The notes beneath the pieces are model-generated. The model was not told where the DNA came from. It saw only the letters and a list, made by a program, of their open reading frames with translations, and searched no databases. DNA of 51,743 bases from the IMG/VR virus record IMGVR_UViG_3300021197_001176, positions 1-51,743 of that record; one strand, written 5' to 3'. Made by a program: the position numbers and the translations under genes. Positions 1 through 51,743 of this stretch are shown here, one piece after another. Source of the stretch: a virus. Lineage: Duplodnaviria > Caudoviricetes. Each line of letters opens with the position of its first letter. Positions within the stretch are counted from its first letter, which is position 1.

Positions 1-394
1 AACTCAAGTACCGGATAGTAGTATTATATACGGTTATGATTTATCTTATGATATGACAAATAGATTACCAAGGCCTAATATCCATGTTTTATTAACTATC
101 GTAGGCTCTCCTACCTTTGATTCTTTAGGTGGTAGTAAAATAACACAAAATTATGATGTAGAAATATATGTTGTAGTAGCAGGTACTAACTACGAAAACT
201 CATACAGAACAGGTATGAATATTTTGGGTGAAGTGTTTGATGAATTATATACAAAAACAGGGGTATTGGCTACTACAGATAGTATTACAAGTTATAGTGC
301 TTTACTAGATACTAAAATGGATGATGACGAAACTGTATGTGTACACCAATTAACTCTTACATATATGCGTAAAATAGATATGAGACATAGATAA
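1..394 (+). CDS. Probable tail terminator/completion protein, 5' truncated by window edge
   Basis: Frame is open from position 2 to the ATG at 53, so the gene probably starts outside the window; it sits directly upstream of the tail tube gene. Confidence 0.5.
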   Translation, partial: TQVPDSSIIYGYDLSYDMTNRLPRPNIHVLLTIVGSPTFDSLGGSKITQNYDVEIYVVVAGTNYENSYRTGMNILGEVFDELYTKTGVLATTDSITSYSALLDTKMDDDETVCVHQLTLTYMRKIDMRHR

Positions 395-443
395 TATTGA
401 TAAGAGACTCTTTAGGTGGTAAGTACTAACTAGAGGTAATAGT

Positions 444-1679
444 ATGACAAGCGAGTTTAATAATAGATATGTTTCATTAGAAAGAGAAACCGGCTACGGA
501 ACAGGCGCAGACGGCACAGGAGAAATATTCGGAGAAGTAGATGATGAATCATTTGCTATGTCTTTCGATATGCTTACAAGAAGCGACATAAGTAGACAAA
601 TCTCATCAAAAATGCAAACAGGAACAGAATATTCAGATGGGACAATAAATATGGCTGCACAGATAGACGATTTCTTAGGACACGTTTTACATGGTGTTTT
701 ACCCGATGATACAAGGTCATCCGGTAGTGGTAGTTCACAATTACATACTATGAAACCTGCATCTTACGCTCTTAGTGCAAAACTAAGTGATAGTGATGCT
801 TTTAATGTTATTAACTATCCCGACACAGGAAATGGTCCGGGTACTATTAACGTAGGTTCTTACTGTACATATCAAGGAGATGTTTACAGATGTACAACAG
901 CAATTTCATCAGCCAAGGCTTTCGCTGCGTCAGATTGGTACAAAATTGGTTATCCTTCTTATACCGTAAGAGTAGGTAGAGAACAAAAAGAACACACTTT
1001 TACAGGTATGATGGTTGATAGTTTTAGCCTAACTGCTAACGTAGGAGAATACGTTATGATAAGTGCTGATTTTGTAGGTAGGGCTGAAAGTGCAGTAGCA
1101 GCATTAGATACACCCGATTTTTCCGGTGAGGCTCTAAGTGCTTTACACTTTGCTAACGGTAATGTTTACTTTAACGCTAACGCTGATGCTAGTTACGGTA
1201 GCGCAACAGCAGTAGTTAAAGGAATATCACTAGATATTTCTATGAATAGAGATACTGACAACGCATACGGATTAGGTTCTTCTACATACAAAACTGCACC
1301 TGCTTCACAATTAATGGAGATTACAGGTAGTATTGATTTTAACGAAGTAGTATATACTGCCGAAGGCGCAGAAGTACCACATTGGGCTACACTAACAACA
1401 GAAGGTGGATTAGAATACAAATCATCAGCACAAGCATATAACGATTCTTCTGTTATGAAATTAGAGTTTATAGAAGAAGGCGCAGTAAATAACAAAATGG
1501 TTATTGAGTTATTCCATCTAAGATTTGATGCACCAACAGGCGCAGGTGTTAGTGGAAGAGATTCAAACACAATGACAGTAGGTTTTACGGCATTAGTAAA
1601 CCCTGTATCGGGTAAATCAATAGAAATAGGTTATCAAGGTGCATCTTTGTCTAATTCTTCGTACTCGGAAATGTACTAA
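444..1679 (+). CDS. Major tail tube protein with an inserted small carbohydrate-binding-like domain
   Basis: 411 aa; tail-tube-like motifs (YTVRVGRE..HTFTGMMVDSFSL, EITGSIDF); upstream of chaperone and tape measure genes; GAGGT RBS. Confidence 0.75.
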   Translation: MTSEFNNRYVSLERETGYGTGADGTGEIFGEVDDESFAMSFDMLTRSDISRQISSKMQTGTEYSDGTINMAAQIDDFLGHVLHGVLPDDTRSSGSGSSQLHTMKPASYALSAKLSDSDAFNVINYPDTGNGPGTINVGSYCTYQGDVYRCTTAISSAKAFAASDWYKIGYPSYTVRVGREQKEHTFTGMMVDSFSLTANVGEYVMISADFVGRAESAVAALDTPDFSGEALSALHFANGNVYFNANADASYGSATAVVKGISLDISMNRDTDNAYGLGSSTYKTAPASQLMEITGSIDFNEVVYTAEGAEVPHWATLTTEGGLEYKSSAQAYNDSSVMKLEFIEEGAVNNKMVIELFHLRFDAPTGAGVSGRDSNTMTVGFTALVNPVSGKSIEIGYQGASLSNSSYSEMY

Positions 1680-1690
1680 GGTGATTAAGT

Positions 1691-1888
1691 ATGGCTAACA
1701 ATGGTGGTACAGTAATTGCAGACAAAACTAAACTAAAGGTCAATGCTTTTACAGGTACAGCAGCAGAAGTACAAACAGCATTTAGGGCTGCAATAGCCAA
1801 CAATGACGTAGTAATTTCTTGTGATACTTCAAGAAAAAAAGATAGTAATTTTATTACATTAACCGTAGTATGGATTGATGTAGCATAA
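1691..1888 (+). CDS. Small hypothetical virion-module protein
   Basis: 65-aa ORF with GGTGA RBS, operonic spacing. Confidence 0.6.
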   Translation: MANNGGTVIADKTKLKVNAFTGTAAEVQTAFRAAIANNDVVISCDTSRKKDSNFITLTVVWIDVA

Positions 1889-1904
1889 ACATAAGGTGAG
1901 TAAA

Positions 1905-2042
1905 ATGGAAACATACGAAGATAAAGAAGGAAACATTTGGTCTAAAGAAATAAAAGATGGTAGATTGGTTGAAAAACTTATCGAAAGAAAAAAGAAAACA
2001 GCACCTAAAAAGAAGGCTGCTAAGAAATCTAAAAAACAGTAA
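1905..2042 (+). CDS. Lys-rich micro-protein (45 aa, METYEDKEGNIW...KKAAKKSKKQ), absent from ORF track
   Basis: AGGTGAG RBS just upstream of ATG; fills the gap between neighbours. Confidence 0.6.
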   Translation: METYEDKEGNIWSKEIKDGRLVEKLIERKKKTAPKKKAAKKSKKQ

Positions 2043-2051
2043 GGTGTAAAA

Positions 2052-2294
2052 ATGAAAGTATTAGTAGCAAGTAAAGATATAGAAGTTTTGGCTGCCGCAT
2101 TAGGACAGCACCCTGCCGAAGATATTTGGTGGTGGAGTGAAGAATCAAGAAGAAAAGAAGGTTATGCTTTGGGTCTATTAAGATATAGAATAGTAGAAAC
2201 GCCTACAAGAGAACAAGCAATAGATATGGGTTGGGACAAAGTAATGAAAGCATTACCACGTTCTTTTACGTCAAAAGTAGATGAAGAAGAATGA
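2052..2294 (+). CDS. Hypothetical protein
   Basis: 80-aa ORF with AGGTG RBS. Confidence 0.6.
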   Translation: MKVLVASKDIEVLAAALGQHPAEDIWWWSEESRRKEGYALGLLRYRIVETPTREQAIDMGWDKVMKALPRSFTSKVDEEE

Positions 2295-2443
2295 ATGATA
2301 GGAATACCTTCATAAACACTTTAGGTGTTTGGGAAATTAAAGAGGATGGAACAGTCCGTCTAATAAGCGAGGCGGAACCGCCAAAACAAAAGAAAAGGAG
2401 TGATAGAAATGCCGGTACTAAAAAAAGAAATAGAATTAAATGA
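2291..2443 (+). CDS. Possible basic micro-protein (50 aa, MNDRNTFINTLGVWEIKEDG...)
   Basis: ATGA overlap with upstream stop; overlaps next gene by about 35 nt. Confidence 0.35.
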   Translation: MNDRNTFINTLGVWEIKEDGTVRLISEAEPPKQKKRSDRNAGTKKRNRIK

Positions 2444-2750
2444 TGGAAGCAAGATTTGGGTTAAACAAGCATCTGGAATGGCGAAACTCAAAATAACTAA
2501 TATACAGGCTAGAGCCTTTAGAGAAATGAATCATGCAGGAGAGCCTAGTGAGTGGACTACACAACAAAATGAAGAGTTTGCTAATAAAATAGAAGAAATG
2601 GGCGGCGGAATGCAATCACAAATAGAAGAATGGATTCCTAAGTGTATATTAACAGAAGGTTTCGATATAGATACTCTTACCTTTGAAGAATTACAAGATA
2701 TTTTACTATTCGTTAGAGGCGATATAGAAGAAGGCGCAGTCCCTTTATAG
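2409..2750 (+). CDS. Tail assembly chaperone (gpG-like)
   Basis: Between tail tube and tape measure genes; ATG at 2409 after GGAGTGA; ends in slippery heptamer CCCTTTA. Confidence 0.7.
   Translation: MPVLKKEIELNDGSKIWVKQASGMAKLKITNIQARAFREMNHAGEPSEWTTQQNEEFANKIEEMGGGMQSQIEEWIPKCILTEGFDIDTLTFEELQDILLFVRGDIEEGAVPL
2741..2747 (+). other. Programmed -1 ribosomal frameshift site C CCT TTA
   Basis: X XXY YYZ pattern immediately before TAG; the -1 frame is open and joins ORF 2780-3061. Confidence 0.75.
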
Positions 2751-3061
2751 ACTTTATTAGAGTAGCCCCCTCTCTATGTATGGCTTTTAAGGGGGTTTTA
2801 CCCTCGGACCTATTTGATAAATATGACTGCGAAGGCGGTGCATATAAAATGCAATTAGATATACTAATTGCTATGGATATAAATGATAAAATTAAAGAGG
2901 CTACGCAAGATGCAAAGACAGATGCAAAGAGCGCAGTAGCAAGAAGGGACCAAAGAAGAGAGAAAAGAAAACACTTATCAGACGGTGGTGGTGTTCTTAA
3001 AGCACTTAGAGATAGCGGGGTCCCTATAAAGGGCGGTAGTGGAGATAGTGTTGGAGAATGA
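2741..3061 (+). CDS. Tail assembly chaperone extension (gpT-like part of a gpGT fusion)
   Basis: -1 frame open from 2741 (PFIDFIRVAPSLCMAFK...) to stop at 3061. Confidence 0.7.
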   Translation, partial: PFIDFIRVAPSLCMAFKGVLPSDLFDKYDCEGGAYKMQLDILIAMDINDKIKEATQDAKTDAKSAVARRDQRREKRKHLSDGGGVLKALRDSGVPIKGGSGDSVGE

Positions 3062-3130
3062 TTTATAAAAAGAATAGTAGCGTGAGGTGGTAATATACCA
3101 ATTGGTGCATCCCGAATTGTATTCGACATT

Positions 3131-6100
3131 ATGGGTACATTCCAAGCAAACAGGCTACTAAAGGATGCTAAAGCAGCAAGTGTAATGTTCCAAGCAATTA
3201 TGCTTGATGCCGTGACAGGTATTCAAGATGCAGGTATAGCCATAGGCGACCAATTTGGGGCGTTTATGGAGTCGGTAATACCCGTAGCAAGAGAAATAGA
3301 AGAAGGAAGAATAGAGTTAGAAAAGTTTTTGACAGCAGCACACGATTTTTCCGCAGTACAACAAGAAGTTACAGAATTAGGTTTAAGTTTTGGGTTCGCT
3401 GCTGATGAAGCCTTTGCAGCATCGGCTAGAATGGCGCAACTAAGCGGTGTTATGGGTCCGGGTACAATGGGCGTAGGTACTAAATTAGGTATGGAGTTTG
3501 GTCTAATAAGTGGTATGAGTACCGAAGCGGCTATGCAACGTATGATTAACTTACAACAACAAACTCATTTTATGACAAAGGGTATAGCAGAAAACGCTTC
3601 TGAACAAGAAAGACAAAACCAAATTAGGGCTAACTCTATAAAAGTTCTCGACCAACTTAACACAGTAGAAAACAGGTCTGCTGCTACTATGGAACAGATT
3701 ACTTATGTTATGAATCAATTCGCTTCACAGGCACACCTAACGGGACAAAGTATTGCTAGTATGGCTGCTATGTCTGCCGTTCTTATTGAAGCCGGTGAAG
3801 AACAAGGAAAGGGTGGTAGAGCCTTGCGTATGATATATGCTAGGTTAGGTGCTAATACAAACGGTGCAGCAGACGCATTCCATAATTTAGGTATAGCCAC
3901 AAAAGATGCAGACGGAAATCTAAGAGATTTTTCAGATATAATGAAAGACTTAAACAAAATATATCCCGATTTAACTTCTGCTGAAAGAACAAGATTGGCT
4001 CAACAAGTAGCAGGTAATAGACACTACACTAGATTCTTAAAGTTAAGCGAAAACTACAATAGGGTTTTAGAGTTAGAGTTTGAGGCTCTTATGAGATTAT
4101 CTCCTGCGTTAGAGGAAATACAAAGAAGAAGAGATACAGATTTGTTCCAATTACAGGAAGCGGAAGCAAGACTTAAAAACTACACAGGTGCTATTGGTTA
4201 TGGGCTTATGCCCGCTTTAACACAAGCCACTAATAGACACGCTGATTTTAATAAAGAAATTGCTATATTAGTAGGCGGAGATGGTATTCTTGGTGCGGGT
4301 ATAGGACAAATGTTTGCCTTTGGTTCTGAAATGAGAGATTTAATAGGGCCTATGGTAAATCTAATGGTAAATATGCAGTCTCTAAATGTAGCGTTTCAAA
4401 CTCAACAAACAATAATGAGAGCATTAAATCAAGAAGAAATTGTTAATCAAAATGCTTACGGTAATAAAAACCAAGTACTACAAAGTCATACAAGTTTGAT
4501 GTTTCAATTAAACTCATTAATTACAGAACACAGTAAAAGATTAGAGTATAATACTCTTGCGGCAAAACATGGGGTAGAATTAACTAAAGACCAAATAGAA
4601 GCAGAATTATTATTACAATCATCTTTACATGAGACTAATAGACAATTAAAAGGTAAAATATTAGGTCAAAACTTAACTGCTACATCAACTAAAAGAGATA
4701 TAGACAATATAAACTTACAAATACAGGCTCTACGAAGAGAAGAACAACAGTTAAGAAAAATCGCACAAGCCGAAAAACTTCGTCATTCTCTTTTAGGTAA
4801 AAGACCAGAAGAAGGAACAGGAGATAAACGCAAAAGAGCGTATAGAGAATCGGCATTAGCAGTAAAAGAGTTTGACGATTCTTTAGAACAAGCAAAACAG
4901 GCAGAACTAGCCTTAAGTAATCATATAATAGACACTACGCCTATTATTAATAAGTACGAAACACAATTAGATTCACTAAACTCTACTTTAAGAGACACAA
5001 ATAGAGAGACAAATGCGTTAGGTGTACAACAAGAAAAAACTGCCGAATCTATGAATAAGTCTATGAATAAATTAGGTATGTCTCAAACAATAACTATGCA
5101 AAATGACCAAGAATTAAGGACTGAAAGAATTAAGGCCGCAGCCCTAGAAGCCTCTCTTATGCAAAAACTTTCTACTAACTTTATGATGGCGGGTTCAGCC
5201 GCTATGATGTTTGGTAAAGGTCAAACAAGTATGAGGATTGGTATGTTGCTAAACATAGCGGGTATGGTGACAATGTTTAGACAAATGCAACTAAATGCTG
5301 TTGAAAGCGGTAAAAGTATTATGCTTAATATGCAAGAAACACTATCGCTTTTTGGTTTAGCAAAGGCAAAAGAAGTAAATGTAATAGCAACTAACAAAGT
5401 GACTCTTTCAAGGTATCAAGAATCAGTAATTATTTATCAGCAAATAGGTCTTATACAAGGTCTTATAGGGGCTAGAAGCCTAGAAACAATTACCGAGATG
5501 AAAAATAATGCGGTAAAAAAGGTAAAAATAATACTAGAAGCAGGTATTATTGCTACTACAAGTGCATTAATAACAGCAACCTATATTAAAATAAAAGCAT
5601 TTATGGCTGAAAGAATAGCCATGATTAAAAATATAAGTATTAGTGGTGTAGTAGCGAGTGTGAATACAATAAAGGCAGCAACATTTAGCGCAGTAGGTGG
5701 TGCTGCCATTTTTGCTGCTGCCGGAATAACGGCTGCGGGTAAAGCAGCAGTAGTAGCCTTTGCACCTTACATTCTTTTAATAGCAGCCGGTCTTGCTTTG
5801 GTAAAAGTATTAGAAGCGTTAGGTGTTTGGGACACTAGCATACCGGATTTTGCATCAGAAAGTTCGGACTTAAATATGTATAAAGCATCAACAGAAGATT
5901 TAATAGAAGCCCTCAAAGATGAAACTTTAACAATAGAAGGTCTAACTGCTTCTCTTGCTGACCTTGCGGCAGAAAGAAAAACATTAGCAAATCAAGATTC
6001 TGCGGCTGCCGATGAAAGAATAGCACAAATAGATAAAGTAATGTCTAAAGAACAAATGCTAGTAGATATTTTAACAGCGAGAATGTACGATAAAGATAAT

Positions 6101-6682
6101 TTACCGGATATTAGCGCAGCACTTACAAAAAATGCAATAGAAGAATATGAAGATGGGCTATCATGGTGGGAAAGAAATATGCCTAGTTTAGCAGAAGATG
6201 TTACAATAGGAGATGCTACCTTTTCTACCTCTAATAACGCTATAAAAGATTACACAAAACAGTTTGAAAGTTTTGCAGAAAAATATCCCGAATTAGCAAA
6301 AATGATTGATGAGGCTAATATCACTACAGAAGAAGGGGTTCTTAGTTTATTAGAAAGTCTACAAATGGGTGCAGATGCTTTAACATCAGCAGAAATGAAT
6401 ATGTTAGGTGCTATGGTAGATGGGTACACCGAGGCAGACGAGGCTCTACAAAACTTTAACAATACAAGAGAAGAATTATTCTATGGATTTTCTTCTGACA
6501 AACTAACAGGTAATCTAGTAAAACAAGTAGTACAACAAGGAGTCGAAACTCTTATAACTACTACAGAAGTAATTATGAGTAATACGTTTAATGGTATGAC
6601 TACTACACAAGCAGCAAACCAAATATTAGATGAGATAGAGAGAGGCGCAGGTTTAAGAGGCATGAATCTTAGCAACGCATAG
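3131..6682 (+). CDS. Tail tape measure protein (TP901-like core)
   Basis: 1183 aa, helical, Ala/Leu-rich; GGRALRMI..LGIATKDADGNLRDFSDIMKDL motif; coiled coil plus hydrophobic segments; true start may be about 12 codons upstream. Confidence 0.9.
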   Translation: MGTFQANRLLKDAKAASVMFQAIMLDAVTGIQDAGIAIGDQFGAFMESVIPVAREIEEGRIELEKFLTAAHDFSAVQQEVTELGLSFGFAADEAFAASARMAQLSGVMGPGTMGVGTKLGMEFGLISGMSTEAAMQRMINLQQQTHFMTKGIAENASEQERQNQIRANSIKVLDQLNTVENRSAATMEQITYVMNQFASQAHLTGQSIASMAAMSAVLIEAGEEQGKGGRALRMIYARLGANTNGAADAFHNLGIATKDADGNLRDFSDIMKDLNKIYPDLTSAERTRLAQQVAGNRHYTRFLKLSENYNRVLELEFEALMRLSPALEEIQRRRDTDLFQLQEAEARLKNYTGAIGYGLMPALTQATNRHADFNKEIAILVGGDGILGAGIGQMFAFGSEMRDLIGPMVNLMVNMQSLNVAFQTQQTIMRALNQEEIVNQNAYGNKNQVLQSHTSLMFQLNSLITEHSKRLEYNTLAAKHGVELTKDQIEAELLLQSSLHETNRQLKGKILGQNLTATSTKRDIDNINLQIQALRREEQQLRKIAQAEKLRHSLLGKRPEEGTGDKRKRAYRESALAVKEFDDSLEQAKQAELALSNHIIDTTPIINKYETQLDSLNSTLRDTNRETNALGVQQEKTAESMNKSMNKLGMSQTITMQNDQELRTERIKAAALEASLMQKLSTNFMMAGSAAMMFGKGQTSMRIGMLLNIAGMVTMFRQMQLNAVESGKSIMLNMQETLSLFGLAKAKEVNVIATNKVTLSRYQESVIIYQQIGLIQGLIGARSLETITEMKNNAVKKVKIILEAGIIATTSALITATYIKIKAFMAERIAMIKNISISGVVASVNTIKAATFSAVGGAAIFAAAGITAAGKAAVVAFAPYILLIAAGLALVKVLEALGVWDTSIPDFASESSDLNMYKASTEDLIEALKDETLTIEGLTASLADLAAERKTLANQDSAAADERIAQIDKVMSKEQMLVDILTARMYDKDNLPDISAALTKNAIEEYEDGLSWWERNMPSLAEDVTIGDATFSTSNNAIKDYTKQFESFAEKYPELAKMIDEANITTEEGVLSLLESLQMGADALTSAEMNMLGAMVDGYTEADEALQNFNNTREELFYGFSSDKLTGNLVKQVVQQGVETLITTTEVIMSNTFNGMTTTQAANQILDEIERGAGLRGMNLSNA

Positions 6683-6690
6683 GTGATTTA

Positions 6691-9600
6691 ATGGTAAGAC
6701 ACGTCACGGCTATGTATAATATTTGGCTCGCCGGATATTATGATGACTTTATGGGTGCTAGGGCTATCTCGGATGATTTTAACACACCTAGTAATACATA
6801 TTCTACGGGTGTTTATGAAAGTACACTTACACATTTTGGAAATCCTATGAATGGAGAGGCTACTCTAAATCAAAGATATAGATTTAGTATTGCTGATAGA
6901 AACTTAATAGGCTCTACACACGTTGATAATGTAGATAGTGCTAATCAGTATCTTAAAAATAAAGGTGCGTTTGAATGGTTATCTTATGACAACACAAGAC
7001 AAAATGCGGAAAAATGGGAAGGTAGAGCGCAACTACAATATCCCGATGGACATATTGCTAATAGATATGCCTTTAATAATGTGGAAATAGCAGGTAGTAA
7101 TGCTACTGATTGGTTGTTATTTACAAACGGTAATGATACAGAAGGTAGATATTTAGTACCTACGGGAGATAACGATGCTACTTTTGGTAGAAGTAATATG
7201 AAATCATATATTAATACTATTGGTGCTGCTAATTATGCTAATAAAATTGCGGGAAAAATAGATGCTACGGGAGATTTTATACAAAGAGCGCATTTAGCGG
7301 GTGTTTGGATGGGAGAAACATTGTCTTTTAATGCTTTAACTACTACTCCTGTTAATTTGTTTGCGCCTGTTTCATCACCATCGGGACAACCTTTTCTATG
7401 TGTACAAACTTGGAGAACGGCTTATAATGATAGTAGTAGTAAACCACAATTAGTTTACGATGGTCCTTTGAACAGTCTATTAGACGGAGATATTTTTACC
7501 GCAAGAGTAGCGGTAAGAGCATTTAATGGTACAACAGGGGGAACAGGCGTAGTTCAACACGGAAAAGTACCGACTAATTTAACATTTAAAATAGGTTATC
7601 CTGCTTCACAAAAAGGTACAACTTCGTCTTTAGGATTTACAGGTACACCTGCAATTACTTATGTTATTGATTTGTCTAGTGCTTCTCTAGGATATGATTT
7701 ACTAGGTTTACAATTTGAAAGTACTACAAAAAAAAGTATATTTAACGATGATTCGTGGTTAGATGTAGATTTTGTCTTAAATTATAGTGGTAATAGTGGC
7801 GCAGGTACTTTTGATGTTTATATTAACGGAACATTAATTGCTTCTAACCAAAATATGTCGGGTAGTCCTAGTGCCGGAGATTTATACGGTTATGAAATAG
7901 AGGCAGCACCAACAAGTGCTAACCCCTCAAGTAGTACTACATTAATGGTTGATAGAGTAGGTCTTGTTAGATATTTAACAGACGCTAAAAACTACAAAAG
8001 TTATGATGCGCCCATACAAAATATGAATATTTCTATGCCGGTAAACGGTGTATCTAATTGTAAAATTGTTATTGCTGATGACCCACAAAAACAACTAGAT
8101 GGTGGCGGTGCAGCAAATCTTAATGTTGGTATGCGTTCCCAAGATTATTTACATAATTTAAAAAATATATTTAGTGGTGATACCCCCGTTGATTGGTCTT
8201 TATTAGTTTTTGCTAGTCAAACACCAAGAATAGATAGGCCGGTATGGAGAGGCATAATAGATAAAATGTCTATCAAACAAAGAAATAATGACGGTAGAAC
8301 AATAACACTAAACGCTAATGACAATCTTAATTTATTAGATAGACAAATACCACTATGGGAAGTAGGACAAAAGAGCCTTAGTAATAACACGGAAACACCG
8401 CAATATTGGTTATATGATGCACAAGGATATAGACAAATTATGAATCTAGGTACTTTACCCTTAAAAACACTTAGTAATAAAGTAGGGTTTGATGTAGATG
8501 ATTCATATTTAGAAGTAAATAATCAAAGAACACAACTAGGTTCGGGCCACCCCATACAAATGTACAACAATGAAGATACAGTTTTTGGTCCTAACGATTT
8601 AGAAGCACAATATGAAGGTGTATTTTCACAAGGGTTTAGTCAAGATACTAACGGTAAAACAGTTATAAACTTATTAGTAGGTCATGGTATTACTCAAGGC
8701 TCTACTGCTGTTATTAGGGGTTCTAATAACGCGGCTACTAATGGGTCTTATACTGTAGATTCTGTTACAAGCCTTTCTGCTACTTTTAGTGCAAGTGATG
8801 TACCTTATGTCACACCTGCTGCTAAAATAGTATATGCAGGTAAATATCTAGGAGAAACAAACGCATCTTCTATTTTACTTAGATTACAACAACCCGGCAC
8901 AAGTCAGTTTTTTAGTCACTATATAGGATGGCGTAGGGCTGAAAATGGGTATAACGCATTACCTAATTCTGATTCAGATGAGGCTATATCAGAATACGTC
9001 ACATTTTTCTTTGATGCTGACCCTGCTTTACTTATAAACGATGAGTTTTGCGTGAGTGATGTGACAGTAGGGCTTTCTGCTGAAACAAGTTATGATGGTA
9101 AACACACGGTTACAGGTGTTAAAAAAATTATGAATTATTACGATACAGGCACAATAACTAATCCGTTCTTGTGGGCCGTGACTACATCAACGGATTACAA
9201 CGGTATTGAGTTTGGAAATTATACCCAAAAAACAGGATTGAAAGATGATGATGATAGAAAAAGTATTTCTTTAGATTCATGTACCATAGCGACCACAGCA
9301 GGTAATTTCGATAAAGTAAAATACAAACCAATACACGCTAGATGGATGCGAGATTTACCTAAGAGTCTTTGGTTTCAATATCACTTTGGTAAAATAAATC
9401 GTACTGCTTTGTTTAAAGTTAGTGTTTCCGCAAATGTAAGTACAGGAGACAATAAAGTACAAATACCACAATCCCTATACAATAATTTAACTACTAATCA
9501 TAAAAGCGGCATAGCACAATTAAGCAACAGTCTAGGAAGTACTATATTTGTATACACAGGTCTTGTAAGTAGTGGTGGTAATTACTACCTTGTAGGCTGT

Positions 9601-12600
9601 AAATATATTACAAAGGGCTATAGTGCATCTACAGGCAAAGTATCAATTTTAGATGTTTCTAATGACTATAAACATCTTTGGCTTCTTTGGTCTGATATGA
9701 GAAATAACGGTAGAGCAGATGCAGACGGGTCTACAAGAAAAACAGATTTTGGTTTACAATACCCAACAACAGATAACTATGAAGTTTCTCTTTATTATGT
9801 AGACCAAACAGATACAGACGGAAATATAGATAAGTTTGCTAACTTAAAAATAGGAGAAGATATAGATATATGGAATGTGGATGCTACAAACGAACCTGTT
9901 AGTGGGGCTGCATTTTCTAAGACACCCGATTATTCTTTAGGAGAGGCCGTATCTAGTTTTGTTTATGGGTCAAATCAATTAGTAATAGAGGGCCTTACAG
10001 AATCAAGATACACAGTAGGCTCTTATGCTACTGTATATAATAGTCTACATTATGATGGTACATATCAAATAGCGTCTATTAATGGCTCTACTAGCATTAC
10101 CTTACAGGGTGTTAGCGCAGGTACAAATACTAATGCAGTCGTAGGTAGTATAATGGTTGCACCCGCAGCAGCCTCGGAAATAGATTTAAGCCTATACCGA
10201 GATTGGGAAGATAAAGCAGGTGCATTTATAGTTATAGATTCGGCTAGGTTTTTCAATCTAAACACCTTAGCAAACAAAGGTGCATCAGACCAAGTGACAG
10301 GAAGAAATACTGACTTAGGGGATTATGTAGCAACGGTTGAGGGATTCCCTGCACTAATAGATAATTATTATGCGGAAGCAATATCTTCATATAAAAATAC
10401 AGCCACACCTATTTCTCCACATCCTAATAATCAAAGGTTAATATCGGATTTGACAACAGCAGACGAAGGTTTGATAATGGGTGATATGGGAATACCTGTT
10501 GAATCTACGGCTAATTTTAATTATACAGGCGCAGGTCTTATAGTAGTAGATATTGCCGATAGTGATGACACGGTAGAGTATTATTTTGCTTGGAAATATA
10601 AATTAGATACAGCAATAACAGGTACAGGTATAACAATAACATCTTACAATAGAAGTCAAAACATCACTACTACAAATCCTACTAACACAGTAATAACAAA
10701 AATAGGAGAAACCTTTCAAACAAAAGGTGTTAAAGGTGGTATGGTTATTAAAAATACGACAAAAGAAACTAGGCATAATGTATTAGCAGTTTTAAGTGAA
10801 ACTCAAATAGTAGTTTCCGGTACATGGTCTGCTACTCAAAGTGATACTGATGATTATACTTTGCCTGTACAATTGGCTAATGCGTTTTTAACAACTGCCG
10901 ACCATATTACTTCTTCAATAGAAACTTCTTCAACAGGTGTAGAAAATGAAATATGGGCTTTATACACACCACTACTAAAAGGTAATATGGAAGGTATAGG
11001 TGTAAATGTTAGCCAAATAATAACGGGGGATAACCCACAGGCTGATTTGGTTGTTGTACACAACACAGTAAGCAGTCAATTTATGCTTAGATTATTAATG
11101 CACGTTGAAGGAGATGTACAAAGTAAAAATAGTGGTAGTTTTTATGACAGCGATAAGTTTAGGCTGTTATGGAATGCAGCGATTATGAAATCATGGACAC
11201 CTAAAACAAGATTGGGTACTATGTTTGACATAAATAATGTACCTATCACTTCTCTTATGACTACCTATAACAGTACTTCTAGTAGTGATGGCTACGGAAG
11301 TATCGTAGATAGCCGTACTAAGACGATTCTAAGTACTGTAGAGGATGCTAGGGGTAAGAGTGGCTTCGGTGTAAACAACGGGCTTAAAACAACCTTTTCT
11401 TACTTGATAGGTAGAGACAATAGATTTGAATATAGACCTAAATATAATAGTGGTTTAATTTTTACAAGAGAAAACATGACTATATCTGATTTAGATACGG
11501 ATGTAGCAGGTCAAATAACAAATGTTAGAGTGTATTACAACAAAGGATATTCTTTTGTAGATTTTCCTAACACATCTTTAACAGATACTACTAGATGGAC
11601 AGTATTAGAATACCCAAAAATAACTAACAGTTTAGAGGCAAGACAAGTAGCAAAACAAAAATATAATCAAGTTAAAAACTCTAGGTTGTCAATTAGTGTT
11701 AAGCCTATTTTAGAAAATAATCATAATAATAAAATGATAGAAAGTGGTAGATACGGCTACATAGCCGACCCACAACTAGCCTTACAAGGATATGGTGATT
11801 ATGACGCTACTGATACAAATAGGGGTAATTCTTGGACTATTTTAGGTACAGGCGGAGTACCTTTTTCCGGTATGACTAACGGATTAGATGGAAATATGAA
11901 AACCTCTACTGATTTGTACCACCGACACGGTAAATCATCTTTTACACATACTTCTGCTGATGTGGCTTGGGCTGATAATTATTATTGGTACGGCTCTAGG
12001 TCTTTAAGTTATGCTATGCAGATAGTACATATACCTAATTTTACTCCACATAGAAGTGAGGCTACTAACGAACACCTTAGAGTTTATGTTGCCTTAAAAG
12101 TTAGCCAAGCGGCAGGTGCAACAATTGACGATTGCCAATTTAGTATTTATTGTGCTGATTATACTTTTGAAGATTTAATTACAAAAGATGCAACCGCAAA
12201 TCAAATTACAAGTGTAGATGTAAAAGATAGTGGCTTCTATGAATTACCTATACCTGCACAATATAGCACTCAATCTAACGCTAAAATTATAGTTAGTTTT
12301 AACGCAGAATATTGTCGTGCTTTATTACGTCATAGATGTGGCGACCCAACAGGTGCTAATATTTTAAAGAATGCTAATAGTATATACGGAGTTAATTTAA
12401 GCAGTAGTGGATTTAACACAGATAGTATATTCCCGCTTGGTGGTAGAGAATATTCAGAAATGTATGGTGGCTTTACTACTGCTAGAAGTGAGTGGTACGC
12501 ACCTAGAATACATATTACTAATGATTTATCTTACACCCCTGCTACATATCTAAGTTTTACAGATGCAGGTATAGGTTTATCTTCCGCAGAAACACTAACT

Positions 12601-13572
12601 ATAAAAAGTATTAATTGGAATGTAGTATCGGGTAGCAAAGAAGATATACAACTTGAATTGGAAAGAGACGAGTCTTTATCTAGTGGTGGTATTTTAGGAT
12701 TCTTATTCCCAAATCAAGGAAAGACAAGACAAGTTAGTAGTAGTATGACTCACGATAGTGAACCTATCACAACCCCAACCACAAGTATAATACCCGAAGG
12801 TAGTACTTCTAGTGAACAAGTACAGGTAGATACAAGCACTCCATCCGAGTTTGGTCTTACTCAATCTGACGATGCAAAAGGAGATATGATTACTACTGCG
12901 ACAGGTTCGGTAGGAATAGGAAAACTTAGTAAAGGTGCTTACGGTAAATTAAACGGTAGAATGTCTTTGATGAATGATAATCTTAGTCATAATTCTAAGT
13001 TTAGTATCTTAGGTCAACAAAAACCACCTAAAGTACCTACGTTGTTTAAGGGAATAGAAGGTATGGATGTAGATATACATACTGCTAGTGGGAATGCATC
13101 TATAACTTCTGATGGGTATATACTAGCAGGTAAGGGTAGAGTAGATATACTAAACGAAACTGCTACTACTACTACCTTTGAGTCTACTTTACAAACCGAG
13201 TTTATAATTCCCGATGATGTGGTTAATAATAATGTTTTAATTACGGCAAAAGTAAATCATGGTATAGGTGCATCTACTACTAAAACTGCTGTACTTTATA
13301 CAACCGCAGTTATTGAAGAAACAGGAGAGACAATTACTAATACTATTCGTGTACAAACAAACTCACAAGAAAAAATAGTAGAGTTAATACCATTGAATGC
13401 TTTGGATGGCGTAAAGGCAGGGAATAAAATAACCGTTAAAGTTACTAGAAAGGCAGCAACAGGTGATGATAATTCGGATAGAAATAGTGTTCTACTAAAA
13501 AGTATTAAGGTAAAACTAAATAGAGCATCTGCACCTGTTAGTGGTACATCTAATAAGTTTGAGATTCAGTAA
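6691..13572 (+). CDS. Very large multidomain tail tip/baseplate-hub and adhesin protein
   Basis: 2293 aa directly after tape measure; Ser/Thr/Gly/Asn-rich beta composition; hub-like segments (VWRGIIDKM, ITNVRVYY). Confidence 0.7.
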   Translation: MVRHVTAMYNIWLAGYYDDFMGARAISDDFNTPSNTYSTGVYESTLTHFGNPMNGEATLNQRYRFSIADRNLIGSTHVDNVDSANQYLKNKGAFEWLSYDNTRQNAEKWEGRAQLQYPDGHIANRYAFNNVEIAGSNATDWLLFTNGNDTEGRYLVPTGDNDATFGRSNMKSYINTIGAANYANKIAGKIDATGDFIQRAHLAGVWMGETLSFNALTTTPVNLFAPVSSPSGQPFLCVQTWRTAYNDSSSKPQLVYDGPLNSLLDGDIFTARVAVRAFNGTTGGTGVVQHGKVPTNLTFKIGYPASQKGTTSSLGFTGTPAITYVIDLSSASLGYDLLGLQFESTTKKSIFNDDSWLDVDFVLNYSGNSGAGTFDVYINGTLIASNQNMSGSPSAGDLYGYEIEAAPTSANPSSSTTLMVDRVGLVRYLTDAKNYKSYDAPIQNMNISMPVNGVSNCKIVIADDPQKQLDGGGAANLNVGMRSQDYLHNLKNIFSGDTPVDWSLLVFASQTPRIDRPVWRGIIDKMSIKQRNNDGRTITLNANDNLNLLDRQIPLWEVGQKSLSNNTETPQYWLYDAQGYRQIMNLGTLPLKTLSNKVGFDVDDSYLEVNNQRTQLGSGHPIQMYNNEDTVFGPNDLEAQYEGVFSQGFSQDTNGKTVINLLVGHGITQGSTAVIRGSNNAATNGSYTVDSVTSLSATFSASDVPYVTPAAKIVYAGKYLGETNASSILLRLQQPGTSQFFSHYIGWRRAENGYNALPNSDSDEAISEYVTFFFDADPALLINDEFCVSDVTVGLSAETSYDGKHTVTGVKKIMNYYDTGTITNPFLWAVTTSTDYNGIEFGNYTQKTGLKDDDDRKSISLDSCTIATTAGNFDKVKYKPIHARWMRDLPKSLWFQYHFGKINRTALFKVSVSANVSTGDNKVQIPQSLYNNLTTNHKSGIAQLSNSLGSTIFVYTGLVSSGGNYYLVGCKYITKGYSASTGKVSILDVSNDYKHLWLLWSDMRNNGRADADGSTRKTDFGLQYPTTDNYEVSLYYVDQTDTDGNIDKFANLKIGEDIDIWNVDATNEPVSGAAFSKTPDYSLGEAVSSFVYGSNQLVIEGLTESRYTVGSYATVYNSLHYDGTYQIASINGSTSITLQGVSAGTNTNAVVGSIMVAPAAASEIDLSLYRDWEDKAGAFIVIDSARFFNLNTLANKGASDQVTGRNTDLGDYVATVEGFPALIDNYYAEAISSYKNTATPISPHPNNQRLISDLTTADEGLIMGDMGIPVESTANFNYTGAGLIVVDIADSDDTVEYYFAWKYKLDTAITGTGITITSYNRSQNITTTNPTNTVITKIGETFQTKGVKGGMVIKNTTKETRHNVLAVLSETQIVVSGTWSATQSDTDDYTLPVQLANAFLTTADHITSSIETSSTGVENEIWALYTPLLKGNMEGIGVNVSQIITGDNPQADLVVVHNTVSSQFMLRLLMHVEGDVQSKNSGSFYDSDKFRLLWNAAIMKSWTPKTRLGTMFDINNVPITSLMTTYNSTSSSDGYGSIVDSRTKTILSTVEDARGKSGFGVNNGLKTTFSYLIGRDNRFEYRPKYNSGLIFTRENMTISDLDTDVAGQITNVRVYYNKGYSFVDFPNTSLTDTTRWTVLEYPKITNSLEARQVAKQKYNQVKNSRLSISVKPILENNHNNKMIESGRYGYIADPQLALQGYGDYDATDTNRGNSWTILGTGGVPFSGMTNGLDGNMKTSTDLYHRHGKSSFTHTSADVAWADNYYWYGSRSLSYAMQIVHIPNFTPHRSEATNEHLRVYVALKVSQAAGATIDDCQFSIYCADYTFEDLITKDATANQITSVDVKDSGFYELPIPAQYSTQSNAKIIVSFNAEYCRALLRHRCGDPTGANILKNANSIYGVNLSSSGFNTDSIFPLGGREYSEMYGGFTTARSEWYAPRIHITNDLSYTPATYLSFTDAGIGLSSAETLTIKSINWNVVSGSKEDIQLELERDESLSSGGILGFLFPNQGKTRQVSSSMTHDSEPITTPTTSIIPEGSTSSEQVQVDTSTPSEFGLTQSDDAKGDMITTATGSVGIGKLSKGAYGKLNGRMSLMNDNLSHNSKFSILGQQKPPKVPTLFKGIEGMDVDIHTASGNASITSDGYILAGKGRVDILNETATTTTFESTLQTEFIIPDDVVNNNVLITAKVNHGIGASTTKTAVLYTTAVIEETGETITNTIRVQTNSQEKIVELIPLNALDGVKAGNKITVKVTRKAATGDDNSDRNSVLLKSIKVKLNRASAPVSGTSNKFEIQ

Positions 13573-14270
13573 TTATCTCTAAGTTTTAGTACAGTTTGTG
13601 CTTTGTATCTACCTATACCTCTAACTTCCATCAAAGATTTCTGCGTATTTTTACTCATAAGTAATTTAGGAATACTACCAAACTCTTTTAGTAAATCTTC
13701 TGCGTTTTGTACGGAGATATTTTTAAGGGAACATAAAACTGCTACTCTTGGGTCCAAATTACTCATATCAGCAGCATTTCTTATTTCTTTTTCCATAACA
13801 TTAAGACCCGTAGCCTCTTTTACTTGTGTTTGTGTATGATTTATTACCAACCATTCAACAAAATCATCCATAGTAGTCAATTCCATGTATTTGATTTTAG
13901 GAAATCTTTGATAAAATGTCATTTTGAATTGTTGATTTACCTTTTTCATCCTAGACATTTCTATGGCTATCTGTTTTGCTGACGGCCTAGCACCATGAAC
14001 GTATGGTTTTAGTTTAGTACCGTAGACTACTAACATAGGGTTATCAAAATCTTCTTGTAATTCTCTTAATTGATGTACTATTGTTCTACCATTTCTACCT
14101 AGACCTAAGATACTACGGTACAAATCATTTATTTCTTTTGCCTCAATTCCCCATGAACCTATTCTATAATCGGAAGAAGCCATGCGTAAAACTTGGGTAT
14201 TTTCTTCACCCAATCTCATTAACAACTTATTAATTACTTTTTGGTTTTCTCGGTCATCTATTAGAAGCAC
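13566..14270 (-). CDS. ERCC4/XPF-family structure-specific nuclease with C-terminal HhH pair
   Basis: LIDDRE, SDY.IG, IEAKEINDL (variant of ERK..D), HhH motif VRGIGRYKA. Confidence 0.85.
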   Translation of the reverse strand: MLLIDDRENQKVINKLLMRLGEENTQVLRMASSDYRIGSWGIEAKEINDLYRSILGLGRNGRTIVHQLRELQEDFDNPMLVVYGTKLKPYVHGARPSAKQIAIEMSRMKKVNQQFKMTFYQRFPKIKYMELTTMDDFVEWLVINHTQTQVKEATGLNVMEKEIRNAADMSNLDPRVAVLCSLKNISVQNAEDLLKEFGSIPKLLMSKNTQKSLMEVRGIGRYKAQTVLKLRDNY

Positions 14271-14295
14271 AATTGGTACAGTATTATTACTCTAT

Positions 14296-14442
14296 TTAAG
14301 AGGATTGTTTTTCCATACTACAATTCATACATACAGGCGGCATATTTTTAGGGTAAAGGAAACCTAGTCTGCTTTTACAGAAATTACATTCTTCATTTAC
14401 TACTTCAAAAAATACTCTTGAGTGTTTGGGTGTTCGCATCAT
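14296..14442 (-). CDS. Small zinc-finger protein
   Basis: CNFC...CMNC; likely start at MMRTPK just after the primase stop. Confidence 0.5.
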   Translation of the reverse strand: MMRTPKHSRVFFEVVNEECNFCKSRLGFLYPKNMPPVCMNCSMEKQSS

Positions 14443-14443
14443 A

Positions 14444-15457
14444 TTATTTTCTCCTTGTACCGTCATCTCTCCAACAAGATGCTTCGCATAATCCTCTTGT
14501 CTGTAGCCACGAACATGAGGGTGTTCTCTCATAGTTAAGTAAACTTCTAACGTGCTTTCTACTTGTGTACTCGTTGAAGTCTCTCCAACCTAATGTGGAT
14601 ATAAAATCTATAATTTCTTCGGTAATATCACTTTTTTGTTTTACCGTTAATGTACTAGGGTGTGCAAACCACCTAAGATTCTCATACAAATGTTGAGCCA
14701 ACGCTATTCTTACCTCATGTCTAGGATTCTCATGCCTCATAGCATTGTCTATACATGGTGGTATTGGTATTTGACTAGCAGAAGTTATATTTCCGTCAAA
14801 ACTACCCGTAATAGGTAGGTATTCTACCTGTAAAGGATTATTAGCAATCCATTTTATGATACTAAAGTTTGATTGTTTTTCTTTTCCCTTAAAAGGGTCA
14901 TTGATTCTAAGAGAGGGGTTAGGTCTTTCGGGTATCTTGTAACCCAAAGGGTCTGCTTTGAACGCATCTAAGTCCACATTAACAGCCCACTTCTTTCTAG
15001 TAGTATTGTATGTGTCGGGTATGCGTGTAAGTTTAAGGGGATGACCTACGCCATCTAGTGTTTTTAGTCCCTTAGCGACCTCTCTCTCGTACCTATCAAC
15101 GTGCTTGGCTATGGTAGTACCAATGACATTTTTATCGAACATCTGATGGATATGAAATCCTCTACCTGTAAAGACTAATCTTACATCTCCCTTAAGTCTA
15201 TTTAGTAAAACTGCTACATCTCTTTTTACATCATCGAGAGTACCACCTTCTACAATATCAAAATCCCACCATGCTCTATCCATGATAACCGTTTCGGGGT
15301 CTACTTTCCAAGACATATTAGGGTGTATTTGTTGAAAACTATACAAAGACGTATAACAAGAAGATTTACCATTAATACTTTTAACGTAAATATCATATTC
15401 TTCTTGAGATTTACAAATCTTACGTCTAAGACCAATCTCTCTAGGAAAATTAAGCAT
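14444..15457 (-). CDS. Archaeo-eukaryotic primase, PriS catalytic domain fused to a PriL/PriX-like C-terminal domain
   Basis: WDFD, FTGRGFHI and RIPDT catalytic motifs; C-terminal PPCI...PSC..LQ..GLC...C; start reassigned to MLNFPRE after GAGTGA. Confidence 0.85.
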   Translation of the reverse strand: MLNFPREIGLRRKICKSQEEYDIYVKSINGKSSCYTSLYSFQQIHPNMSWKVDPETVIMDRAWWDFDIVEGGTLDDVKRDVAVLLNRLKGDVRLVFTGRGFHIHQMFDKNVIGTTIAKHVDRYEREVAKGLKTLDGVGHPLKLTRIPDTYNTTRKKWAVNVDLDAFKADPLGYKIPERPNPSLRINDPFKGKEKQSNFSIIKWIANNPLQVEYLPITGSFDGNITSASQIPIPPCIDNAMRHENPRHEVRIALAQHLYENLRWFAHPSTLTVKQKSDITEEIIDFISTLGWRDFNEYTSRKHVRSLLNYERTPSCSWLQTRGLCEASCWRDDGTRRK

Positions 15458-15461
15458 AAAA

Positions 15462-15617
15462 TCACTCTTCTTTCTTTTGTTTATTACCACATTTACAAGT
15501 AATTACGGTAATTTCTTCGGGGTCTGCCCCTTCTTCACCTGTTACTCTCCACATAATGTCTTGGTCTACCCAAGATTCACTAGCCCCGCAAGCCGCACAT
15601 ACATTAATTCTACTCAT
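15462..15617 (-). CDS. Zinc-ribbon micro-protein (51 aa), absent from ORF track
   Basis: MSRINVCAACG...TCKCG; overlaps upstream stop and fills the gap. Confidence 0.6.
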   Translation of the reverse strand: MSRINVCAACGASESWVDQDIMWRVTGEEGADPEEITVITCKCGNKQKKEE

Positions 15618-16476
15618 TCCATTCACCTAATCCGTTATCAACGTACCCTGTCATTTCTGACTCACAATTCATGTTAAACTCACACCACAAAGGGCAAAAA
15701 TAATCATTCCAATTCATAGGGTACTGTTGGATTACTAGCGACTCGATAGTGCTACTTAATGATTCCGAGAAAGCATTTATACTTCGCTTGTTTATCTTCT
15801 CAAGAATAGCGATTCCACGTTCCGCACCCAACCACAAACTTTTACCTCTTTTGTTTCCTTCTAACAATAATTTATCATTACCATCTTCGGGTATTTCATA
15901 ATCGGGAGAGATATACATAAAATGTGTTATGGGTTCATCGTACCCTAGTTTACTTAAAAGCCTAGAATAGTAGACTAATTCCTTTCTAGTCCTACCTAGT
16001 TTACCCATATTCATTTTACCTGTTTTCAATTCCATGAGAATTAAACCACCATCGGGGTGTCTAATAACACCGTCAATCATACCAACCCAAATAATATTGT
16101 AGCCGTTGTATTCTTCTGCTACTTGGTGCTTAATTTCCGCTTCTACTATGTCAAAGCCGCCCATGTCATGTGCTATCTGATGTAATAACATATTGAGGCT
16201 ATCTACCCCTACGTCATCATCCACTCCTTCTTCTATGGCTGCACTCATTATTTTATCCGAGCCTTCTAGTAGACCTATCTCCATCACTTTGTGTATTTTA
16301 CCACCACGAATGGCGGCCTCGCTAGGTGGTGGACTAGGTATATCTGCTATATATCGCCAATAAAATTGTCTAGGACACATCATGTATGTCATCAAAGATG
16401 ATTTACTTATCCTCAACCATTTCTTTTCTCTAGGTCTATATGAAGAGTCGCTAGTCTGCTCTTGTGTTGCTTTCAT
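15610..16476 (-). CDS. Cas4/RecB-like PD-(D/E)XK exonuclease
   Basis: CPRQFYW, G..IH, GMIDG...ELKTG, C-terminal C...C.....C Fe-S staple pattern. Confidence 0.85.
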   Translation of the reverse strand: MKATQEQTSDSSYRPREKKWLRISKSSLMTYMMCPRQFYWRYIADIPSPPPSEAAIRGGKIHKVMEIGLLEGSDKIMSAAIEEGVDDDVGVDSLNMLLHQIAHDMGGFDIVEAEIKHQVAEEYNGYNIIWVGMIDGVIRHPDGGLILMELKTGKMNMGKLGRTRKELVYYSRLLSKLGYDEPITHFMYISPDYEIPEDGNDKLLLEGNKRGKSLWLGAERGIAILEKINKRSINAFSESLSSTIESLVIQQYPMNWNDYFCPLWCEFNMNCESEMTGYVDNGLGEWNE

Positions 16477-16480
16477 ATAA

Positions 16481-16789
16481 TCACTCTTCTTCTACCTTAG
16501 CGTTATCCCAATCATCAACAGTAGTCTGTGAAGTGTCATTGATTAAATCACCACCACACATAGGGCAGGTATTTTCTACAGGTAATTTAGACAATAACGG
16601 CCTCATCACTTCTTCACTACATTCTGAACAGGACAAAGTATCTGTTTTACCTAAATCTTCTAGTAATGCAAAAAACATTGTTTGTAGTTTTGCATAATCA
16701 AAACTCACTTGTTCAAAGGCATTTACTACACCTTTAGTCAATTGTTCTTGTTTCTGTTGTAATTCTCTTATATCGCTTGCGTTAGACAT
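16481..16789 (-). CDS. Coiled-coil plus zinc-ribbon protein
   Basis: CSEC...CPMC; own TATA-like motif and GGAGA RBS. Confidence 0.6.
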   Translation of the reverse strand: MSNASDIRELQQKQEQLTKGVVNAFEQVSFDYAKLQTMFFALLEDLGKTDTLSCSECSEEVMRPLLSKLPVENTCPMCGGDLINDTSQTTVDDWDNAKVEEE

Positions 16790-16825
16790 TATTTATCTCT
16801 CCTTTTCCTACGGTTATATACTTAT

Positions 16826-19066
16826 CTATAACCACTTCATCCCACTCATACCCTCTAAAGAGTTATGTATAGGTTGAATATCCCATTGGGCTAAATTGTA
16901 ATAAGGCTCTATTTTATTTAAGATAAATCTTTGTGCAAGAATCTTATTACCTATTTTTGTTACACCCTCTATATCAGACGGGTCATCAAATGCTATATAT
17001 TTACCATTTTCATTTATGGTAACTTTAAAAAATGAACCTTTTCTATATCCTTTACCTAGAAACTCATTAGCCCAAGCCGCACCTGCGGAAGAACCCGATA
17101 ATACCTTATAATCATCTAGGTTTCTCTCTAGTTTACCCTTCATACATAGGTCGGAAGGGTCTACTTTTCCCTTAACTACATCATCAACAAGAGAAGATAT
17201 ACTTTGTGTAATTTGTTTTTGGTCTGTACCATCCAATATACCATCAATAACTGTATTCATACACAATTTCATTACACTAGGCATCCTTGATTGCTTTAAT
17301 TCTATTCCCTTAACATAAGTTTTGGGGTCGTGATAAGAACCGTCAGTCCAACTTACTTTTCCGGCATATCTATTCTTAGCCATAATCAACATACTAGGAC
17401 ACCACTTCTCAAACTCGGTTTCTATTGGAGACATTTCTTCATTGAATATTTTTAGTGCCTTCATACCCTCTTCGGGGTTAGGTATATTACAGAATATAGA
17501 ATCAGTATGTCCATAGTAAACTTTGAAGCCTACGTTTTCAGCGTGATACATTAATTCCTCAAGAGTATTCCTTGATGTATATGTGATAGCAGATGCTACT
17601 TCGGGGTGATAAAAGCCGTACTTAGAATCACCCGCTACACCATACATAGATGCTACTAATGACTTACAAGCAAATTGCATAATATCCCATTTGTTTTTCT
17701 GTTCTACAGTATCACTCATAAGCATTTTAAGTTTGTTTTCGTTCCTTAGATAAGTCATATCATCCATTAATCTACAAAGTAATCCCTTTTCTTTTACGTT
17801 AAACTTACTACCATTACCACAATCCTCACCTTCGGGGTCTAACGTGTCCCATGATATACCATACTTGTGTACGTTGCTGTGGTACATAGCCTTTATGTCT
17901 AAGATACCTACGTTTTCATACACACCTGTTTCCGGCTCTAATACATTAGCCCCGTCATAAGGTGTATAAGGAAACTGTGGTTGTGTAGGTATTCTCTTAT
18001 CAAACTTCTCATCCTTTAATGCTAGACTTGTAAACATCTTGGTAATAAACGGTGTGGAACGTAAATCGCATTGTACAACGTGTTGTAAAGCAGTATAGTA
18101 ATCTAAAGCATTTACTTTTGAGTCAAGTCTAGGTAGTAATCTTACGTCTTGTCTACAATAATGTACATACAAAGGTAAGTCTGAATAGTAAGTGTCATGT
18201 CCATCGGGCAAGTCTACTTTCTTTTCCCCTAAAACCTCACTAGCAACATCATCCAATTTGTAAGAAGGTAATTTACCGTTTTTCAATTCCCATATTTTAG
18301 AGAATGCTATCATCAAATCTATACAGTTTCTACCTACTATTGGTTGTTCCCAATCACCAAACTTATATCTAATTCTTCTCATAGGAGATAGCGTGGCGGG
18401 ATTAAGACCGCAAGCCCTGCTTCTCTCTACTATCGTTCTAATATCAGCCCCAACGACATACCACCCTGTGATAATATCGGGGTCTTGCTTCTTCATGTGT
18501 CGCAAGAAATGAATAAGCATATCCCTTTCACTACCAAATCCGAGTGCAGGGGTAGGGTATTCGTAATCACCGTATGTATCGAACCTTTTAGGCTCGCCAT
18601 CAGCCAAACCTTCTTCTTTAATAGAAGGGCATACAAACCATACATATTCATTTTCCGTAAAATTATCATAAACTACTATCACCCTCATTTGGCTTGTTGC
18701 GGGCGACCATTCACAATCAAGATACCAAGTCCTATGTTTATAATTTTCAAAAGGTTTGTTATCTTTTTCTTTTAGCCTATCTATAAGTACACGATTAACA
18801 TAAGGTACGTTTGCTTCCCATGTTGTCCCGTAATAAGATAGATTCCTTAACTCCGAGTTATGCGAGACAACAATCTTAGTTAAATCTTCCCCATAAAGAC
18901 CTGTATAACCATCTTCTTTTCTTATACAATCTTCTACATAAGGGGCATTATCAGTCTCAATAAAACAGTACGGATAGTGGCCTTTGATTGACTCGGTTTT
19001 TCTATTTCCTTGTGCATCTCTATACCTTACTAGAACTTCTCTACCCTTGCCTTGCTCTACTATCAT
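16826..19066 (-). CDS. polB: Family B DNA polymerase
   Basis: Exo motifs DCEW, YKLDDVA, YCRQDV; Pol motifs DIKAMYHS, K...ASMYG, YGHTDSIF, KNRYAG, KGIE. Confidence 0.95.
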   Translation of the reverse strand: MIVEQGKGREVLVRYRDAQGNRKTESIKGHYPYCFIETDNAPYVEDCIRKEDGYTGLYGEDLTKIVVSHNSELRNLSYYGTTWEANVPYVNRVLIDRLKEKDNKPFENYKHRTWYLDCEWSPATSQMRVIVVYDNFTENEYVWFVCPSIKEEGLADGEPKRFDTYGDYEYPTPALGFGSERDMLIHFLRHMKKQDPDIITGWYVVGADIRTIVERSRACGLNPATLSPMRRIRYKFGDWEQPIVGRNCIDLMIAFSKIWELKNGKLPSYKLDDVASEVLGEKKVDLPDGHDTYYSDLPLYVHYCRQDVRLLPRLDSKVNALDYYTALQHVVQCDLRSTPFITKMFTSLALKDEKFDKRIPTQPQFPYTPYDGANVLEPETGVYENVGILDIKAMYHSNVHKYGISWDTLDPEGEDCGNGSKFNVKEKGLLCRLMDDMTYLRNENKLKMLMSDTVEQKNKWDIMQFACKSLVASMYGVAGDSKYGFYHPEVASAITYTSRNTLEELMYHAENVGFKVYYGHTDSIFCNIPNPEEGMKALKIFNEEMSPIETEFEKWCPSMLIMAKNRYAGKVSWTDGSYHDPKTYVKGIELKQSRMPSVMKLCMNTVIDGILDGTDQKQITQSISSLVDDVVKGKVDPSDLCMKGKLERNLDDYKVLSGSSAGAAWANEFLGKGYRKGSFFKVTINENGKYIAFDDPSDIEGVTKIGNKILAQRFILNKIEPYYNLAQWDIQPIHNSLEGMSGMKWL

Positions 19067-19226
19067 AACTATTCCACCTAATCTTACGGTTATAATCTTT
19101 TAATTCCATCCAACATTTCTTGTGTAATCTACGAGTACCCCAATCATTGTGTGTAGCCTTCCCATTTTTACGGGATGTACCAATAGGTACTAAGGGTTTA
19201 CCACAATGCTCACAATTACTCATTAC
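19041..19226 (-). CDS. Small zinc-binding protein
   Basis: MSNCEHCGKPL...LHKKCW; start approximate. Confidence 0.5.
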   Translation of the reverse strand, partial: VMSNCEHCGKPLVPIGTSRKNGKATHNDWGTRRLHKKCWMELKDYNRKIRWNSYDSRARQG

Positions 19227-19560
19227 CTCTACCTCTACTTCTTGTAGGTATATCATATTTGTTTAACCATTGATTGATGGCCGCAGGTGTAATACCAAAT
19301 TGGTCTGCTATATCAGCCATACTTCGTTCCATCTCTACATATTGTTTGTTTAGCCATATTTCATCCCTGTAGAGTGGGTCTAACTCCTGTCTAACTTTTA
19401 CCGATGCAACAAAGTTTTCACCGTGTTTACCCGTAAATGTAAATGTTGCTAGTCCACCATTAGAGGGAGTAGGTACTATAAAATCCTTTATCGTATAGAA
19501 AGTAGGGTTATCTACGCTACTGTCTGTTGGTGTCGCTATTACTTCTGTATTCATTATCAT
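19216..19560 (-). CDS. HTH DNA-binding protein
   Basis: C-terminal WL..QY....SMADIADQFGITPAAINQWLNKYDIPTR. Confidence 0.7.
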   Translation of the reverse strand: MIMNTEVIATPTDSSVDNPTFYTIKDFIVPTPSNGGLATFTFTGKHGENFVASVKVRQELDPLYRDEIWLNKQYVEMERSMADIADQFGITPAAINQWLNKYDIPTRSRGRGNE

Positions 19561-20384
19561 ATATATTCATCTCCTAGTAGTGCTGATTGGAAAATAAAGT
19601 CGCCATCACCTAAAGTTATAAGTAATTTAACGCCTTGTTCCCATTGTGTGAAATCAAAAAAGTATAAGTTTATTTTACCGTTAATGTTAGCAAATAGATT
19701 ATTGAATCCACCTTGATAGGTAGCCATAAAAGGCCATTGAGTACTTCTCCTATCTAACTCATATTCTGTTCTACCCTTTAATTCCTTACCAACGACAACA
19801 CTAAGTCCGTTTTCATCTCCCTTAAAAGTGAATGTGTTTAATTTTTGTCCGTTCATTTCATCACATCTAACTGCTTCAAATAAACGTACTGCATCTACCG
19901 ATTCCCAAGAACAAGCAGGTTGTAAGATACTACCATCATTCATAGTATATCCTATTTCATTACCTACATTTAGTTTTGCGGCAAATGTTATTGATGTATT
20001 AGACCACTCATTTAATGTGGTAGGACTATGTGGGAAAGCCAAAGCATTCTCGGAAGCAGTAAGCGTTGTTTGCTTATACCTAGACTTTAGTTTTAACTTA
20101 TCATTATCATAAGTTAAGGTCAAAGCATTTCCATGATACTTTAGTATTCCCAACATAGTCTCTATGTCGCTAACAGGTATTTTGGCTTCTCCTGTAGATG
20201 GTATCGAGAAGATACCTACAGATGATACACCATCTTTAGTGAGAGAACAAGTAGCCATTCTACCACCTACGGCATTCAACATACAAGCCGAAACTTGTGG
20301 TATATTTTTACCGGAAATGGTTTGTCTACGTTGTGTACACTTTAGCAACCATATCAACGATTGTGTATCTACGATAGATTGCAT
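19557..20384 (-). CDS. Probable divergent sliding clamp (PCNA-like)
   Basis: 275 aa, two similar alpha/beta halves; in the same module as PolB and RFC; no diagnostic motif recognised. Confidence 0.45.
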   Translation of the reverse strand: MQSIVDTQSLIWLLKCTQRRQTISGKNIPQVSACMLNAVGGRMATCSLTKDGVSSVGIFSIPSTGEAKIPVSDIETMLGILKYHGNALTLTYDNDKLKLKSRYKQTTLTASENALAFPHSPTTLNEWSNTSITFAAKLNVGNEIGYTMNDGSILQPACSWESVDAVRLFEAVRCDEMNGQKLNTFTFKGDENGLSVVVGKELKGRTEYELDRRSTQWPFMATYQGGFNNLFANINGKINLYFFDFTQWEQGVKLLITLGDGDFIFQSALLGDEYI

Positions 20385-20393
20385 ATTATCACC

Positions 20394-21338
20394 TCACTCA
20401 TTTAAGAAAGGTAGTCCTGTCCACTCTACCTTCCCGCTTTTCACCGTCAAAATAGTATGTGTTGTACCTACATACTCCATGTTCTTACCTTTCATTTCCT
20501 CAATAGTACCTTTGATAGCCCACTCACCATCGGCTAGGGTTTTATCACCCTTAACACCTGCGGCTACGTCTGCCTTTTTCATGTATCTATTTAGGAAAAT
20601 CTGTTGCGAAAACTTACGCATAGTACCTTTGTCCCAATCGGGTCTATCACCGACTGTCATTAGTACTTTCTTACCTGTGCCGTCATCCATATACTGCTGT
20701 ACAGGTTTTAGGTGGAAGGTAAAGAATACTTTAGGTACAGGCAAAGCATGAATCCTAGTTAGAACATTTCTGTTCATACGATTACGTTCTCGCCATTCTT
20801 TTTGGTTAAAAGTACCATCTTCTGTTTCAATGATACCACGACTTAGTAGTGATGCTCTCATAGCGTGTTCACACCATTTTAGGAATGTTGAACCACCATC
20901 GAATACTACACCCGCCCAATCATCGGGATTGGCTGCTACCTCTTCTGCTAGAATGTTTACAAACCAATTAGTCTTATCGACCAATGCTTTGTAATCTACG
21001 TTGTTATCTGTATCAAAGATAGAATCATCTGTTTCATCGTGTAGTGGTATTACCATAATGTTTTCTGCATCGGGATAGATATAATCTACGGTAGATTTTG
21101 CTGAATTATCTACATCAAATACTGCTACCTTTTTACCTGCTTTGATTTCTGCATCCATCATAGATAGTGCTAGTCCTGTCTTAGCGGTGTTTTCCCAACC
21201 TACCAATCCCATACGCAAATCAACGGATTGTGATTTGTTGTTCTTGAAGATATTACGGTAGTATTCTTCGTTATACACCACTCCTTGTGGTGCTTCTGTC
21301 GTCTTACTTGCTTGTGGTGCTTGTGTACCCCATGTCAT
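20394..21338 (-). CDS. RecA-superfamily/AAA_24-like P-loop ATPase (recombination)
   Basis: Variant Walker A GWENTAKT, VFDVD, Walker B VVFDG, FFTFH. Confidence 0.7.
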   Translation of the reverse strand: MTWGTQAPQASKTTEAPQGVVYNEEYYRNIFKNNKSQSVDLRMGLVGWENTAKTGLALSMMDAEIKAGKKVAVFDVDNSAKSTVDYIYPDAENIMVIPLHDETDDSIFDTDNNVDYKALVDKTNWFVNILAEEVAANPDDWAGVVFDGGSTFLKWCEHAMRASLLSRGIIETEDGTFNQKEWRERNRMNRNVLTRIHALPVPKVFFTFHLKPVQQYMDDGTGKKVLMTVGDRPDWDKGTMRKFSQQIFLNRYMKKADVAAGVKGDKTLADGEWAIKGTIEEMKGKNMEYVGTTHTILTVKSGKVEWTGLPFLNE

Positions 21339-21370
21339 ATTAATACCTCATTTTCTTACGGTTATATAGT

Positions 21371-22888
21371 TTACTCCTGTGGTGCAATTATAGCACAATC
21401 AGTAGTAAGTAGTAGTATAGCGATAGAAAAAGCGGATTCAACAGCGTTGATACTTACACCAACAGGGTCAATAATACCATGAAATCTCATGTTGCAGTAT
21501 TTTCTTGAAACTGCGTTATAACCTTCGCCTTTTGATTTAGCGTAAGCAAGATTTGAAGTAGGCTGACCGCTATTAGATAAAATCTGTTTGATAGGTGCTA
21601 GGATTGCATCAAAGTATATTATACCATCCATCTTATCAACAGTCTCTTGAGTTTTCCACCAAATGTCCTTAAGTGCTACACCACCACCACTTACTATACC
21701 CTGCTTTCTAGCAAGAGTAGCGGCATTGACGGCATCGTCTACACGTTCCCTACGTTCTCTTTGTTCTATGTCAGTAATCCCACCTACCTTGATAGATGCA
21801 ATACCGGAAGTAAGTCTAGCAATCCTATTCTCTACTATCTCTCGCTCAAAATCTGTTTTTACTTGAGTTAGTATTGAGGTAAGATTATCTATGTAATCCT
21901 CATCTACCCCATCCTTAATGAATGTAGATGTAGTAGAAGTTATCTCTACTTTATCACACACACCTAACTCATGTTCTTTTACCGTAATAATACTGTCAAA
22001 TGAATTGAATACTTTACCACCACATTTCGCTTCTATATCTTGAAGCCAATGGTCTTGAGTATCACCGAAACCTGCCGTCTTAACTATACAGACATTTAAT
22101 TTACCTTGCATAATATTAACAAGTAAGTTAGGTAGTATGCTTGGGTTATAATCATGGCAAACTACCACTAAAGGTTTACCTGCTTTCATAGATAATTCTA
22201 GTGCAGGTACTATATGATTGAAAGTATCTATTTTCTCTTGCGTTAAAAGTATAGAGGCATTGTCATAAATACACTTCTCTCTATCTGCATTAGCCATTAG
22301 TTTGTTTACATACCCACTATCCATAACAAGTCCTTCGGTCAAAGACCATGTAGTAGTGTTATCGGAATTGGTTTCTATTATCACATTACCTTCTTCGCCT
22401 ACAGCCAAAAGTGCTTGGTGTATTAACCTACCTAATTCTACATCATTATTAGATGCGACAATACATACATCTAGTAAGTCATCGTCATTAACGTCAGTAG
22501 CCATGTCTTTTAATTCACTTACTATATACTTACACATAGTATTAAGAGTTTCTTTTATCTTAATATTATCTGTATCATCATCAGCCATTGTATTACACAA
22601 TGCCTGTGCTAAGATAGTAGCAGTAGTAGTACCATCTCCCGATTTACTTTGTGCTTCGTGAGCCACTTCTTGCATGAGATTAATCCCCATCTGAATATAA
22701 GGGTCGGGGTCGGTAATAGACTTAGTGATAGATACACCATCATTAAGAATTAAGGGTAGTCCCGCAGGGTTCTGTATTATTACTGTACCTGCATTTGCAC
22801 CCAATGTACCTTTGATTGCATTAGCGACTTTGTTTACCCCTAAGAGTAATTTGTCTCTTGCTTCTTCTCCATGTAATATATTTTCCAT
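21371..22888 (-). CDS. groEL: Group I chaperonin GroEL-like
   Basis: NDGVSI, GDGTTTATILA, AGFGD, GIVSGGGVAL, GIIDP motifs. Confidence 0.95.
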   Translation of the reverse strand: MENILHGEEARDKLLLGVNKVANAIKGTLGANAGTVIIQNPAGLPLILNDGVSITKSITDPDPYIQMGINLMQEVAHEAQSKSGDGTTTATILAQALCNTMADDDTDNIKIKETLNTMCKYIVSELKDMATDVNDDDLLDVCIVASNNDVELGRLIHQALLAVGEEGNVIIETNSDNTTTWSLTEGLVMDSGYVNKLMANADREKCIYDNASILLTQEKIDTFNHIVPALELSMKAGKPLVVVCHDYNPSILPNLLVNIMQGKLNVCIVKTAGFGDTQDHWLQDIEAKCGGKVFNSFDSIITVKEHELGVCDKVEITSTTSTFIKDGVDEDYIDNLTSILTQVKTDFEREIVENRIARLTSGIASIKVGGITDIEQRERRERVDDAVNAATLARKQGIVSGGGVALKDIWWKTQETVDKMDGIIYFDAILAPIKQILSNSGQPTSNLAYAKSKGEGYNAVSRKYCNMRFHGIIDPVGVSINAVESAFSIAILLLTTDCAIIAPQE

Positions 22889-22897
22889 ATTTATACC

Positions 22898-23116
22898 TCA
22901 ATAATATCCTAGTATATGTTCCCAATGTATAGCACTAACTTCGTTGTCAAAAGGAATAACCTTTGTCTCATCCACCATGACGGAATAGCCCTCTTCTATT
23001 ATGAGAGGGACTAAACCGCCTACGGATAGGACTTGTAGATGGCCTTCAAGAATGAGTCCACCAACAGTTTCCTGTATGGTGTTATGGAGAAAGACGTAAT
23101 GACCTAAAGCCTTCAC
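22898..23116 (-). CDS. groES: Co-chaperonin GroES-like
   Basis: 72 aa directly upstream of groEL; MKALG..V, TVGGLIL mobile loop, V.SVG, C-terminal ILG. Confidence 0.75.
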   Translation of the reverse strand: MKALGHYVFLHNTIQETVGGLILEGHLQVLSVGGLVPLIIEEGYSVMVDETKVIPFDNEVSAIHWEHILGYY

Positions 23117-24297
23117 TCATCCCACCCATCGTTAGTAGAAACTACTTCATCCATGACTGCTATTCTGTCAAAGGCATACCAACCGGAGATAGACATTCTA
23201 TCTTCTCCTTCTTTTGTTCGCCATGCCTGTCCGTGAAGTAGTACTTTAGTACCAACAGCGAAGTCAACAAGTGAATCTTGTTCACTTGGAATGTATACAT
23301 CTACGGTTGCTGCCGTAGAAGAAATATCTAAATCTGCACATACTAAAACATACCCGCCATTATCTCTAGGGTCTATGTGTATAACTTCTGCTACAGTAGC
23401 GAGGGTTCTATCCCACCAACCTGCATTTCCGTTATGGGTGTCGTAGTATTGACCTAGTTTATCTAAGCCCGAAATCATATTCTCTTGACCGATAATCTGT
23501 GGTACAAGTGTCAATGGGTCTGCTGAAAAGATACTTGATAATGATGCGTCAGACTCAAAGACTGAAACTCCGTCTTTAGCGTAAGCAGTAGTGCCGTTAG
23601 CGGCAGGTCTTAATGCGATAGTACCTGTTGTAAAGGTAGGGTACTGTACATCTGCACCTTTTTGTGTTGCCTTAACAGTAAGTGGTTTTACTTCATCAGT
23701 AGTACCTTGTTTGCGGCCTAAGAATAACATAGTCCTTTCTCTTTCGTCTTGTGGTCTAGGTCGGCCATACTTAAAGTTAGCATCACCGGATGGGAAAGTC
23801 TTGTTGTTCTTATCCCATACTACGAAGAAGTGTGTATTCTCATCTAGTTTCTGTGTATGTCGTGGTAATTCAGATACGTCAGCAGTCTCTACACCGTAGA
23901 AATCTTCTCTAGCGTGTCTTGTATAAGTACCATCATGGTTATTCTCAAAGAGAACAACAGCACCGGATTCAACCAATACGTTTCGTACATCTTCTGTAGC
24001 GGCTCTTAATTGACCGGACATTTTATTGTATAGTATTTTACCCCATTCTTTAGGGCGTGGTACTGAAATAAACATACCTTCATACTTTGTTGCACCGGAA
24101 CGAGATAGTCTCGCATTTTCCGTACTAATCATTCTTGCTGCTACTCTTAGTGCAAGAATACCGCAGTCGTCATCAGACTTACCTGCGTTTTTCCAAGCCG
24201 CACCCTGTTCTGCTAAGACTGATTCAGCCTTACTACGCAGGGTGTCTGCGGCCACATTTACTGTTTTTGCTACGTTATTAATCATCGTGTCATCCAT
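23113..24297 (-). CDS. Probable OB-fold ssDNA-binding/replication protein
   Basis: Beta-rich C-terminus with acidic tail (NDGWDE); replication-module context; start reassigned to MDDTMIN after GAGG RBS and TATA motif. Confidence 0.5.
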   Translation of the reverse strand: MDDTMINNVAKTVNVAADTLRSKAESVLAEQGAAWKNAGKSDDDCGILALRVAARMISTENARLSRSGATKYEGMFISVPRPKEWGKILYNKMSGQLRAATEDVRNVLVESGAVVLFENNHDGTYTRHAREDFYGVETADVSELPRHTQKLDENTHFFVVWDKNNKTFPSGDANFKYGRPRPQDERERTMLFLGRKQGTTDEVKPLTVKATQKGADVQYPTFTTGTIALRPAANGTTAYAKDGVSVFESDASLSSIFSADPLTLVPQIIGQENMISGLDKLGQYYDTHNGNAGWWDRTLATVAEVIHIDPRDNGGYVLVCADLDISSTAATVDVYIPSEQDSLVDFAVGTKVLLHGQAWRTKEGEDRMSISGWYAFDRIAVMDEVVSTNDGWDE

Positions 24298-24334
24298 ATT
24301 GGTTTCCTCTTTTTGTAATTCTAGTCCTATTTTC

Positions 24335-25225
24335 TTACGGATATAAAGTTTTTGTATATCCTTCCATACACAAACGGACAAAGTTTGCTATGGCTATATT
24401 TTCCTCGACACCGTGTATCAAATCCCTTTCGGTTATTGCTGCGGCATCTACGATACGCATTATACTATCTACTTTTGCGGTAGATGTAATAGCGTAGTCG
24501 AATACTGTTTTTACCACTTCTCTAGGTGGTATTCCGTACGTTTCTTTTAAGGCTAAATTATAATCATTCTCACGGAAACATAACGTGAGAAAATGTTTAG
24601 CGTCAAGACCTTGTGAAACAAGGCCGTTAATGAACCCTTCCGGTTCGGGGTGAACAGAAAATGCCTGTAAAGCATTGATACTATTCCTTAAGTCTCCTTC
24701 ATGTGCATCAGCAATAAGATTTAATTGACCTTCTGTAATAACCGTACCTGTTTTACCTGCTATCATAGATAATCTTTTTACTATGTGTTCCTTAGAAATA
24801 GGATTGAACCTCAAAACTCTACACCTAGATTGTAGCCACTTACTAACCTTACTCAAATCATTACAAGTAAGGATAAAATAACCCTGTGAGTTTTCTATAA
24901 CACCCTTTAATGCTGATTGTGCGGCAGGTGTTAATTGGTCTGCCTCATCAAGTAAAAAGAATTGGTTTGTGTTGCCTGTCCTAGACATAGGCAATAACTC
25001 TTCTTCTACGAAGTCAATACCTCTAGTCTTTTTACTACTAGCATTGAATACATGAATAGGCCAACCCAAATCCTTAGCCATAGCCAAAGCAAGACTTGTT
25101 TTGCCTGTACCCGCTTGTGGACTATAAAAGATAAAGTGCTGTAAAGAAGTTATCTCATTAATAACTTCGTTTTGACCCACTATCTCACTAAGCGTAGGTC
25201 GGTATTCCGTAGCCCATATACTCAT
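24335..25225 (-). CDS. rfcS: Clamp loader, RFC small subunit-like AAA+ ATPase
   Basis: W.TEYRP, AGTGKTS, FNAS..RGID, LLDEADQL, SRC, GDLR.SINALQ. Confidence 0.92.
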   Translation of the reverse strand: MSIWATEYRPTLSEIVGQNEVINEITSLQHFIFYSPQAGTGKTSLALAMAKDLGWPIHVFNASSKKTRGIDFVEEELLPMSRTGNTNQFFLLDEADQLTPAAQSALKGVIENSQGYFILTCNDLSKVSKWLQSRCRVLRFNPISKEHIVKRLSMIAGKTGTVITEGQLNLIADAHEGDLRNSINALQAFSVHPEPEGFINGLVSQGLDAKHFLTLCFRENDYNLALKETYGIPPREVVKTVFDYAITSTAKVDSIMRIVDAAAITERDLIHGVEENIAIANFVRLCMEGYTKTLYP

Positions 25226-25353
25226 ATTATTTTCTCCTTTGTTTTTATTGGCTTATCCAACTTATTAATGCTCTATGTATTATCAAGTTTCCCTGTGCAT
25301 ATCGGTTATGGTTTTGGGCTACCACCTGTTTATGTAGCCTCGCCAATTGAGAT

Positions 25354-25506
25354 TTAATAAAGACCAATAGTACCGTGTAATGCTGTCTGCATACCACATA
25401 TTCTACAAGTACAATATACTAACATCCTGTCTCCCCTACTATCACCCTTGATTCTAACAAAGTCAAACTCATGGTGTCTAGGGTCGCAGTCGTCTGTTTC
25501 TCCCAT
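25354..25506 (-). CDS. Cys/His micro-protein (50 aa), absent from ORF track
   Basis: GAGGT RBS, upstream promoter motif, C..HH...CRICG. Confidence 0.5.
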   Translation of the reverse strand: MGETDDCDPRHHEFDFVRIKGDSRGDRMLVYCTCRICGMQTALHGTIGLY

Positions 25507-25565
25507 ATTAATACCTCATTTTTCTACGGTTATATACTTTATGTTGTGTGTCTTAAGCGTCATAT

Positions 25566-25940
25566 TTACACCTGTCTCTCGTAAATCAATGCTTCTGCTG
25601 ATTGGAATAAACTCATAATTTCTGCGTGTGCAGGTCTGAAACCTAATTGGCCGCCTGTTCTCGCTTCTGCTTCTAGGGACAAAAGTAATCCTACCATAAT
25701 ACCCTTTAGATATTCCGTACTTACTTTTTCGGGAAGAGTAGTAATCATATCATCTATTACTTCGTCATCCCCTAATTCATAATCTACATCGGTAGCGAGA
25801 CAAAGAACAAACCTCATGTATTGAGCCTCGTTCATATTTGGTGCAGTTAATATTTCCCCTAAATCTATCGGTTTCTCAACATTAAAGACACTTGCTATGA
25901 TAGTGGATAAGTCATCCATTTCTATTCCCTGCATAGTCAT
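25566..25940 (-). CDS. Hypothetical acidic protein
   Basis: 124-aa ORF, GAGGT RBS. Confidence 0.55.
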   Translation of the reverse strand: MTMQGIEMDDLSTIIASVFNVEKPIDLGEILTAPNMNEAQYMRFVLCLATDVDYELGDDEVIDDMITTLPEKVSTEYLKGIMVGLLLSLEAEARTGGQLGFRPAHAEIMSLFQSAEALIYERQV

Positions 25941-25958
25941 ACCTCTAGTGTTTTATTA

Positions 25959-26357
25959 TTATACTTTTCTAACACAATGCAAACATTTAGTTTCATTTGG
26001 GGGAAATATTCTTATCTTACCACAAGAACATTGTTGTGCTTCTTGCATCTGTGCCGGAGTCATAACCGTTGGACTTCTTGTAAGCATAATATCTTCCTTT
26101 GTGTGTATTATTTTTCTGTTAATGTCATATACTAAATGATTTGCTGATGTACCTATTGCATTTTCTACTTTAGTAGAACCTACCTGCACAATCTGCGGAT
26201 TCTTACTTAACAAAGCCGAAAGACTGTGTGGTGAAGGAACGGTTCTAATGTTCTTGGTTTTACTTAACATAGCAGCCATCCCCTCTTTCGTCATAGCACC
26301 ATACTCCCACAAAATGTCCACGATAATACGTCTGACCCTTTTGTTATTAGCACTCAT
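25959..26357 (-). CDS. Winged-helix-like protein with C-terminal zinc ribbon
   Basis: PSPHSLSALLSKNP helix; CSCG...CLHC. Confidence 0.55.
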   Translation of the reverse strand: MSANNKRVRRIIVDILWEYGAMTKEGMAAMLSKTKNIRTVPSPHSLSALLSKNPQIVQVGSTKVENAIGTSANHLVYDINRKIIHTKEDIMLTRSPTVMTPAQMQEAQQCSCGKIRIFPPNETKCLHCVRKV

Positions 26358-26381
26358 GTATAAATGTAAGCCTCATAGTGC

Positions 26382-26585
26382 TTATAAATCATTCCCCATA
26401 CTTTGATACATAGCAGCCATCATATAAGCATCTCCATAAGAAACACCTTCTGTATTATCAGTAGGCGAAACACAATCCCTTTCAGTTATTTCTGCTAATC
26501 TTTCTTGAGTACCAAGTTTAACATACGGTTCTGTTAAAGCCTTACCTATCATTTCCCCCGCTAAACACATTAAAATAAAACTCAT
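26382..26585 (-). CDS. Hypothetical protein
   Basis: Short operonic ORF; start approximate. Confidence 0.45.
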   Translation of the reverse strand: MSFILMCLAGEMIGKALTEPYVKLGTQERLAEITERDCVSPTDNTEGVSYGDAYMMAAMYQSMGNDL

Positions 26586-27248
26586 AACCACTCTTGTACC
26601 AAACCCTTAGACTTGTTCATACCTTTAGGTACGCTTCCGCCTTGTTCCTTAATACGATTACTTACGGTTATAGAGTTTTTCACTATGACCTCTATATGCT
26701 TATCACTTGAACGGGATTGTTCGTGTCTATATTCTTGTTTTTTCTTCTTAGGAAACTTAGTTTTTTTATGAGCAGGTTCTATACCATAAACCATTATCGC
26801 CCTTACATACTTTTCCGGTAAAAACATAGCAGTTTTGGCTAATTTACGCCATACTGTAATGTCTATGTCATTTTCTTTCAAGAATGCTTTAGCCAAAGGT
26901 AAAGGTGTTTTACTAAATACAGCATTGACTCTTCTCCTATCCTTCCATGTTAGCAAAGCATTTATAGGAGAGTAGTGATTACTTTTACCCTTAATCTTAA
27001 GAGAGTCGGATATAATAACATAATCCTCACTTTTCTTAGTTATCTTAGGTGGTTTATCACAACAAACTACAAGTCGGTTCGTTATCATAGGCAACCACTC
27101 TAACACATCCTTTTCCTTAAACTTATTACTGCGTAGAATATATGTAGTATCTTTATCAGTAGGTGGTGTATCAATTTCTCCTATCATCATAATGTATTTA
27201 GATTCCATAAACTTACTATCATCATCTGTAAATATCACTATACCCATA
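26582..27248 (-). CDS. Hypothetical basic protein of the replication module
   Basis: About 220-aa ORF; likely start MGIVIF after GGTGA. Confidence 0.55.
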
Positions 27249-27299
27249 GGCTCACCACAATTTTTTTCCGCAATTTTTTCCAAAACCAACTATATAAAG

Positions 27300-27548
27300 T
27301 TAGAATGGGTCATGTCCATAAACGTAATTCTGCACACGTTCCATTTGTCCTGCGGTAAGACCCCAAACATCCATTATAGAAGTCTTAGTTATCCTATAAT
27401 CTGCATGATACCATTCTATACCGTTGTGAGTTATATTTGCCGTAAGATTATCTTCTTTCATAGCACTAATTAATTTAGGCATATCTTTTTCATAGATAGA
27501 CCTATTTATAAGAGTCTTAACAGAATCAGACCGCCATTTTTTACCCAT
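27300..27548 (-). CDS. Hypothetical protein
   Basis: 82-aa coupled ORF. Confidence 0.55.
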   Translation of the reverse strand: MGKKWRSDSVKTLINRSIYEKDMPKLISAMKEDNLTANITHNGIEWYHADYRITKTSIMDVWGLTAGQMERVQNYVYGHDPF

Positions 27549-28149
27549 CTATAATCACCGAAGGTTCTTTCAACAAAGCCATTTTCAATTCTACTTGGTC
27601 TAATAATTGTGGATGAGAACCTAATACCTCTATTAATATTCTCGACATATCATTGACCTGTGCTTGAGCCAACATTAACTGCGAATCTACGCCTATTTCT
27701 TTTTTCAATTGACCTACTAATTTCAAAGAAGAATTAGCCTGTCCAATTAGTTTTGCCGCATCACTAACAAACTCGGATGATATACCACCTGCTGCTTCTT
27801 TCTGCACTTCTAATTCGTTTAAGTAATTCTGAATCCTAATAACAATATCTTCTGCCGCATCTAATGTAGAGATAGTTTGTTGTCTATCTTCTTCCATGTT
27901 CTTTGCCTGTAAAGCATCAAACTCTATATGATTATCCATGTGGTTCATAACTACACCTTCATTCCAATTGTGCCTTACTTCTAAAAACGTAGCACTAAAC
28001 TCTTCATTCATTATACCTAATTCGTAATCCTTCTTGGATTTGTGGTCGCACATAGGACAACCACCATCTAAAACCCACCTAAGAACCTCGATAGCAAAAG
28101 CGTCATTTTCTCCGTGTAGTCTTTGTTGTATTTCTCTTGCTGTCCTCAT
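27541..28149 (-). CDS. Zn-motif plus coiled-coil protein adjacent to helicase
   Basis: CPMCDH...H...H, helical C-terminus. Confidence 0.55.
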   Translation of the reverse strand: MRTAREIQQRLHGENDAFAIEVLRWVLDGGCPMCDHKSKKDYELGIMNEEFSATFLEVRHNWNEGVVMNHMDNHIEFDALQAKNMEEDRQQTISTLDAAEDIVIRIQNYLNELEVQKEAAGGISSEFVSDAAKLIGQANSSLKLVGQLKKEIGVDSQLMLAQAQVNDMSRILIEVLGSHPQLLDQVELKMALLKEPSVIIDG

Positions 28150-29499
28150 CTATATACCCCACTTTTGTTCCTCTTCATCTGATTCAAGACGCTGTGTTCC
28201 TATACGACAAGTAATACCCTTTCTACCACGCCTCTTGACGTTAGGTGCGTATTCACCGTACCATGATTGGCCTTCTAGGTTTTCTACAACCCATCTCTTC
28301 GCTGATTGATAATCACCTGCTGTAATCATCTTGGAGACTTCTTTTAGTAATATTGATTTAGATATATCCTTCATCCAAAACGTACTCTTGATTAACTCAA
28401 GGTCTGCATCCATTACTCTTCTTCTCATCTCTAGTGATTGATTTAGTATTCCCCTAAGAGTATCGTCAAGAGTAATAATTAGTGGTTGTCCACCAACATA
28501 AGTAGGTTGCATCATGTGATAACCTATACATAATCTACGGAATAAATCTGCCTCAAAAGAACGTACATCCGGTCTGTTAATCCATTCAGCCACGTCATCA
28601 TCAAATAAAACACCCGTTGGTGGATTTCTTGTTGCTTCTTGTTGCCTTCTTCTAATCCACTCCTTAATCTCGATATTAAGGTTAGCGAGAGATGCCCTTT
28701 CTTCTATCTGCATATTTGCTTGTGCGTGTTGTGCTTTCTTGTAAGCCTGTTCCTTCTCCGGTGTCATCTCAATATCAATGATAAAGAATCTTCTGTCAAG
28801 ACCGGATTCTAACTCAAACCTAGCGGGTTGTGTTCCCGCCCATATAGTATATCGTGTAGTATAATTTACCCACCCGTTTCTCATGGCTTTGTTTACTCTA
28901 CCATTATCGAGTGATGTAAGTAATTGGTTTTTCATGTCTAGGCTGTGGTCTTTTTTAGATGCATCAGACATAGAGGAAAACTCTTCAAAGCCTAAGAATC
29001 CACCACATAATTCCCTAGCGATAGGTCGCCCCGCTATATTACCATCCTCATCTACCGAGCCAAACATACCTGCTTCCGTGATAGAGTTAGCACCCATCAT
29101 TGTACGATAACCTTGTCCCATATCTGCATTGTTGCTATGAACAAGACCTGTATTTTCTGCTAGGAACATCAAGATAAGAATACTTTTACCCGAACCTTTA
29201 GCACCTCTAAGCATTAGATGAATCCTTGTGTCGGGTAATTGGGACATAGGAGTATAGAACGGCATATTGTTATGCCGTAGTGGACAATGCTCTATAACGA
29301 AGTCGCCTGTTGTATATAGTGGGCTATCGGGGTCGAAGTCGCATCGGCTACACTTATTCATACTGTTAAACAAATGTCCACCGATACTACATAGAAATAT
29401 AGGTATCTTATCCGCTACATCAATGAAGAAGTTTCTATCAGCAAACTCTTGAGTCTTTTGAAATACGTTAAAACTACTCTCCAAACTCATCACCCCCAA
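28150..29499 (-). CDS. MCM-like AAA+ replicative helicase (short N-terminus)
   Basis: IHLMLRGAKGSGKS Walker A, SITEAGMFGSV, Walker B variant LGFEEF, WAGTQP, Arg finger LDRRF. Confidence 0.75.
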   Translation of the reverse strand: MGVMSLESSFNVFQKTQEFADRNFFIDVADKIPIFLCSIGGHLFNSMNKCSRCDFDPDSPLYTTGDFVIEHCPLRHNNMPFYTPMSQLPDTRIHLMLRGAKGSGKSILILMFLAENTGLVHSNNADMGQGYRTMMGANSITEAGMFGSVDEDGNIAGRPIARELCGGFLGFEEFSSMSDASKKDHSLDMKNQLLTSLDNGRVNKAMRNGWVNYTTRYTIWAGTQPARFELESGLDRRFFIIDIEMTPEKEQAYKKAQHAQANMQIEERASLANLNIEIKEWIRRRQQEATRNPPTGVLFDDDVAEWINRPDVRSFEADLFRRLCIGYHMMQPTYVGGQPLIITLDDTLRGILNQSLEMRRRVMDADLELIKSTFWMKDISKSILLKEVSKMITAGDYQSAKRWVVENLEGQSWYGEYAPNVKRRGRKGITCRIGTQRLESDEEEQKWGI

Positions 29500-30352
29500 A
29501 CTCTACCATAGCCCTATCAAGACTTAGCGGCTTGGTAAGGTGTTCTAAGTCAGACAATAGAACGGTTAAATACTTTTCCTTCTCATGGTCTACGGTCAAT
29601 TTGTACTTATCTTGAACAAACCATGATAGCGTTTCTTGTGTTTCGGTATTCACAAATGTGTTTCTATCCCTACCGCCTATTACAGTTATATTTTCCCTAA
29701 TAGTATTTCTACAAAAGTTTTTGAACACCGCACCGAAAGCCCAAACAGACAACGGCATCACTATATCTTCTTTTAGTACTTGTTCGGAATGATGACTGAC
29801 ATTATTTTTGGTTTCGTATTTAGTAATTAACTGAATATCTTCTTCGTGGTTCATGTAGTCAAAGATTCCTATTTGATTCTCATGTATCATACCGTGAGTA
29901 GTAGTAGAAAACTCTTGCATTAGATTTACCGTAAGATAACATAGAGAATCAACGCCTTTATTGTTTAGTGCTAAGACTATATCTCTAATAATTGGGTATG
30001 TGTATAACCACGATATAGAAGATTCATCATCGTTGTGTACAGGGAATGTATGTGTAATCCTAAGAATAAAGAATCTATCACCATCCATATTTTTCTTTTC
30101 AAACAATCTCCATTCGGGAAATACAGGTTCGGGGTAATTATTGAAAGGTTCGACTTGATGCAACCTACTAAAGATTCTAGCAACAGGTTTCTCATCACCT
30201 ATCAAACCCATACCTGTAATAAAACTAGCATAACCCTTTTCATTCTGATTAAAAACTATAAGAGTCGTAGGTGTTTTCGATGTATGTTCACCGTATATCT
30301 TATTCCATACAATATCTGTATCACCATAAGTTTCTACTATGTTAGCCTTCAT
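29474..30352 (-). CDS. Hypothetical protein, possibly PAC2 (proteasome assembly chaperone)-like fold
   Basis: Pattern resemblance only (YPIIRDIVLALNNKGVDSLCYL). Confidence 0.3.
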   Translation of the reverse strand: MKANIVETYGDTDIVWNKIYGEHTSKTPTTLIVFNQNEKGYASFITGMGLIGDEKPVARIFSRLHQVEPFNNYPEPVFPEWRLFEKKNMDGDRFFILRITHTFPVHNDDESSISWLYTYPIIRDIVLALNNKGVDSLCYLTVNLMQEFSTTTHGMIHENQIGIFDYMNHEEDIQLITKYETKNNVSHHSEQVLKEDIVMPLSVWAFGAVFKNFCRNTIRENITVIGGRDRNTFVNTETQETLSWFVQDKYKLTVDHEKEKYLTVLLSDLEHLTKPLSLDRAMVEFGGDEFGE

Positions 30353-30774
30353 TGTTCCACCGCCTTACTTTTAGCGTAATTTTGTAATACTTTAGGAAAC
30401 TTACTTAGTTTCTTTTTACTTTTAATCATTTTATCATACGCTACTTCTAAATCTCTTGCTGTGTAAATATTAGTAGGAGTCAATTGTCCCGATGGACTTC
30501 TTTTCGATTCCATCCTACTGTCAAACAATATACTCCTACTTAGTTTTGCGGATAATTGTATTGTAGTATTACCGCTACCATTTCCCCTTAGTCTAAGTGG
30601 ATGATACCTATTACCATTATTATTTCTGTTTTCGTATCTTTCTTCATTCTTTCTTTTTAGTCGGTCTTTGTCATTCAATATTTTGTTTATCTCATACGCT
30701 GTCATTCCTTGCGGCTTGTCTTTTAGTATTTGATATACTTCGTCTTGAAGCATTTGTCCTGTCGCTCTACTCAT
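30349..30774 (-). CDS. Winged-helix DNA-binding protein
   Basis: ILKDKPQGMTAYEI...QLSAKL; basic. Confidence 0.6.
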   Translation of the reverse strand: MSRATGQMLQDEVYQILKDKPQGMTAYEINKILNDKDRLKRKNEERYENRNNNGNRYHPLRLRGNGSGNTTIQLSAKLSRSILFDSRMESKRSPSGQLTPTNIYTARDLEVAYDKMIKSKKKLSKFPKVLQNYAKSKAVEQ

Positions 30775-30880
30775 ATTCCTTCTCTCCTTTTCTTTCGATT
30801 ATAAACTTTTTAATTCTTTTTTTTATTTCTGCTTTTCACAAAAAGAATAAAACGATGTACTGCTCTCCATTTTCTAATTA

Positions 30881-30907
30881 ATTTTATTTCTTCTATAGTA
30901 TAGATGA
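30881..30907 (+). repeat. 27-bp sequence duplicated in inverted orientation at 51703-51729
   Basis: ATTTTATTTCTTCTATAGTATAGATGA versus reverse complement ATTTTATTTCTTCTATAGTATGGATGA (1 mismatch). Confidence 0.85.
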
Positions 30908-31008
30908 GAATAATAGTAGTGGGCTTACCAAACATACTATTGAATTAATTAAAGAATTAACAAAACCGCAGTACTGCAAGCCTGTTATTCTTTTTGCGTA
31001 ATTTAGAA

Positions 31009-31893
31009 TCATAAAAAGAATAAATAATTTTCACGCTCTAACTTATTTTTATCGGAAAACCAAAGGTTAGGGCTGTATTTATTCCATGCCTTTTTGTCTG
31101 TTAATTTTGATAAATTACCCAAACTTATTTCATCATCTAAGTTTTCTAAAATCTGTTTCAAGACACCATGTAAAACATCGTTGTTTTCCATACATACAAG
31201 CCCGTCATTGGTGTGTGCGGGTACAGGTTGAACATACCCACCACCACACTTAACTCTCACCGCTATGGTGTAGTATTTTGGTAATTGTGTTATCTCTAGT
31301 AAGATTTGGTTATGTCGCCTTCTATTTATTCTTGCCTCTAGTGTATCTATTATTAGATTTGTCGTAAAAACACTAGCAAGCACTCTACCCTTCTTAAGAT
31401 TTCTCATTTCTTTAGTGGCTTTACTGTCCATTAACAATATTTTTGGTCTTTCGCTCGTTCTCAAGTTTACAACACTAGATAAATTATCACGACAAGCAAG
31501 GAAAAACATATCATCCAATTGTAGTGGTTTCTTTTTCGGTATCTCTAATACGCGGTTGTCGGTACAGATGAATGTAATTTCTACATCGTCTGCATCGTAA
31601 ATAGCATCATGTATTATTGCTTTTAGCGAAAAACTAGATGGTCTGTTTTCTATACAATTTCTATACATGAAATTAAACTCGGATTTACTCAAAGGTTCTT
31701 GGCGGCATGACTCATAACAGTAGTCTAATAACTGCTTCAATACTTCTCTCCTAATAATATGGAAATACTCATTACTCTTATTCTTTAATACTACATCACA
31801 TTGTTGTATAACAGTTTTACCCTCATCGTTTCTCCTTACGGGTGAAGCATGATATATAGTTAAATCTTTTAAGTTAAAAGTAAATGTTCTCAT
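31009..31893 (-). CDS. Hypothetical protein
   Basis: About 294-aa ORF, likely start MRTFTF coupled to upstream stop. Confidence 0.55.
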   Translation of the reverse strand: MRTFTFNLKDLTIYHASPVRRNDEGKTVIQQCDVVLKNKSNEYFHIIRREVLKQLLDYCYESCRQEPLSKSEFNFMYRNCIENRPSSFSLKAIIHDAIYDADDVEITFICTDNRVLEIPKKKPLQLDDMFFLACRDNLSSVVNLRTSERPKILLMDSKATKEMRNLKKGRVLASVFTTNLIIDTLEARINRRRHNQILLEITQLPKYYTIAVRVKCGGGYVQPVPAHTNDGLVCMENNDVLHGVLKQILENLDDEISLGNLSKLTDKKAWNKYSPNLWFSDKNKLERENYLFFL

Positions 31894-32195
31894 TCTTCCC
31901 ACGTCCACTCCCAAGGTTCTGTCCAATCATAGATTATCTCACCTATGTCTATGTATTGCTCTTGTGTAGCACCGCACTTTTCACATACTACTTCGGCATA
32001 CATCTCAAATAATTCTGTGCCTTGTGTTGCTAAATATTTTTTCCAAGTATCTAAATCACCAACGGGCTTTGATTTTATTTTGACCGTTATATTATTAGTA
32101 TACAAATCTTCATGCGGGCATCTCTCTTGTATGTATTCTTCCGCCATGTCGCTTCTCATATCAGCGTCTAGTTTTTCCCATGTATGTTCATTCAT
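31890..32195 (-). CDS. Small Zn-binding hypothetical protein
   Basis: CPH...CEKCG; ATGA overlap. Confidence 0.55.
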   Translation of the reverse strand: MNEHTWEKLDADMRSDMAEEYIQERCPHEDLYTNNITVKIKSKPVGDLDTWKKYLATQGTELFEMYAEVVCEKCGATQEQYIDIGEIIYDWTEPWEWTWEE

Positions 32196-32377
32196 TCTTC
32201 CTCATCCTCACTTACTTTTACGGGTAATGTTCGTAATCCACCTTCATACACAACACCGTTTACCTCTACTTTAAGGTACAGTTTATGTTCATAGAAATCA
32301 CAATCTAATATTTTTCCCCTACCTATCGGTGGGCTACTGTATTTTCCAAAGTTTATCCATCTTCTATTCTCGCTCAT
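32192..32377 (-). CDS. Hypothetical protein
   Basis: Coupled short ORF. Confidence 0.5.
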   Translation of the reverse strand: MSENRRWINFGKYSSPPIGRGKILDCDFYEHKLYLKVEVNGVVYEGGLRTLPVKVSEDEEE

Positions 32378-32693
32378 TTTTATTTCTCCTTACTGTTTCT
32401 TTTACCCTATCAATAGCATTCTTAAATCTCTTGATTGTTTTCTGCGGGGTTTTCGCTTTGAATTGACCTATAAACATAAACTCATAAGCCATTTCGATTG
32501 TATTTCTATATCGCTGTATGCGATTCTCATATTCGGGTACATAGACACCAAACTTTTGTGCTTGTTCAGCAACAATACTACTTGGGTCATGCCATTGTAA
32601 TGTCTTTATTACTAAATCTATATGTACTGCATTCTCATCTGCTTCTAGGTATTCATAATCTACATACGGCCATTGTGGTTCTAACTTCTTCAC
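32364..32693 (-). CDS. Hypothetical protein
   Basis: Coupled ORF. Confidence 0.5.
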   Translation of the reverse strand: MKKLEPQWPYVDYEYLEADENAVHIDLVIKTLQWHDPSSIVAEQAQKFGVYVPEYENRIQRYRNTIEMAYEFMFIGQFKAKTPQKTIKRFKNAIDRVKETVRRNKNERE

Positions 32694-32962
32694 TTAAGCC
32701 CCCCCAATTTCATTACTTCATCCATGTCCTCAATCTTGTATAGATTTACTTTGTATCTATCACCATTTAGTTTAACACCTACGCCTGTATTGTATTTACC
32801 TACACCTTTCATACTCTTTAGTATGTTAGATATATGCTTAGGGTTTTTTATTTTAGATAGTGCTTGGTAGTTTAATTTACCGTAAATCTCTTGTGCTGTT
32901 AAGCCTTGTTCTTGGCCGATAAGTGCCTTAGCGACCATGCGTTTTAACTGTACTTTTCTCAT
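32690..32962 (-). CDS. Winged-helix DNA-binding protein
   Basis: QGLTAQEIY...NPKHISNILK; similar to 30349-30774. Confidence 0.6.
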   Translation of the reverse strand: MRKVQLKRMVAKALIGQEQGLTAQEIYGKLNYQALSKIKNPKHISNILKSMKGVGKYNTGVGVKLNGDRYKVNLYKIEDMDEVMKLGGLK

Positions 32963-32969
32963 AATATCC

Positions 32970-33260
32970 CTACTCTTCTTCTATATATAAGGTGTTCGAT
33001 TGCGTGTCTAAAGCGTCATAATCTACATATTCATTTGCCGCTTTTACTACATCTCTAATATTTTCGTTTGGGTGAGCATCTAGTGAATACTCAAGTATCT
33101 TTTGTGCGTACACTACCGCATCCATCAATTCTTCTTTCAAATGTTGTACCCATTCGACAAAAGATAGGTCGTCCCTATCCATTGTAGTACCGTATTTAGC
33201 CTCACCTTTTTTAGCACGTTGTCTAATCTCAGCAATTACTTTTTCCTCAATACTACTCAT
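32970..33260 (-). CDS. All-alpha NTP pyrophosphohydrolase-like (MazG-superfamily) protein
   Basis: R...G..KYGTT..R.DL...EW..HL.EELMDA..Y pattern common in phage proteins. Confidence 0.6.
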   Translation of the reverse strand: MSSIEEKVIAEIRQRAKKGEAKYGTTMDRDDLSFVEWVQHLKEELMDAVVYAQKILEYSLDAHPNENIRDVVKAANEYVDYDALDTQSNTLYIEEE

Positions 33261-33478
33261 TCCTCATCATCTCCTAATGGTGGGTCGAGAATTAATTCTA
33301 TTGTATTTGCCCCATCATACACAATACCTACAACCCTACAATCTCTTAAGCCCTCAATCCTCTCTATGGCGTTTCTTAATTGCTGACACCTAACAAAGTA
33401 CCCACTACGTTGTGTAGCAGGTAGGTGATAGGTATTATCCACTTTTTTCATGTCAAGAAAAACTCTCTCATCACTCAT
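33257..33478 (-). CDS. Hypothetical protein
   Basis: Coupled ORF. Confidence 0.5.
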   Translation of the reverse strand: MSDERVFLDMKKVDNTYHLPATQRSGYFVRCQQLRNAIERIEGLRDCRVVGIVYDGANTIELILDPPLGDDEE

Positions 33479-33723
33479 AATTCATCTCTCCATTCTTCTA
33501 CTGCTTTAGCACAAAACTCTCTACTAAAACCAAAACTACTAATCAAGAAATTAGTCATCTCATCATCACTTACATTATCGGGGTGTATTTCATCCATCCT
33601 CATTTTTCTTTTAAGGTGGCTTTTCATATTCCTCATACTTGTAATACTTGTCGGCATATCACCTGCATAGCCTGTATCTTTGTCATCTCTAGGTAATTGA
33701 GGCATTAGTACCAACCCCCACAT
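33475..33723 (-). CDS. Hypothetical protein
   Basis: Coupled ORF; start uncertain. Confidence 0.5.
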   Translation of the reverse strand: MWGLVLMPQLPRDDKDTGYAGDMPTSITSMRNMKSHLKRKMRMDEIHPDNVSDDEMTNFLISSFGFSREFCAKAVEEWRDEL

Positions 33724-33894
33724 TTACCACAATAATTAGGGTACATAGGTTTAGCGTAAAATAGTCCTTTTCTTTTACCGCAATTACATCTATGGTCTTT
33801 GAAACTCATTCCTCTTCACCTGTGTAATTTCTACGTGCTTTATACTTTCTATTGTATAGATACAATCGTGCTGCATTCTGTCTTTTGTTAGGCA

Positions 33895-34230
33895 TTACTC
33901 TTCACTCTCCGGTGCTTTACCTTCTCTTATGGTAAAAGTATTTGGTTTTAGCCATACTATATCCTTTCTTGGGCGGATAGTTCGTGTATCATAGTCCGAT
34001 GGATTGGGTACTGTATGTACTTCTTCATGTGGTGATTGTGTCAAGTATAGATTTGCTATTGTGTTTACATCCCAATGACCTTGTTTAACGGTAAAAATAC
34101 TACCGGACTTTAGATGTATGTCTAAATAACCATTTTCGACTATTGCCGCAATCTCTCGTCTATCTATCTTTACTTTTCCGGTATTACAAACTAATGTTTC
34201 ACTCCAATATTCTCTTTTTAATTCACTCAT
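33895..34230 (-). CDS. Hypothetical protein
   Basis: 111-aa ORF in dense cluster. Confidence 0.55.
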   Translation of the reverse strand: MSELKREYWSETLVCNTGKVKIDRREIAAIVENGYLDIHLKSGSIFTVKQGHWDVNTIANLYLTQSPHEEVHTVPNPSDYDTRTIRPRKDIVWLKPNTFTIREGKAPESEE

Positions 34231-34231
34231 T

Positions 34232-34459
34232 TTATATCGCCCCTATTTTATCTTCTAACTCTTGTATTCTCTCTTGTATTTGACAATGCACATCTTCCAT
34301 CTCCATACCTGCATGGTGGCTCATAGATACATCACTAGGCAAACTACTTTCGACTTCGTATATGTAATGTAAAGCATATTCACAAGCCTCTTCCGCCCTT
34401 CTTAGCGTATCTAATTCATCAGCAATCTCTTGTAGTCTGACCTCAATCATCTTACTCAT
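34232..34459 (-). CDS. Acidic coiled-coil hypothetical protein
   Basis: 75-aa ORF. Confidence 0.55.
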   Translation of the reverse strand: MSKMIEVRLQEIADELDTLRRAEEACEYALHYIYEVESSLPSDVSMSHHAGMEMEDVHCQIQERIQELEDKIGAI

Positions 34460-34642
34460 CTAAGCCACCTGCCAATCTGCATAACCTTCTAAATGTATAT
34501 GTTGTTGTAGATTACTTATTACATCATCCATAAACTCATCAATGCTTTGGTGCATCAAATCCGATTCTACGTCAATCTCTATTTCTTCTTCTAATTCTAC
34601 TTTTACTTTTACCGTTATTGTAGTCATCTTACTCATCTCCAT
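34460..34642 (-). CDS. Acidic hypothetical protein
   Basis: 60-aa ORF abutting next gene. Confidence 0.5.
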   Translation of the reverse strand: MEMSKMTTITVKVKVELEEEIEIDVESDLMHQSIDEFMDDVISNLQQHIHLEGYADWQVA

Positions 34643-34752
34643 TCCATTCTTTCAAGGCTCTCATTATCTCTTCAATGTCATCACCATTAAGAGGCTGTTG
34701 TCCATATACATACCATATAAACGTGCATATATCTTCTAATTCTGTATTCATC

Positions 34753-35016
34753 TTACTCACCTCTTGTTTCCACTTTGGGCATACCATTGTAGTGTCTATC
34801 ATTCCAATACTGAAGTGCTATTCCCGAAACCTCATTACCAAAGTCATTTTGAAACCATCGAATAAACAATCCCCATTCTTCATCACTAATTGGTATTTGG
34901 TTTCCTTCTTCGTCTTGATAATCTTCATCATCCATCATATCCTCTATGTGTTCTTTCTCAATGTATTGCCACAATGTCGGCTTTAATTGTTGCCATAATC
35001 TTTCTTCATTATTCAT
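34753..35016 (-). CDS. Acidic hypothetical protein
   Basis: 87-aa ORF, GGAGA RBS. Confidence 0.55.
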   Translation of the reverse strand: MNNEERLWQQLKPTLWQYIEKEHIEDMMDDEDYQDEEGNQIPISDEEWGLFIRWFQNDFGNEVSGIALQYWNDRHYNGMPKVETRGE

Positions 35017-35187
35017 CTAAGGCATCTCCCAATGAAAACTACTATCTATGTCCACATAATCGTCAATATTATTACGAACATAATCCATGTAATCATCAAT
35101 ACTTTGGTGTATCAAATCATCAAACTCAATCTCTATTTCTTCTTCCAATTCTATTTTTACTTTTATCTTAATACTACTCATTCTTCT

Positions 35188-35457
35188 TCACCATCCTTCC
35201 GGTTCTTCTTCTAACATAATCCAATGTGCTTTAATGTCTTTAGTCGAATATATATCTCCGGCATCGGAAGTCCATAGGATTACACCCATGTCTCCAACCC
35301 AATGACTAGCAATCGTCATTGTAATACCGTTGTGTATATTCTCAAACATTACATTTGTTATGTCGTGTTCACCTTCCGGTATAGGGGCAGTCCTTCTTAA
35401 TCTATCATTCTTTATTCTTACTTCTTCTTTATTCATTTTATTCCTCTCCATACGCAT
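35188..35457 (-). CDS. Hypothetical protein
   Basis: About 82-89-aa ORF. Confidence 0.5.
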   Translation of the reverse strand: MRMERNKMNKEEVRIKNDRLRRTAPIPEGEHDITNVMFENIHNGITMTIASHWVGDMGVILWTSDAGDIYSTKDIKAHWIMLEEEPEGW

Positions 35458-35898
35458 TAGCGTCTAACATTCTATGTAGAATAGTTTTAACGTGCAGTAT
35501 TCTTCTTCTTGTTGCTGCATCCTCAATATCTTCTACAATATCGCCATTGTCTATCATATCTAGCATTGAGCGATATATTTCTCTTTCCATTTCCTTTTCA
35601 TATTCTTTACTCATTTTTGTTATCTCCTTTGTCGGCTCTCGCCATGTTTCTAACTAAAGACTTATCCTTTTTAAGTCTGTCGTTCTTGACTCTTAAGCGT
35701 CTTTTTTTATTTAAGAAAAAACTACTCATTCTATTTCCTCTCCATCATCTAATACATTACCGCATGATACTACATATCTTTTTGCTTTACATCTAGTACA
35801 TTCTACATCTACTTCTGTCAATAATCTATTCTTAGATACAACACTTACTGTATAGACTCTTATTACAGACCATACACAACCGTGATATTCACAATCAT

Positions 35899-36165
35899 TC
35901 ATTCTTCTTCACCTCTTGTTAATTGTGTCCTTCTATACCAATCAATCCACTCTAAATGCTCTATAACTGTTTCATCATCTATACATTGTATGCAACAACA
36001 ATCCCATTCATGGTCGGTGCATTCTATTATGAATACCTTTTCTCCATTTCGTATGCCCCAACCCACATATTTACTTGCTTCTACACGATTATAAATATCT
36101 TCGTATGGATTATTACTTTTACCATAAATAAAACCTTGATTATAATATAAGTCGGGCATCTTCAT
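35899..36165 (-). CDS. Cys-rich hypothetical protein
   Basis: ECTDHEWDCCCIQC; coupled to upstream gene. Confidence 0.5.
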   Translation of the reverse strand: MKMPDLYYNQGFIYGKSNNPYEDIYNRVEASKYVGWGIRNGEKVFIIECTDHEWDCCCIQCIDDETVIEHLEWIDWYRRTQLTRGEEE

Positions 36166-36737
36166 TCTACCAACCCCAACCACCAATGAGGGGTACGCCT
36201 ATCATCCCACGTAGCAAACTCCTTGCTATGATAATAGCGTCTATAAGCCTGTATTGCTTCTTCGCCTCTTGCATGACTGATGATACCTTTTTCATCGTCT
36301 GTTATTACAGCAAAGGGCTTACTTACAGCAGTCATATAATCCGGTCTATACTCATCGGGCATAGCGAGAGCAAAGTGTGTACGATTGCCTTCGGGAATTA
36401 GTTTTACCATAGAACTAAGGTGTCTAATACCTGCCTCACAAAAGTGTATTTTACCGTACTTGTTAGTGTATTCTTTACATATCTCTAAAGCATGGCGTAC
36501 AGTCCAAACGTAATTATCGCTACTGTCGCCTACCCATCGAGTACACGGATGATTATGATAGCCACCCTTGAGAGGCGTACCTTTCTTAGTAAGTGGCATC
36601 ATGTCGGGTGTAGCACCATGTCTGATGACACTACTGCCTAGCATTTGTAGCATTTCTACGCACATTTTAGGTAGGTGTTTATTGCAGTAATCTCTAGCCG
36701 CTAATTCGGGGTTTTCATTTAAGACAAATATATTCAT
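36162..36737 (-). CDS. Pyrimidine-dimer DNA glycosylase (DenV/endonuclease V)-like protein
   Basis: MNIFVL....AA...C.KH..KM..E..QML, HNHPCT.W, AYR.YY...K pattern. Confidence 0.75.
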   Translation of the reverse strand: MNIFVLNENPELAARDYCNKHLPKMCVEMLQMLGSSVIRHGATPDMMPLTKKGTPLKGGYHNHPCTRWVGDSSDNYVWTVRHALEICKEYTNKYGKIHFCEAGIRHLSSMVKLIPEGNRTHFALAMPDEYRPDYMTAVSKPFAVITDDEKGIISHARGEEAIQAYRRYYHSKEFATWDDRRTPHWWLGLVE

Positions 36738-36899
36738 AGTAAATCCCTCACATCATCTATCTCTACAATTCCTCTATAAATAATAGGCTTTGCTTGAATA
36801 CCATCACTATATTCTAGTACGACATAGCACTCATCATCTCCATCACACCATGTCCATTCTAACACTCTCATATTTACTTGTATCGTCTTTTTACTCATA

Positions 36900-37292
36900 T
36901 TATACCCTCTCCTTCATAGTATTTAACTGTGTTGATTGTGCTTCTAAAGCGTCATTGTAGGCATCCCTAAGTATCTTAGGCATTTGAGCAGGTGTCGCTC
37001 GCAAATGCTTTAGTGAAACTAATCTCTTTGCTACCTCATGTACGTTGTTAATATCATATTTGTAAACTCTATTTCCATTAACTATTTTCCAATCTTCTTT
37101 TACCTTAAAGAAAAGTCTATCCTTAGATAACAAAGATGCTAATTCACGATGACTACAAAGACCGATTTTCTTTTTACTTAAATCTGCTTTTTCGTATGCT
37201 TGAAGTAAAGAGGCAGCACTTTGTTTTCCGTTATCTCTAATATATCTATAACAGAAATCAGCCATGATTTTTCTAGGTCGCCTACTACTCAT
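36900..37292 (-). CDS. Winged-helix-like basic protein
   Basis: SHRELASLLSKDRLF; shares YDIN and TPAQM with 25959-26357. Confidence 0.55.
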   Translation of the reverse strand: MSSRRPRKIMADFCYRYIRDNGKQSAASLLQAYEKADLSKKKIGLCSHRELASLLSKDRLFFKVKEDWKIVNGNRVYKYDINNVHEVAKRLVSLKHLRATPAQMPKILRDAYNDALEAQSTQLNTMKERV

Positions 37293-37891
37293 TCTTCTTC
37301 ATCCTCACATTCACATTCAAAACAGGAATAACACCCAATACAAAAACCACTATCACATTCAACATAATCGTGTTCTTGCATTTCATCACCACATTCCCAA
37401 CAATACATTACACTATCTTCATCGTTGTCATTTAATCTGACATGACCTGTAATGTATTCACCTGTTTCTAAGATTGGTTCTTCGGTAAAAATAATACCTA
37501 AATCAGATATTTCTTTTATGTCGTCTTTATCTGAACAAGTGCTGTTATTAGAAATAGCACCATAGGGTACGATAGCCAATAAACCTGCATCAACACCCAT
37601 TTCCACACCTCTAATCCATCCACGCATTTCTTTTACGGTATTACTAAACTTCCAAGTACCATCTCCAAAAGGACTATCCCATACCTCTATATTGTAAATT
37701 ATACCATCTATACCCCACTCAATATAAACGGGATAATCGGGACAACCATTATCTTTATTTTCTTTTTCTCCATCCCATAGGGCTGTACAAAACTCATCCC
37801 ATCTATTATCATCTATGACATAGCAGGGGTCGCCTACATAGTACTTGTATTCGTAATAATTTGGTATATTCATAATATCACTCCGTGTCAA
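37289..37891 (-). CDS. Hypothetical protein with YVGDPCY/VDAG motifs and Cys-rich tail
   Basis: YYVGDPCYVI...GVDAGLLAIVP resembles DUF4241-like proteins; C-terminal Cys cluster. Confidence 0.5.
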   Translation of the reverse strand: MTRSDIMNIPNYYEYKYYVGDPCYVIDDNRWDEFCTALWDGEKENKDNGCPDYPVYIEWGIDGIIYNIEVWDSPFGDGTWKFSNTVKEMRGWIRGVEMGVDAGLLAIVPYGAISNNSTCSDKDDIKEISDLGIIFTEEPILETGEYITGHVRLNDNDEDSVMYCWECGDEMQEHDYVECDSGFCIGCYSCFECECEDEEE

Positions 37892-38183
37892 TGTAAGGCT
37901 CTAATCTAAGTCTATCGCACCAAAGCATTGTAAACAATGTCGCTGTAATTTGTCGGTATATTTCTTCTTCATTGTGTCTAAACCACTTTGAATCAATAAA
38001 TTGTTTAGCCATATCTTCGGGCATACCTATCTCTCTCGCTGCTGTATAAAAAGCAGCCCAAATATTATTTTTAGCGTAATTCTTAGCGTAAGAAATATTA
38101 GTGTTAAAGTCGTGTTCACCGTATAATGTCTCTATCTCTTCATCATACTTGTGTAAGTTAGTTAGTGTATCTTTTAGTGCCAT
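37878..38183 (-). CDS. Hypothetical protein
   Basis: 101-aa ORF, GAGG RBS. Confidence 0.55.
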   Translation of the reverse strand: MALKDTLTNLHKYDEEIETLYGEHDFNTNISYAKNYAKNNIWAAFYTAAREIGMPEDMAKQFIDSKWFRHNEEEIYRQITATLFTMLWCDRLRLEPYIDTE

Positions 38184-38185
38184 AT

Positions 38186-38455
38186 TTATTCCTCTTCTTC
38201 TATTTCATCACCTAGAAAATTAAACTCACAATCAAAGGACACAGTATCTAAAGTCCTAGAATCTACTTTTACGGGTATTATAATATCTTTGTGTGTTTCT
38301 TTATCTTGCATACCGAAGAAATTGAAATCACTTGTTTCATCATTTTTATCAACGACTATAATTCTAAGCAAATGCTTAATATCACCTTCGCCTCTTAATA
38401 TTCTTATTTCTTTTATGCCGTGTCCATTCATACCTATGCTATTCATTTTATTCAT
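38186..38455 (-). CDS. Hypothetical protein
   Basis: Coupled ORF. Confidence 0.55.
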   Translation of the reverse strand: MNKMNSIGMNGHGIKEIRILRGEGDIKHLLRIIVVDKNDETSDFNFFGMQDKETHKDIIIPVKVDSRTLDTVSFDCEFNFLGDEIEEEE

Positions 38456-38679
38456 CTCCTAAATCCTTGATTCCATTCTTCTAAATTATTTTGGATGTTT
38501 ACATTTGCATCCTGCCAATCTTTTAGTATTTGCTCTATGTCCCATGTTGCTCTATTTATTTTATTGTATTCAACATCGTCTACTATATTTGTATCTCTAT
38601 TCAGTTTATGTAGTGCATCCATAGCATTTTCTAATTCTGTTAGGGCTAAGTCTACCATCTCTTCTTCTCTTTTACTCAT
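38452..38679 (-). CDS. Coiled-coil hypothetical protein
   Basis: Preceded by class II promoter motif and GGAGA. Confidence 0.6.
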   Translation of the reverse strand: MSKREEEMVDLALTELENAMDALHKLNRDTNIVDDVEYNKINRATWDIEQILKDWQDANVNIQNNLEEWNQGFRR

Positions 38680-39017
38680 ATATATCTCTCCTTTTCCATC
38701 TTATTTAAGTCTGTTGTTTGTGATTCTAAAGCGTCATCAGCCCATCTACCATCAGCGATTCCATGATACTCACTATTGATTCCGAATATTCTGTTAAACC
38801 AAATTACTTTTACCTCATCAGTATCTCTATCTAAATCACAATAAGCAGCAATCAATTCATTCATAAAATAAAAATAATCTTCTATAAAAAGCGATTTACC
38901 GTCAATCCATTCTACAACCAAGTAAAGTTTGTTTTCTCCGAAATCTAAATTGAAATCTGTATTAGATTCGTTTATCCAATTATAAACTTGATTTGTAATA
39001 ATATTTAGATTAGCCAT
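38676..39017 (-). CDS. Hypothetical protein
   Basis: 113-aa coupled ORF. Confidence 0.55.
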   Translation of the reverse strand: MANLNIITNQVYNWINESNTDFNLDFGENKLYLVVEWIDGKSLFIEDYFYFMNELIAAYCDLDRDTDEVKVIWFNRIFGINSEYHGIADGRWADDALESQTTDLNKMEKERYI

Positions 39018-39226
39018 TATGCGTTCACCTCTTTATCAAACTCTTCTTCATTAAATTGAATAGTTTTACCGTTAATACAAATACCTGTAATATCTGATAA
39101 AACCGCTACCCTATCCCTATCTTTGAAAGCGACTGTAATAGGGTAATCTAACCAATCAAAATCATTTCTATCTTTTTCTCTTAACTCAAAAACATAACCG
39201 ATTATATCATTTAATGTTAAACTCAT
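39017..39226 (-). CDS. Hypothetical protein
   Basis: GAGGTGA RBS. Confidence 0.55.
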   Translation of the reverse strand: MSLTLNDIIGYVFELREKDRNDFDWLDYPITVAFKDRDRVAVLSDITGICINGKTIQFNEEEFDKEVNA

Positions 39227-39636
39227 GCAATCACCTCAGTTTCTTTTACGACAAAAGAAGGGAATATCTGATGTACTCTTTCTAACAATGCTTGACATAC
39301 TCCACAATCTTCATCATACATATCAATTAAATCGGTATTTTCTTCAATTTGTGCTAAGTAATAATTACTTGTTAGATAATTCATAACCATTTTCTTTGTC
39401 AAAGGCGTAATAGGGCCTGTATTATATTCCCAATCGTGAATTGCCTGTTTAGCATCAGATTTGGATATAACTTCTTCACTATAATAATCCGGTCTGCCTA
39501 CATTAGTAATATAACCGATAAGCATGGCTATATCTGTATCATCTAAAACCGATGGTGTCGGTCTTACAGTCATCATTATTCTTCCGTTTTGTCTCTCGCA
39601 TATTTCACCGTGTCTGCCGTGTCTCGTTCTTGTCAT
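39223..39636 (-). CDS. Hypothetical protein
   Basis: Class II promoter and GGAGTGA RBS upstream. Confidence 0.55.
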   Translation of the reverse strand: MTRTRHGRHGEICERQNGRIMMTVRPTPSVLDDTDIAMLIGYITNVGRPDYYSEEVISKSDAKQAIHDWEYNTGPITPLTKKMVMNYLTSNYYLAQIEENTDLIDMYDEDCGVCQALLERVHQIFPSFVVKETEVIA

Positions 39637-39713
39637 ATATCTCACTCCTTTTTCATTCTATTTAACTATACCGTTTGTGATTCCTAAGCGTCATTTTTGT
39701 AGTCAGTCTTAGG

Positions 39714-39745
39714 AGTAAGTAGAGGGTACTACCCCTCTACTTACT
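39714..39745 (-). terminator. Perfect 13-bp hairpin downstream of the DUF932-like gene
   Basis: AGTAAGTAGAGGG-TACTAC-CCCTCTACTTACT. Confidence 0.6.
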
Positions 39746-39757
39746 TTTACGATAATT

Positions 39758-40747
39758 CTAAGCGTACATCTCCGTGATAGTCTCCCATGCGTTTGACTTC
39801 ATTCTTGCACCCGACCCTACGATTGCTGATTCTACTTTGCTATCGCTTGATTTGCCGTCTTTGGTATGACTCCAAGAATGGTCGATGTATTCGGTAGCCA
39901 CATTGAAAGCCGCCCATGCACTATTTTCCATGCCGTTGATAGTATTCGTATCTGATGTTTCTAAGTCTAACAAAGTGGTTAGAGTATTTTGACCTCTAGT
40001 GCCTAATCCGTAAGGGTTGTTAGCATCATAATCTTTGCCGCCCTTCATCATATCTTCATTTTGTTTTAGCCCTAAAGTATCTATGTAGAAATTAATTCTC
40101 TCATCTTGAGACATTTCAACATTGATTAATTGTGTCGCTGTTTCCATGAATGTCTGATTGAGATGGTCTACAATTTTTAGAGCCTCTACCAATTGTGCAA
40201 TCCTATCTTCTTGTCGTGCTGAATGTCTGATAGTTAGAGCATTTTTATTGATACCCATTTTATTCAATAGACTTTGCATATATGTAAATTGATTACTGCA
40301 AGCAATTCTTACATTTGAGGGTAAAATACGGATGCCGCCCGAACCGTCATTTGTGTTCATCAGCATTATGTACTGCTCTACATCATCCATCCCACCGATA
40401 GAGAATCCTTCCGGCATCTTAAAAGATGCTACGATTTTTCTACCATTATCTACAAGTCCAATCCTATCCCAAATTACTTTTTCTCTTTTTACCAAATCGT
40501 CAGATATGTTTAACAGTCTTTCATTTTGCATAACTTTGTATGTGCCTTTTACGACACCAAAAGTCTCATCGGTATCTTCTCTAAATGTCCTAAATTGGTT
40601 AGGTATAACCTTACCATCTTTAGTATAGATAGATTCCATACCTATATTGAAATCGGCATTTGCATTCTGCAATACCTCTTTCACAGTCGTTCCTTGTGCT
40701 TCTTTTCCAAATCGGGCATAAGCCCCTAGCATATTTCTCATACTCAT
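39758..40747 (-). CDS. DUF932 (TIGR03299-like) phage/plasmid protein
   Basis: FGVV...Y.VMQNE, NTNDGSG, RIACSNQ, IRHS, AWAAFNVATEYIDH. Confidence 0.85.
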   Translation of the reverse strand: MSMRNMLGAYARFGKEAQGTTVKEVLQNANADFNIGMESIYTKDGKVIPNQFRTFREDTDETFGVVKGTYKVMQNERLLNISDDLVKREKVIWDRIGLVDNGRKIVASFKMPEGFSIGGMDDVEQYIMLMNTNDGSGGIRILPSNVRIACSNQFTYMQSLLNKMGINKNALTIRHSARQEDRIAQLVEALKIVDHLNQTFMETATQLINVEMSQDERINFYIDTLGLKQNEDMMKGGKDYDANNPYGLGTRGQNTLTTLLDLETSDTNTINGMENSAWAAFNVATEYIDHSWSHTKDGKSSDSKVESAIVGSGARMKSNAWETITEMYA

Positions 40748-40748
40748 T

Positions 40749-41081
40749 TTATTTATCTCCTTTTTTATTTATTTTTTCGTTTTCTTCTGTTGGTGTGGGT
40801 ACTTCTCCCACAAAACTAACTAATTTCTCATTAGTTATAAGTGCTTCCTTCTCGCTTCTTAAGCGTCTAATCTCACTTTGTCTTACAGCCATATTCATAA
40901 TTGCTCTCGCTTCTTCTTTTCTTTCAGATTCATTATACTTATCTTTAGCATAATTACTTTTAGCCCTAATCAAAGGTGCGTTTGCATCGTACTTACTAAC
41001 TATTGTTTTCATCGTAGCATTTTTATGAGTATTGACTGTAAAGTCAAAATCTTGTAATGCTTCTATCGGTGTTTTTCTCAT
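40749..41081 (-). CDS. Hypothetical protein
   Basis: GGAGA RBS. Confidence 0.55.
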   Translation of the reverse strand: MRKTPIEALQDFDFTVNTHKNATMKTIVSKYDANAPLIRAKSNYAKDKYNESERKEEARAIMNMAVRQSEIRRLRSEKEALITNEKLVSFVGEVPTPTEENEKINKKGDK

Positions 41082-41222
41082 ATTAATTTCTCCTAACGTA
41101 ATCTATCACTTTTTTCATTAATTCCTTCCACTCTATAATATGCTTATCATCTATCCTCGATGTGTATTTTATCATATTAATTTCTCCTTTTTCTTTTTAC
41201 TTAAATCTATTCTTCTTGACTC

Positions 41223-41462
41223 TTAAGCGTCATCACTATTTTCTTGAACGTGATTTTCTAATTCGTACCAATTGATATTACCCAAATCAATGAAATCTGA
41301 AAAGAAATTACCGTAAGCAATAGATTCTTGAATTGCTTCGACTTCTTGTTCTAGTGTCTCTTTTATGAAATCTAAATCTGCTTTTCCTCTTGGCTCAAAA
41401 TGTAAATTAATAAGCCATGTTTCTCTATTTGTCCATCCGTTGTAATCCGTTCTATTCGTCAT
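41223..41462 (-). CDS. Conserved-type phage hypothetical protein (YNGWTN.ETW motif)
   Basis: YNGWTNRETW N-terminus and INW.EL C-terminus; class II promoter upstream. Confidence 0.65.
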   Translation of the reverse strand: MTNRTDYNGWTNRETWLINLHFEPRGKADLDFIKETLEQEVEAIQESIAYGNFFSDFIDLGNINWYELENHVQENSDDA

Positions 41463-41493
41463 ATTTCTAACTCCTTCTTCATCTTATTTAAGT

Positions 41494-41754
41494 CTACTCT
41501 TCTTGAGTCTTAAGCGTATCTTGGTCGAATGTATCTTTTGAATATAGAGACTTTAAGTGTGCCGTGTATATTCCATCAATTTCATTTAATTCTTCTATTA
41601 ATCTAATGTATATTGCTGATACATTTCCTTCACCCATTAAATCCCTAGTCCCGTTTTCAAGGTTTTCTAGGTCTTGAAAGAATTGCTCTTTCATATCTTT
41701 TTGGTGTTTCATCATTTCTTCGTTCTTAAACGGTATTAGTGCTTCTTGGCTCAT
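41494..41754 (-). CDS. Hypothetical protein
   Basis: Class II promoter upstream. Confidence 0.55.
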   Translation of the reverse strand: MSQEALIPFKNEEMMKHQKDMKEQFFQDLENLENGTRDLMGEGNVSAIYIRLIEELNEIDGIYTAHLKSLYSKDTFDQDTLKTQEE

Positions 41755-42186
41755 AAACTAAACTATATGTGCTAGTATTTAAGCCTGTCGTTTGTGAGTC
41801 TTAAGCGTCATTTTTAGTTTTGTAGGCAGTTTTATTTTTCGGATTTCATAATGTTTTGTAGGCATCTTTAGTGATTTTAACTGCTTATAAACTACGCAAA
41901 AAATGTTTTGTAGTCAGTCTTACACTTATCTAGGAGTGCCTACAAAACTTTATCTTAAAAATAAAAAAAGTGGGATGCACCCGAAATGGATGCACCCCGA
42001 AAGGTATTTTGACCTTAAAAGAAAGTCCTCTTCCGAACCTAATGCCGGAAGGCTTTCTTTTCTTTTTCGTTAAATGTAAAAGCAGTTTCCGAAAGTTTTC
42101 GCCTACTCGTCAATAGGTTATTCACAATCTCGCATCATACTTAGGATGCAGCCCGAAATCAACGCTCAACGGGCGGGAGTGGGATT

Positions 42187-42309
42187 TTAGAATTGATTTG
42201 CATTCAATCCTAAGTCGTCAATCATTTGTCTAGCCCAAAGGGTTAGAGCCGGATTTGAGTTTCTCAAATCTTTTCGATTCTGTAATGTGGGGCGTAAATC
42301 TTTAGCCAT
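42187..42309 (-). CDS. Micro-protein (40 aa, MAKDLRPTL...QMIDDLGLNANQF)
   Basis: Start abuts upstream stop (TAAATG). Confidence 0.5.
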   Translation of the reverse strand: MAKDLRPTLQNRKDLRNSNPALTLWARQMIDDLGLNANQF

Positions 42310-42381
42310 TTATTTTCGCCCCCAATATAATTTACCTGCTTTCGTGTCGTCAATCATTTGCTGTAATTCTTCGGTTGTCAT
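42310..42381 (-). CDS. Micro-protein (23 aa, MTTEELQQMIDDTKAGKLYWGRK)
   Basis: Class II promoter plus AGGAGA RBS. Confidence 0.55.
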   Translation of the reverse strand: MTTEELQQMIDDTKAGKLYWGRK

Positions 42382-42454
42382 ATTCTGTTTCTCCTACAAT
42401 TTATTCTTATTCTTTATCTTATTTAATACACTCGTTTGTGATTCTTAAGCGTCT

Positions 42455-42652
42455 TTAATACATCTCCTTAATCGATAATTGGGAATTACCGGATGAATCT
42501 TCAACACTAGTAAAATCTATTGCGACAGTAGCATTTCTACTAAGTCTTTTTACTCCTAGATTTTCTCTCTCATTTTTCTTAAATCTTTTTATTTGCTTCT
42601 CTAAGTCATGGATATTCCATACCCCATATATCTCTTTTTTGTTTTGGCTCAT
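42455..42652 (-). CDS. Hypothetical protein
   Basis: Class II promoter plus AGGAGA RBS. Confidence 0.6.
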   Translation of the reverse strand: MSQNKKEIYGVWNIHDLEKQIKRFKKNERENLGVKRLSRNATVAIDFTSVEDSSGNSQLSIKEMY

Positions 42653-42699
42653 ATTTAATTCTCCTTTTTCATTTTATTTAATATACTCGTTCTTGATTC

Positions 42700-42858
42700 T
42701 TAAGCGTCTTTTAGGTCGTATTCTAACTCATTTAATTTCTCTCTTAGAATTGAGTATAGACTCACTCTTTGAGTCCAATTTAATTTGTTTTCCAAATCAC
42801 CTAATTCCTTTTGAAATGTGTATTCTAAGTTTTCTGCTGCTGTAATATCTGATACCAT
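42700..42858 (-). CDS. Micro-protein (52 aa, MVSDITAAEN...YDLKDA), absent from ORF track
   Basis: Class II promoter plus AGGAGA RBS; stop codon lies within the next promoter motif. Confidence 0.6.
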   Translation of the reverse strand: MVSDITAAENLEYTFQKELGDLENKLNWTQRVSLYSILREKLNELEYDLKDA

Positions 42859-42905
42859 ATTTATTTCTCCTTTCTCATTTTATTTAATACCCTCGATTCT
42901 GATTC

Positions 42906-43490
42906 TTAAGCGTTGCAGTTTTCACAAATAATCCTCGCTTTGAAAAAATGTTCTTCGGGTAATTTGTATTTTATATCATCGGCATGGATTTTTGAAGCCG
43001 ATATTACAGGACTGATTTTTTGACATGATGAACAAACTCCATCATATTTTAAGAATTGAAAATGTGGGACTGATTTTACTTTTACCGCATTTTCTAATTC
43101 CCAATTTGCTACGGTTCTTTTGAGTGGGATATTTTCTTTTCGGGCAATTTTAACAATTTTTATTTTATCCTGCATAGCATCGAAAATATATTCTGATTTT
43201 GAAAGAGGATTATAATTATTGAAATCGTGATTATTGATTGCATTGATTTTGATTTTTGACATTCTCGATTGAGAACAATTCGGTAAATGCTGACGGATTG
43301 GACAGCCGCATTTTCTAGTACCTTTGAAATTAGGATTTTTTGAACCGATTCTATTTTGAATCCAAGTTTCTGATTTTTTACCTGACCCGCCTTTTTTACC
43401 TCTACTAGAAGCGACAGGACATTTTTCACCTTCGGGGTGTATTCTACCTTTACAGGCTTTATATCTGCATGGTTTTCTGACTTTACTCAT
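42906..43490 (-). CDS. Basic Cys/His-rich DNA-binding protein with degenerate HNH-like C-terminus
   Basis: C..C...H.....C, GSKNPNFKG, CGC...H...C, CSSC...IHADDI...ICENCN. Confidence 0.55.
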   Translation of the reverse strand: MSKVRKPCRYKACKGRIHPEGEKCPVASSRGKKGGSGKKSETWIQNRIGSKNPNFKGTRKCGCPIRQHLPNCSQSRMSKIKINAINNHDFNNYNPLSKSEYIFDAMQDKIKIVKIARKENIPLKRTVANWELENAVKVKSVPHFQFLKYDGVCSSCQKISPVISASKIHADDIKYKLPEEHFFKARIICENCNA

Positions 43491-44308
43491 AAATTATAAT
43501 ATATTCTCATAGTATATATACTTAACCCATTCCTGCATCATTGGTTTTGTAGGCGGCTTTTTAGTGGTTTTTTTGAGATATTCAATGTTTTGTAGTCGTA
43601 CATACCGAATTATTATTTTTCAGAAAAAAGAAATTATTTTTATTTCATATAAAAGTTTTGTAGTCAGCGTTATATTTTCTTAAGACCGCCTACAAAACAT
43701 TACTTAGTGCATATATTACACTTGATGAGTTTTTAGCACTAACTTACATTCACAACACCGGAATTGTTTTGTAGGCAGTAGTTTTGTAGGCACTTTTTGA
43801 GTGGTTTACTTTTTGCACCGCCGCAGTACAGCGTTTTTTTTGTTTTGTAGGCAGCAAAAATAATCTCCGAATAGGTGGGTCTTGACAGACCTAATTTGAA
43901 GTGCCTACAAAATGTTTTGTAGGCGAAAATCGCATATATCATTTTGCCTATACCAGATGGGCTGAAGGTATATATACTTAACTATATAAATACCTCAATG
44001 TTTTGTAGGCAGCAAAAACGGTAAAAAATCTGCATTAAGTGTAAAAAGTAAACTAAGTGTAAAAAAAACACTAGATAACAAAAATAAACTTGTTTTGTAG
44101 GCAACGCTAAAAAGTGCTAAGACTGACTACAAAACGCCTACCGGCAGGTTTATATAGTCAAACATAGACGGAAGGTTGTGCGAAACACCCAAAATATTTC
44201 GACTGATGAATGTTTTGTAGGCACCACTAAACACAAACAAAAACCCCCGCCTAAAGGCGGGTAAAAAAGACCACCTACAAAACGTTTTGTAGGCAGTATA
44301 AAATAAAT

Positions 44309-44336
44309 AAAAAAAAGGTGGGCTTTCGCCCTAACC
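44309..44336 (-). terminator. Hairpin (GGGC-GAAA-GCCC) plus T-run
   Basis: Directly at the stop of 44331-44501. Confidence 0.7.
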
Positions 44337-44501
44337 TTCTTCATCCAACATTTTTTGGATTTCTTCATATATTTTGTCTCTTTTTTCTTCGGGTAGTTGA
44401 CAAAAATCACAAACTACCTCTTCGGGTTCGGGTTCGCCCCAAACATCTACATTCGTTCCACATTCAAAGCATTGTTCAACCATATGTACGCCCCACGCCA
44501 T
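44331..44501 (-). CDS. Zinc-finger micro-protein (56 aa), absent from ORF track
   Basis: CFEC...CDFC; class I promoter 19 nt upstream, hairpin and T-run downstream. Confidence 0.7.
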   Translation of the reverse strand: MAWGVHMVEQCFECGTNVDVWGEPEPEEVVCDFCQLPEEKRDKIYEEIQKMLDEEG

Positions 44502-44659
44502 GATTAACCCTACGTTTAGAGGTATATATACTTATCTATGGAGTCTATCTAATGTTTTGTAGGCAGCCTTAGCATAATCTAAAGACGACTACAAAATATG
44601 TTTTGTAGTCGGGAACGTTGTAGAACAACCTTGGTGCCTACAAAATAATACAATTAAAT

Positions 44660-44695
44660 AAAAAAAAGGGATAAGACGGTCGCCCGAAGGCGACC
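44660..44695 (-). terminator. C(UUCG)G hairpin plus T-run
   Basis: Minus strand GGTCGCC-TTCG-GGCGACC then a T-run, after 44707-45003. Confidence 0.75.
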
Positions 44696-44706
44696 CCCTA
44701 ATCCGT

Positions 44707-45003
44707 TTAAGGTAGAATGTGATTTTCAATCCATTCTGCTGCTTTGCTATTATTCCAATCGTGTTCATCTTTGGCCTCATCATAAAAATGAGATAGCATA
44801 TTCTTTAGAGTTGTGATTCTTACTCTAGTAGATTTATTTTCAAAATCTTCAATGCAATCTCCCGCATCAATAGAATCTAACATAATTGCATAAATCTCCA
44901 TTTCTTCAGTCGTTTCTTTTACCATATTTTTTCTTGTAGTCATTACTTTTTTCACCCCCGTTTTTTTCAGCCCTTTGGGCAAATTGTCCTCAGCATACAC
45001 CAT
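44707..45003 (-). CDS. Hypothetical cassette protein
   Basis: 98-aa ORF bounded by 42-bp elements and a terminator. Confidence 0.6.
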   Translation of the reverse strand: MVYAEDNLPKGLKKTGVKKVMTTRKNMVKETTEEMEIYAIMLDSIDAGDCIEDFENKSTRVRITTLKNMLSHFYDEAKDEHDWNNSKAAEWIENHILP

Positions 45004-45102
45004 ATATATACCTGCCGGTACAGTACCCTCAATGTTTTGTAGGCACCCTTAACAGAATCTAAAGGCGACTACAAAATATTTTGTAGGCAGCCGCCGCAGG
45101 AT

Positions 45103-45165
45103 AAAAAAAGTTGCCCCGCACCCACGAATAAAAGGTGCGAGGTCTTGGGCTTTCGTTGTTATTTT
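45103..45165 (-). terminator. Conserved 3' leader plus hairpin plus T-run, copy 1
   Basis: Stem CCTCGCACC/GGTGCGGGG; shares 28 bp with copy 2. Confidence 0.7.
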
Positions 45166-45167
45166 AT

Positions 45168-45515
45168 TTATCTAAGAATTGGGATTTCGCTACCTGTTGA
45201 AAAATCCCAAATTGCTTTCTGATTGTTTCTTTTGGCTACTCTCAAAGCGACCTCGATGTTTGAATAAATTGCTATTGGGTCAAAAACAATTTTTGAATTA
45301 TTAGGATTATTTTTTGACAATCCTAATTTTTCAGTCCACACACCAACATAATTTGCTTTTGGGTATTTTTCAAGTACGGCCAAAAACATAAATAATGTGT
45401 GGTCTTGTGAGTGAGTTGCGAAAGCATCTCCCTTTTCTAAACCAACCGCATATCCTGCGGTTGGAGTTGCTGGCATTCCATTACGGTAGTATGTCCCGTC
45501 TGCTATTTGTCGCAT
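45168..45515 (-). CDS. Cassette protein, weak resemblance to phage SAM-lyase-like folds
   Basis: GYAVG, YVGVW, A.RVAKRNNQKAIWDF; class I promoter 19 nt upstream. Confidence 0.6.
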   Translation of the reverse strand: MRQIADGTYYRNGMPATPTAGYAVGLEKGDAFATHSQDHTLFMFLAVLEKYPKANYVGVWTEKLGLSKNNPNNSKIVFDPIAIYSNIEVALRVAKRNNQKAIWDFSTGSEIPILR

Positions 45516-45748
45516 ATATCGAGGACCGTATGCCGGTATATATACTTATTGTTTTTGTTGGTGTAATGTTTTGTAGTCAGTCAAAATAAAAAATAAAGAA
45601 GCCTACAAATATATTTTGTAGGCACCACAAAAAAAGTGCCTCACACCCCACCTATTTACGAATAAATAAAGATGCCTACAAAATTGCTAATATGTTTTGT
45701 AGTCAGACTTAGACAAGTGTAAAGGTGCCTACAAAACTAAGTGGTAAG

Positions 45749-45820
45749 AAAAAAAATGCCCCGACACACAATGCCCGAATAAATGCGTGTGTCGAGGACT
45801 TGGGCTTTCGTTGTTATTTT
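45749..45820 (-). terminator. Conserved 3' leader plus hairpin plus T-run, copy 2
   Basis: Stem CCTCGACACA/TGTGTCGGGG. Confidence 0.7.
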
Positions 45821-45828
45821 TTCAGTTT

Positions 45829-45948
45829 TTAATCCTTGTGCAATTCTTCAAATAGTTCCGCTATTTCATTAAAATGCTCATCTAATATTTTTTGCATTTC
45901 TTTTATTTCATTTTCTAATTTATGCATTTCATCTTTTAGGTTTCCCAT
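45829..45948 (-). CDS. Acidic coiled-coil micro-protein (39 aa), absent from ORF track
   Basis: MGNLKDEMHKLENEIKEMQKILDEHFNEIAELFEELHKD; class I promoter 20 nt upstream. Confidence 0.7.
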   Translation of the reverse strand: MGNLKDEMHKLENEIKEMQKILDEHFNEIAELFEELHKD

Positions 45949-46169
45949 GTATCTTCATAGAAGGGTACGGTATATATACTTATTGTTTAATTATTTTATT
46001 GTTTTGTAGTCAGTTTTGTAGTCAGTTTTTCTTTTTGTTTTTTAATTTTGTAGGCAGACCTAGACTTTGTTAAAGATGACTACAAAACAAACCCCCAATA
46101 CCTAATGTTTTGTAGGCAGCGTTAGATAATTACAAGAGTGCCTACAAAACTTAACGTCATAAAGAATAG

Positions 46170-46196
46170 ACCCCCCTCTAAAGAGGGGGGTTTTTT
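46170..46196. terminator. GC-rich hairpin ACCCCCCTC-TAAA-GAGGGGGGT
   Basis: Just past the stop of 46207-46995; the T-run is on the plus-strand side. Confidence 0.6.
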
Positions 46197-46206
46197 GTAG
46201 GCACCC

Positions 46207-46995
46207 TTAATTCATAGATGCCCTCTCTCTAAAGATTATAGTTAAGTTTCTAGCACTTCTCTTTTCTCTTGGTTGTCCTTTGTGTGTGAAGTTCCATTCA
46301 TATTCGGTATATTTTGACCCGAATGTCGGTGCTGTATCTACTACCGGAAATCCTTTTGCATCTAATCCGATAATGTGGCCGTCTACTCCGTATCTGAATC
46401 CTACGGGAATATATTTTTGTCTATCATCAGAATCTAGTGTCATCCATAGAGCCTCGGCAATTTTCTGGAATGAATTGGTTTTGATTCCTCTACCAAATGA
46501 CATCATTGAATCATCAATTTTATCTTGTAATAATTTAATCATGTCGTGCATCTCTTTAGTAGTGTAGTTATAATCAATTTCTTGTTTCATAGGGTAAACT
46601 AAATCCCCGTTTTCGTATTTCTTGAACCAATCAATACTTGAGTAAGATGAAGGCTCTTTTCTTACGTTTTGTGTTAATGCTTTTGTAAATCCTTGAGGGA
46701 CTGAGCAGTTCTTTGAATCACAATGTGGACACTGACTTCTGAAATCTGATTTGGTAGGGCTTCTCAATTCAATTCCGAATGAATGTACTGAGTCTTTCAA
46801 TGCTTCTGATGTATCAAAGTAAGTGTGTCCGTATTTGCTGTTGGTAATTATATCAAAGTGATTCCATACAGCATTAACACATACATTGATGTTGCGGTTT
46901 TTAGCATTGTTTGAACCATCAATATATGATTGACGAGAACCTTCGTTCTCTTCGTTTAAGAGATAATTTGTATATTTGTTATCCATTTTATTCAC
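46207..46995 (-). CDS. Hypothetical protein with CPHC motif
   Basis: 262 aa; AGGTGA RBS near start. Confidence 0.65.
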   Translation of the reverse strand: MNKMDNKYTNYLLNEENEGSRQSYIDGSNNAKNRNINVCVNAVWNHFDIITNSKYGHTYFDTSEALKDSVHSFGIELRSPTKSDFRSQCPHCDSKNCSVPQGFTKALTQNVRKEPSSYSSIDWFKKYENGDLVYPMKQEIDYNYTTKEMHDMIKLLQDKIDDSMMSFGRGIKTNSFQKIAEALWMTLDSDDRQKYIPVGFRYGVDGHIIGLDAKGFPVVDTAPTFGSKYTEYEWNFTHKGQPREKRSARNLTIIFRERASMN

Positions 46996-47006
46996 CTTCT
47001 AAAAAG

Positions 47007-47038
47007 AGATTGAAGAGGGCCTAAGCCCTCAACAATCT
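47007..47038 (-). terminator. Intergenic hairpin with internal loop
   Basis: AGATTG-aa-GAGGGC-ctaa-GCCCTC-aa-CAATCT. Confidence 0.55.
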
Positions 47039-47973
47039 TATTCCTCTACTCCCGATACTACATTCATAATATCTGTTATTGGTCTGTTTTCTTTGTTGAT
47101 TTGTGCTAGATTTGATTCAGTCATATGAATCGCTGCAAATCCGATTGAAGGGAAGAAGGACGCTTTTAATTCGCCGCCACAAGTAATCTTTTCAGTATTC
47201 TTGATTACTAGTCCACTATCTGAAACTATCATTTTAGGTGATTTATGACATTGACGAGGTGCTACGAAAGGCACTCCATCTATGTCATATCCTACTATTG
47301 TTCTACTGTTTTTCTCATGCTTCGGTGTCATTTTTACAGCACAATTATTACAGCCACAATCTAAAGAACGAACACCATCTACACTTCTTGAGGTCGCTGA
47401 ATATGTAAACTTGTTATCCTTTTTACCTCGGTTATTTAGTGGGTTCATACCTACAATTTCCCATTCATATCCATTGAATGAAGCAATTGGCATTTCATAG
47501 ATTCTTGATTCAAACTTAGTAGTTATATTTGATACAAAATAACCATGCTCAAGATTCCAAAGAGATGTTTCTTCATGGCATACTGAGCCTCTCAATTCAT
47601 TTTTTCTGATTGTACAAACAGGCTTGTTATTTGTTTTATCGGAAAAGTGTGCATCATTGTGATTACATTTTGTGCAAACATATCGCATTTCAGTAATGTA
47701 ATTAGTCGCTGATATTTGAGGACTAGATTTATTCTCTAATGATTGAGAATGTCTAATGTGGTTTACTAAAGTCATTTTGAAAGATGATTTGAAAGGTACT
47801 ATTTCACCATCCCAAACATTATTTTCAACATCAGTAAATTGAATCGAGTTCAATCTCTTGATGATAAATCTAGGACTTGATAAAATCTTAGATTTATCTT
47901 TAACTTGAGTAAAGCGGAATGCTTCACCAACCTCAAGTGATATACTATCGTGTATATCTAACGTATTCGTCAT
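47038..47973 (-). CDS. Cys-rich hypothetical protein
   Basis: CTKC, CGCNNC; start reassigned to MTNTLD after AGGAGA. Confidence 0.6.
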   Translation of the reverse strand: MTNTLDIHDSISLEVGEAFRFTQVKDKSKILSSPRFIIKRLNSIQFTDVENNVWDGEIVPFKSSFKMTLVNHIRHSQSLENKSSPQISATNYITEMRYVCTKCNHNDAHFSDKTNNKPVCTIRKNELRGSVCHEETSLWNLEHGYFVSNITTKFESRIYEMPIASFNGYEWEIVGMNPLNNRGKKDNKFTYSATSRSVDGVRSLDCGCNNCAVKMTPKHEKNSRTIVGYDIDGVPFVAPRQCHKSPKMIVSDSGLVIKNTEKITCGGELKASFFPSIGFAAIHMTESNLAQINKENRPITDIMNVVSGVEE

Positions 47974-48187
47974 ACTATCGTCATCTCCTATGTGCAAAAA
48001 CTCACCCATGCTACGCATGGGTGTTGTCAGGTACTTAATGGTTATGACGTGGCATTCTCTCGCAAAAAGTGCGTTTTTAGGCTAATTTGCGGGTTTTTAG
48101 CACTTTCCAAAGGTTTTTCACTATGCCATACTTTTGCCCGCCAACCACCGCTTACAATTTTTTATAATTTTTTTGAAAAATATTTTT

Positions 48188-48466
48188 TTATATTTTTTTC
48201 CACTCAAGTTTGTGTGCGCCGGGTTTCCTACGCCATTTTACTTGGTTAGTACGTTTCAAGTACGTTGGTACTATATTCCTAGAAAGCGGTGTCCAATAAT
48301 TACTTACATACTTATTTGCTTTCCACGCAATTTCTTCTGACGTTTTCCAATCGTCTAAATATCCTTCATCCATTATTTTATCAATAGATTCCTTATAGAC
48401 AATCTTTTTGCTTTTAGGGCCATGCCTTCTTACTTCCGGGTTTTGTTTGTTGTATCGTTTCTTCAC
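48188..48466 (-). CDS. Basic winged-helix-like protein downstream of terminase
   Basis: 92 aa, WKTSEEIA...; abuts terminase stop. Confidence 0.55.
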   Translation of the reverse strand: MKKRYNKQNPEVRRHGPKSKKIVYKESIDKIMDEGYLDDWKTSEEIAWKANKYVSNYWTPLSRNIVPTYLKRTNQVKWRRKPGAHKLEWKKI

Positions 48467-49981
48467 TTACCATCCTCTCCTATCTATTATTTTTCCACCA
48501 AGACCTTCATGTTTGCTTATTCGTTGCATTTGTGTTTCACCACCTAACCAATCGCCGCCTTTCATGGTTTTCATAATTACCGGCATATCGGGTGTCCTGT
48601 ATGTGAATTGGTCTATGGCGTGTGCAAATGCCATAACAGTATCGTTATGTCTGCCTAAATCTACAATTAACCCATCACGCCACGCATGAGTCTCTAATTC
48701 CTGTAATAATATACCTACCTTTGTTCTAGTAGTGTCATTACCAAATGGGAATATTATCATTTCTCTTTCAAACCAAACTCTAAGCCTATTTAGTAATCCT
48801 TGCTTTAATGTCCTATTACTAACCTTACTAGCCCTGTAATCTACTACCGCACCTTTTTGTGCAAGCAAACTTTCGTACATTTGTTGGAAACCTACATCCT
48901 CAACCGCTATCGGACAATTACCGTAGCGTTTAGTCCACTCTATTAACATATCTGCTTGTTTATCCGGTGGAAAGTCATTTCTTCTCCACATATCTACAAA
49001 ATGGATATAACCGTCATCATCTTGTTTCAAACAAACCATAACGCTGTAATCTTGCCCTAATCCATGTGCAGGGTCAAAACCTATAACATATCTGTACCCA
49101 TCCATCTTATCAGTCTGTAATATAGCATCCATATCCATATTTTTTCTAATTAGCATTCTAGGAAACACACTAGCCTCATCATCTACTACTTTACACAAAT
49201 ATTCCTGTACAAAAGATAATTCACCCATAGCCTCTTTTTGTTCTAGTAAAAACTTAATAGGTCTATATTCGGCCCATAACTCTACAGGCTTAATATTTAG
49301 TGGGTCAGCCTTATGTTCATCCCAATTAGGAATAGCAGACCATGTACCCGATTTCCATGTTTTATTCTCTAGCATTTCTGTATGGTACAAATCATTCATA
49401 CTCATAGGTGTACCTACTACGAAAATTGCTGTACCGGGACTCAACATAGGTGTAATTTTCTTTCTAAACCATTGTGCTATGTTATTCCAATTCATATCCC
49501 CCATATCATCAAGAACGTCATCAAATGCAATAGCCGCAGGGTGTTCTCCACGAATAGCCGCACCAACAGAAGTAGCACGAATCCATGCACCGTTAGTAAA
49601 ACGGATTTCTAGTTTGTTGCCCCTCTTAGGGTCGAGATACCTAGATAATTGAGGGTGTCTTTTCATATCTTCTCTTATTTCTTCTAACCTTCTGACTGCA
49701 AGGTCTTTACTAGCAGAAAACAACCAACAAGTAAAAGGTTTATTACGCCATTGTTCAAAAAGAGCCATGTGTAATAGTTTTACCCTTAAAGTAGTAGATT
49801 TACTGTGGTCCCTCGGTGCAATAATACAAACACGGTGTACAGAAGAATTGTCGTGATTATCTCCGTACATATCTACCCACTCACCTATATGTTCTCCCCA
49901 AGTATAACCTAACCACTTGTAGAAATACTCTACGTCATTACGACTACGTTCCATAGAAAAATTAGTATTGAATGTAGCCAT
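48467..49981 (-). CDS. terL: Terminase large subunit
   Basis: Walker A APRDHSKST, IRG, Walker B IAFDD, VVGTP, F.QEY, nuclease GFDPA...QDYS...HNDTVMA. Confidence 0.92.
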   Translation of the reverse strand: MATFNTNFSMERSRNDVEYFYKWLGYTWGEHIGEWVDMYGDNHDNSSVHRVCIIAPRDHSKSTTLRVKLLHMALFEQWRNKPFTCWLFSASKDLAVRRLEEIREDMKRHPQLSRYLDPKRGNKLEIRFTNGAWIRATSVGAAIRGEHPAAIAFDDVLDDMGDMNWNNIAQWFRKKITPMLSPGTAIFVVGTPMSMNDLYHTEMLENKTWKSGTWSAIPNWDEHKADPLNIKPVELWAEYRPIKFLLEQKEAMGELSFVQEYLCKVVDDEASVFPRMLIRKNMDMDAILQTDKMDGYRYVIGFDPAHGLGQDYSVMVCLKQDDDGYIHFVDMWRRNDFPPDKQADMLIEWTKRYGNCPIAVEDVGFQQMYESLLAQKGAVVDYRASKVSNRTLKQGLLNRLRVWFEREMIIFPFGNDTTRTKVGILLQELETHAWRDGLIVDLGRHNDTVMAFAHAIDQFTYRTPDMPVIMKTMKGGDWLGGETQMQRISKHEGLGGKIIDRRGW

Positions 49982-49985
49982 ATAA

Positions 49986-50102
49986 TCACTTCGGGTGTAA
50001 ATCTTTTTTATTACAATGTGGACATATACCTTTTAACGCTTTTGTTCTCATCATTCTGTTAGTAGCCCAACCACAAGTGTAGCATTTGGCTGAAACCCAC
50101 AT
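49986..50102 (-). CDS. Zinc-ribbon micro-protein (38 aa), absent from ORF track
   Basis: CYTC...CPHC; TAATG coupling to upstream gene. Confidence 0.6.
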   Translation of the reverse strand: MWVSAKCYTCGWATNRMMRTKALKGICPHCNKKDLHPK

Positions 50103-51532
50103 TACTCATGCACCACCGGAGAAAACAGATTACCTACTAATCCTAATTCCTTATCTACAATATGGGCGCAAATACCTGCTCTAGCAAGTACATATCCTTT
50201 TCTAGCGTGGTATCTATCGTGTCCGGCTAGACTAGGTAATTGAATTACCGTACATCCTGCTTTTTCTGTTAATCTCATGTGGTGTAGGTGTCCGTGAAAC
50301 CAATAATGGTGTTCTCTTTCTCCCCAAGCCTGTCTTTCTTCTGTAGCCATAAGTGCAGGTAAGTCATTACCTCTAACACCATCACCGTGAGTAAAACCTA
50401 ACAAAGAGTTTCCGTATTTTATATACTGTCGAGGGTACGGACTAACAATTACTTCTACATCGTCTGCATTTTCATAAAGTGCAGATAAATACATCATCAA
50501 AGCAAAATTGCTATGTCTATCGTGATTACCACACATAAATACTACTTGTACAGGAGAAACAGCACGAAGCATTTCAATATGCTCTCTTGCTAACTCACAA
50601 CCACCCATAAGTATTTGTGCAGGTGTAGCCGCCATATCTTGTGCTGTACCTTTTGTAGTAGTACCTGCATCGTTATCAACATGAAACCAATCAGAACCCG
50701 CAGTTACAATAACTTTGTCGGGTCTACTAGGTAATCTTGAAATTAAATTGTTTGTGCGGTCAATAAGTCTTGAACGTGCTTCGTCAAGGTCATATTCTTC
50801 GCCAACCTCATCTTTCCAACCATATTTACCATAATGTAAGTCAGTAGGAGAAATGACTACAGCATAATTACCGTTTTCCGTCATCTTGATTCTGTTTTTC
50901 GTAGTAGTTTTTACTTTTGGGATTAAAGTAAGAAACTCATTAAGAATTGTATCACTAAAAGCCCTATATGCGTTAGCATCTTTTTCTATTTCAGCCCAAC
51001 GCTTACTTTCTACCTTTTCTGCTACTTGCATACGTCTAACAGCAAGAGTTTCATTTACTAAATCATCAGTAGTCTTTGTCATAACTTCTTCATCGGTAAA
51101 AATGTCCATACCGTGATTCCATTCATTGACTCTTATGTATTCTTTAATCCAACCCGTAGGTATTCCGTATTTTCTAGCCAAATCTGTTGCAGACAAACCA
51201 TTACCGTCATCTGAATAATCTTTTTTCATATTTCTGTGTTTGTCACCATCAATAGCAACCATTTCACCACCTAGAGCATCTAGCACCGTTAAATAAGTGT
51301 CATTTGCTTTATCGTAGTAAACTCTTATCTTATTTACAGATAATTCTGTAGTAGTAGTGTCTCTAAAGTCATTTCCTTGCTTTACCCACCGTTGTATTCT
51401 ACATCTCCAACTGTTTACCGAGCATTGTGGCTCAACTTCGTGCAAAAACCGAGCAAAATCGGAATTATTCCTAAAAGTCCTATCATTGGCGTATTTTTCT
51501 ATGAGGTCGTAGCCCCCTTGATACCTTCCCAT
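50102..51532 (-). CDS. Calcineurin-like metallophosphoesterase with N-terminal HTH-like region
   Basis: TDLHYG, GSDWFH, GNHD, THGD, GHLHH motifs. Confidence 0.85.
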   Translation of the reverse strand: MGRYQGGYDLIEKYANDRTFRNNSDFARFLHEVEPQCSVNSWRCRIQRWVKQGNDFRDTTTTELSVNKIRVYYDKANDTYLTVLDALGGEMVAIDGDKHRNMKKDYSDDGNGLSATDLARKYGIPTGWIKEYIRVNEWNHGMDIFTDEEVMTKTTDDLVNETLAVRRMQVAEKVESKRWAEIEKDANAYRAFSDTILNEFLTLIPKVKTTTKNRIKMTENGNYAVVISPTDLHYGKYGWKDEVGEEYDLDEARSRLIDRTNNLISRLPSRPDKVIVTAGSDWFHVDNDAGTTTKGTAQDMAATPAQILMGGCELAREHIEMLRAVSPVQVVFMCGNHDRHSNFALMMYLSALYENADDVEVIVSPYPRQYIKYGNSLLGFTHGDGVRGNDLPALMATEERQAWGEREHHYWFHGHLHHMRLTEKAGCTVIQLPSLAGHDRYHARKGYVLARAGICAHIVDKELGLVGNLFSPVVHE

Positions 51533-51743
51533 TGTACTGTCCTGCTCATATCGTCTTATAATACTTATTTATTTTGTTCTTTTCGTGTTTAACAAAATTA
51601 AAAAAACGCTTTACTAAAAGCCTATGTTTGAATTAATTTATTCTTTCTTTAGTATGGGTAGGCGGCGGCCCTGTCTATCTATTACTCTTTTAGTTATTAA
51701 CTTCATCCATACTATAGAAGAAATAAAATAAATAGAAAGAATT

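Follow-up and report, generated by a model that had tools for sequence, protein, structure and literature searches.

Lineage-specific box arrays beside the terminase operon of magrovirus-like viruses are candidate binding sites for a virus-encoded protein

What purpose might be served by nine 42-bp inverted elements crowded into one region of a marine virus genome? The window (the whole 51,743-nucleotide stretch analysed here) was originally predicted to carry nine polar 17+8+17 repeats with the geometry of recombination sites, possibly bound by a dimeric protein. The description of the repeats holds. Eight of the nine TTTTGTAG-N26-CTACAAAA elements match exactly where they had been placed (expectation 0.00 over 100 shuffles), and the ninth, at 45569–45610, ends in CTACAAAT, the variant last base that had been noted for it. 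TA stands at the core flank of 16 of the 18 arms, a G arm is joined to a T arm in eight of the nine elements, and all nine 8-bp cores differ (Table 1).

The outer ten bases of each element arm are a copy of a 10-base box, TTTTGTAG(G/T)C, of which the window contains 38 exact copies where 0.31 are expected, 37 of them at 41818–46202 and one at 39695. A looser match finds 39 boxes in 41.8–46.25 kb: 18 in the nine elements and 21 outside them, some standing alone, others paired back to back or facing inward over 45 or 70 bp. Each of the nine elements consists of two copies of this box placed head to head; lodged between small-gene cassettes, the elements face both ways. Some 40 box copies sit between small genes within ~4.4 kb, with two to eight in each gap between cassettes; the densest part of the array is non-coding and includes a second set of conserved palindromes. 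Across the window and its close relatives, 35 distinct elements comprise 29 G/T, 6 G/G and 0 T/T pairs, a count that leaves out an unrelated single match (L184) and the window's own record (L196–L198).

Table 1. Positions of the box array, its elements and neighbouring features in the window.
Feature	Position	Strand	Remarks
Box array	41818–46202	26 on +, 11 on -	37 exact TTTTGTAG(G/T)C; none within an ORF of >=100 aa
Element 1	41906–41947		Core CACTTATC; head-to-head box pair; position kept in relatives
Element 2	43656–43697		Core TATTTTCT; orthologous pair in GGGT-box lineage ~45 bp long
Element 3	44093–44134		Core AAAAGTGC
Element 4	44555–44596		Core GCATAATC; left box is promoter-proximal box of 56-aa ORF
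Element 5	45035–45076		Core ACAGAATC; promoter-proximal box of 78-aa ORF
Element 6	45569–45610		Core ATAAAAAA, degenerate; promoter-proximal box of 115-aa ORF
Element 7	45695–45736		Core GACAAGTG
Element 8	46046–46087		Core GACTTTGT
Element 9	46108–46149		Core GATAATTA; window's single G/G pair
70-bp inward box pair	43843–43912		Followed by a back-to-back pair
Further 70-bp-like inward pairs	44213–44282, 45614–45683
45-bp inward box pair	44601–44645
TATA box, BRE-like flank	43513–43520	-	Putative promoter; box 24 nt upstream; ATG of 194-aa ORF 30 nt downstream
TATA box	43969–43976	-	Box 24 nt upstream; relatives lack a conserved ORF downstream
TATA box	44523–44530	-	Box 24 nt upstream; ATG 29 nt downstream
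TATA box	45003–45010	-	Box 24 nt upstream; ATG 67 nt downstream
TATA box	45537–45544	-	Box 24 nt upstream; ATG 29 nt downstream
TATA box	45971–45978	-	Box 23 nt upstream; ATG 30 nt downstream
194-aa Cys/His-rich ORF	42906–43490	-	Family also in box-less relatives
56-aa cassette ORF	44331–44501	-	Missing from several relatives
78-aa cassette ORF	44707–44943	-	Missing from several relatives
115-aa cassette ORF	45168–45515	-	L112 copy has 95% DNA identity, flanked by a different box type
39-aa cassette ORF	45829–45948	-	In relatives, 41-, 73- or 129-aa ORFs take its place or accompany it
Terminator-like hairpin and T run	41972–41998	-
Other terminator-like hairpins	44246–44261, 46170–46191
ORF262	46207–46995	-	Invariant Cys/His/Asp in 8 aligned members
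ORF326	47038–48018	-	Cysteine-rich, beta-rich orphan; candidate box-binding protein
Large terminase	48467–49981	-	Anchor for fetching relatives

The elements are probably not site-specific recombination sites. This function is poorly supported because two complete array-bearing relatives contain no recombinase, the cores drift at orthologous positions among relatives, inversions are lacking and most junctions lie outside the cores. The original prediction that no recombinase is visible was borne out for all 56 ORFs of the window, and a search beyond it also came back empty: PF00589 and PF00239 matched in none of five viral records, the two complete ones included (controls matched in 14 of 14 and 13 of 14). 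An enzyme supplied by the host might still act at the elements. Relatives show no inverted cassettes although the elements face both ways, as judged from assembled contigs, which drop rare variants. Four distinct cassette-loss junctions were found, three of them outside cores, at back-to-back boxes, an A tract and an 11-nt box end. A role as lox-, dif- or attC-like sites for cassette exchange would suit the inverted arms, the TA-flanked cores and the turnover of cassettes between elements in relatives, as well as the fourth junction (L183), which passes through one whole element, and an element in L180/L192 that combines the left arm of element 5 with the core of element 4. This role is nonetheless extremely unlikely: cores within a genome do not match one another, the geometry is lost across box types, and the 17-8-17 layout departs from the 11-6-11 given for dif (PMC2958812). 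Nor do the inner arms show the conserved hairpin pairing of attC, for they pair less than shuffled partners do (window, positions 11–15, 16 of 45 cells versus 21.5 in shuffles; overall, 60 of 175 versus 81.2), and the five records contain no integron integrase. A CRISPR-like reading was set aside, as relatives share orthologous DNA between their boxes, with promoters and terminators in it.

All six putative TATA promoters in the window's array have a box 23–24 nt upstream. L112 and L113 keep a distance of 24–25 nt though their boxes and intervening DNA differ, and other lineages have fixed distances of their own, L142/L120 of 12 nt and four promoters in L169 of 6 nt; box–TATA distance and orientation vary among lineages. 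Among 37 promoter candidates with a nearby box, none of them from L102, L153 or G001, six have the box between TATA and ATG, all with an atypical TATA–ATG distance of 47–61 nt. Sigma-70 consensus matches are close to chance (18 versus 15.8 in shuffles), the promoters being of TATA type. Terminator-like hairpins number 10 against 3.1 expected, and three of them are back-to-back box pairs. A second motif in the window's genome lies 53–54 nt before an ATG in six of nine copies, and its variant in the box-less L166 does so at 54–55 nt in 10 of 11, so upstream motifs appear to mark promoter classes in these viruses.

Relatives were fetched with the large terminase as anchor. Contig ends pile up downstream of this gene, a pattern indistinguishable from assembly branching. 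A first scan of 96 viral stretches had found an array at only eight loci from four contigs, the other hits being single matches; 185,579 cellular genomes yielded three single element matches, in unrelated bacteria, and no relative of the terminase, and Rfam gave three weak matches only, far below gathering scores. Array-bearing relatives carry 30–80 sites per genome, confined to one region of 4–9 kb, with a consensus particular to each lineage; eight or more box types exist, and every type has a distinct ORF326 allele. The original idea of a protein-binding site fared in part: spacing and polarity are conserved in close relatives, between exchangeable cassettes, consistent with such a site, but the 26-nt spacing belongs to this lineage only and is lost in relatives with 95–99% identical terminase. 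In 11 of 11 arrays the majority box orientation is fixed to the terminase side, not to transcription; in L142, 26 of 77 boxes lie inside ORFs of both strands, in one orientation.

We identified ORF326 as the likely partner of the boxes. All 28 loci with an ORF326 homolog have an array (3.2–10 boxes per kb), whereas none of the seven without one does (0.2–0.6 boxes per kb), so that presence of array and gene agrees in 35 of 35 loci; the seven ORF326-less loci represent about four lineages. Box type tracks the ORF326 allele rather than the terminase. Viruses with different boxes have ORF326 proteins only 24–26% identical while their terminases are 95–99% identical, the consensus shifts exactly when the allele shifts, and sites at orthologous positions have taken on the resident consensus. 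This comparison covered genes within 10 kb of the terminase, and because ORF326 is linked to the array the co-variation could partly be hitch-hiking. Together, these patterns suggest that a fast-changing ORF326 protein likely binds the boxes to control the cassette genes.

ORF326 itself offers few clues to how it might bind. No recognised DNA-binding domain was found, searches of Pfam, PHROGs, NCBIfam and the ESM Atlas gave no usable match, and the window's protein has a net charge of 0. Foldseek matched neither of two structure models of the family (pTM 0.69 and 0.70) to PDB or BFVD at E <= 0.001, which does not imply a new fold; the models' best VIA Z values were 2.4 and 3.6, mostly over the N-terminal 40–60 residues. 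A sequence search of solved structures returned only weak zinc-ribbon matches to ribosomal eL43. Other candidate partners were rejected. ORF262, likewise without a usable match in Pfam, PHROGs, NCBIfam or the ESM Atlas, is not a general partner because it was not found in GGGT-box or reverse-orientation lineages; ORF194 and DUF932 were ruled out by their distribution, and a small winged-helix-like ORF after the terminase is near-identical across box types.

We propose, with a probability of roughly 0.45, that the boxes are binding sites of the virus's own ORF326, a private activator that would work on the cassette promoters from upstream. This reading is favoured by the fixed position of boxes upstream of all six TATA boxes, kept in L112 and L113, by the co-occurrence of ORF326 and array, by the way box type follows allele and by the conversion of sites to the resident consensus. 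ORF326 would be expressed ahead of the cassettes, from a TATA promoter lying away from any box in the window's virus, bind the boxes cooperatively and help host TBP/TFB to load at neighbouring TATA boxes. The 42-bp pair would represent this lineage's preferred spacing of two proteins, its G/T asymmetry would keep the box pair from forming a perfect hairpin, and cassette gain and loss would be a side effect of short-homology recombination at any repeated piece. Activation by TBP/TFB recruitment from upstream is described for Ptr2 and TFB-RF1 (PMC5569661), and these regulators, like the viral AvtR and SvtR, have sites upstream of BRE/TATA; they are HTH or ribbon-helix-helix proteins with few sites, unlike the cysteine-rich, beta-rich ORF326 with its 30–80 candidate sites. 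Against an activator stand the lack of a recognised DNA-binding domain, the many boxes (most of them) that do not adjoin any promoter, and an orientation independent of transcription.

Upstream sites can also repress by spreading, as reported for SvtR and AvtR (PMC5569661), and ORF326 could instead be a stoperator-like repressor or roadblock that silences the cassettes at later stages of infection or during a carrier state and bars superinfection by viruses with a matching box type. The closest parallel is the Cluster A mycobacteriophages, whose genomes, according to PMC6550527, carry tens of asymmetric 10–13 bp stoperators with a consensus that diverges along with a virus-encoded protein; allele swaps among near-identical viruses would suit immunity groups, and in L142, L112 and L169 the probable TATA of the virus's own ORF326 homolog has a box no more than ~12 nt away. 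We nevertheless consider repression unlikely, given that boxes lie upstream of BRE/TATA rather than over the start site and that the 230 nt upstream of the gene are free of boxes for 9 of 18 ORF326 homologs, among them the window's. Unlike stoperators, the boxes are confined to one region and their polarity follows the genome instead of transcription, the candidate partner has no HTH match, and integrase was found in none of five records. That genome-fixed polarity, together with the boxes inside L142 ORFs, the non-coding densest part with its palindromes and the single dense cluster per genome adjoining the terminase operon (in G004, most matches at 63.8–71.8 kb of 72 kb), would fit an ORF326-coated site for a DNA transaction (origin, packaging start or first-entering end) with secondary promoter effects, comparable to plasmid iterons or to baculovirus homologous regions, which are arrays of imperfect palindromes serving as enhancers of early genes and origins (PMC4535591). 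Baculoviruses belong to an unrelated realm and host, and the present virus has one array per genome, interleaved with cassettes. This possibility too seems improbable: lineages nested among array-bearing ones have neither ORF326 nor boxes, so some viruses do without the system; 10–11 bp helical phasing is absent among 12 arrays; and the region is spanned by assembled contigs, which do not, however, reveal where a genome ends. Lastly, the boxes might bind a host protein (an activator, a chromatin protein or a decoyed defence factor) with ORF326 a linked passenger. The missing DNA-binding fold would be explained, and a host-encoded activator of archaeal viral promoters, Sta1, exists (PMC1635249), but the 35-of-35 agreement and the exact change of consensus with allele make this very unlikely.

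The cassettes themselves have counterparts in other tailed viruses. PeSL cassettes of T4-type phages (PMC2839356) are promoter–ORF–terminator units of a variable region that recombination reshuffles at repeats in the regulatory DNA, and repeated promoter and terminator modules likewise flank variable ORFs here and are exchanged at repeats. PeSLs combine sigma-70 promoters with a stem-loop, in contrast to the TATA-type promoters found here, and the available part of that account describes neither a multi-copy lineage-specific box nor a linked partner gene. The tailed archaeal halovirus HF2 has two classes of repeated intergenic promoter modules (PMC8707807); there the repeats are the promoters themselves, whereas here a separate, paired box tracks a variable gene.

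The window's genes include PolB, a clamp loader, an ERCC4 nuclease, a GroEL-type chaperonin and a tailed-virus structural block, and its source is marine, matching the gene content of magroviruses, viruses of Poseidoniales, as compared with the accounts in PMC5434244, PMC10160649 and PMC5332604. This gene content and the archaeal-type promoters indicate that the window likely derives from a magrovirus-like marine virus with an archaeal host. The hosts of magroviruses form one of the most abundant groups of uncultured archaea, and we found no regulatory circuit described for them in the literature. A broader interpretation, which we regard as conceivable but doubtful, is a swappable self-recognition module: a new DNA-binding family and its 30–80-site array, rewritten at gene swap, would sort nearly identical viruses into private groups of regulation or exclusion and might mark a genome end or origin. 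ORF326 and its boxes form a testable protein–site pair with natural specificity variants, and a binding test needs no cultured host. If our proposal is true, ORF326 would belong to a new family of proteins that bind DNA sequence-specifically, and these otherwise almost identical viruses would exemplify lock-and-key turnover.

The nine 42-bp elements, inverted pairs of 17-nt arms around an 8-bp core, lie where the original prediction placed them: eight fit exactly, where chance would give none, and the ninth ends in T. TA also flanks the core at 16 of 18 edges, and eight of the nine pair a G arm with a T arm. The feature is real but is reframed here: its repeat unit is smaller than the 42-bp element. 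This unit is the 10-base outer part of each arm, here termed the box; TTTTGTAG(G/T)C occurs in 38 exact copies in the window (0.31 expected), 37 of them in an array directly downstream of the terminase operon, amid small leftward ORFs, several of which are followed by terminator-like hairpins. A relaxed match gives 39 boxes, of which 21 fall outside the nine elements, standing alone, back to back, or in inward pairs that span 45 or 70 bp. The window boxes all avoid ORFs of at least 100 aa, as they do in two relatives (L133 and G001); in the related locus L142, 26 of 77 boxes are inside ORFs, on both strands.

Positions in the window of the array and associated features
Feature	Position	Strand	Remark
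Array	41818-46202		box-rich
Ninth element	45569-45610		
CGCTTAAGA	25551-42912		nine copies; six in 41221-42912 and 40857
Deletion in run X16	42418-42674		
Conserved promoter	43545-43976		over densest box cluster
GTGYA-N5-TRCAC-type palindromes	43707, 43804, 44039		non-coding centre of array
Near-palindrome CGCAGTACAGCG and T run	30849-30977, 43822-43838, 51600-51615		
ORF262	46207-46995	-	
ORF326	47038-48018	-	cysteine-rich orphan gene
A-tract-rich segment	48130-48195		after small winged-helix-like gene

Of 104 terminase relatives the 80 best were analysed, and many of them carry a high-copy, lineage-specific motif at the same locus, including TTTTGTAGGGT, TTTTGTAGTCT, TTTGTAGCAT, TTTTGTAAC, TTTTGTAGTT, TTTGTAGAT, TTTGTTGGT and TTCGTAGGG. 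The expectation that element spacing would be conserved holds for close relatives, in which the same element occurs at eleven other loci (some perhaps from one population) with position, orientation and nearly the core retained (29 G/T, six G/G and no T/T pairs among 35 distinct elements); across these 80 relatives the 26-nt spacing recurs only in the window's lineage, and other lineages favour back-to-back palindromes or different spans. Majority box orientation relative to the terminase side is identical in 11 of 11 arrays, and the complete genome G004 holds most of its box matches in one 8-kb block. There (L199, 11600-16009) the same box is arranged differently at the higher-order level: back-to-back pairs repeat at intervals of 61-63 bp, and their centres are rich in CGCGCG. 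The GTGYA-N5-TRCAC-type palindromes, a candidate origin or packaging signal, recur downstream of terminase in many relatives, including box-less ones.

The array adjoins, in either orientation, a gene of the small ORF326 family, which has conserved cysteines and 30 representatives at 50% clustering. Of the 35 loci that extend 3 kb or more downstream of terminase, all 28 with an ORF326 homolog have 3.2-10 boxes per kb and all seven without have 0.2-0.6; these seven represent about four lineages, two nested among array-bearing viruses, and the 92% complete genome G003 lacks the gene. ORF326 also diverges with the box. In the window and four relatives with 95-99% terminase identity (L102, L106, L113 and L112), ORF326 identity is 24-26% between viruses with different boxes and 59-92% between those with a shared box. 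The pair L169 and L167 behaves likewise (96% terminase, 27% ORF326). A divergent ORF326 need not come with a new box, since L123 and L142 share one at only 34%. Orthologous sites match the consensus of the virus they reside in, and one cassette ORF (a small ORF between boxes), 95% identical in DNA between the window and L112, has different flanking boxes in the two; together these argue against simple hitch-hiking. ORF326 could be assigned no family or fold, so the case for DNA binding is entirely genetic; on it, ORF326 probably binds the boxes. The A-tract-rich segment, conserved in forward-orientation lineages, marks the edge of the swapped ORF326 module and could be a genome end. In the neighbouring ORF262 family, Cys39, His207 and Asp220 are invariant in eight members, a putative papain-like protease pattern.

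Within the array, each of the six TATATATA boxes is preceded on the minus strand by a repeat box at 23-24 nt, and in four cases an ATG follows at 29-30 nt. The box-TATA distance stays at 24-25 nt in L112 and L113 despite differing box consensus and intervening DNA, and is fixed at 12 nt in the more distant L142 and L120 and at 6 nt in four promoters of L169; L102, L153 and G001 yielded no such promoters under the TATA definition used. Six of the nine copies of another motif, CGCTTAAGA, stand 53-54 nt ahead of an ATG; its variant ACGCTTGCGA occurs in L166 and G003, and in box-less L166 the variant stands 54-55 nt before ATG in 10 of 11 copies. The motif is probably a second promoter class, and these distances suggest that the viruses label promoter classes with fixed upstream motifs. 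A 255-nt deletion in sequencing run X16 is located at the CGCTTAAGA repeats. CGCAGTACAGCG with its T run, possibly a third class, recurs in relatives: it precedes the terminase operon and, in L123, L142, L133, L138 and L155, lies about 50-60 nt upstream of the ORF326 homolog. The conserved promoter within the array has no conserved ORF downstream and may drive a non-coding transcript; the region matched no Rfam family.

We favour, at a probability of about 0.45, a reading in which ORF326 is a private upstream activator: it would bind the boxes and then activate the cassette promoters. ORF326 itself would be the first cascade step, a role that fits the box-free 230 nt upstream of it in the window, and box position upstream of BRE/TATA fits known archaeal activators (PMC5569661). 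The excess of box copies and their genome-fixed polarity are better explained by repression or exclusion through the boxes, or by an origin, packaging or entry site, than by activation; we nonetheless consider each of these unlikely. Such roles could also be combined, by analogy with baculovirus hrs (PMC4535591). Binding of the boxes by a host factor fits poorly and is quite improbable.

The original suggestion of site-specific recombination fares worst and is very improbable. Cassette ORFs are gained and lost among close relatives, and one element in L180 and L192 combines the left arm of element 5 with the core of element 4, a hybrid explicable by a crossover close to the edge of the core. 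However, searches of five records, two of them complete and array-bearing, turned up no tyrosine or serine recombinase, and relatives show no inversions, although rare variants drop out of assembled contigs. Five relatives examined gave four distinct deletion junctions, at a back-to-back box pair, an A tract (also in run X19), an 11-nt box end and, without finer placement, across a whole element. Arm positions 11-15 pair in 16 of 45 cases, against 21.5 among shuffled partners, and so do not point to a hairpin under selection.

Genes in the window include those for PolB, a clamp loader, an ERCC4 nuclease, a GroEL-type chaperonin, tail proteins and the large terminase, and its DNA is present in marine runs, in line with magrovirus descriptions in PMC5434244, PMC10160649 and PMC5332604; gene content suggests a Poseidoniales host. 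We found no printed description of the box system in a mostly open-access literature, including the main text of magrovirus papers (those three and PMC11706807), and no homology to stoperators, PeSLs or HF2 repeats. In its way of working, the system combines traits of stoperator-repressor pairs (PMC6550527), PeSL cassettes (PMC2839356) and the intergenic promoters of HF2 (PMC8707807). It departs from the first two in a defining feature: the boxes do not share the orientation of stoperators, nor the array cassettes the sigma-70 consensus of PeSLs.

Follow-up and report, generated by a model that had tools for sequence, protein, structure and literature searches.

An exchangeable, likely terminal block of small gene cassettes in magrovirus-like viruses carries lineage-specific motifs and a candidate cognate DNA-binding protein

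The window, a stretch of 51,743 nucleotides (IMGVR_UViG_3300021197_001176:1-51743), belongs by gene content to a marine, archaeal, magrovirus-like virus. Its genes resemble the group C set in the available text of PMC5434244: a family B polymerase alongside an archaeal-type clamp loader, a GroEL-type chaperonin, and a terminase with an adjacent phosphoesterase. A thermosome identity for the chaperonin was dropped. This gene set, together with TATA promoters, bears out the archaeal virus proposed in an earlier, sequence-only reading of the same DNA. A search of GenBank phage DNA gave no match to the window, and a terminase search at ≥60% identity gave none either. Magroviruses have no cultured host, and their genomes have been assembled as circles with unmapped ends. 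We found no account of gene control in the available portions of the magrovirus literature.

Four small cassette genes (A, C, D, and F) and the gene for protein Z (ORF 42906-43490) lie on the minus strand, where the sequence-only reading had placed a cassette array (Table 1). All four cassette ORFs are followed by hairpin and T-run terminators (-18 to -23.6 kcal/mol), and the low gene density claimed for the region is real, as these ORFs fill 936 of 2716 bases (34%). Six TATATATA boxes were found (43513, 43969, 44523, 45003, 45537, and 45971), the first at Z, which shares the cassette promoter as had been said. A rule of one promoter per ORF holds for A, C, D, and F; it fails at 43969, where the promoter drives no conserved ORF. 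The ORF of D exists, but the ATG called for 98 amino acids overlaps the TATA box that had been described as aberrant. Its start is thus probably M21 (44943), giving 78 amino acids; the homologue in locus L042 has 76. The arrangement recurs in public runs X16 and X18, whose contigs each show 0-3 differences, so the array is not an assembly artefact. The payload ORFs have no family match other than weak, sub-threshold ones, and none of the 13 homologues of cassette C carries a functional name. The cassette ORFs show pN/pS values of 0.12-0.44.

Table 1. Features of the exchangeable block and its surroundings, in window coordinates.
Feature	Position	Strand	Remarks
Exchangeable block, likely direct terminal repeat	43500..48139	-	edges approximate, left edge ± ~700 bp; depth step and homology limits
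Phased A-tract + GTGGT(A/T)GGC block, candidate terminus/packaging signal	48139..48200	-	conserved, at module edge
X1, first gene of block, 323 aa from likely start (ORF opens 48018)	47038..48009	-	cysteine motifs; candidate cognate DNA-binding protein
X2, 262 aa, fast-evolving family	46207..46995	-	in some dialects only
Half-site + hairpin closing X2	46156..46203	-	sequence
42-bp dyad E1	46108..46149	.	46-nt insertion in L006/L016
42-bp dyad E2	46046..46087	.	exact pattern match
Slot 1: two half-sites + TATA promoter (45971-45978)	45949..46024	-	sequence
Cassette A, 39 aa	45829..45948	-	pN/pS 0.43 on one pair
Hairpin/T-run terminator 3' of A (in relatives 3' of cassette B)	45749..45815	-	sequence
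42-bp dyad E3	45695..45736	.	exact pattern match
Degenerate dyad E4; one arm is promoter-upstream site of C	45569..45610	.	sequence
TATA promoter 45537-45544 + cassette C, 115 aa (ORF 45168-45515)	45168..45544	-	pN/pS 0.17
Terminator of C, half-site, dyad E5 (45035-45076)	45035..45135	-	sequence
TATA box 45003-45010 + cassette D (98 aa called, probably 78 aa from 44943)	44707..45010	-	missing in L001, L006, L014
Terminator of D, half-sites, dyad E6 (44555-44596)	44555..44700	-	E6 and E5 spacers differ by two bases
TATA promoter 44523-44530, cassette F 56 aa (44331-44501), terminator	44309..44530	-	missing in L006, L011, X19/X20 strain
42-bp dyad E7	44093..44134	.	exact pattern match
Conserved ORF-less stretch: TATA promoter 43969-43976, many half-sites, dyad E8 (43656-43697)	43524..44080	-	conservation
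Second box family	43805-43840, 44039-44080	-	within ORF-less stretch; also in motif-less lineages
TATA promoter 43513-43520 + Z, 194 aa, cysteine-rich, basic	42906..43520	-	in motif-bearing and motif-less lineages
Outlying half-sites + dyad E9 (41906-41947), among downstream early genes	41818..41947	.	sequence

The repeating unit is smaller than the 42-bp element first described. Eight exact 42-bp dyads (TTTTGTAGKCR-N20-YGMCTACAAAA) are present, against 0 in 100 shuffles, and with a degenerate ninth, eight of nine fall inside the 43490..46210 array. The basic unit, however, is the oriented 11-bp word TGMCTACAAAA, the half-site of the dyad, many copies of which stand alone; 33 of the window's 38 word cores lie within 43491-46210. 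Across 14 dialects of the word in related viruses (one locus each), 29 of the 38 promoter-like starts carry a motif on the same strand either 23-25 or 6-8 nt upstream of TATA, against a mean of 0.7 and a maximum of 5 under circular shifts. The distance windows were picked from the same data, and four of the 14 dialects gave no match. The filler between motif and TATA is fixed in length and variable in sequence. A site also begins 19-23 nt past the start of the T-run in 15 of 17 terminator-like runs, and the majority of word copies lie away from promoters. Where the dyad arms vary, they pair no more often than expected; for K/M the paired fraction is 0.18 against 0.52 expected among 34 distinct dyads. 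A hairpin or cruciform, an attC-type single-strand hairpin, and a CRISPR-like repeat were rejected on this lack of covariation and on arms usually mismatched at K/M.

Cassette content is exchangeable among relatives, as had been proposed. All five complete arrays compared (the window, L001, L006, L011, and L014) differ by gain, loss, or replacement, and a strain in RNA runs X19/X20 supplies a sixth arrangement. Loci matching only a single dyad and lacking similarity to the window (L013, L015, L017, L021, and L026) were dropped, L027-L029 are the contig of the window itself, and duplicates or near-duplicates (L016/L018, L019, L020, L022, and L023-L025) were not counted separately. In place of cassette A, relatives have an unrelated ORF of 41, 44, or 129 amino acids, or nothing. 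Content varies at the repeats, but the order of shared cassettes never changes. In runs X19/X20 the contig is flat over coding and non-coding DNA alike, and the gaps at cassette F reflect deletions in the strain.

Such exchange invites the integron and pdif analogy of the sequence-only reading, in which the dyads would be 17-8-17 crossover or nicking sites for a site-specific, possibly loxP-like, recombinase that moves cassettes. The dyads do have a fixed length and an 8-bp spacer flanked by nearly invariant TA; their arms differ by just 0.019 between orthologues, the dyads on either side of D have near-identical spacers, an insertion in one case falls precisely where arm and spacer meet, and the loss of D would fit a crossover inside a dyad. 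However, the spacers drift at 0.178, as do four-fold sites (0.17-0.35), most joints lie outside dyads (at promoters, terminator T-runs, and single half-sites), and the fixed dyad is peculiar to the window's clade among 28 loci. The tyrosine recombinase family PF00589 was found in 0 of 9 related viral records (four ≥90% complete; 14/14 controls positive), with about three-quarters of the window virus's own genome available, and the predicted X1 structure is β-rich. We therefore consider a dedicated recombinase very improbable, and with the fixed order the analogy is not supported. The joint positions, the neutral spacer drift, and the PF00589 result instead point to recombination like that of promoter/stem-loop (PeSL) cassettes in T4-type phages, the other analogue suggested. 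In RB49 and phi1, promoter and stem-loop repeats flank orphan genes, and insertions, deletions, and replacements at the repeats likewise set relatives apart, according to the portion of PMC2839356 available. The promoters there are σ70-like, unlike the archaeal leaderless TATA promoters here, which come with a lineage-specific word predicted to bind protein and sit in one probably terminal block. The cassette architecture itself thus has precedents.

Among magrovirus relatives, at least 14 dialects of the word occupy the same terminase-to-Z block. Whole blocks have been exchanged on near-identical backbones: across dialects the terminase is 95-99% and the adjacent 92-amino-acid gene 96-99% identical, and X1 is 23-24% identical or undetectable. 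X1 is present in 10/10 motif-bearing complete blocks and in 0/15 motif-less ones. Within a terminase-anchored set, all 30 motif-rich loci have an ORF at the X1 position, and the nine loci without such an ORF are motif-poor. The terminase tree forces at least four joint changes of X1 and motif. Because its presence and sequence track the motif, X1 is likely the cognate protein that reads the dialect word. The terminase and the 92-amino-acid gene were rejected as specificity factors, both being 95-99% identical across dialects. Lineage-specific dialects, the X1 candidate, and the whole-block swap are additions to the sequence-only reading.

Members of the X1 family have 250-390 amino acids and cysteine motifs; distant ones share 8-24% identity, so that grouping them as one family depends in part on position, size, and cysteine pattern. 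In 17 of 25 loci, among them the window, the promoter of X1 is free of motifs within 100 nt, and eight X1 genes have an upstream motif. The X1 sequence matched nothing in Pfam, PHROG, NCBIfam, or the PDB. Its structure model (pLDDT 52.5, β-rich) matched nothing in the PDB, BFVD, or VIA-wide searches, and leads in the Atlas were weak (≤0.85). No DNA-binding fold was recognised in X1, but the lack of matches does not establish a new fold.

Contig depth suggests that the block, about 4.6 kb, is a direct terminal repeat. Depth is about 1.4-2 times higher over ~43.5-48.2 kb, with a step in five of six DNA runs, one of them weak. Inside versus outside 43625-47999, the ratio is 2.12 in run X17, 1.54 in X12, and 1.42 in X15, which overlaps its own flanks; depth is 8.5 against 3-5.4 in X16 and 5.3-6.3 against 2.8-4.6 in X18, and X8 is uninformative (1.27), all values being per contig in runs chosen for holding the stretch. 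Homology to viruses of other dialects stops at ~48139 and returns at Z, and the depth step coincides with a conserved boundary block. Its strict pattern, an A-tract with GTGGT(A/T)GGC, occurs at 38 of 64 terminase loci and once in the window; looser variants are visible. A position inside a terminal repeat fits early expression of the array. In the accessible text of PMC12282133, SPO1-like phages carry host-takeover modules in long terminal repeats that are expressed earliest, and these are similarly small genes without assigned role in a multi-kilobase repeat. There the text describes no self-encoded, swappable regulator/site pair, and here the repeat is deduced from depth.

It is possible, if rather improbable, that X1 serves genome handling, coating the terminal repeat for duplication, cutting, protection, replication start, or entry, with promoter spacing secondary. 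In the window, G001, and G003 the motif is restricted to the block, and in G002 almost so. The block coincides with the depth step, adjoins the terminase genes and the boundary signal, and includes a promoter without an ORF along with a second set of conserved boxes. However, the boundary signal and the second boxes persist in lineages that have neither X1 nor an array, so that X1 and the array are dispensable for the essential functions, and the fixed motif-to-TATA geometry across dialects would go unexplained.

Another candidate binder is Z, or a host protein, with X1 merely co-traveling in the block. Z is basic, cysteine-rich, and dialect-variable (88-96% identity within a dialect, 59% between), and the motif stands at its promoter. 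Yet Z is retained in 15 motif-less blocks, on which ground it was rejected, dialects switch on near-identical backbones, and the exact dyad pattern does not occur in a genome collection of 185,579 species. We regard this reading as very unlikely. Z itself gave no Foldseek or PDB sequence match (model pTM 0.33); Atlas leads pointed to HNH/NUMOD clusters, all below 0.9.

Our preferred reading, to which we assign a probability of about 0.5, is a terminal cassette row whose content varies among relatives, with the word as the docking site of X1 and X1 turning the promoters on early. The terminal repeat would enter the cell first, and X1 would be made from its motif-free promoter by host TBP, TFB, and RNA polymerase. 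Bound 23-25 (or 6-8) nt upstream of TATA, X1 could then aid assembly of the initiation complex on the leaderless promoters of the cassettes and Z; activators binding directly upstream of BRE are known in archaea (PMC5937170, in the part available). At sites about 20 nt beyond the T-run of a terminator, X1 may form a roadblock that insulates cassettes. The 42-bp dyad would consist of a back-to-back pair of 17-bp extended sites. Payloads, which would act on the host, would be added and removed by ordinary homologous or microhomology recombination between repeated parts. Against activation, any gene in an exchanged block co-varies, and motif-less lineages keep similar TATA cassettes, so promoters can work without X1.

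The main rival to X1 as activator is X1 as repressor, which we consider unlikely but the least so of the alternatives. X1 would shut the terminal cassettes after a first burst and block elongation at non-promoter sites, and dialects would be immunity groups among co-infecting relatives. This would account for many oriented sites, mostly off promoters and some ~20 nt past terminators, for promoters that exist without X1, and for rapid divergence of protein and sites as escape from exclusion. There are precedents in the available texts: a shut-off of this kind has been proposed for Aca8 of SIRV2 (PMC11065993), and stoperators offer a model for the block to elongation (PMC6550527). Stoperators of Cluster A mycobacteriophages, too, are numerous, asymmetric, oriented with transcription, and mostly off promoters, with a consensus that diverges along with the viral protein; they are genome-wide, as described there, and serve lysogeny and immunity, whereas the sites here are confined to 4-9 kb. 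Upstream of the core promoter, these sites also stand at a set distance and in a set orientation, as expected for contact with the initiation complex. No integrase (PF00589) or sign of lysogeny was found, and X1 mostly lacks its own site, whereas all aca8 genes have theirs.

The word and its promoters also have parallels among archaeal viruses. In crenarchaeal viruses, as far as the text of PMC11065993 at hand goes, virus-specific sequences surround the TATA(/BRE) promoters of small, single early and anti-defence genes near the genome ends, and Aca8 of SIRV2 is the proposed viral regulator. Unlike that case, dozens of further copies of the word here lie away from promoters, following terminators and within dyads; X1 is a larger, cysteine-motif protein, mostly not autoregulated; and regulator and sites are swapped as one block. 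The crenarchaeal set includes anti-defence genes, whereas the host-takeover or anti-defence role that the sequence-only reading gave the payloads here is hypothetical. Halovirus HF2 has two promoter classes in its class I/II intergenic repeats, units of ~60 bp with a conserved upstream motif (PMC8707807, in part). Unlike the cassettes here, those repeats are conserved throughout the genus, as are their positions, and the available account describes neither a cassette array nor a dialect-specific cognate gene.

A bolder proposal, which we hold only tentatively and think rather unlikely, is that the exchangeable terminal repeat is a lock and key. Encoding a new DNA-binding protein that evolves very fast, together with dozens of private sites for it, the repeat would carry the magrovirus early programme, and a swap would confer a new regulatory identity. 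For lytic archaeal viruses this would amount to an incompatibility system, and in the window's clade the dyads may also be DNA-capturing break points. If so, co-infecting relatives would be unable to drive, or able to silence, one another's early genes.

The candidate terminal repeat and the conserved boundary signal would place the physical genome end. With at least 14 naturally paired words, the X1 family would offer a ready set for studying the co-evolution of regulator and site, and X1/word pairs are possibly orthogonal archaeal transcription switches. The word, TATA, and an ATG at 28-30 nt together form a rule that may list candidate early effectors of viruses of abundant ocean archaea, much as regulatory sequences led to anti-defence genes in crenarchaeal viruses.

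The cassette array proposed by the sequence-only reading is present. Its four ORFs, each followed by a hairpin/T-run terminator, were found together with six TATA boxes and nine dyads (E1-E9, 42-bp back-to-back pairs of an 11-bp half-site, TGMCTACAAAA), and the arrangement is the same in the public DNA runs X16 and X18. The dyads follow the consensus TTTTGTAGKCR-N3-YTA-N8-TAR-N3-YGMCTACAAAA and do not occur in 100 shuffles of the window. The outer 11 bp, hereafter the word, is also found singly, mostly oriented along transcription, and 33 of the window's 38 word cores fall in 43491-46210. A second box family recurs upstream of Z, the 194-aa gene after the array, in motif-bearing and motif-less lineages alike; these boxes are candidate origin or Z sites.

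The virus encodes a family B polymerase, an archaeal-type clamp loader, a GroEL-type chaperonin and a terminase adjoined by a phosphoesterase. Five small basic proteins resemble winged-helix paralogues when judged by eye, and gave no match in a PHROG search. From the gene set, rather than from a tree, we infer a match with the group C magroviruses as outlined in PMC5434244. Near-complete relatives measure 61-72 kb, and therefore about a quarter of this virus's genome is absent from the window. Outside the array, a second promoter class (GACGCTTAAGA, AT box, AAGGAG, then ATG) precedes small early genes that are likewise variable among relatives, and the related record G004 carries a variant, GACGCTTGCGA. 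The sequence GCAGTACARCGTTTT stands at a few intergenic sites, also in G001-G004, and is possibly a third promoter class; its recurrence accounts for 51743-to-43822 joints in run contigs.

Coordinates of features in the window and in related loci
Feature	Locus	Coordinates	Remark
Terminase	window	48467-49981
X1, first gene of block	window	47038-48009 (-)
X2	window	46207-46995 (-)
X2	L042	8964-9599
Neighbour gene	L072	10020-11497
Cassette A ORF	window	45829-45948
Cassette C ORF	window	45168-45515
Cassette D ORF	window	44707-45003
Cassette F ORF	window	44331-44501
Cassette F start	window	44472-44501	compensating pair of one-base indels vs L001 and L014
Z	window	42906-43490 (-)
Second box family, TTTACTTTTTRCAC and relatives	window	43805-43840, 44039-44080	inverted pair 234 nt apart around ORF-less promoter
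E1 dyad	window	46108-46149
E1 orthologue	L006; L016	10045-10098; 2576-2629	46-nt insertion exactly at arm/spacer border
Exact match to first 21 nt of insertion	window	20415-20395	E 1.5e-5; final codons and stop of 314-aa ATPase-like gene
Dyad	L014	10652-10730	left 31 nt tandemly duplicated
E1-E2-like dyad pair	L001	8957-9061	present again upstream of cassette B
Array of >10 cassettes	L062	12900-20000	very regular, transcribed toward terminase
DUF932 and DUF3846 genes	L075; L087; L072	8773-10416; 10816-11772; 13095-13430	in-block payloads of other dialects
DUF932	window	39758-40747
Second promoter class	window	35692-42913
GCAGTACARCGTTTT	window	43823, 30849	also just past window end in L004-L006
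Similar segments	window	51600-51743, 30807-30915	inverted orientation
Small basic proteins	window	25959-26357, 30349-30774, 32690-32962, 36900-37292, 48188-48466

Cassette content varies among close relatives. These were drawn from pattern and protein scans after removal of duplicate loci, copies of the window's contig and five single hits unrelated to it. In transcription order the window's array reads A-C-D-F, and those of relatives (with further cassettes B, G and I) read A-B-C-D in L011, G-B-C-F in L001, B-C in L006 and I-B-C-F in L014; an ORF-less promoter and then Z follow each of these five complete arrays. The partial array of L004 has a different first ORF, and the strain seen in RNA runs X19/X20 lacks F and has A replaced by 224 other letters. 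The predicted interchangeability of cassettes holds: content is gained, lost and replaced across aligned arrays. Order is constant wherever cassettes are common to arrays. Across A, B, C, D and F, pN/pS is 0.12-0.44 (2-5 strains each).

The joints of these changes resemble those of the promoter and stem-loop cassettes (PeSLs) of T4-type phages. Loss of F, and of D and F together, joins at terminator T-runs; loss of A joins in a promoter, loss of B at a short AT-rich overlap, and first-slot replacements at half-sites. The suggested PeSL analogy is borne out by these positions.

The dyad is probably not a crossover site. Site-specific recombination at dyads would be consistent with a core fixed as TA-N8-TA, near-identical spacers either side of cassette D, and the single templated-looking insertion at the arm/spacer border of a dyad. 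However, a crossover in the dyad fits only the loss of D among array joints, and a search for PF00589 found it in none of nine related records, four of them at least 90% complete. Over 83 orthologous dyad pairs, divergence is 0.019 in the arms, 0.137 in the inner hexamers and 0.178 in the spacers, against 0.17 (Z) and 0.35 (C) at four-fold sites. We therefore set aside the integron and pdif analogies, and consider such recombination highly improbable. The E1 insertion itself, a single event, has the look of break repair from a template. A hairpin role for the dyad was also rejected: among 34 distinct dyads, which are related rather than independent copies, pairing at variable positions is no higher than expected and K/M positions are paired in 0.18, against 0.52 expected.

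Whole blocks are exchanged between otherwise near-identical viruses. A terminase scan (80 of 104 loci retained) revealed, in many relatives, a gene-poor block that follows the terminase and a 92-aa gene and ends at Z. It holds as many as 77 copies of a word that is built around TACAAA and differs by lineage. At least 14 versions of this word, or dialects, occur across the relatives (for example ACCCTACAAAATA, AGACTACAAAA, TATGCTACAAA, CCGTTACAAAAC, AAAACTACAAAAC, CTACTACAAAT and CTTACCAACAAAT); the fixed 42-bp spacing is seen in the window's clade only, among 28 loci. In G001, G003 and the window, the word occurs nowhere outside the block; G002 has a few strays. Different blocks sit on viruses whose terminases are 95-99% and 92-aa genes 96-99% identical, with DUF932 94% identical where seen. 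Homology between viruses of different dialects stops at about 48139, directly after a phased A-tract block. Searched for with a strict pattern, this A-tract block turns up in 38 of 64 loci, and the window has one copy. The L137/L138 pair has the same limits of homology. In L062, the motif lies immediately upstream of TATA; as a model, that locus is cleaner than the window. In L127 and L129, the terminase-to-Z block lacks X1 and holds 10-11 copies of another repeat, AAATCCAAATC.

X1, a protein of 250-390 aa with cysteine motifs, accompanies the word. In 49 loci, the sequence extends 1450 nt or more beyond the terminase. The 30 motif-rich ones all carry an X1-type ORF; of the other 19, nine without such an ORF are motif-poor, eight are too short for an array and two are distant. 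A Z-anchored scan gave 31 loci (eight of them contigs seen before), of which 27 were analysed and 25 have a complete block: the array is present in 10/10 with an X1 profile hit and in 0/15 without. The terminase tree forces at least four joint changes of X1 and word, and X1 groups, on a quick tree, track dialect and not terminase. The profile finds 36 representatives among 1.84 billion proteins, with no match to known families and folds; distant members are 8-24% identical, and iterative search did not link them all. These patterns make X1 a candidate cognate binder of the word. All parts of an exchanged block co-vary, and Z too differs between dialects, yet Z persists where the word is absent; we regard a different binder as very unlikely. 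X2 and an L072 neighbour gene have Cys/His/Asp motifs that we take to resemble papain-like or transglutaminase-like enzymes, with no match in Pfam or NCBIfam.

The word keeps fixed distances from promoters and terminators. Across 14 dialects (one locus each), a TATA-like box 28-30 nt ahead of an ATG was taken as a promoter-like start. Of 38 such starts, 29 have a same-strand word ending 23-25 or 6-8 nt upstream of TATA, compared with a mean of 0.7 and a maximum of 5 in 2000 shifts; these spacings were picked from the same data, and four dialects have none. Four arrays from the window's clade contain 17 terminator-like runs, and in 15 of them a site starts 19-23 nt past the beginning of the T-run. 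Filler between elements varies in sequence and is constant in length. Upstream of X1 itself, the word is absent from the 100 nt in 17 of 25 loci. X1 might act at these sites as a repressor, Aca8- or stoperator-like, which we hold to be rather unlikely.

Read depth strongly hints that the block is a direct terminal repeat. According to 10.1101/619684, short-read assembly collapses terminal repeats, which reach 6.1 kb in marine viruses. In six DNA runs from four studies, depth inside 43625-47999 relative to outside is 2.12 (X17), 1.54 (X12), 1.42 (X15, ranges overlapping) and 1.27 (X8, a single contig spanning both edges), and is 8.5 vs 3-5.4 in X16 and 5.3-6.3 vs 2.8-4.6 in X18. The right edge of the step coincides with the boundary block and the left lies within 42.8-43.6 kb. 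The step falls short of proof: depths are contig means, runs were selected for containing 41.5-48.5 kb, and the window may itself derive from X8. RNA runs X19/X20 cover coding and non-coding DNA alike. Alternatively, the array may serve genome-end handling, a reading we find improbable.

We give about even odds (roughly 0.5) to a joint reading in which the terminal repeat would enter the cell first and X1 would be produced from a bare promoter. X1 docking upstream of TATA would then activate the cassette promoters and Z, its docking past terminators would insulate cassettes, and the payload would be edited by ordinary recombination between repeated parts. By analogy, payloads may serve host takeover or anti-defence. 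The array observed by the sequence-only reading stands, and its interpretation stands in part.

The block is not described in PMC12999244, a magrovirus paper, nor in the magrovirus literature searched, mainly open-access main texts (PMC11706807, PMC10160649 and the parts of PMC5434244 covered). The nearest systems are the regulatory sequences of terminal early genes in crenarchaeal viruses (PMC11065993), PeSLs (PMC2839356), whose described pattern of joints and content is that of the cassettes in the window's clade, HF2 intergenic repeats (PMC8707807), stoperators (PMC6550527) and takeover genes in terminal repeats (PMC12282133). To these the locus adds a probable terminal repeat, a terminator-to-site spacing, and the swapping of a whole block, word and protein together, on near-identical backbones, with the 42-bp dyad reduced to a clade-specific arrangement.
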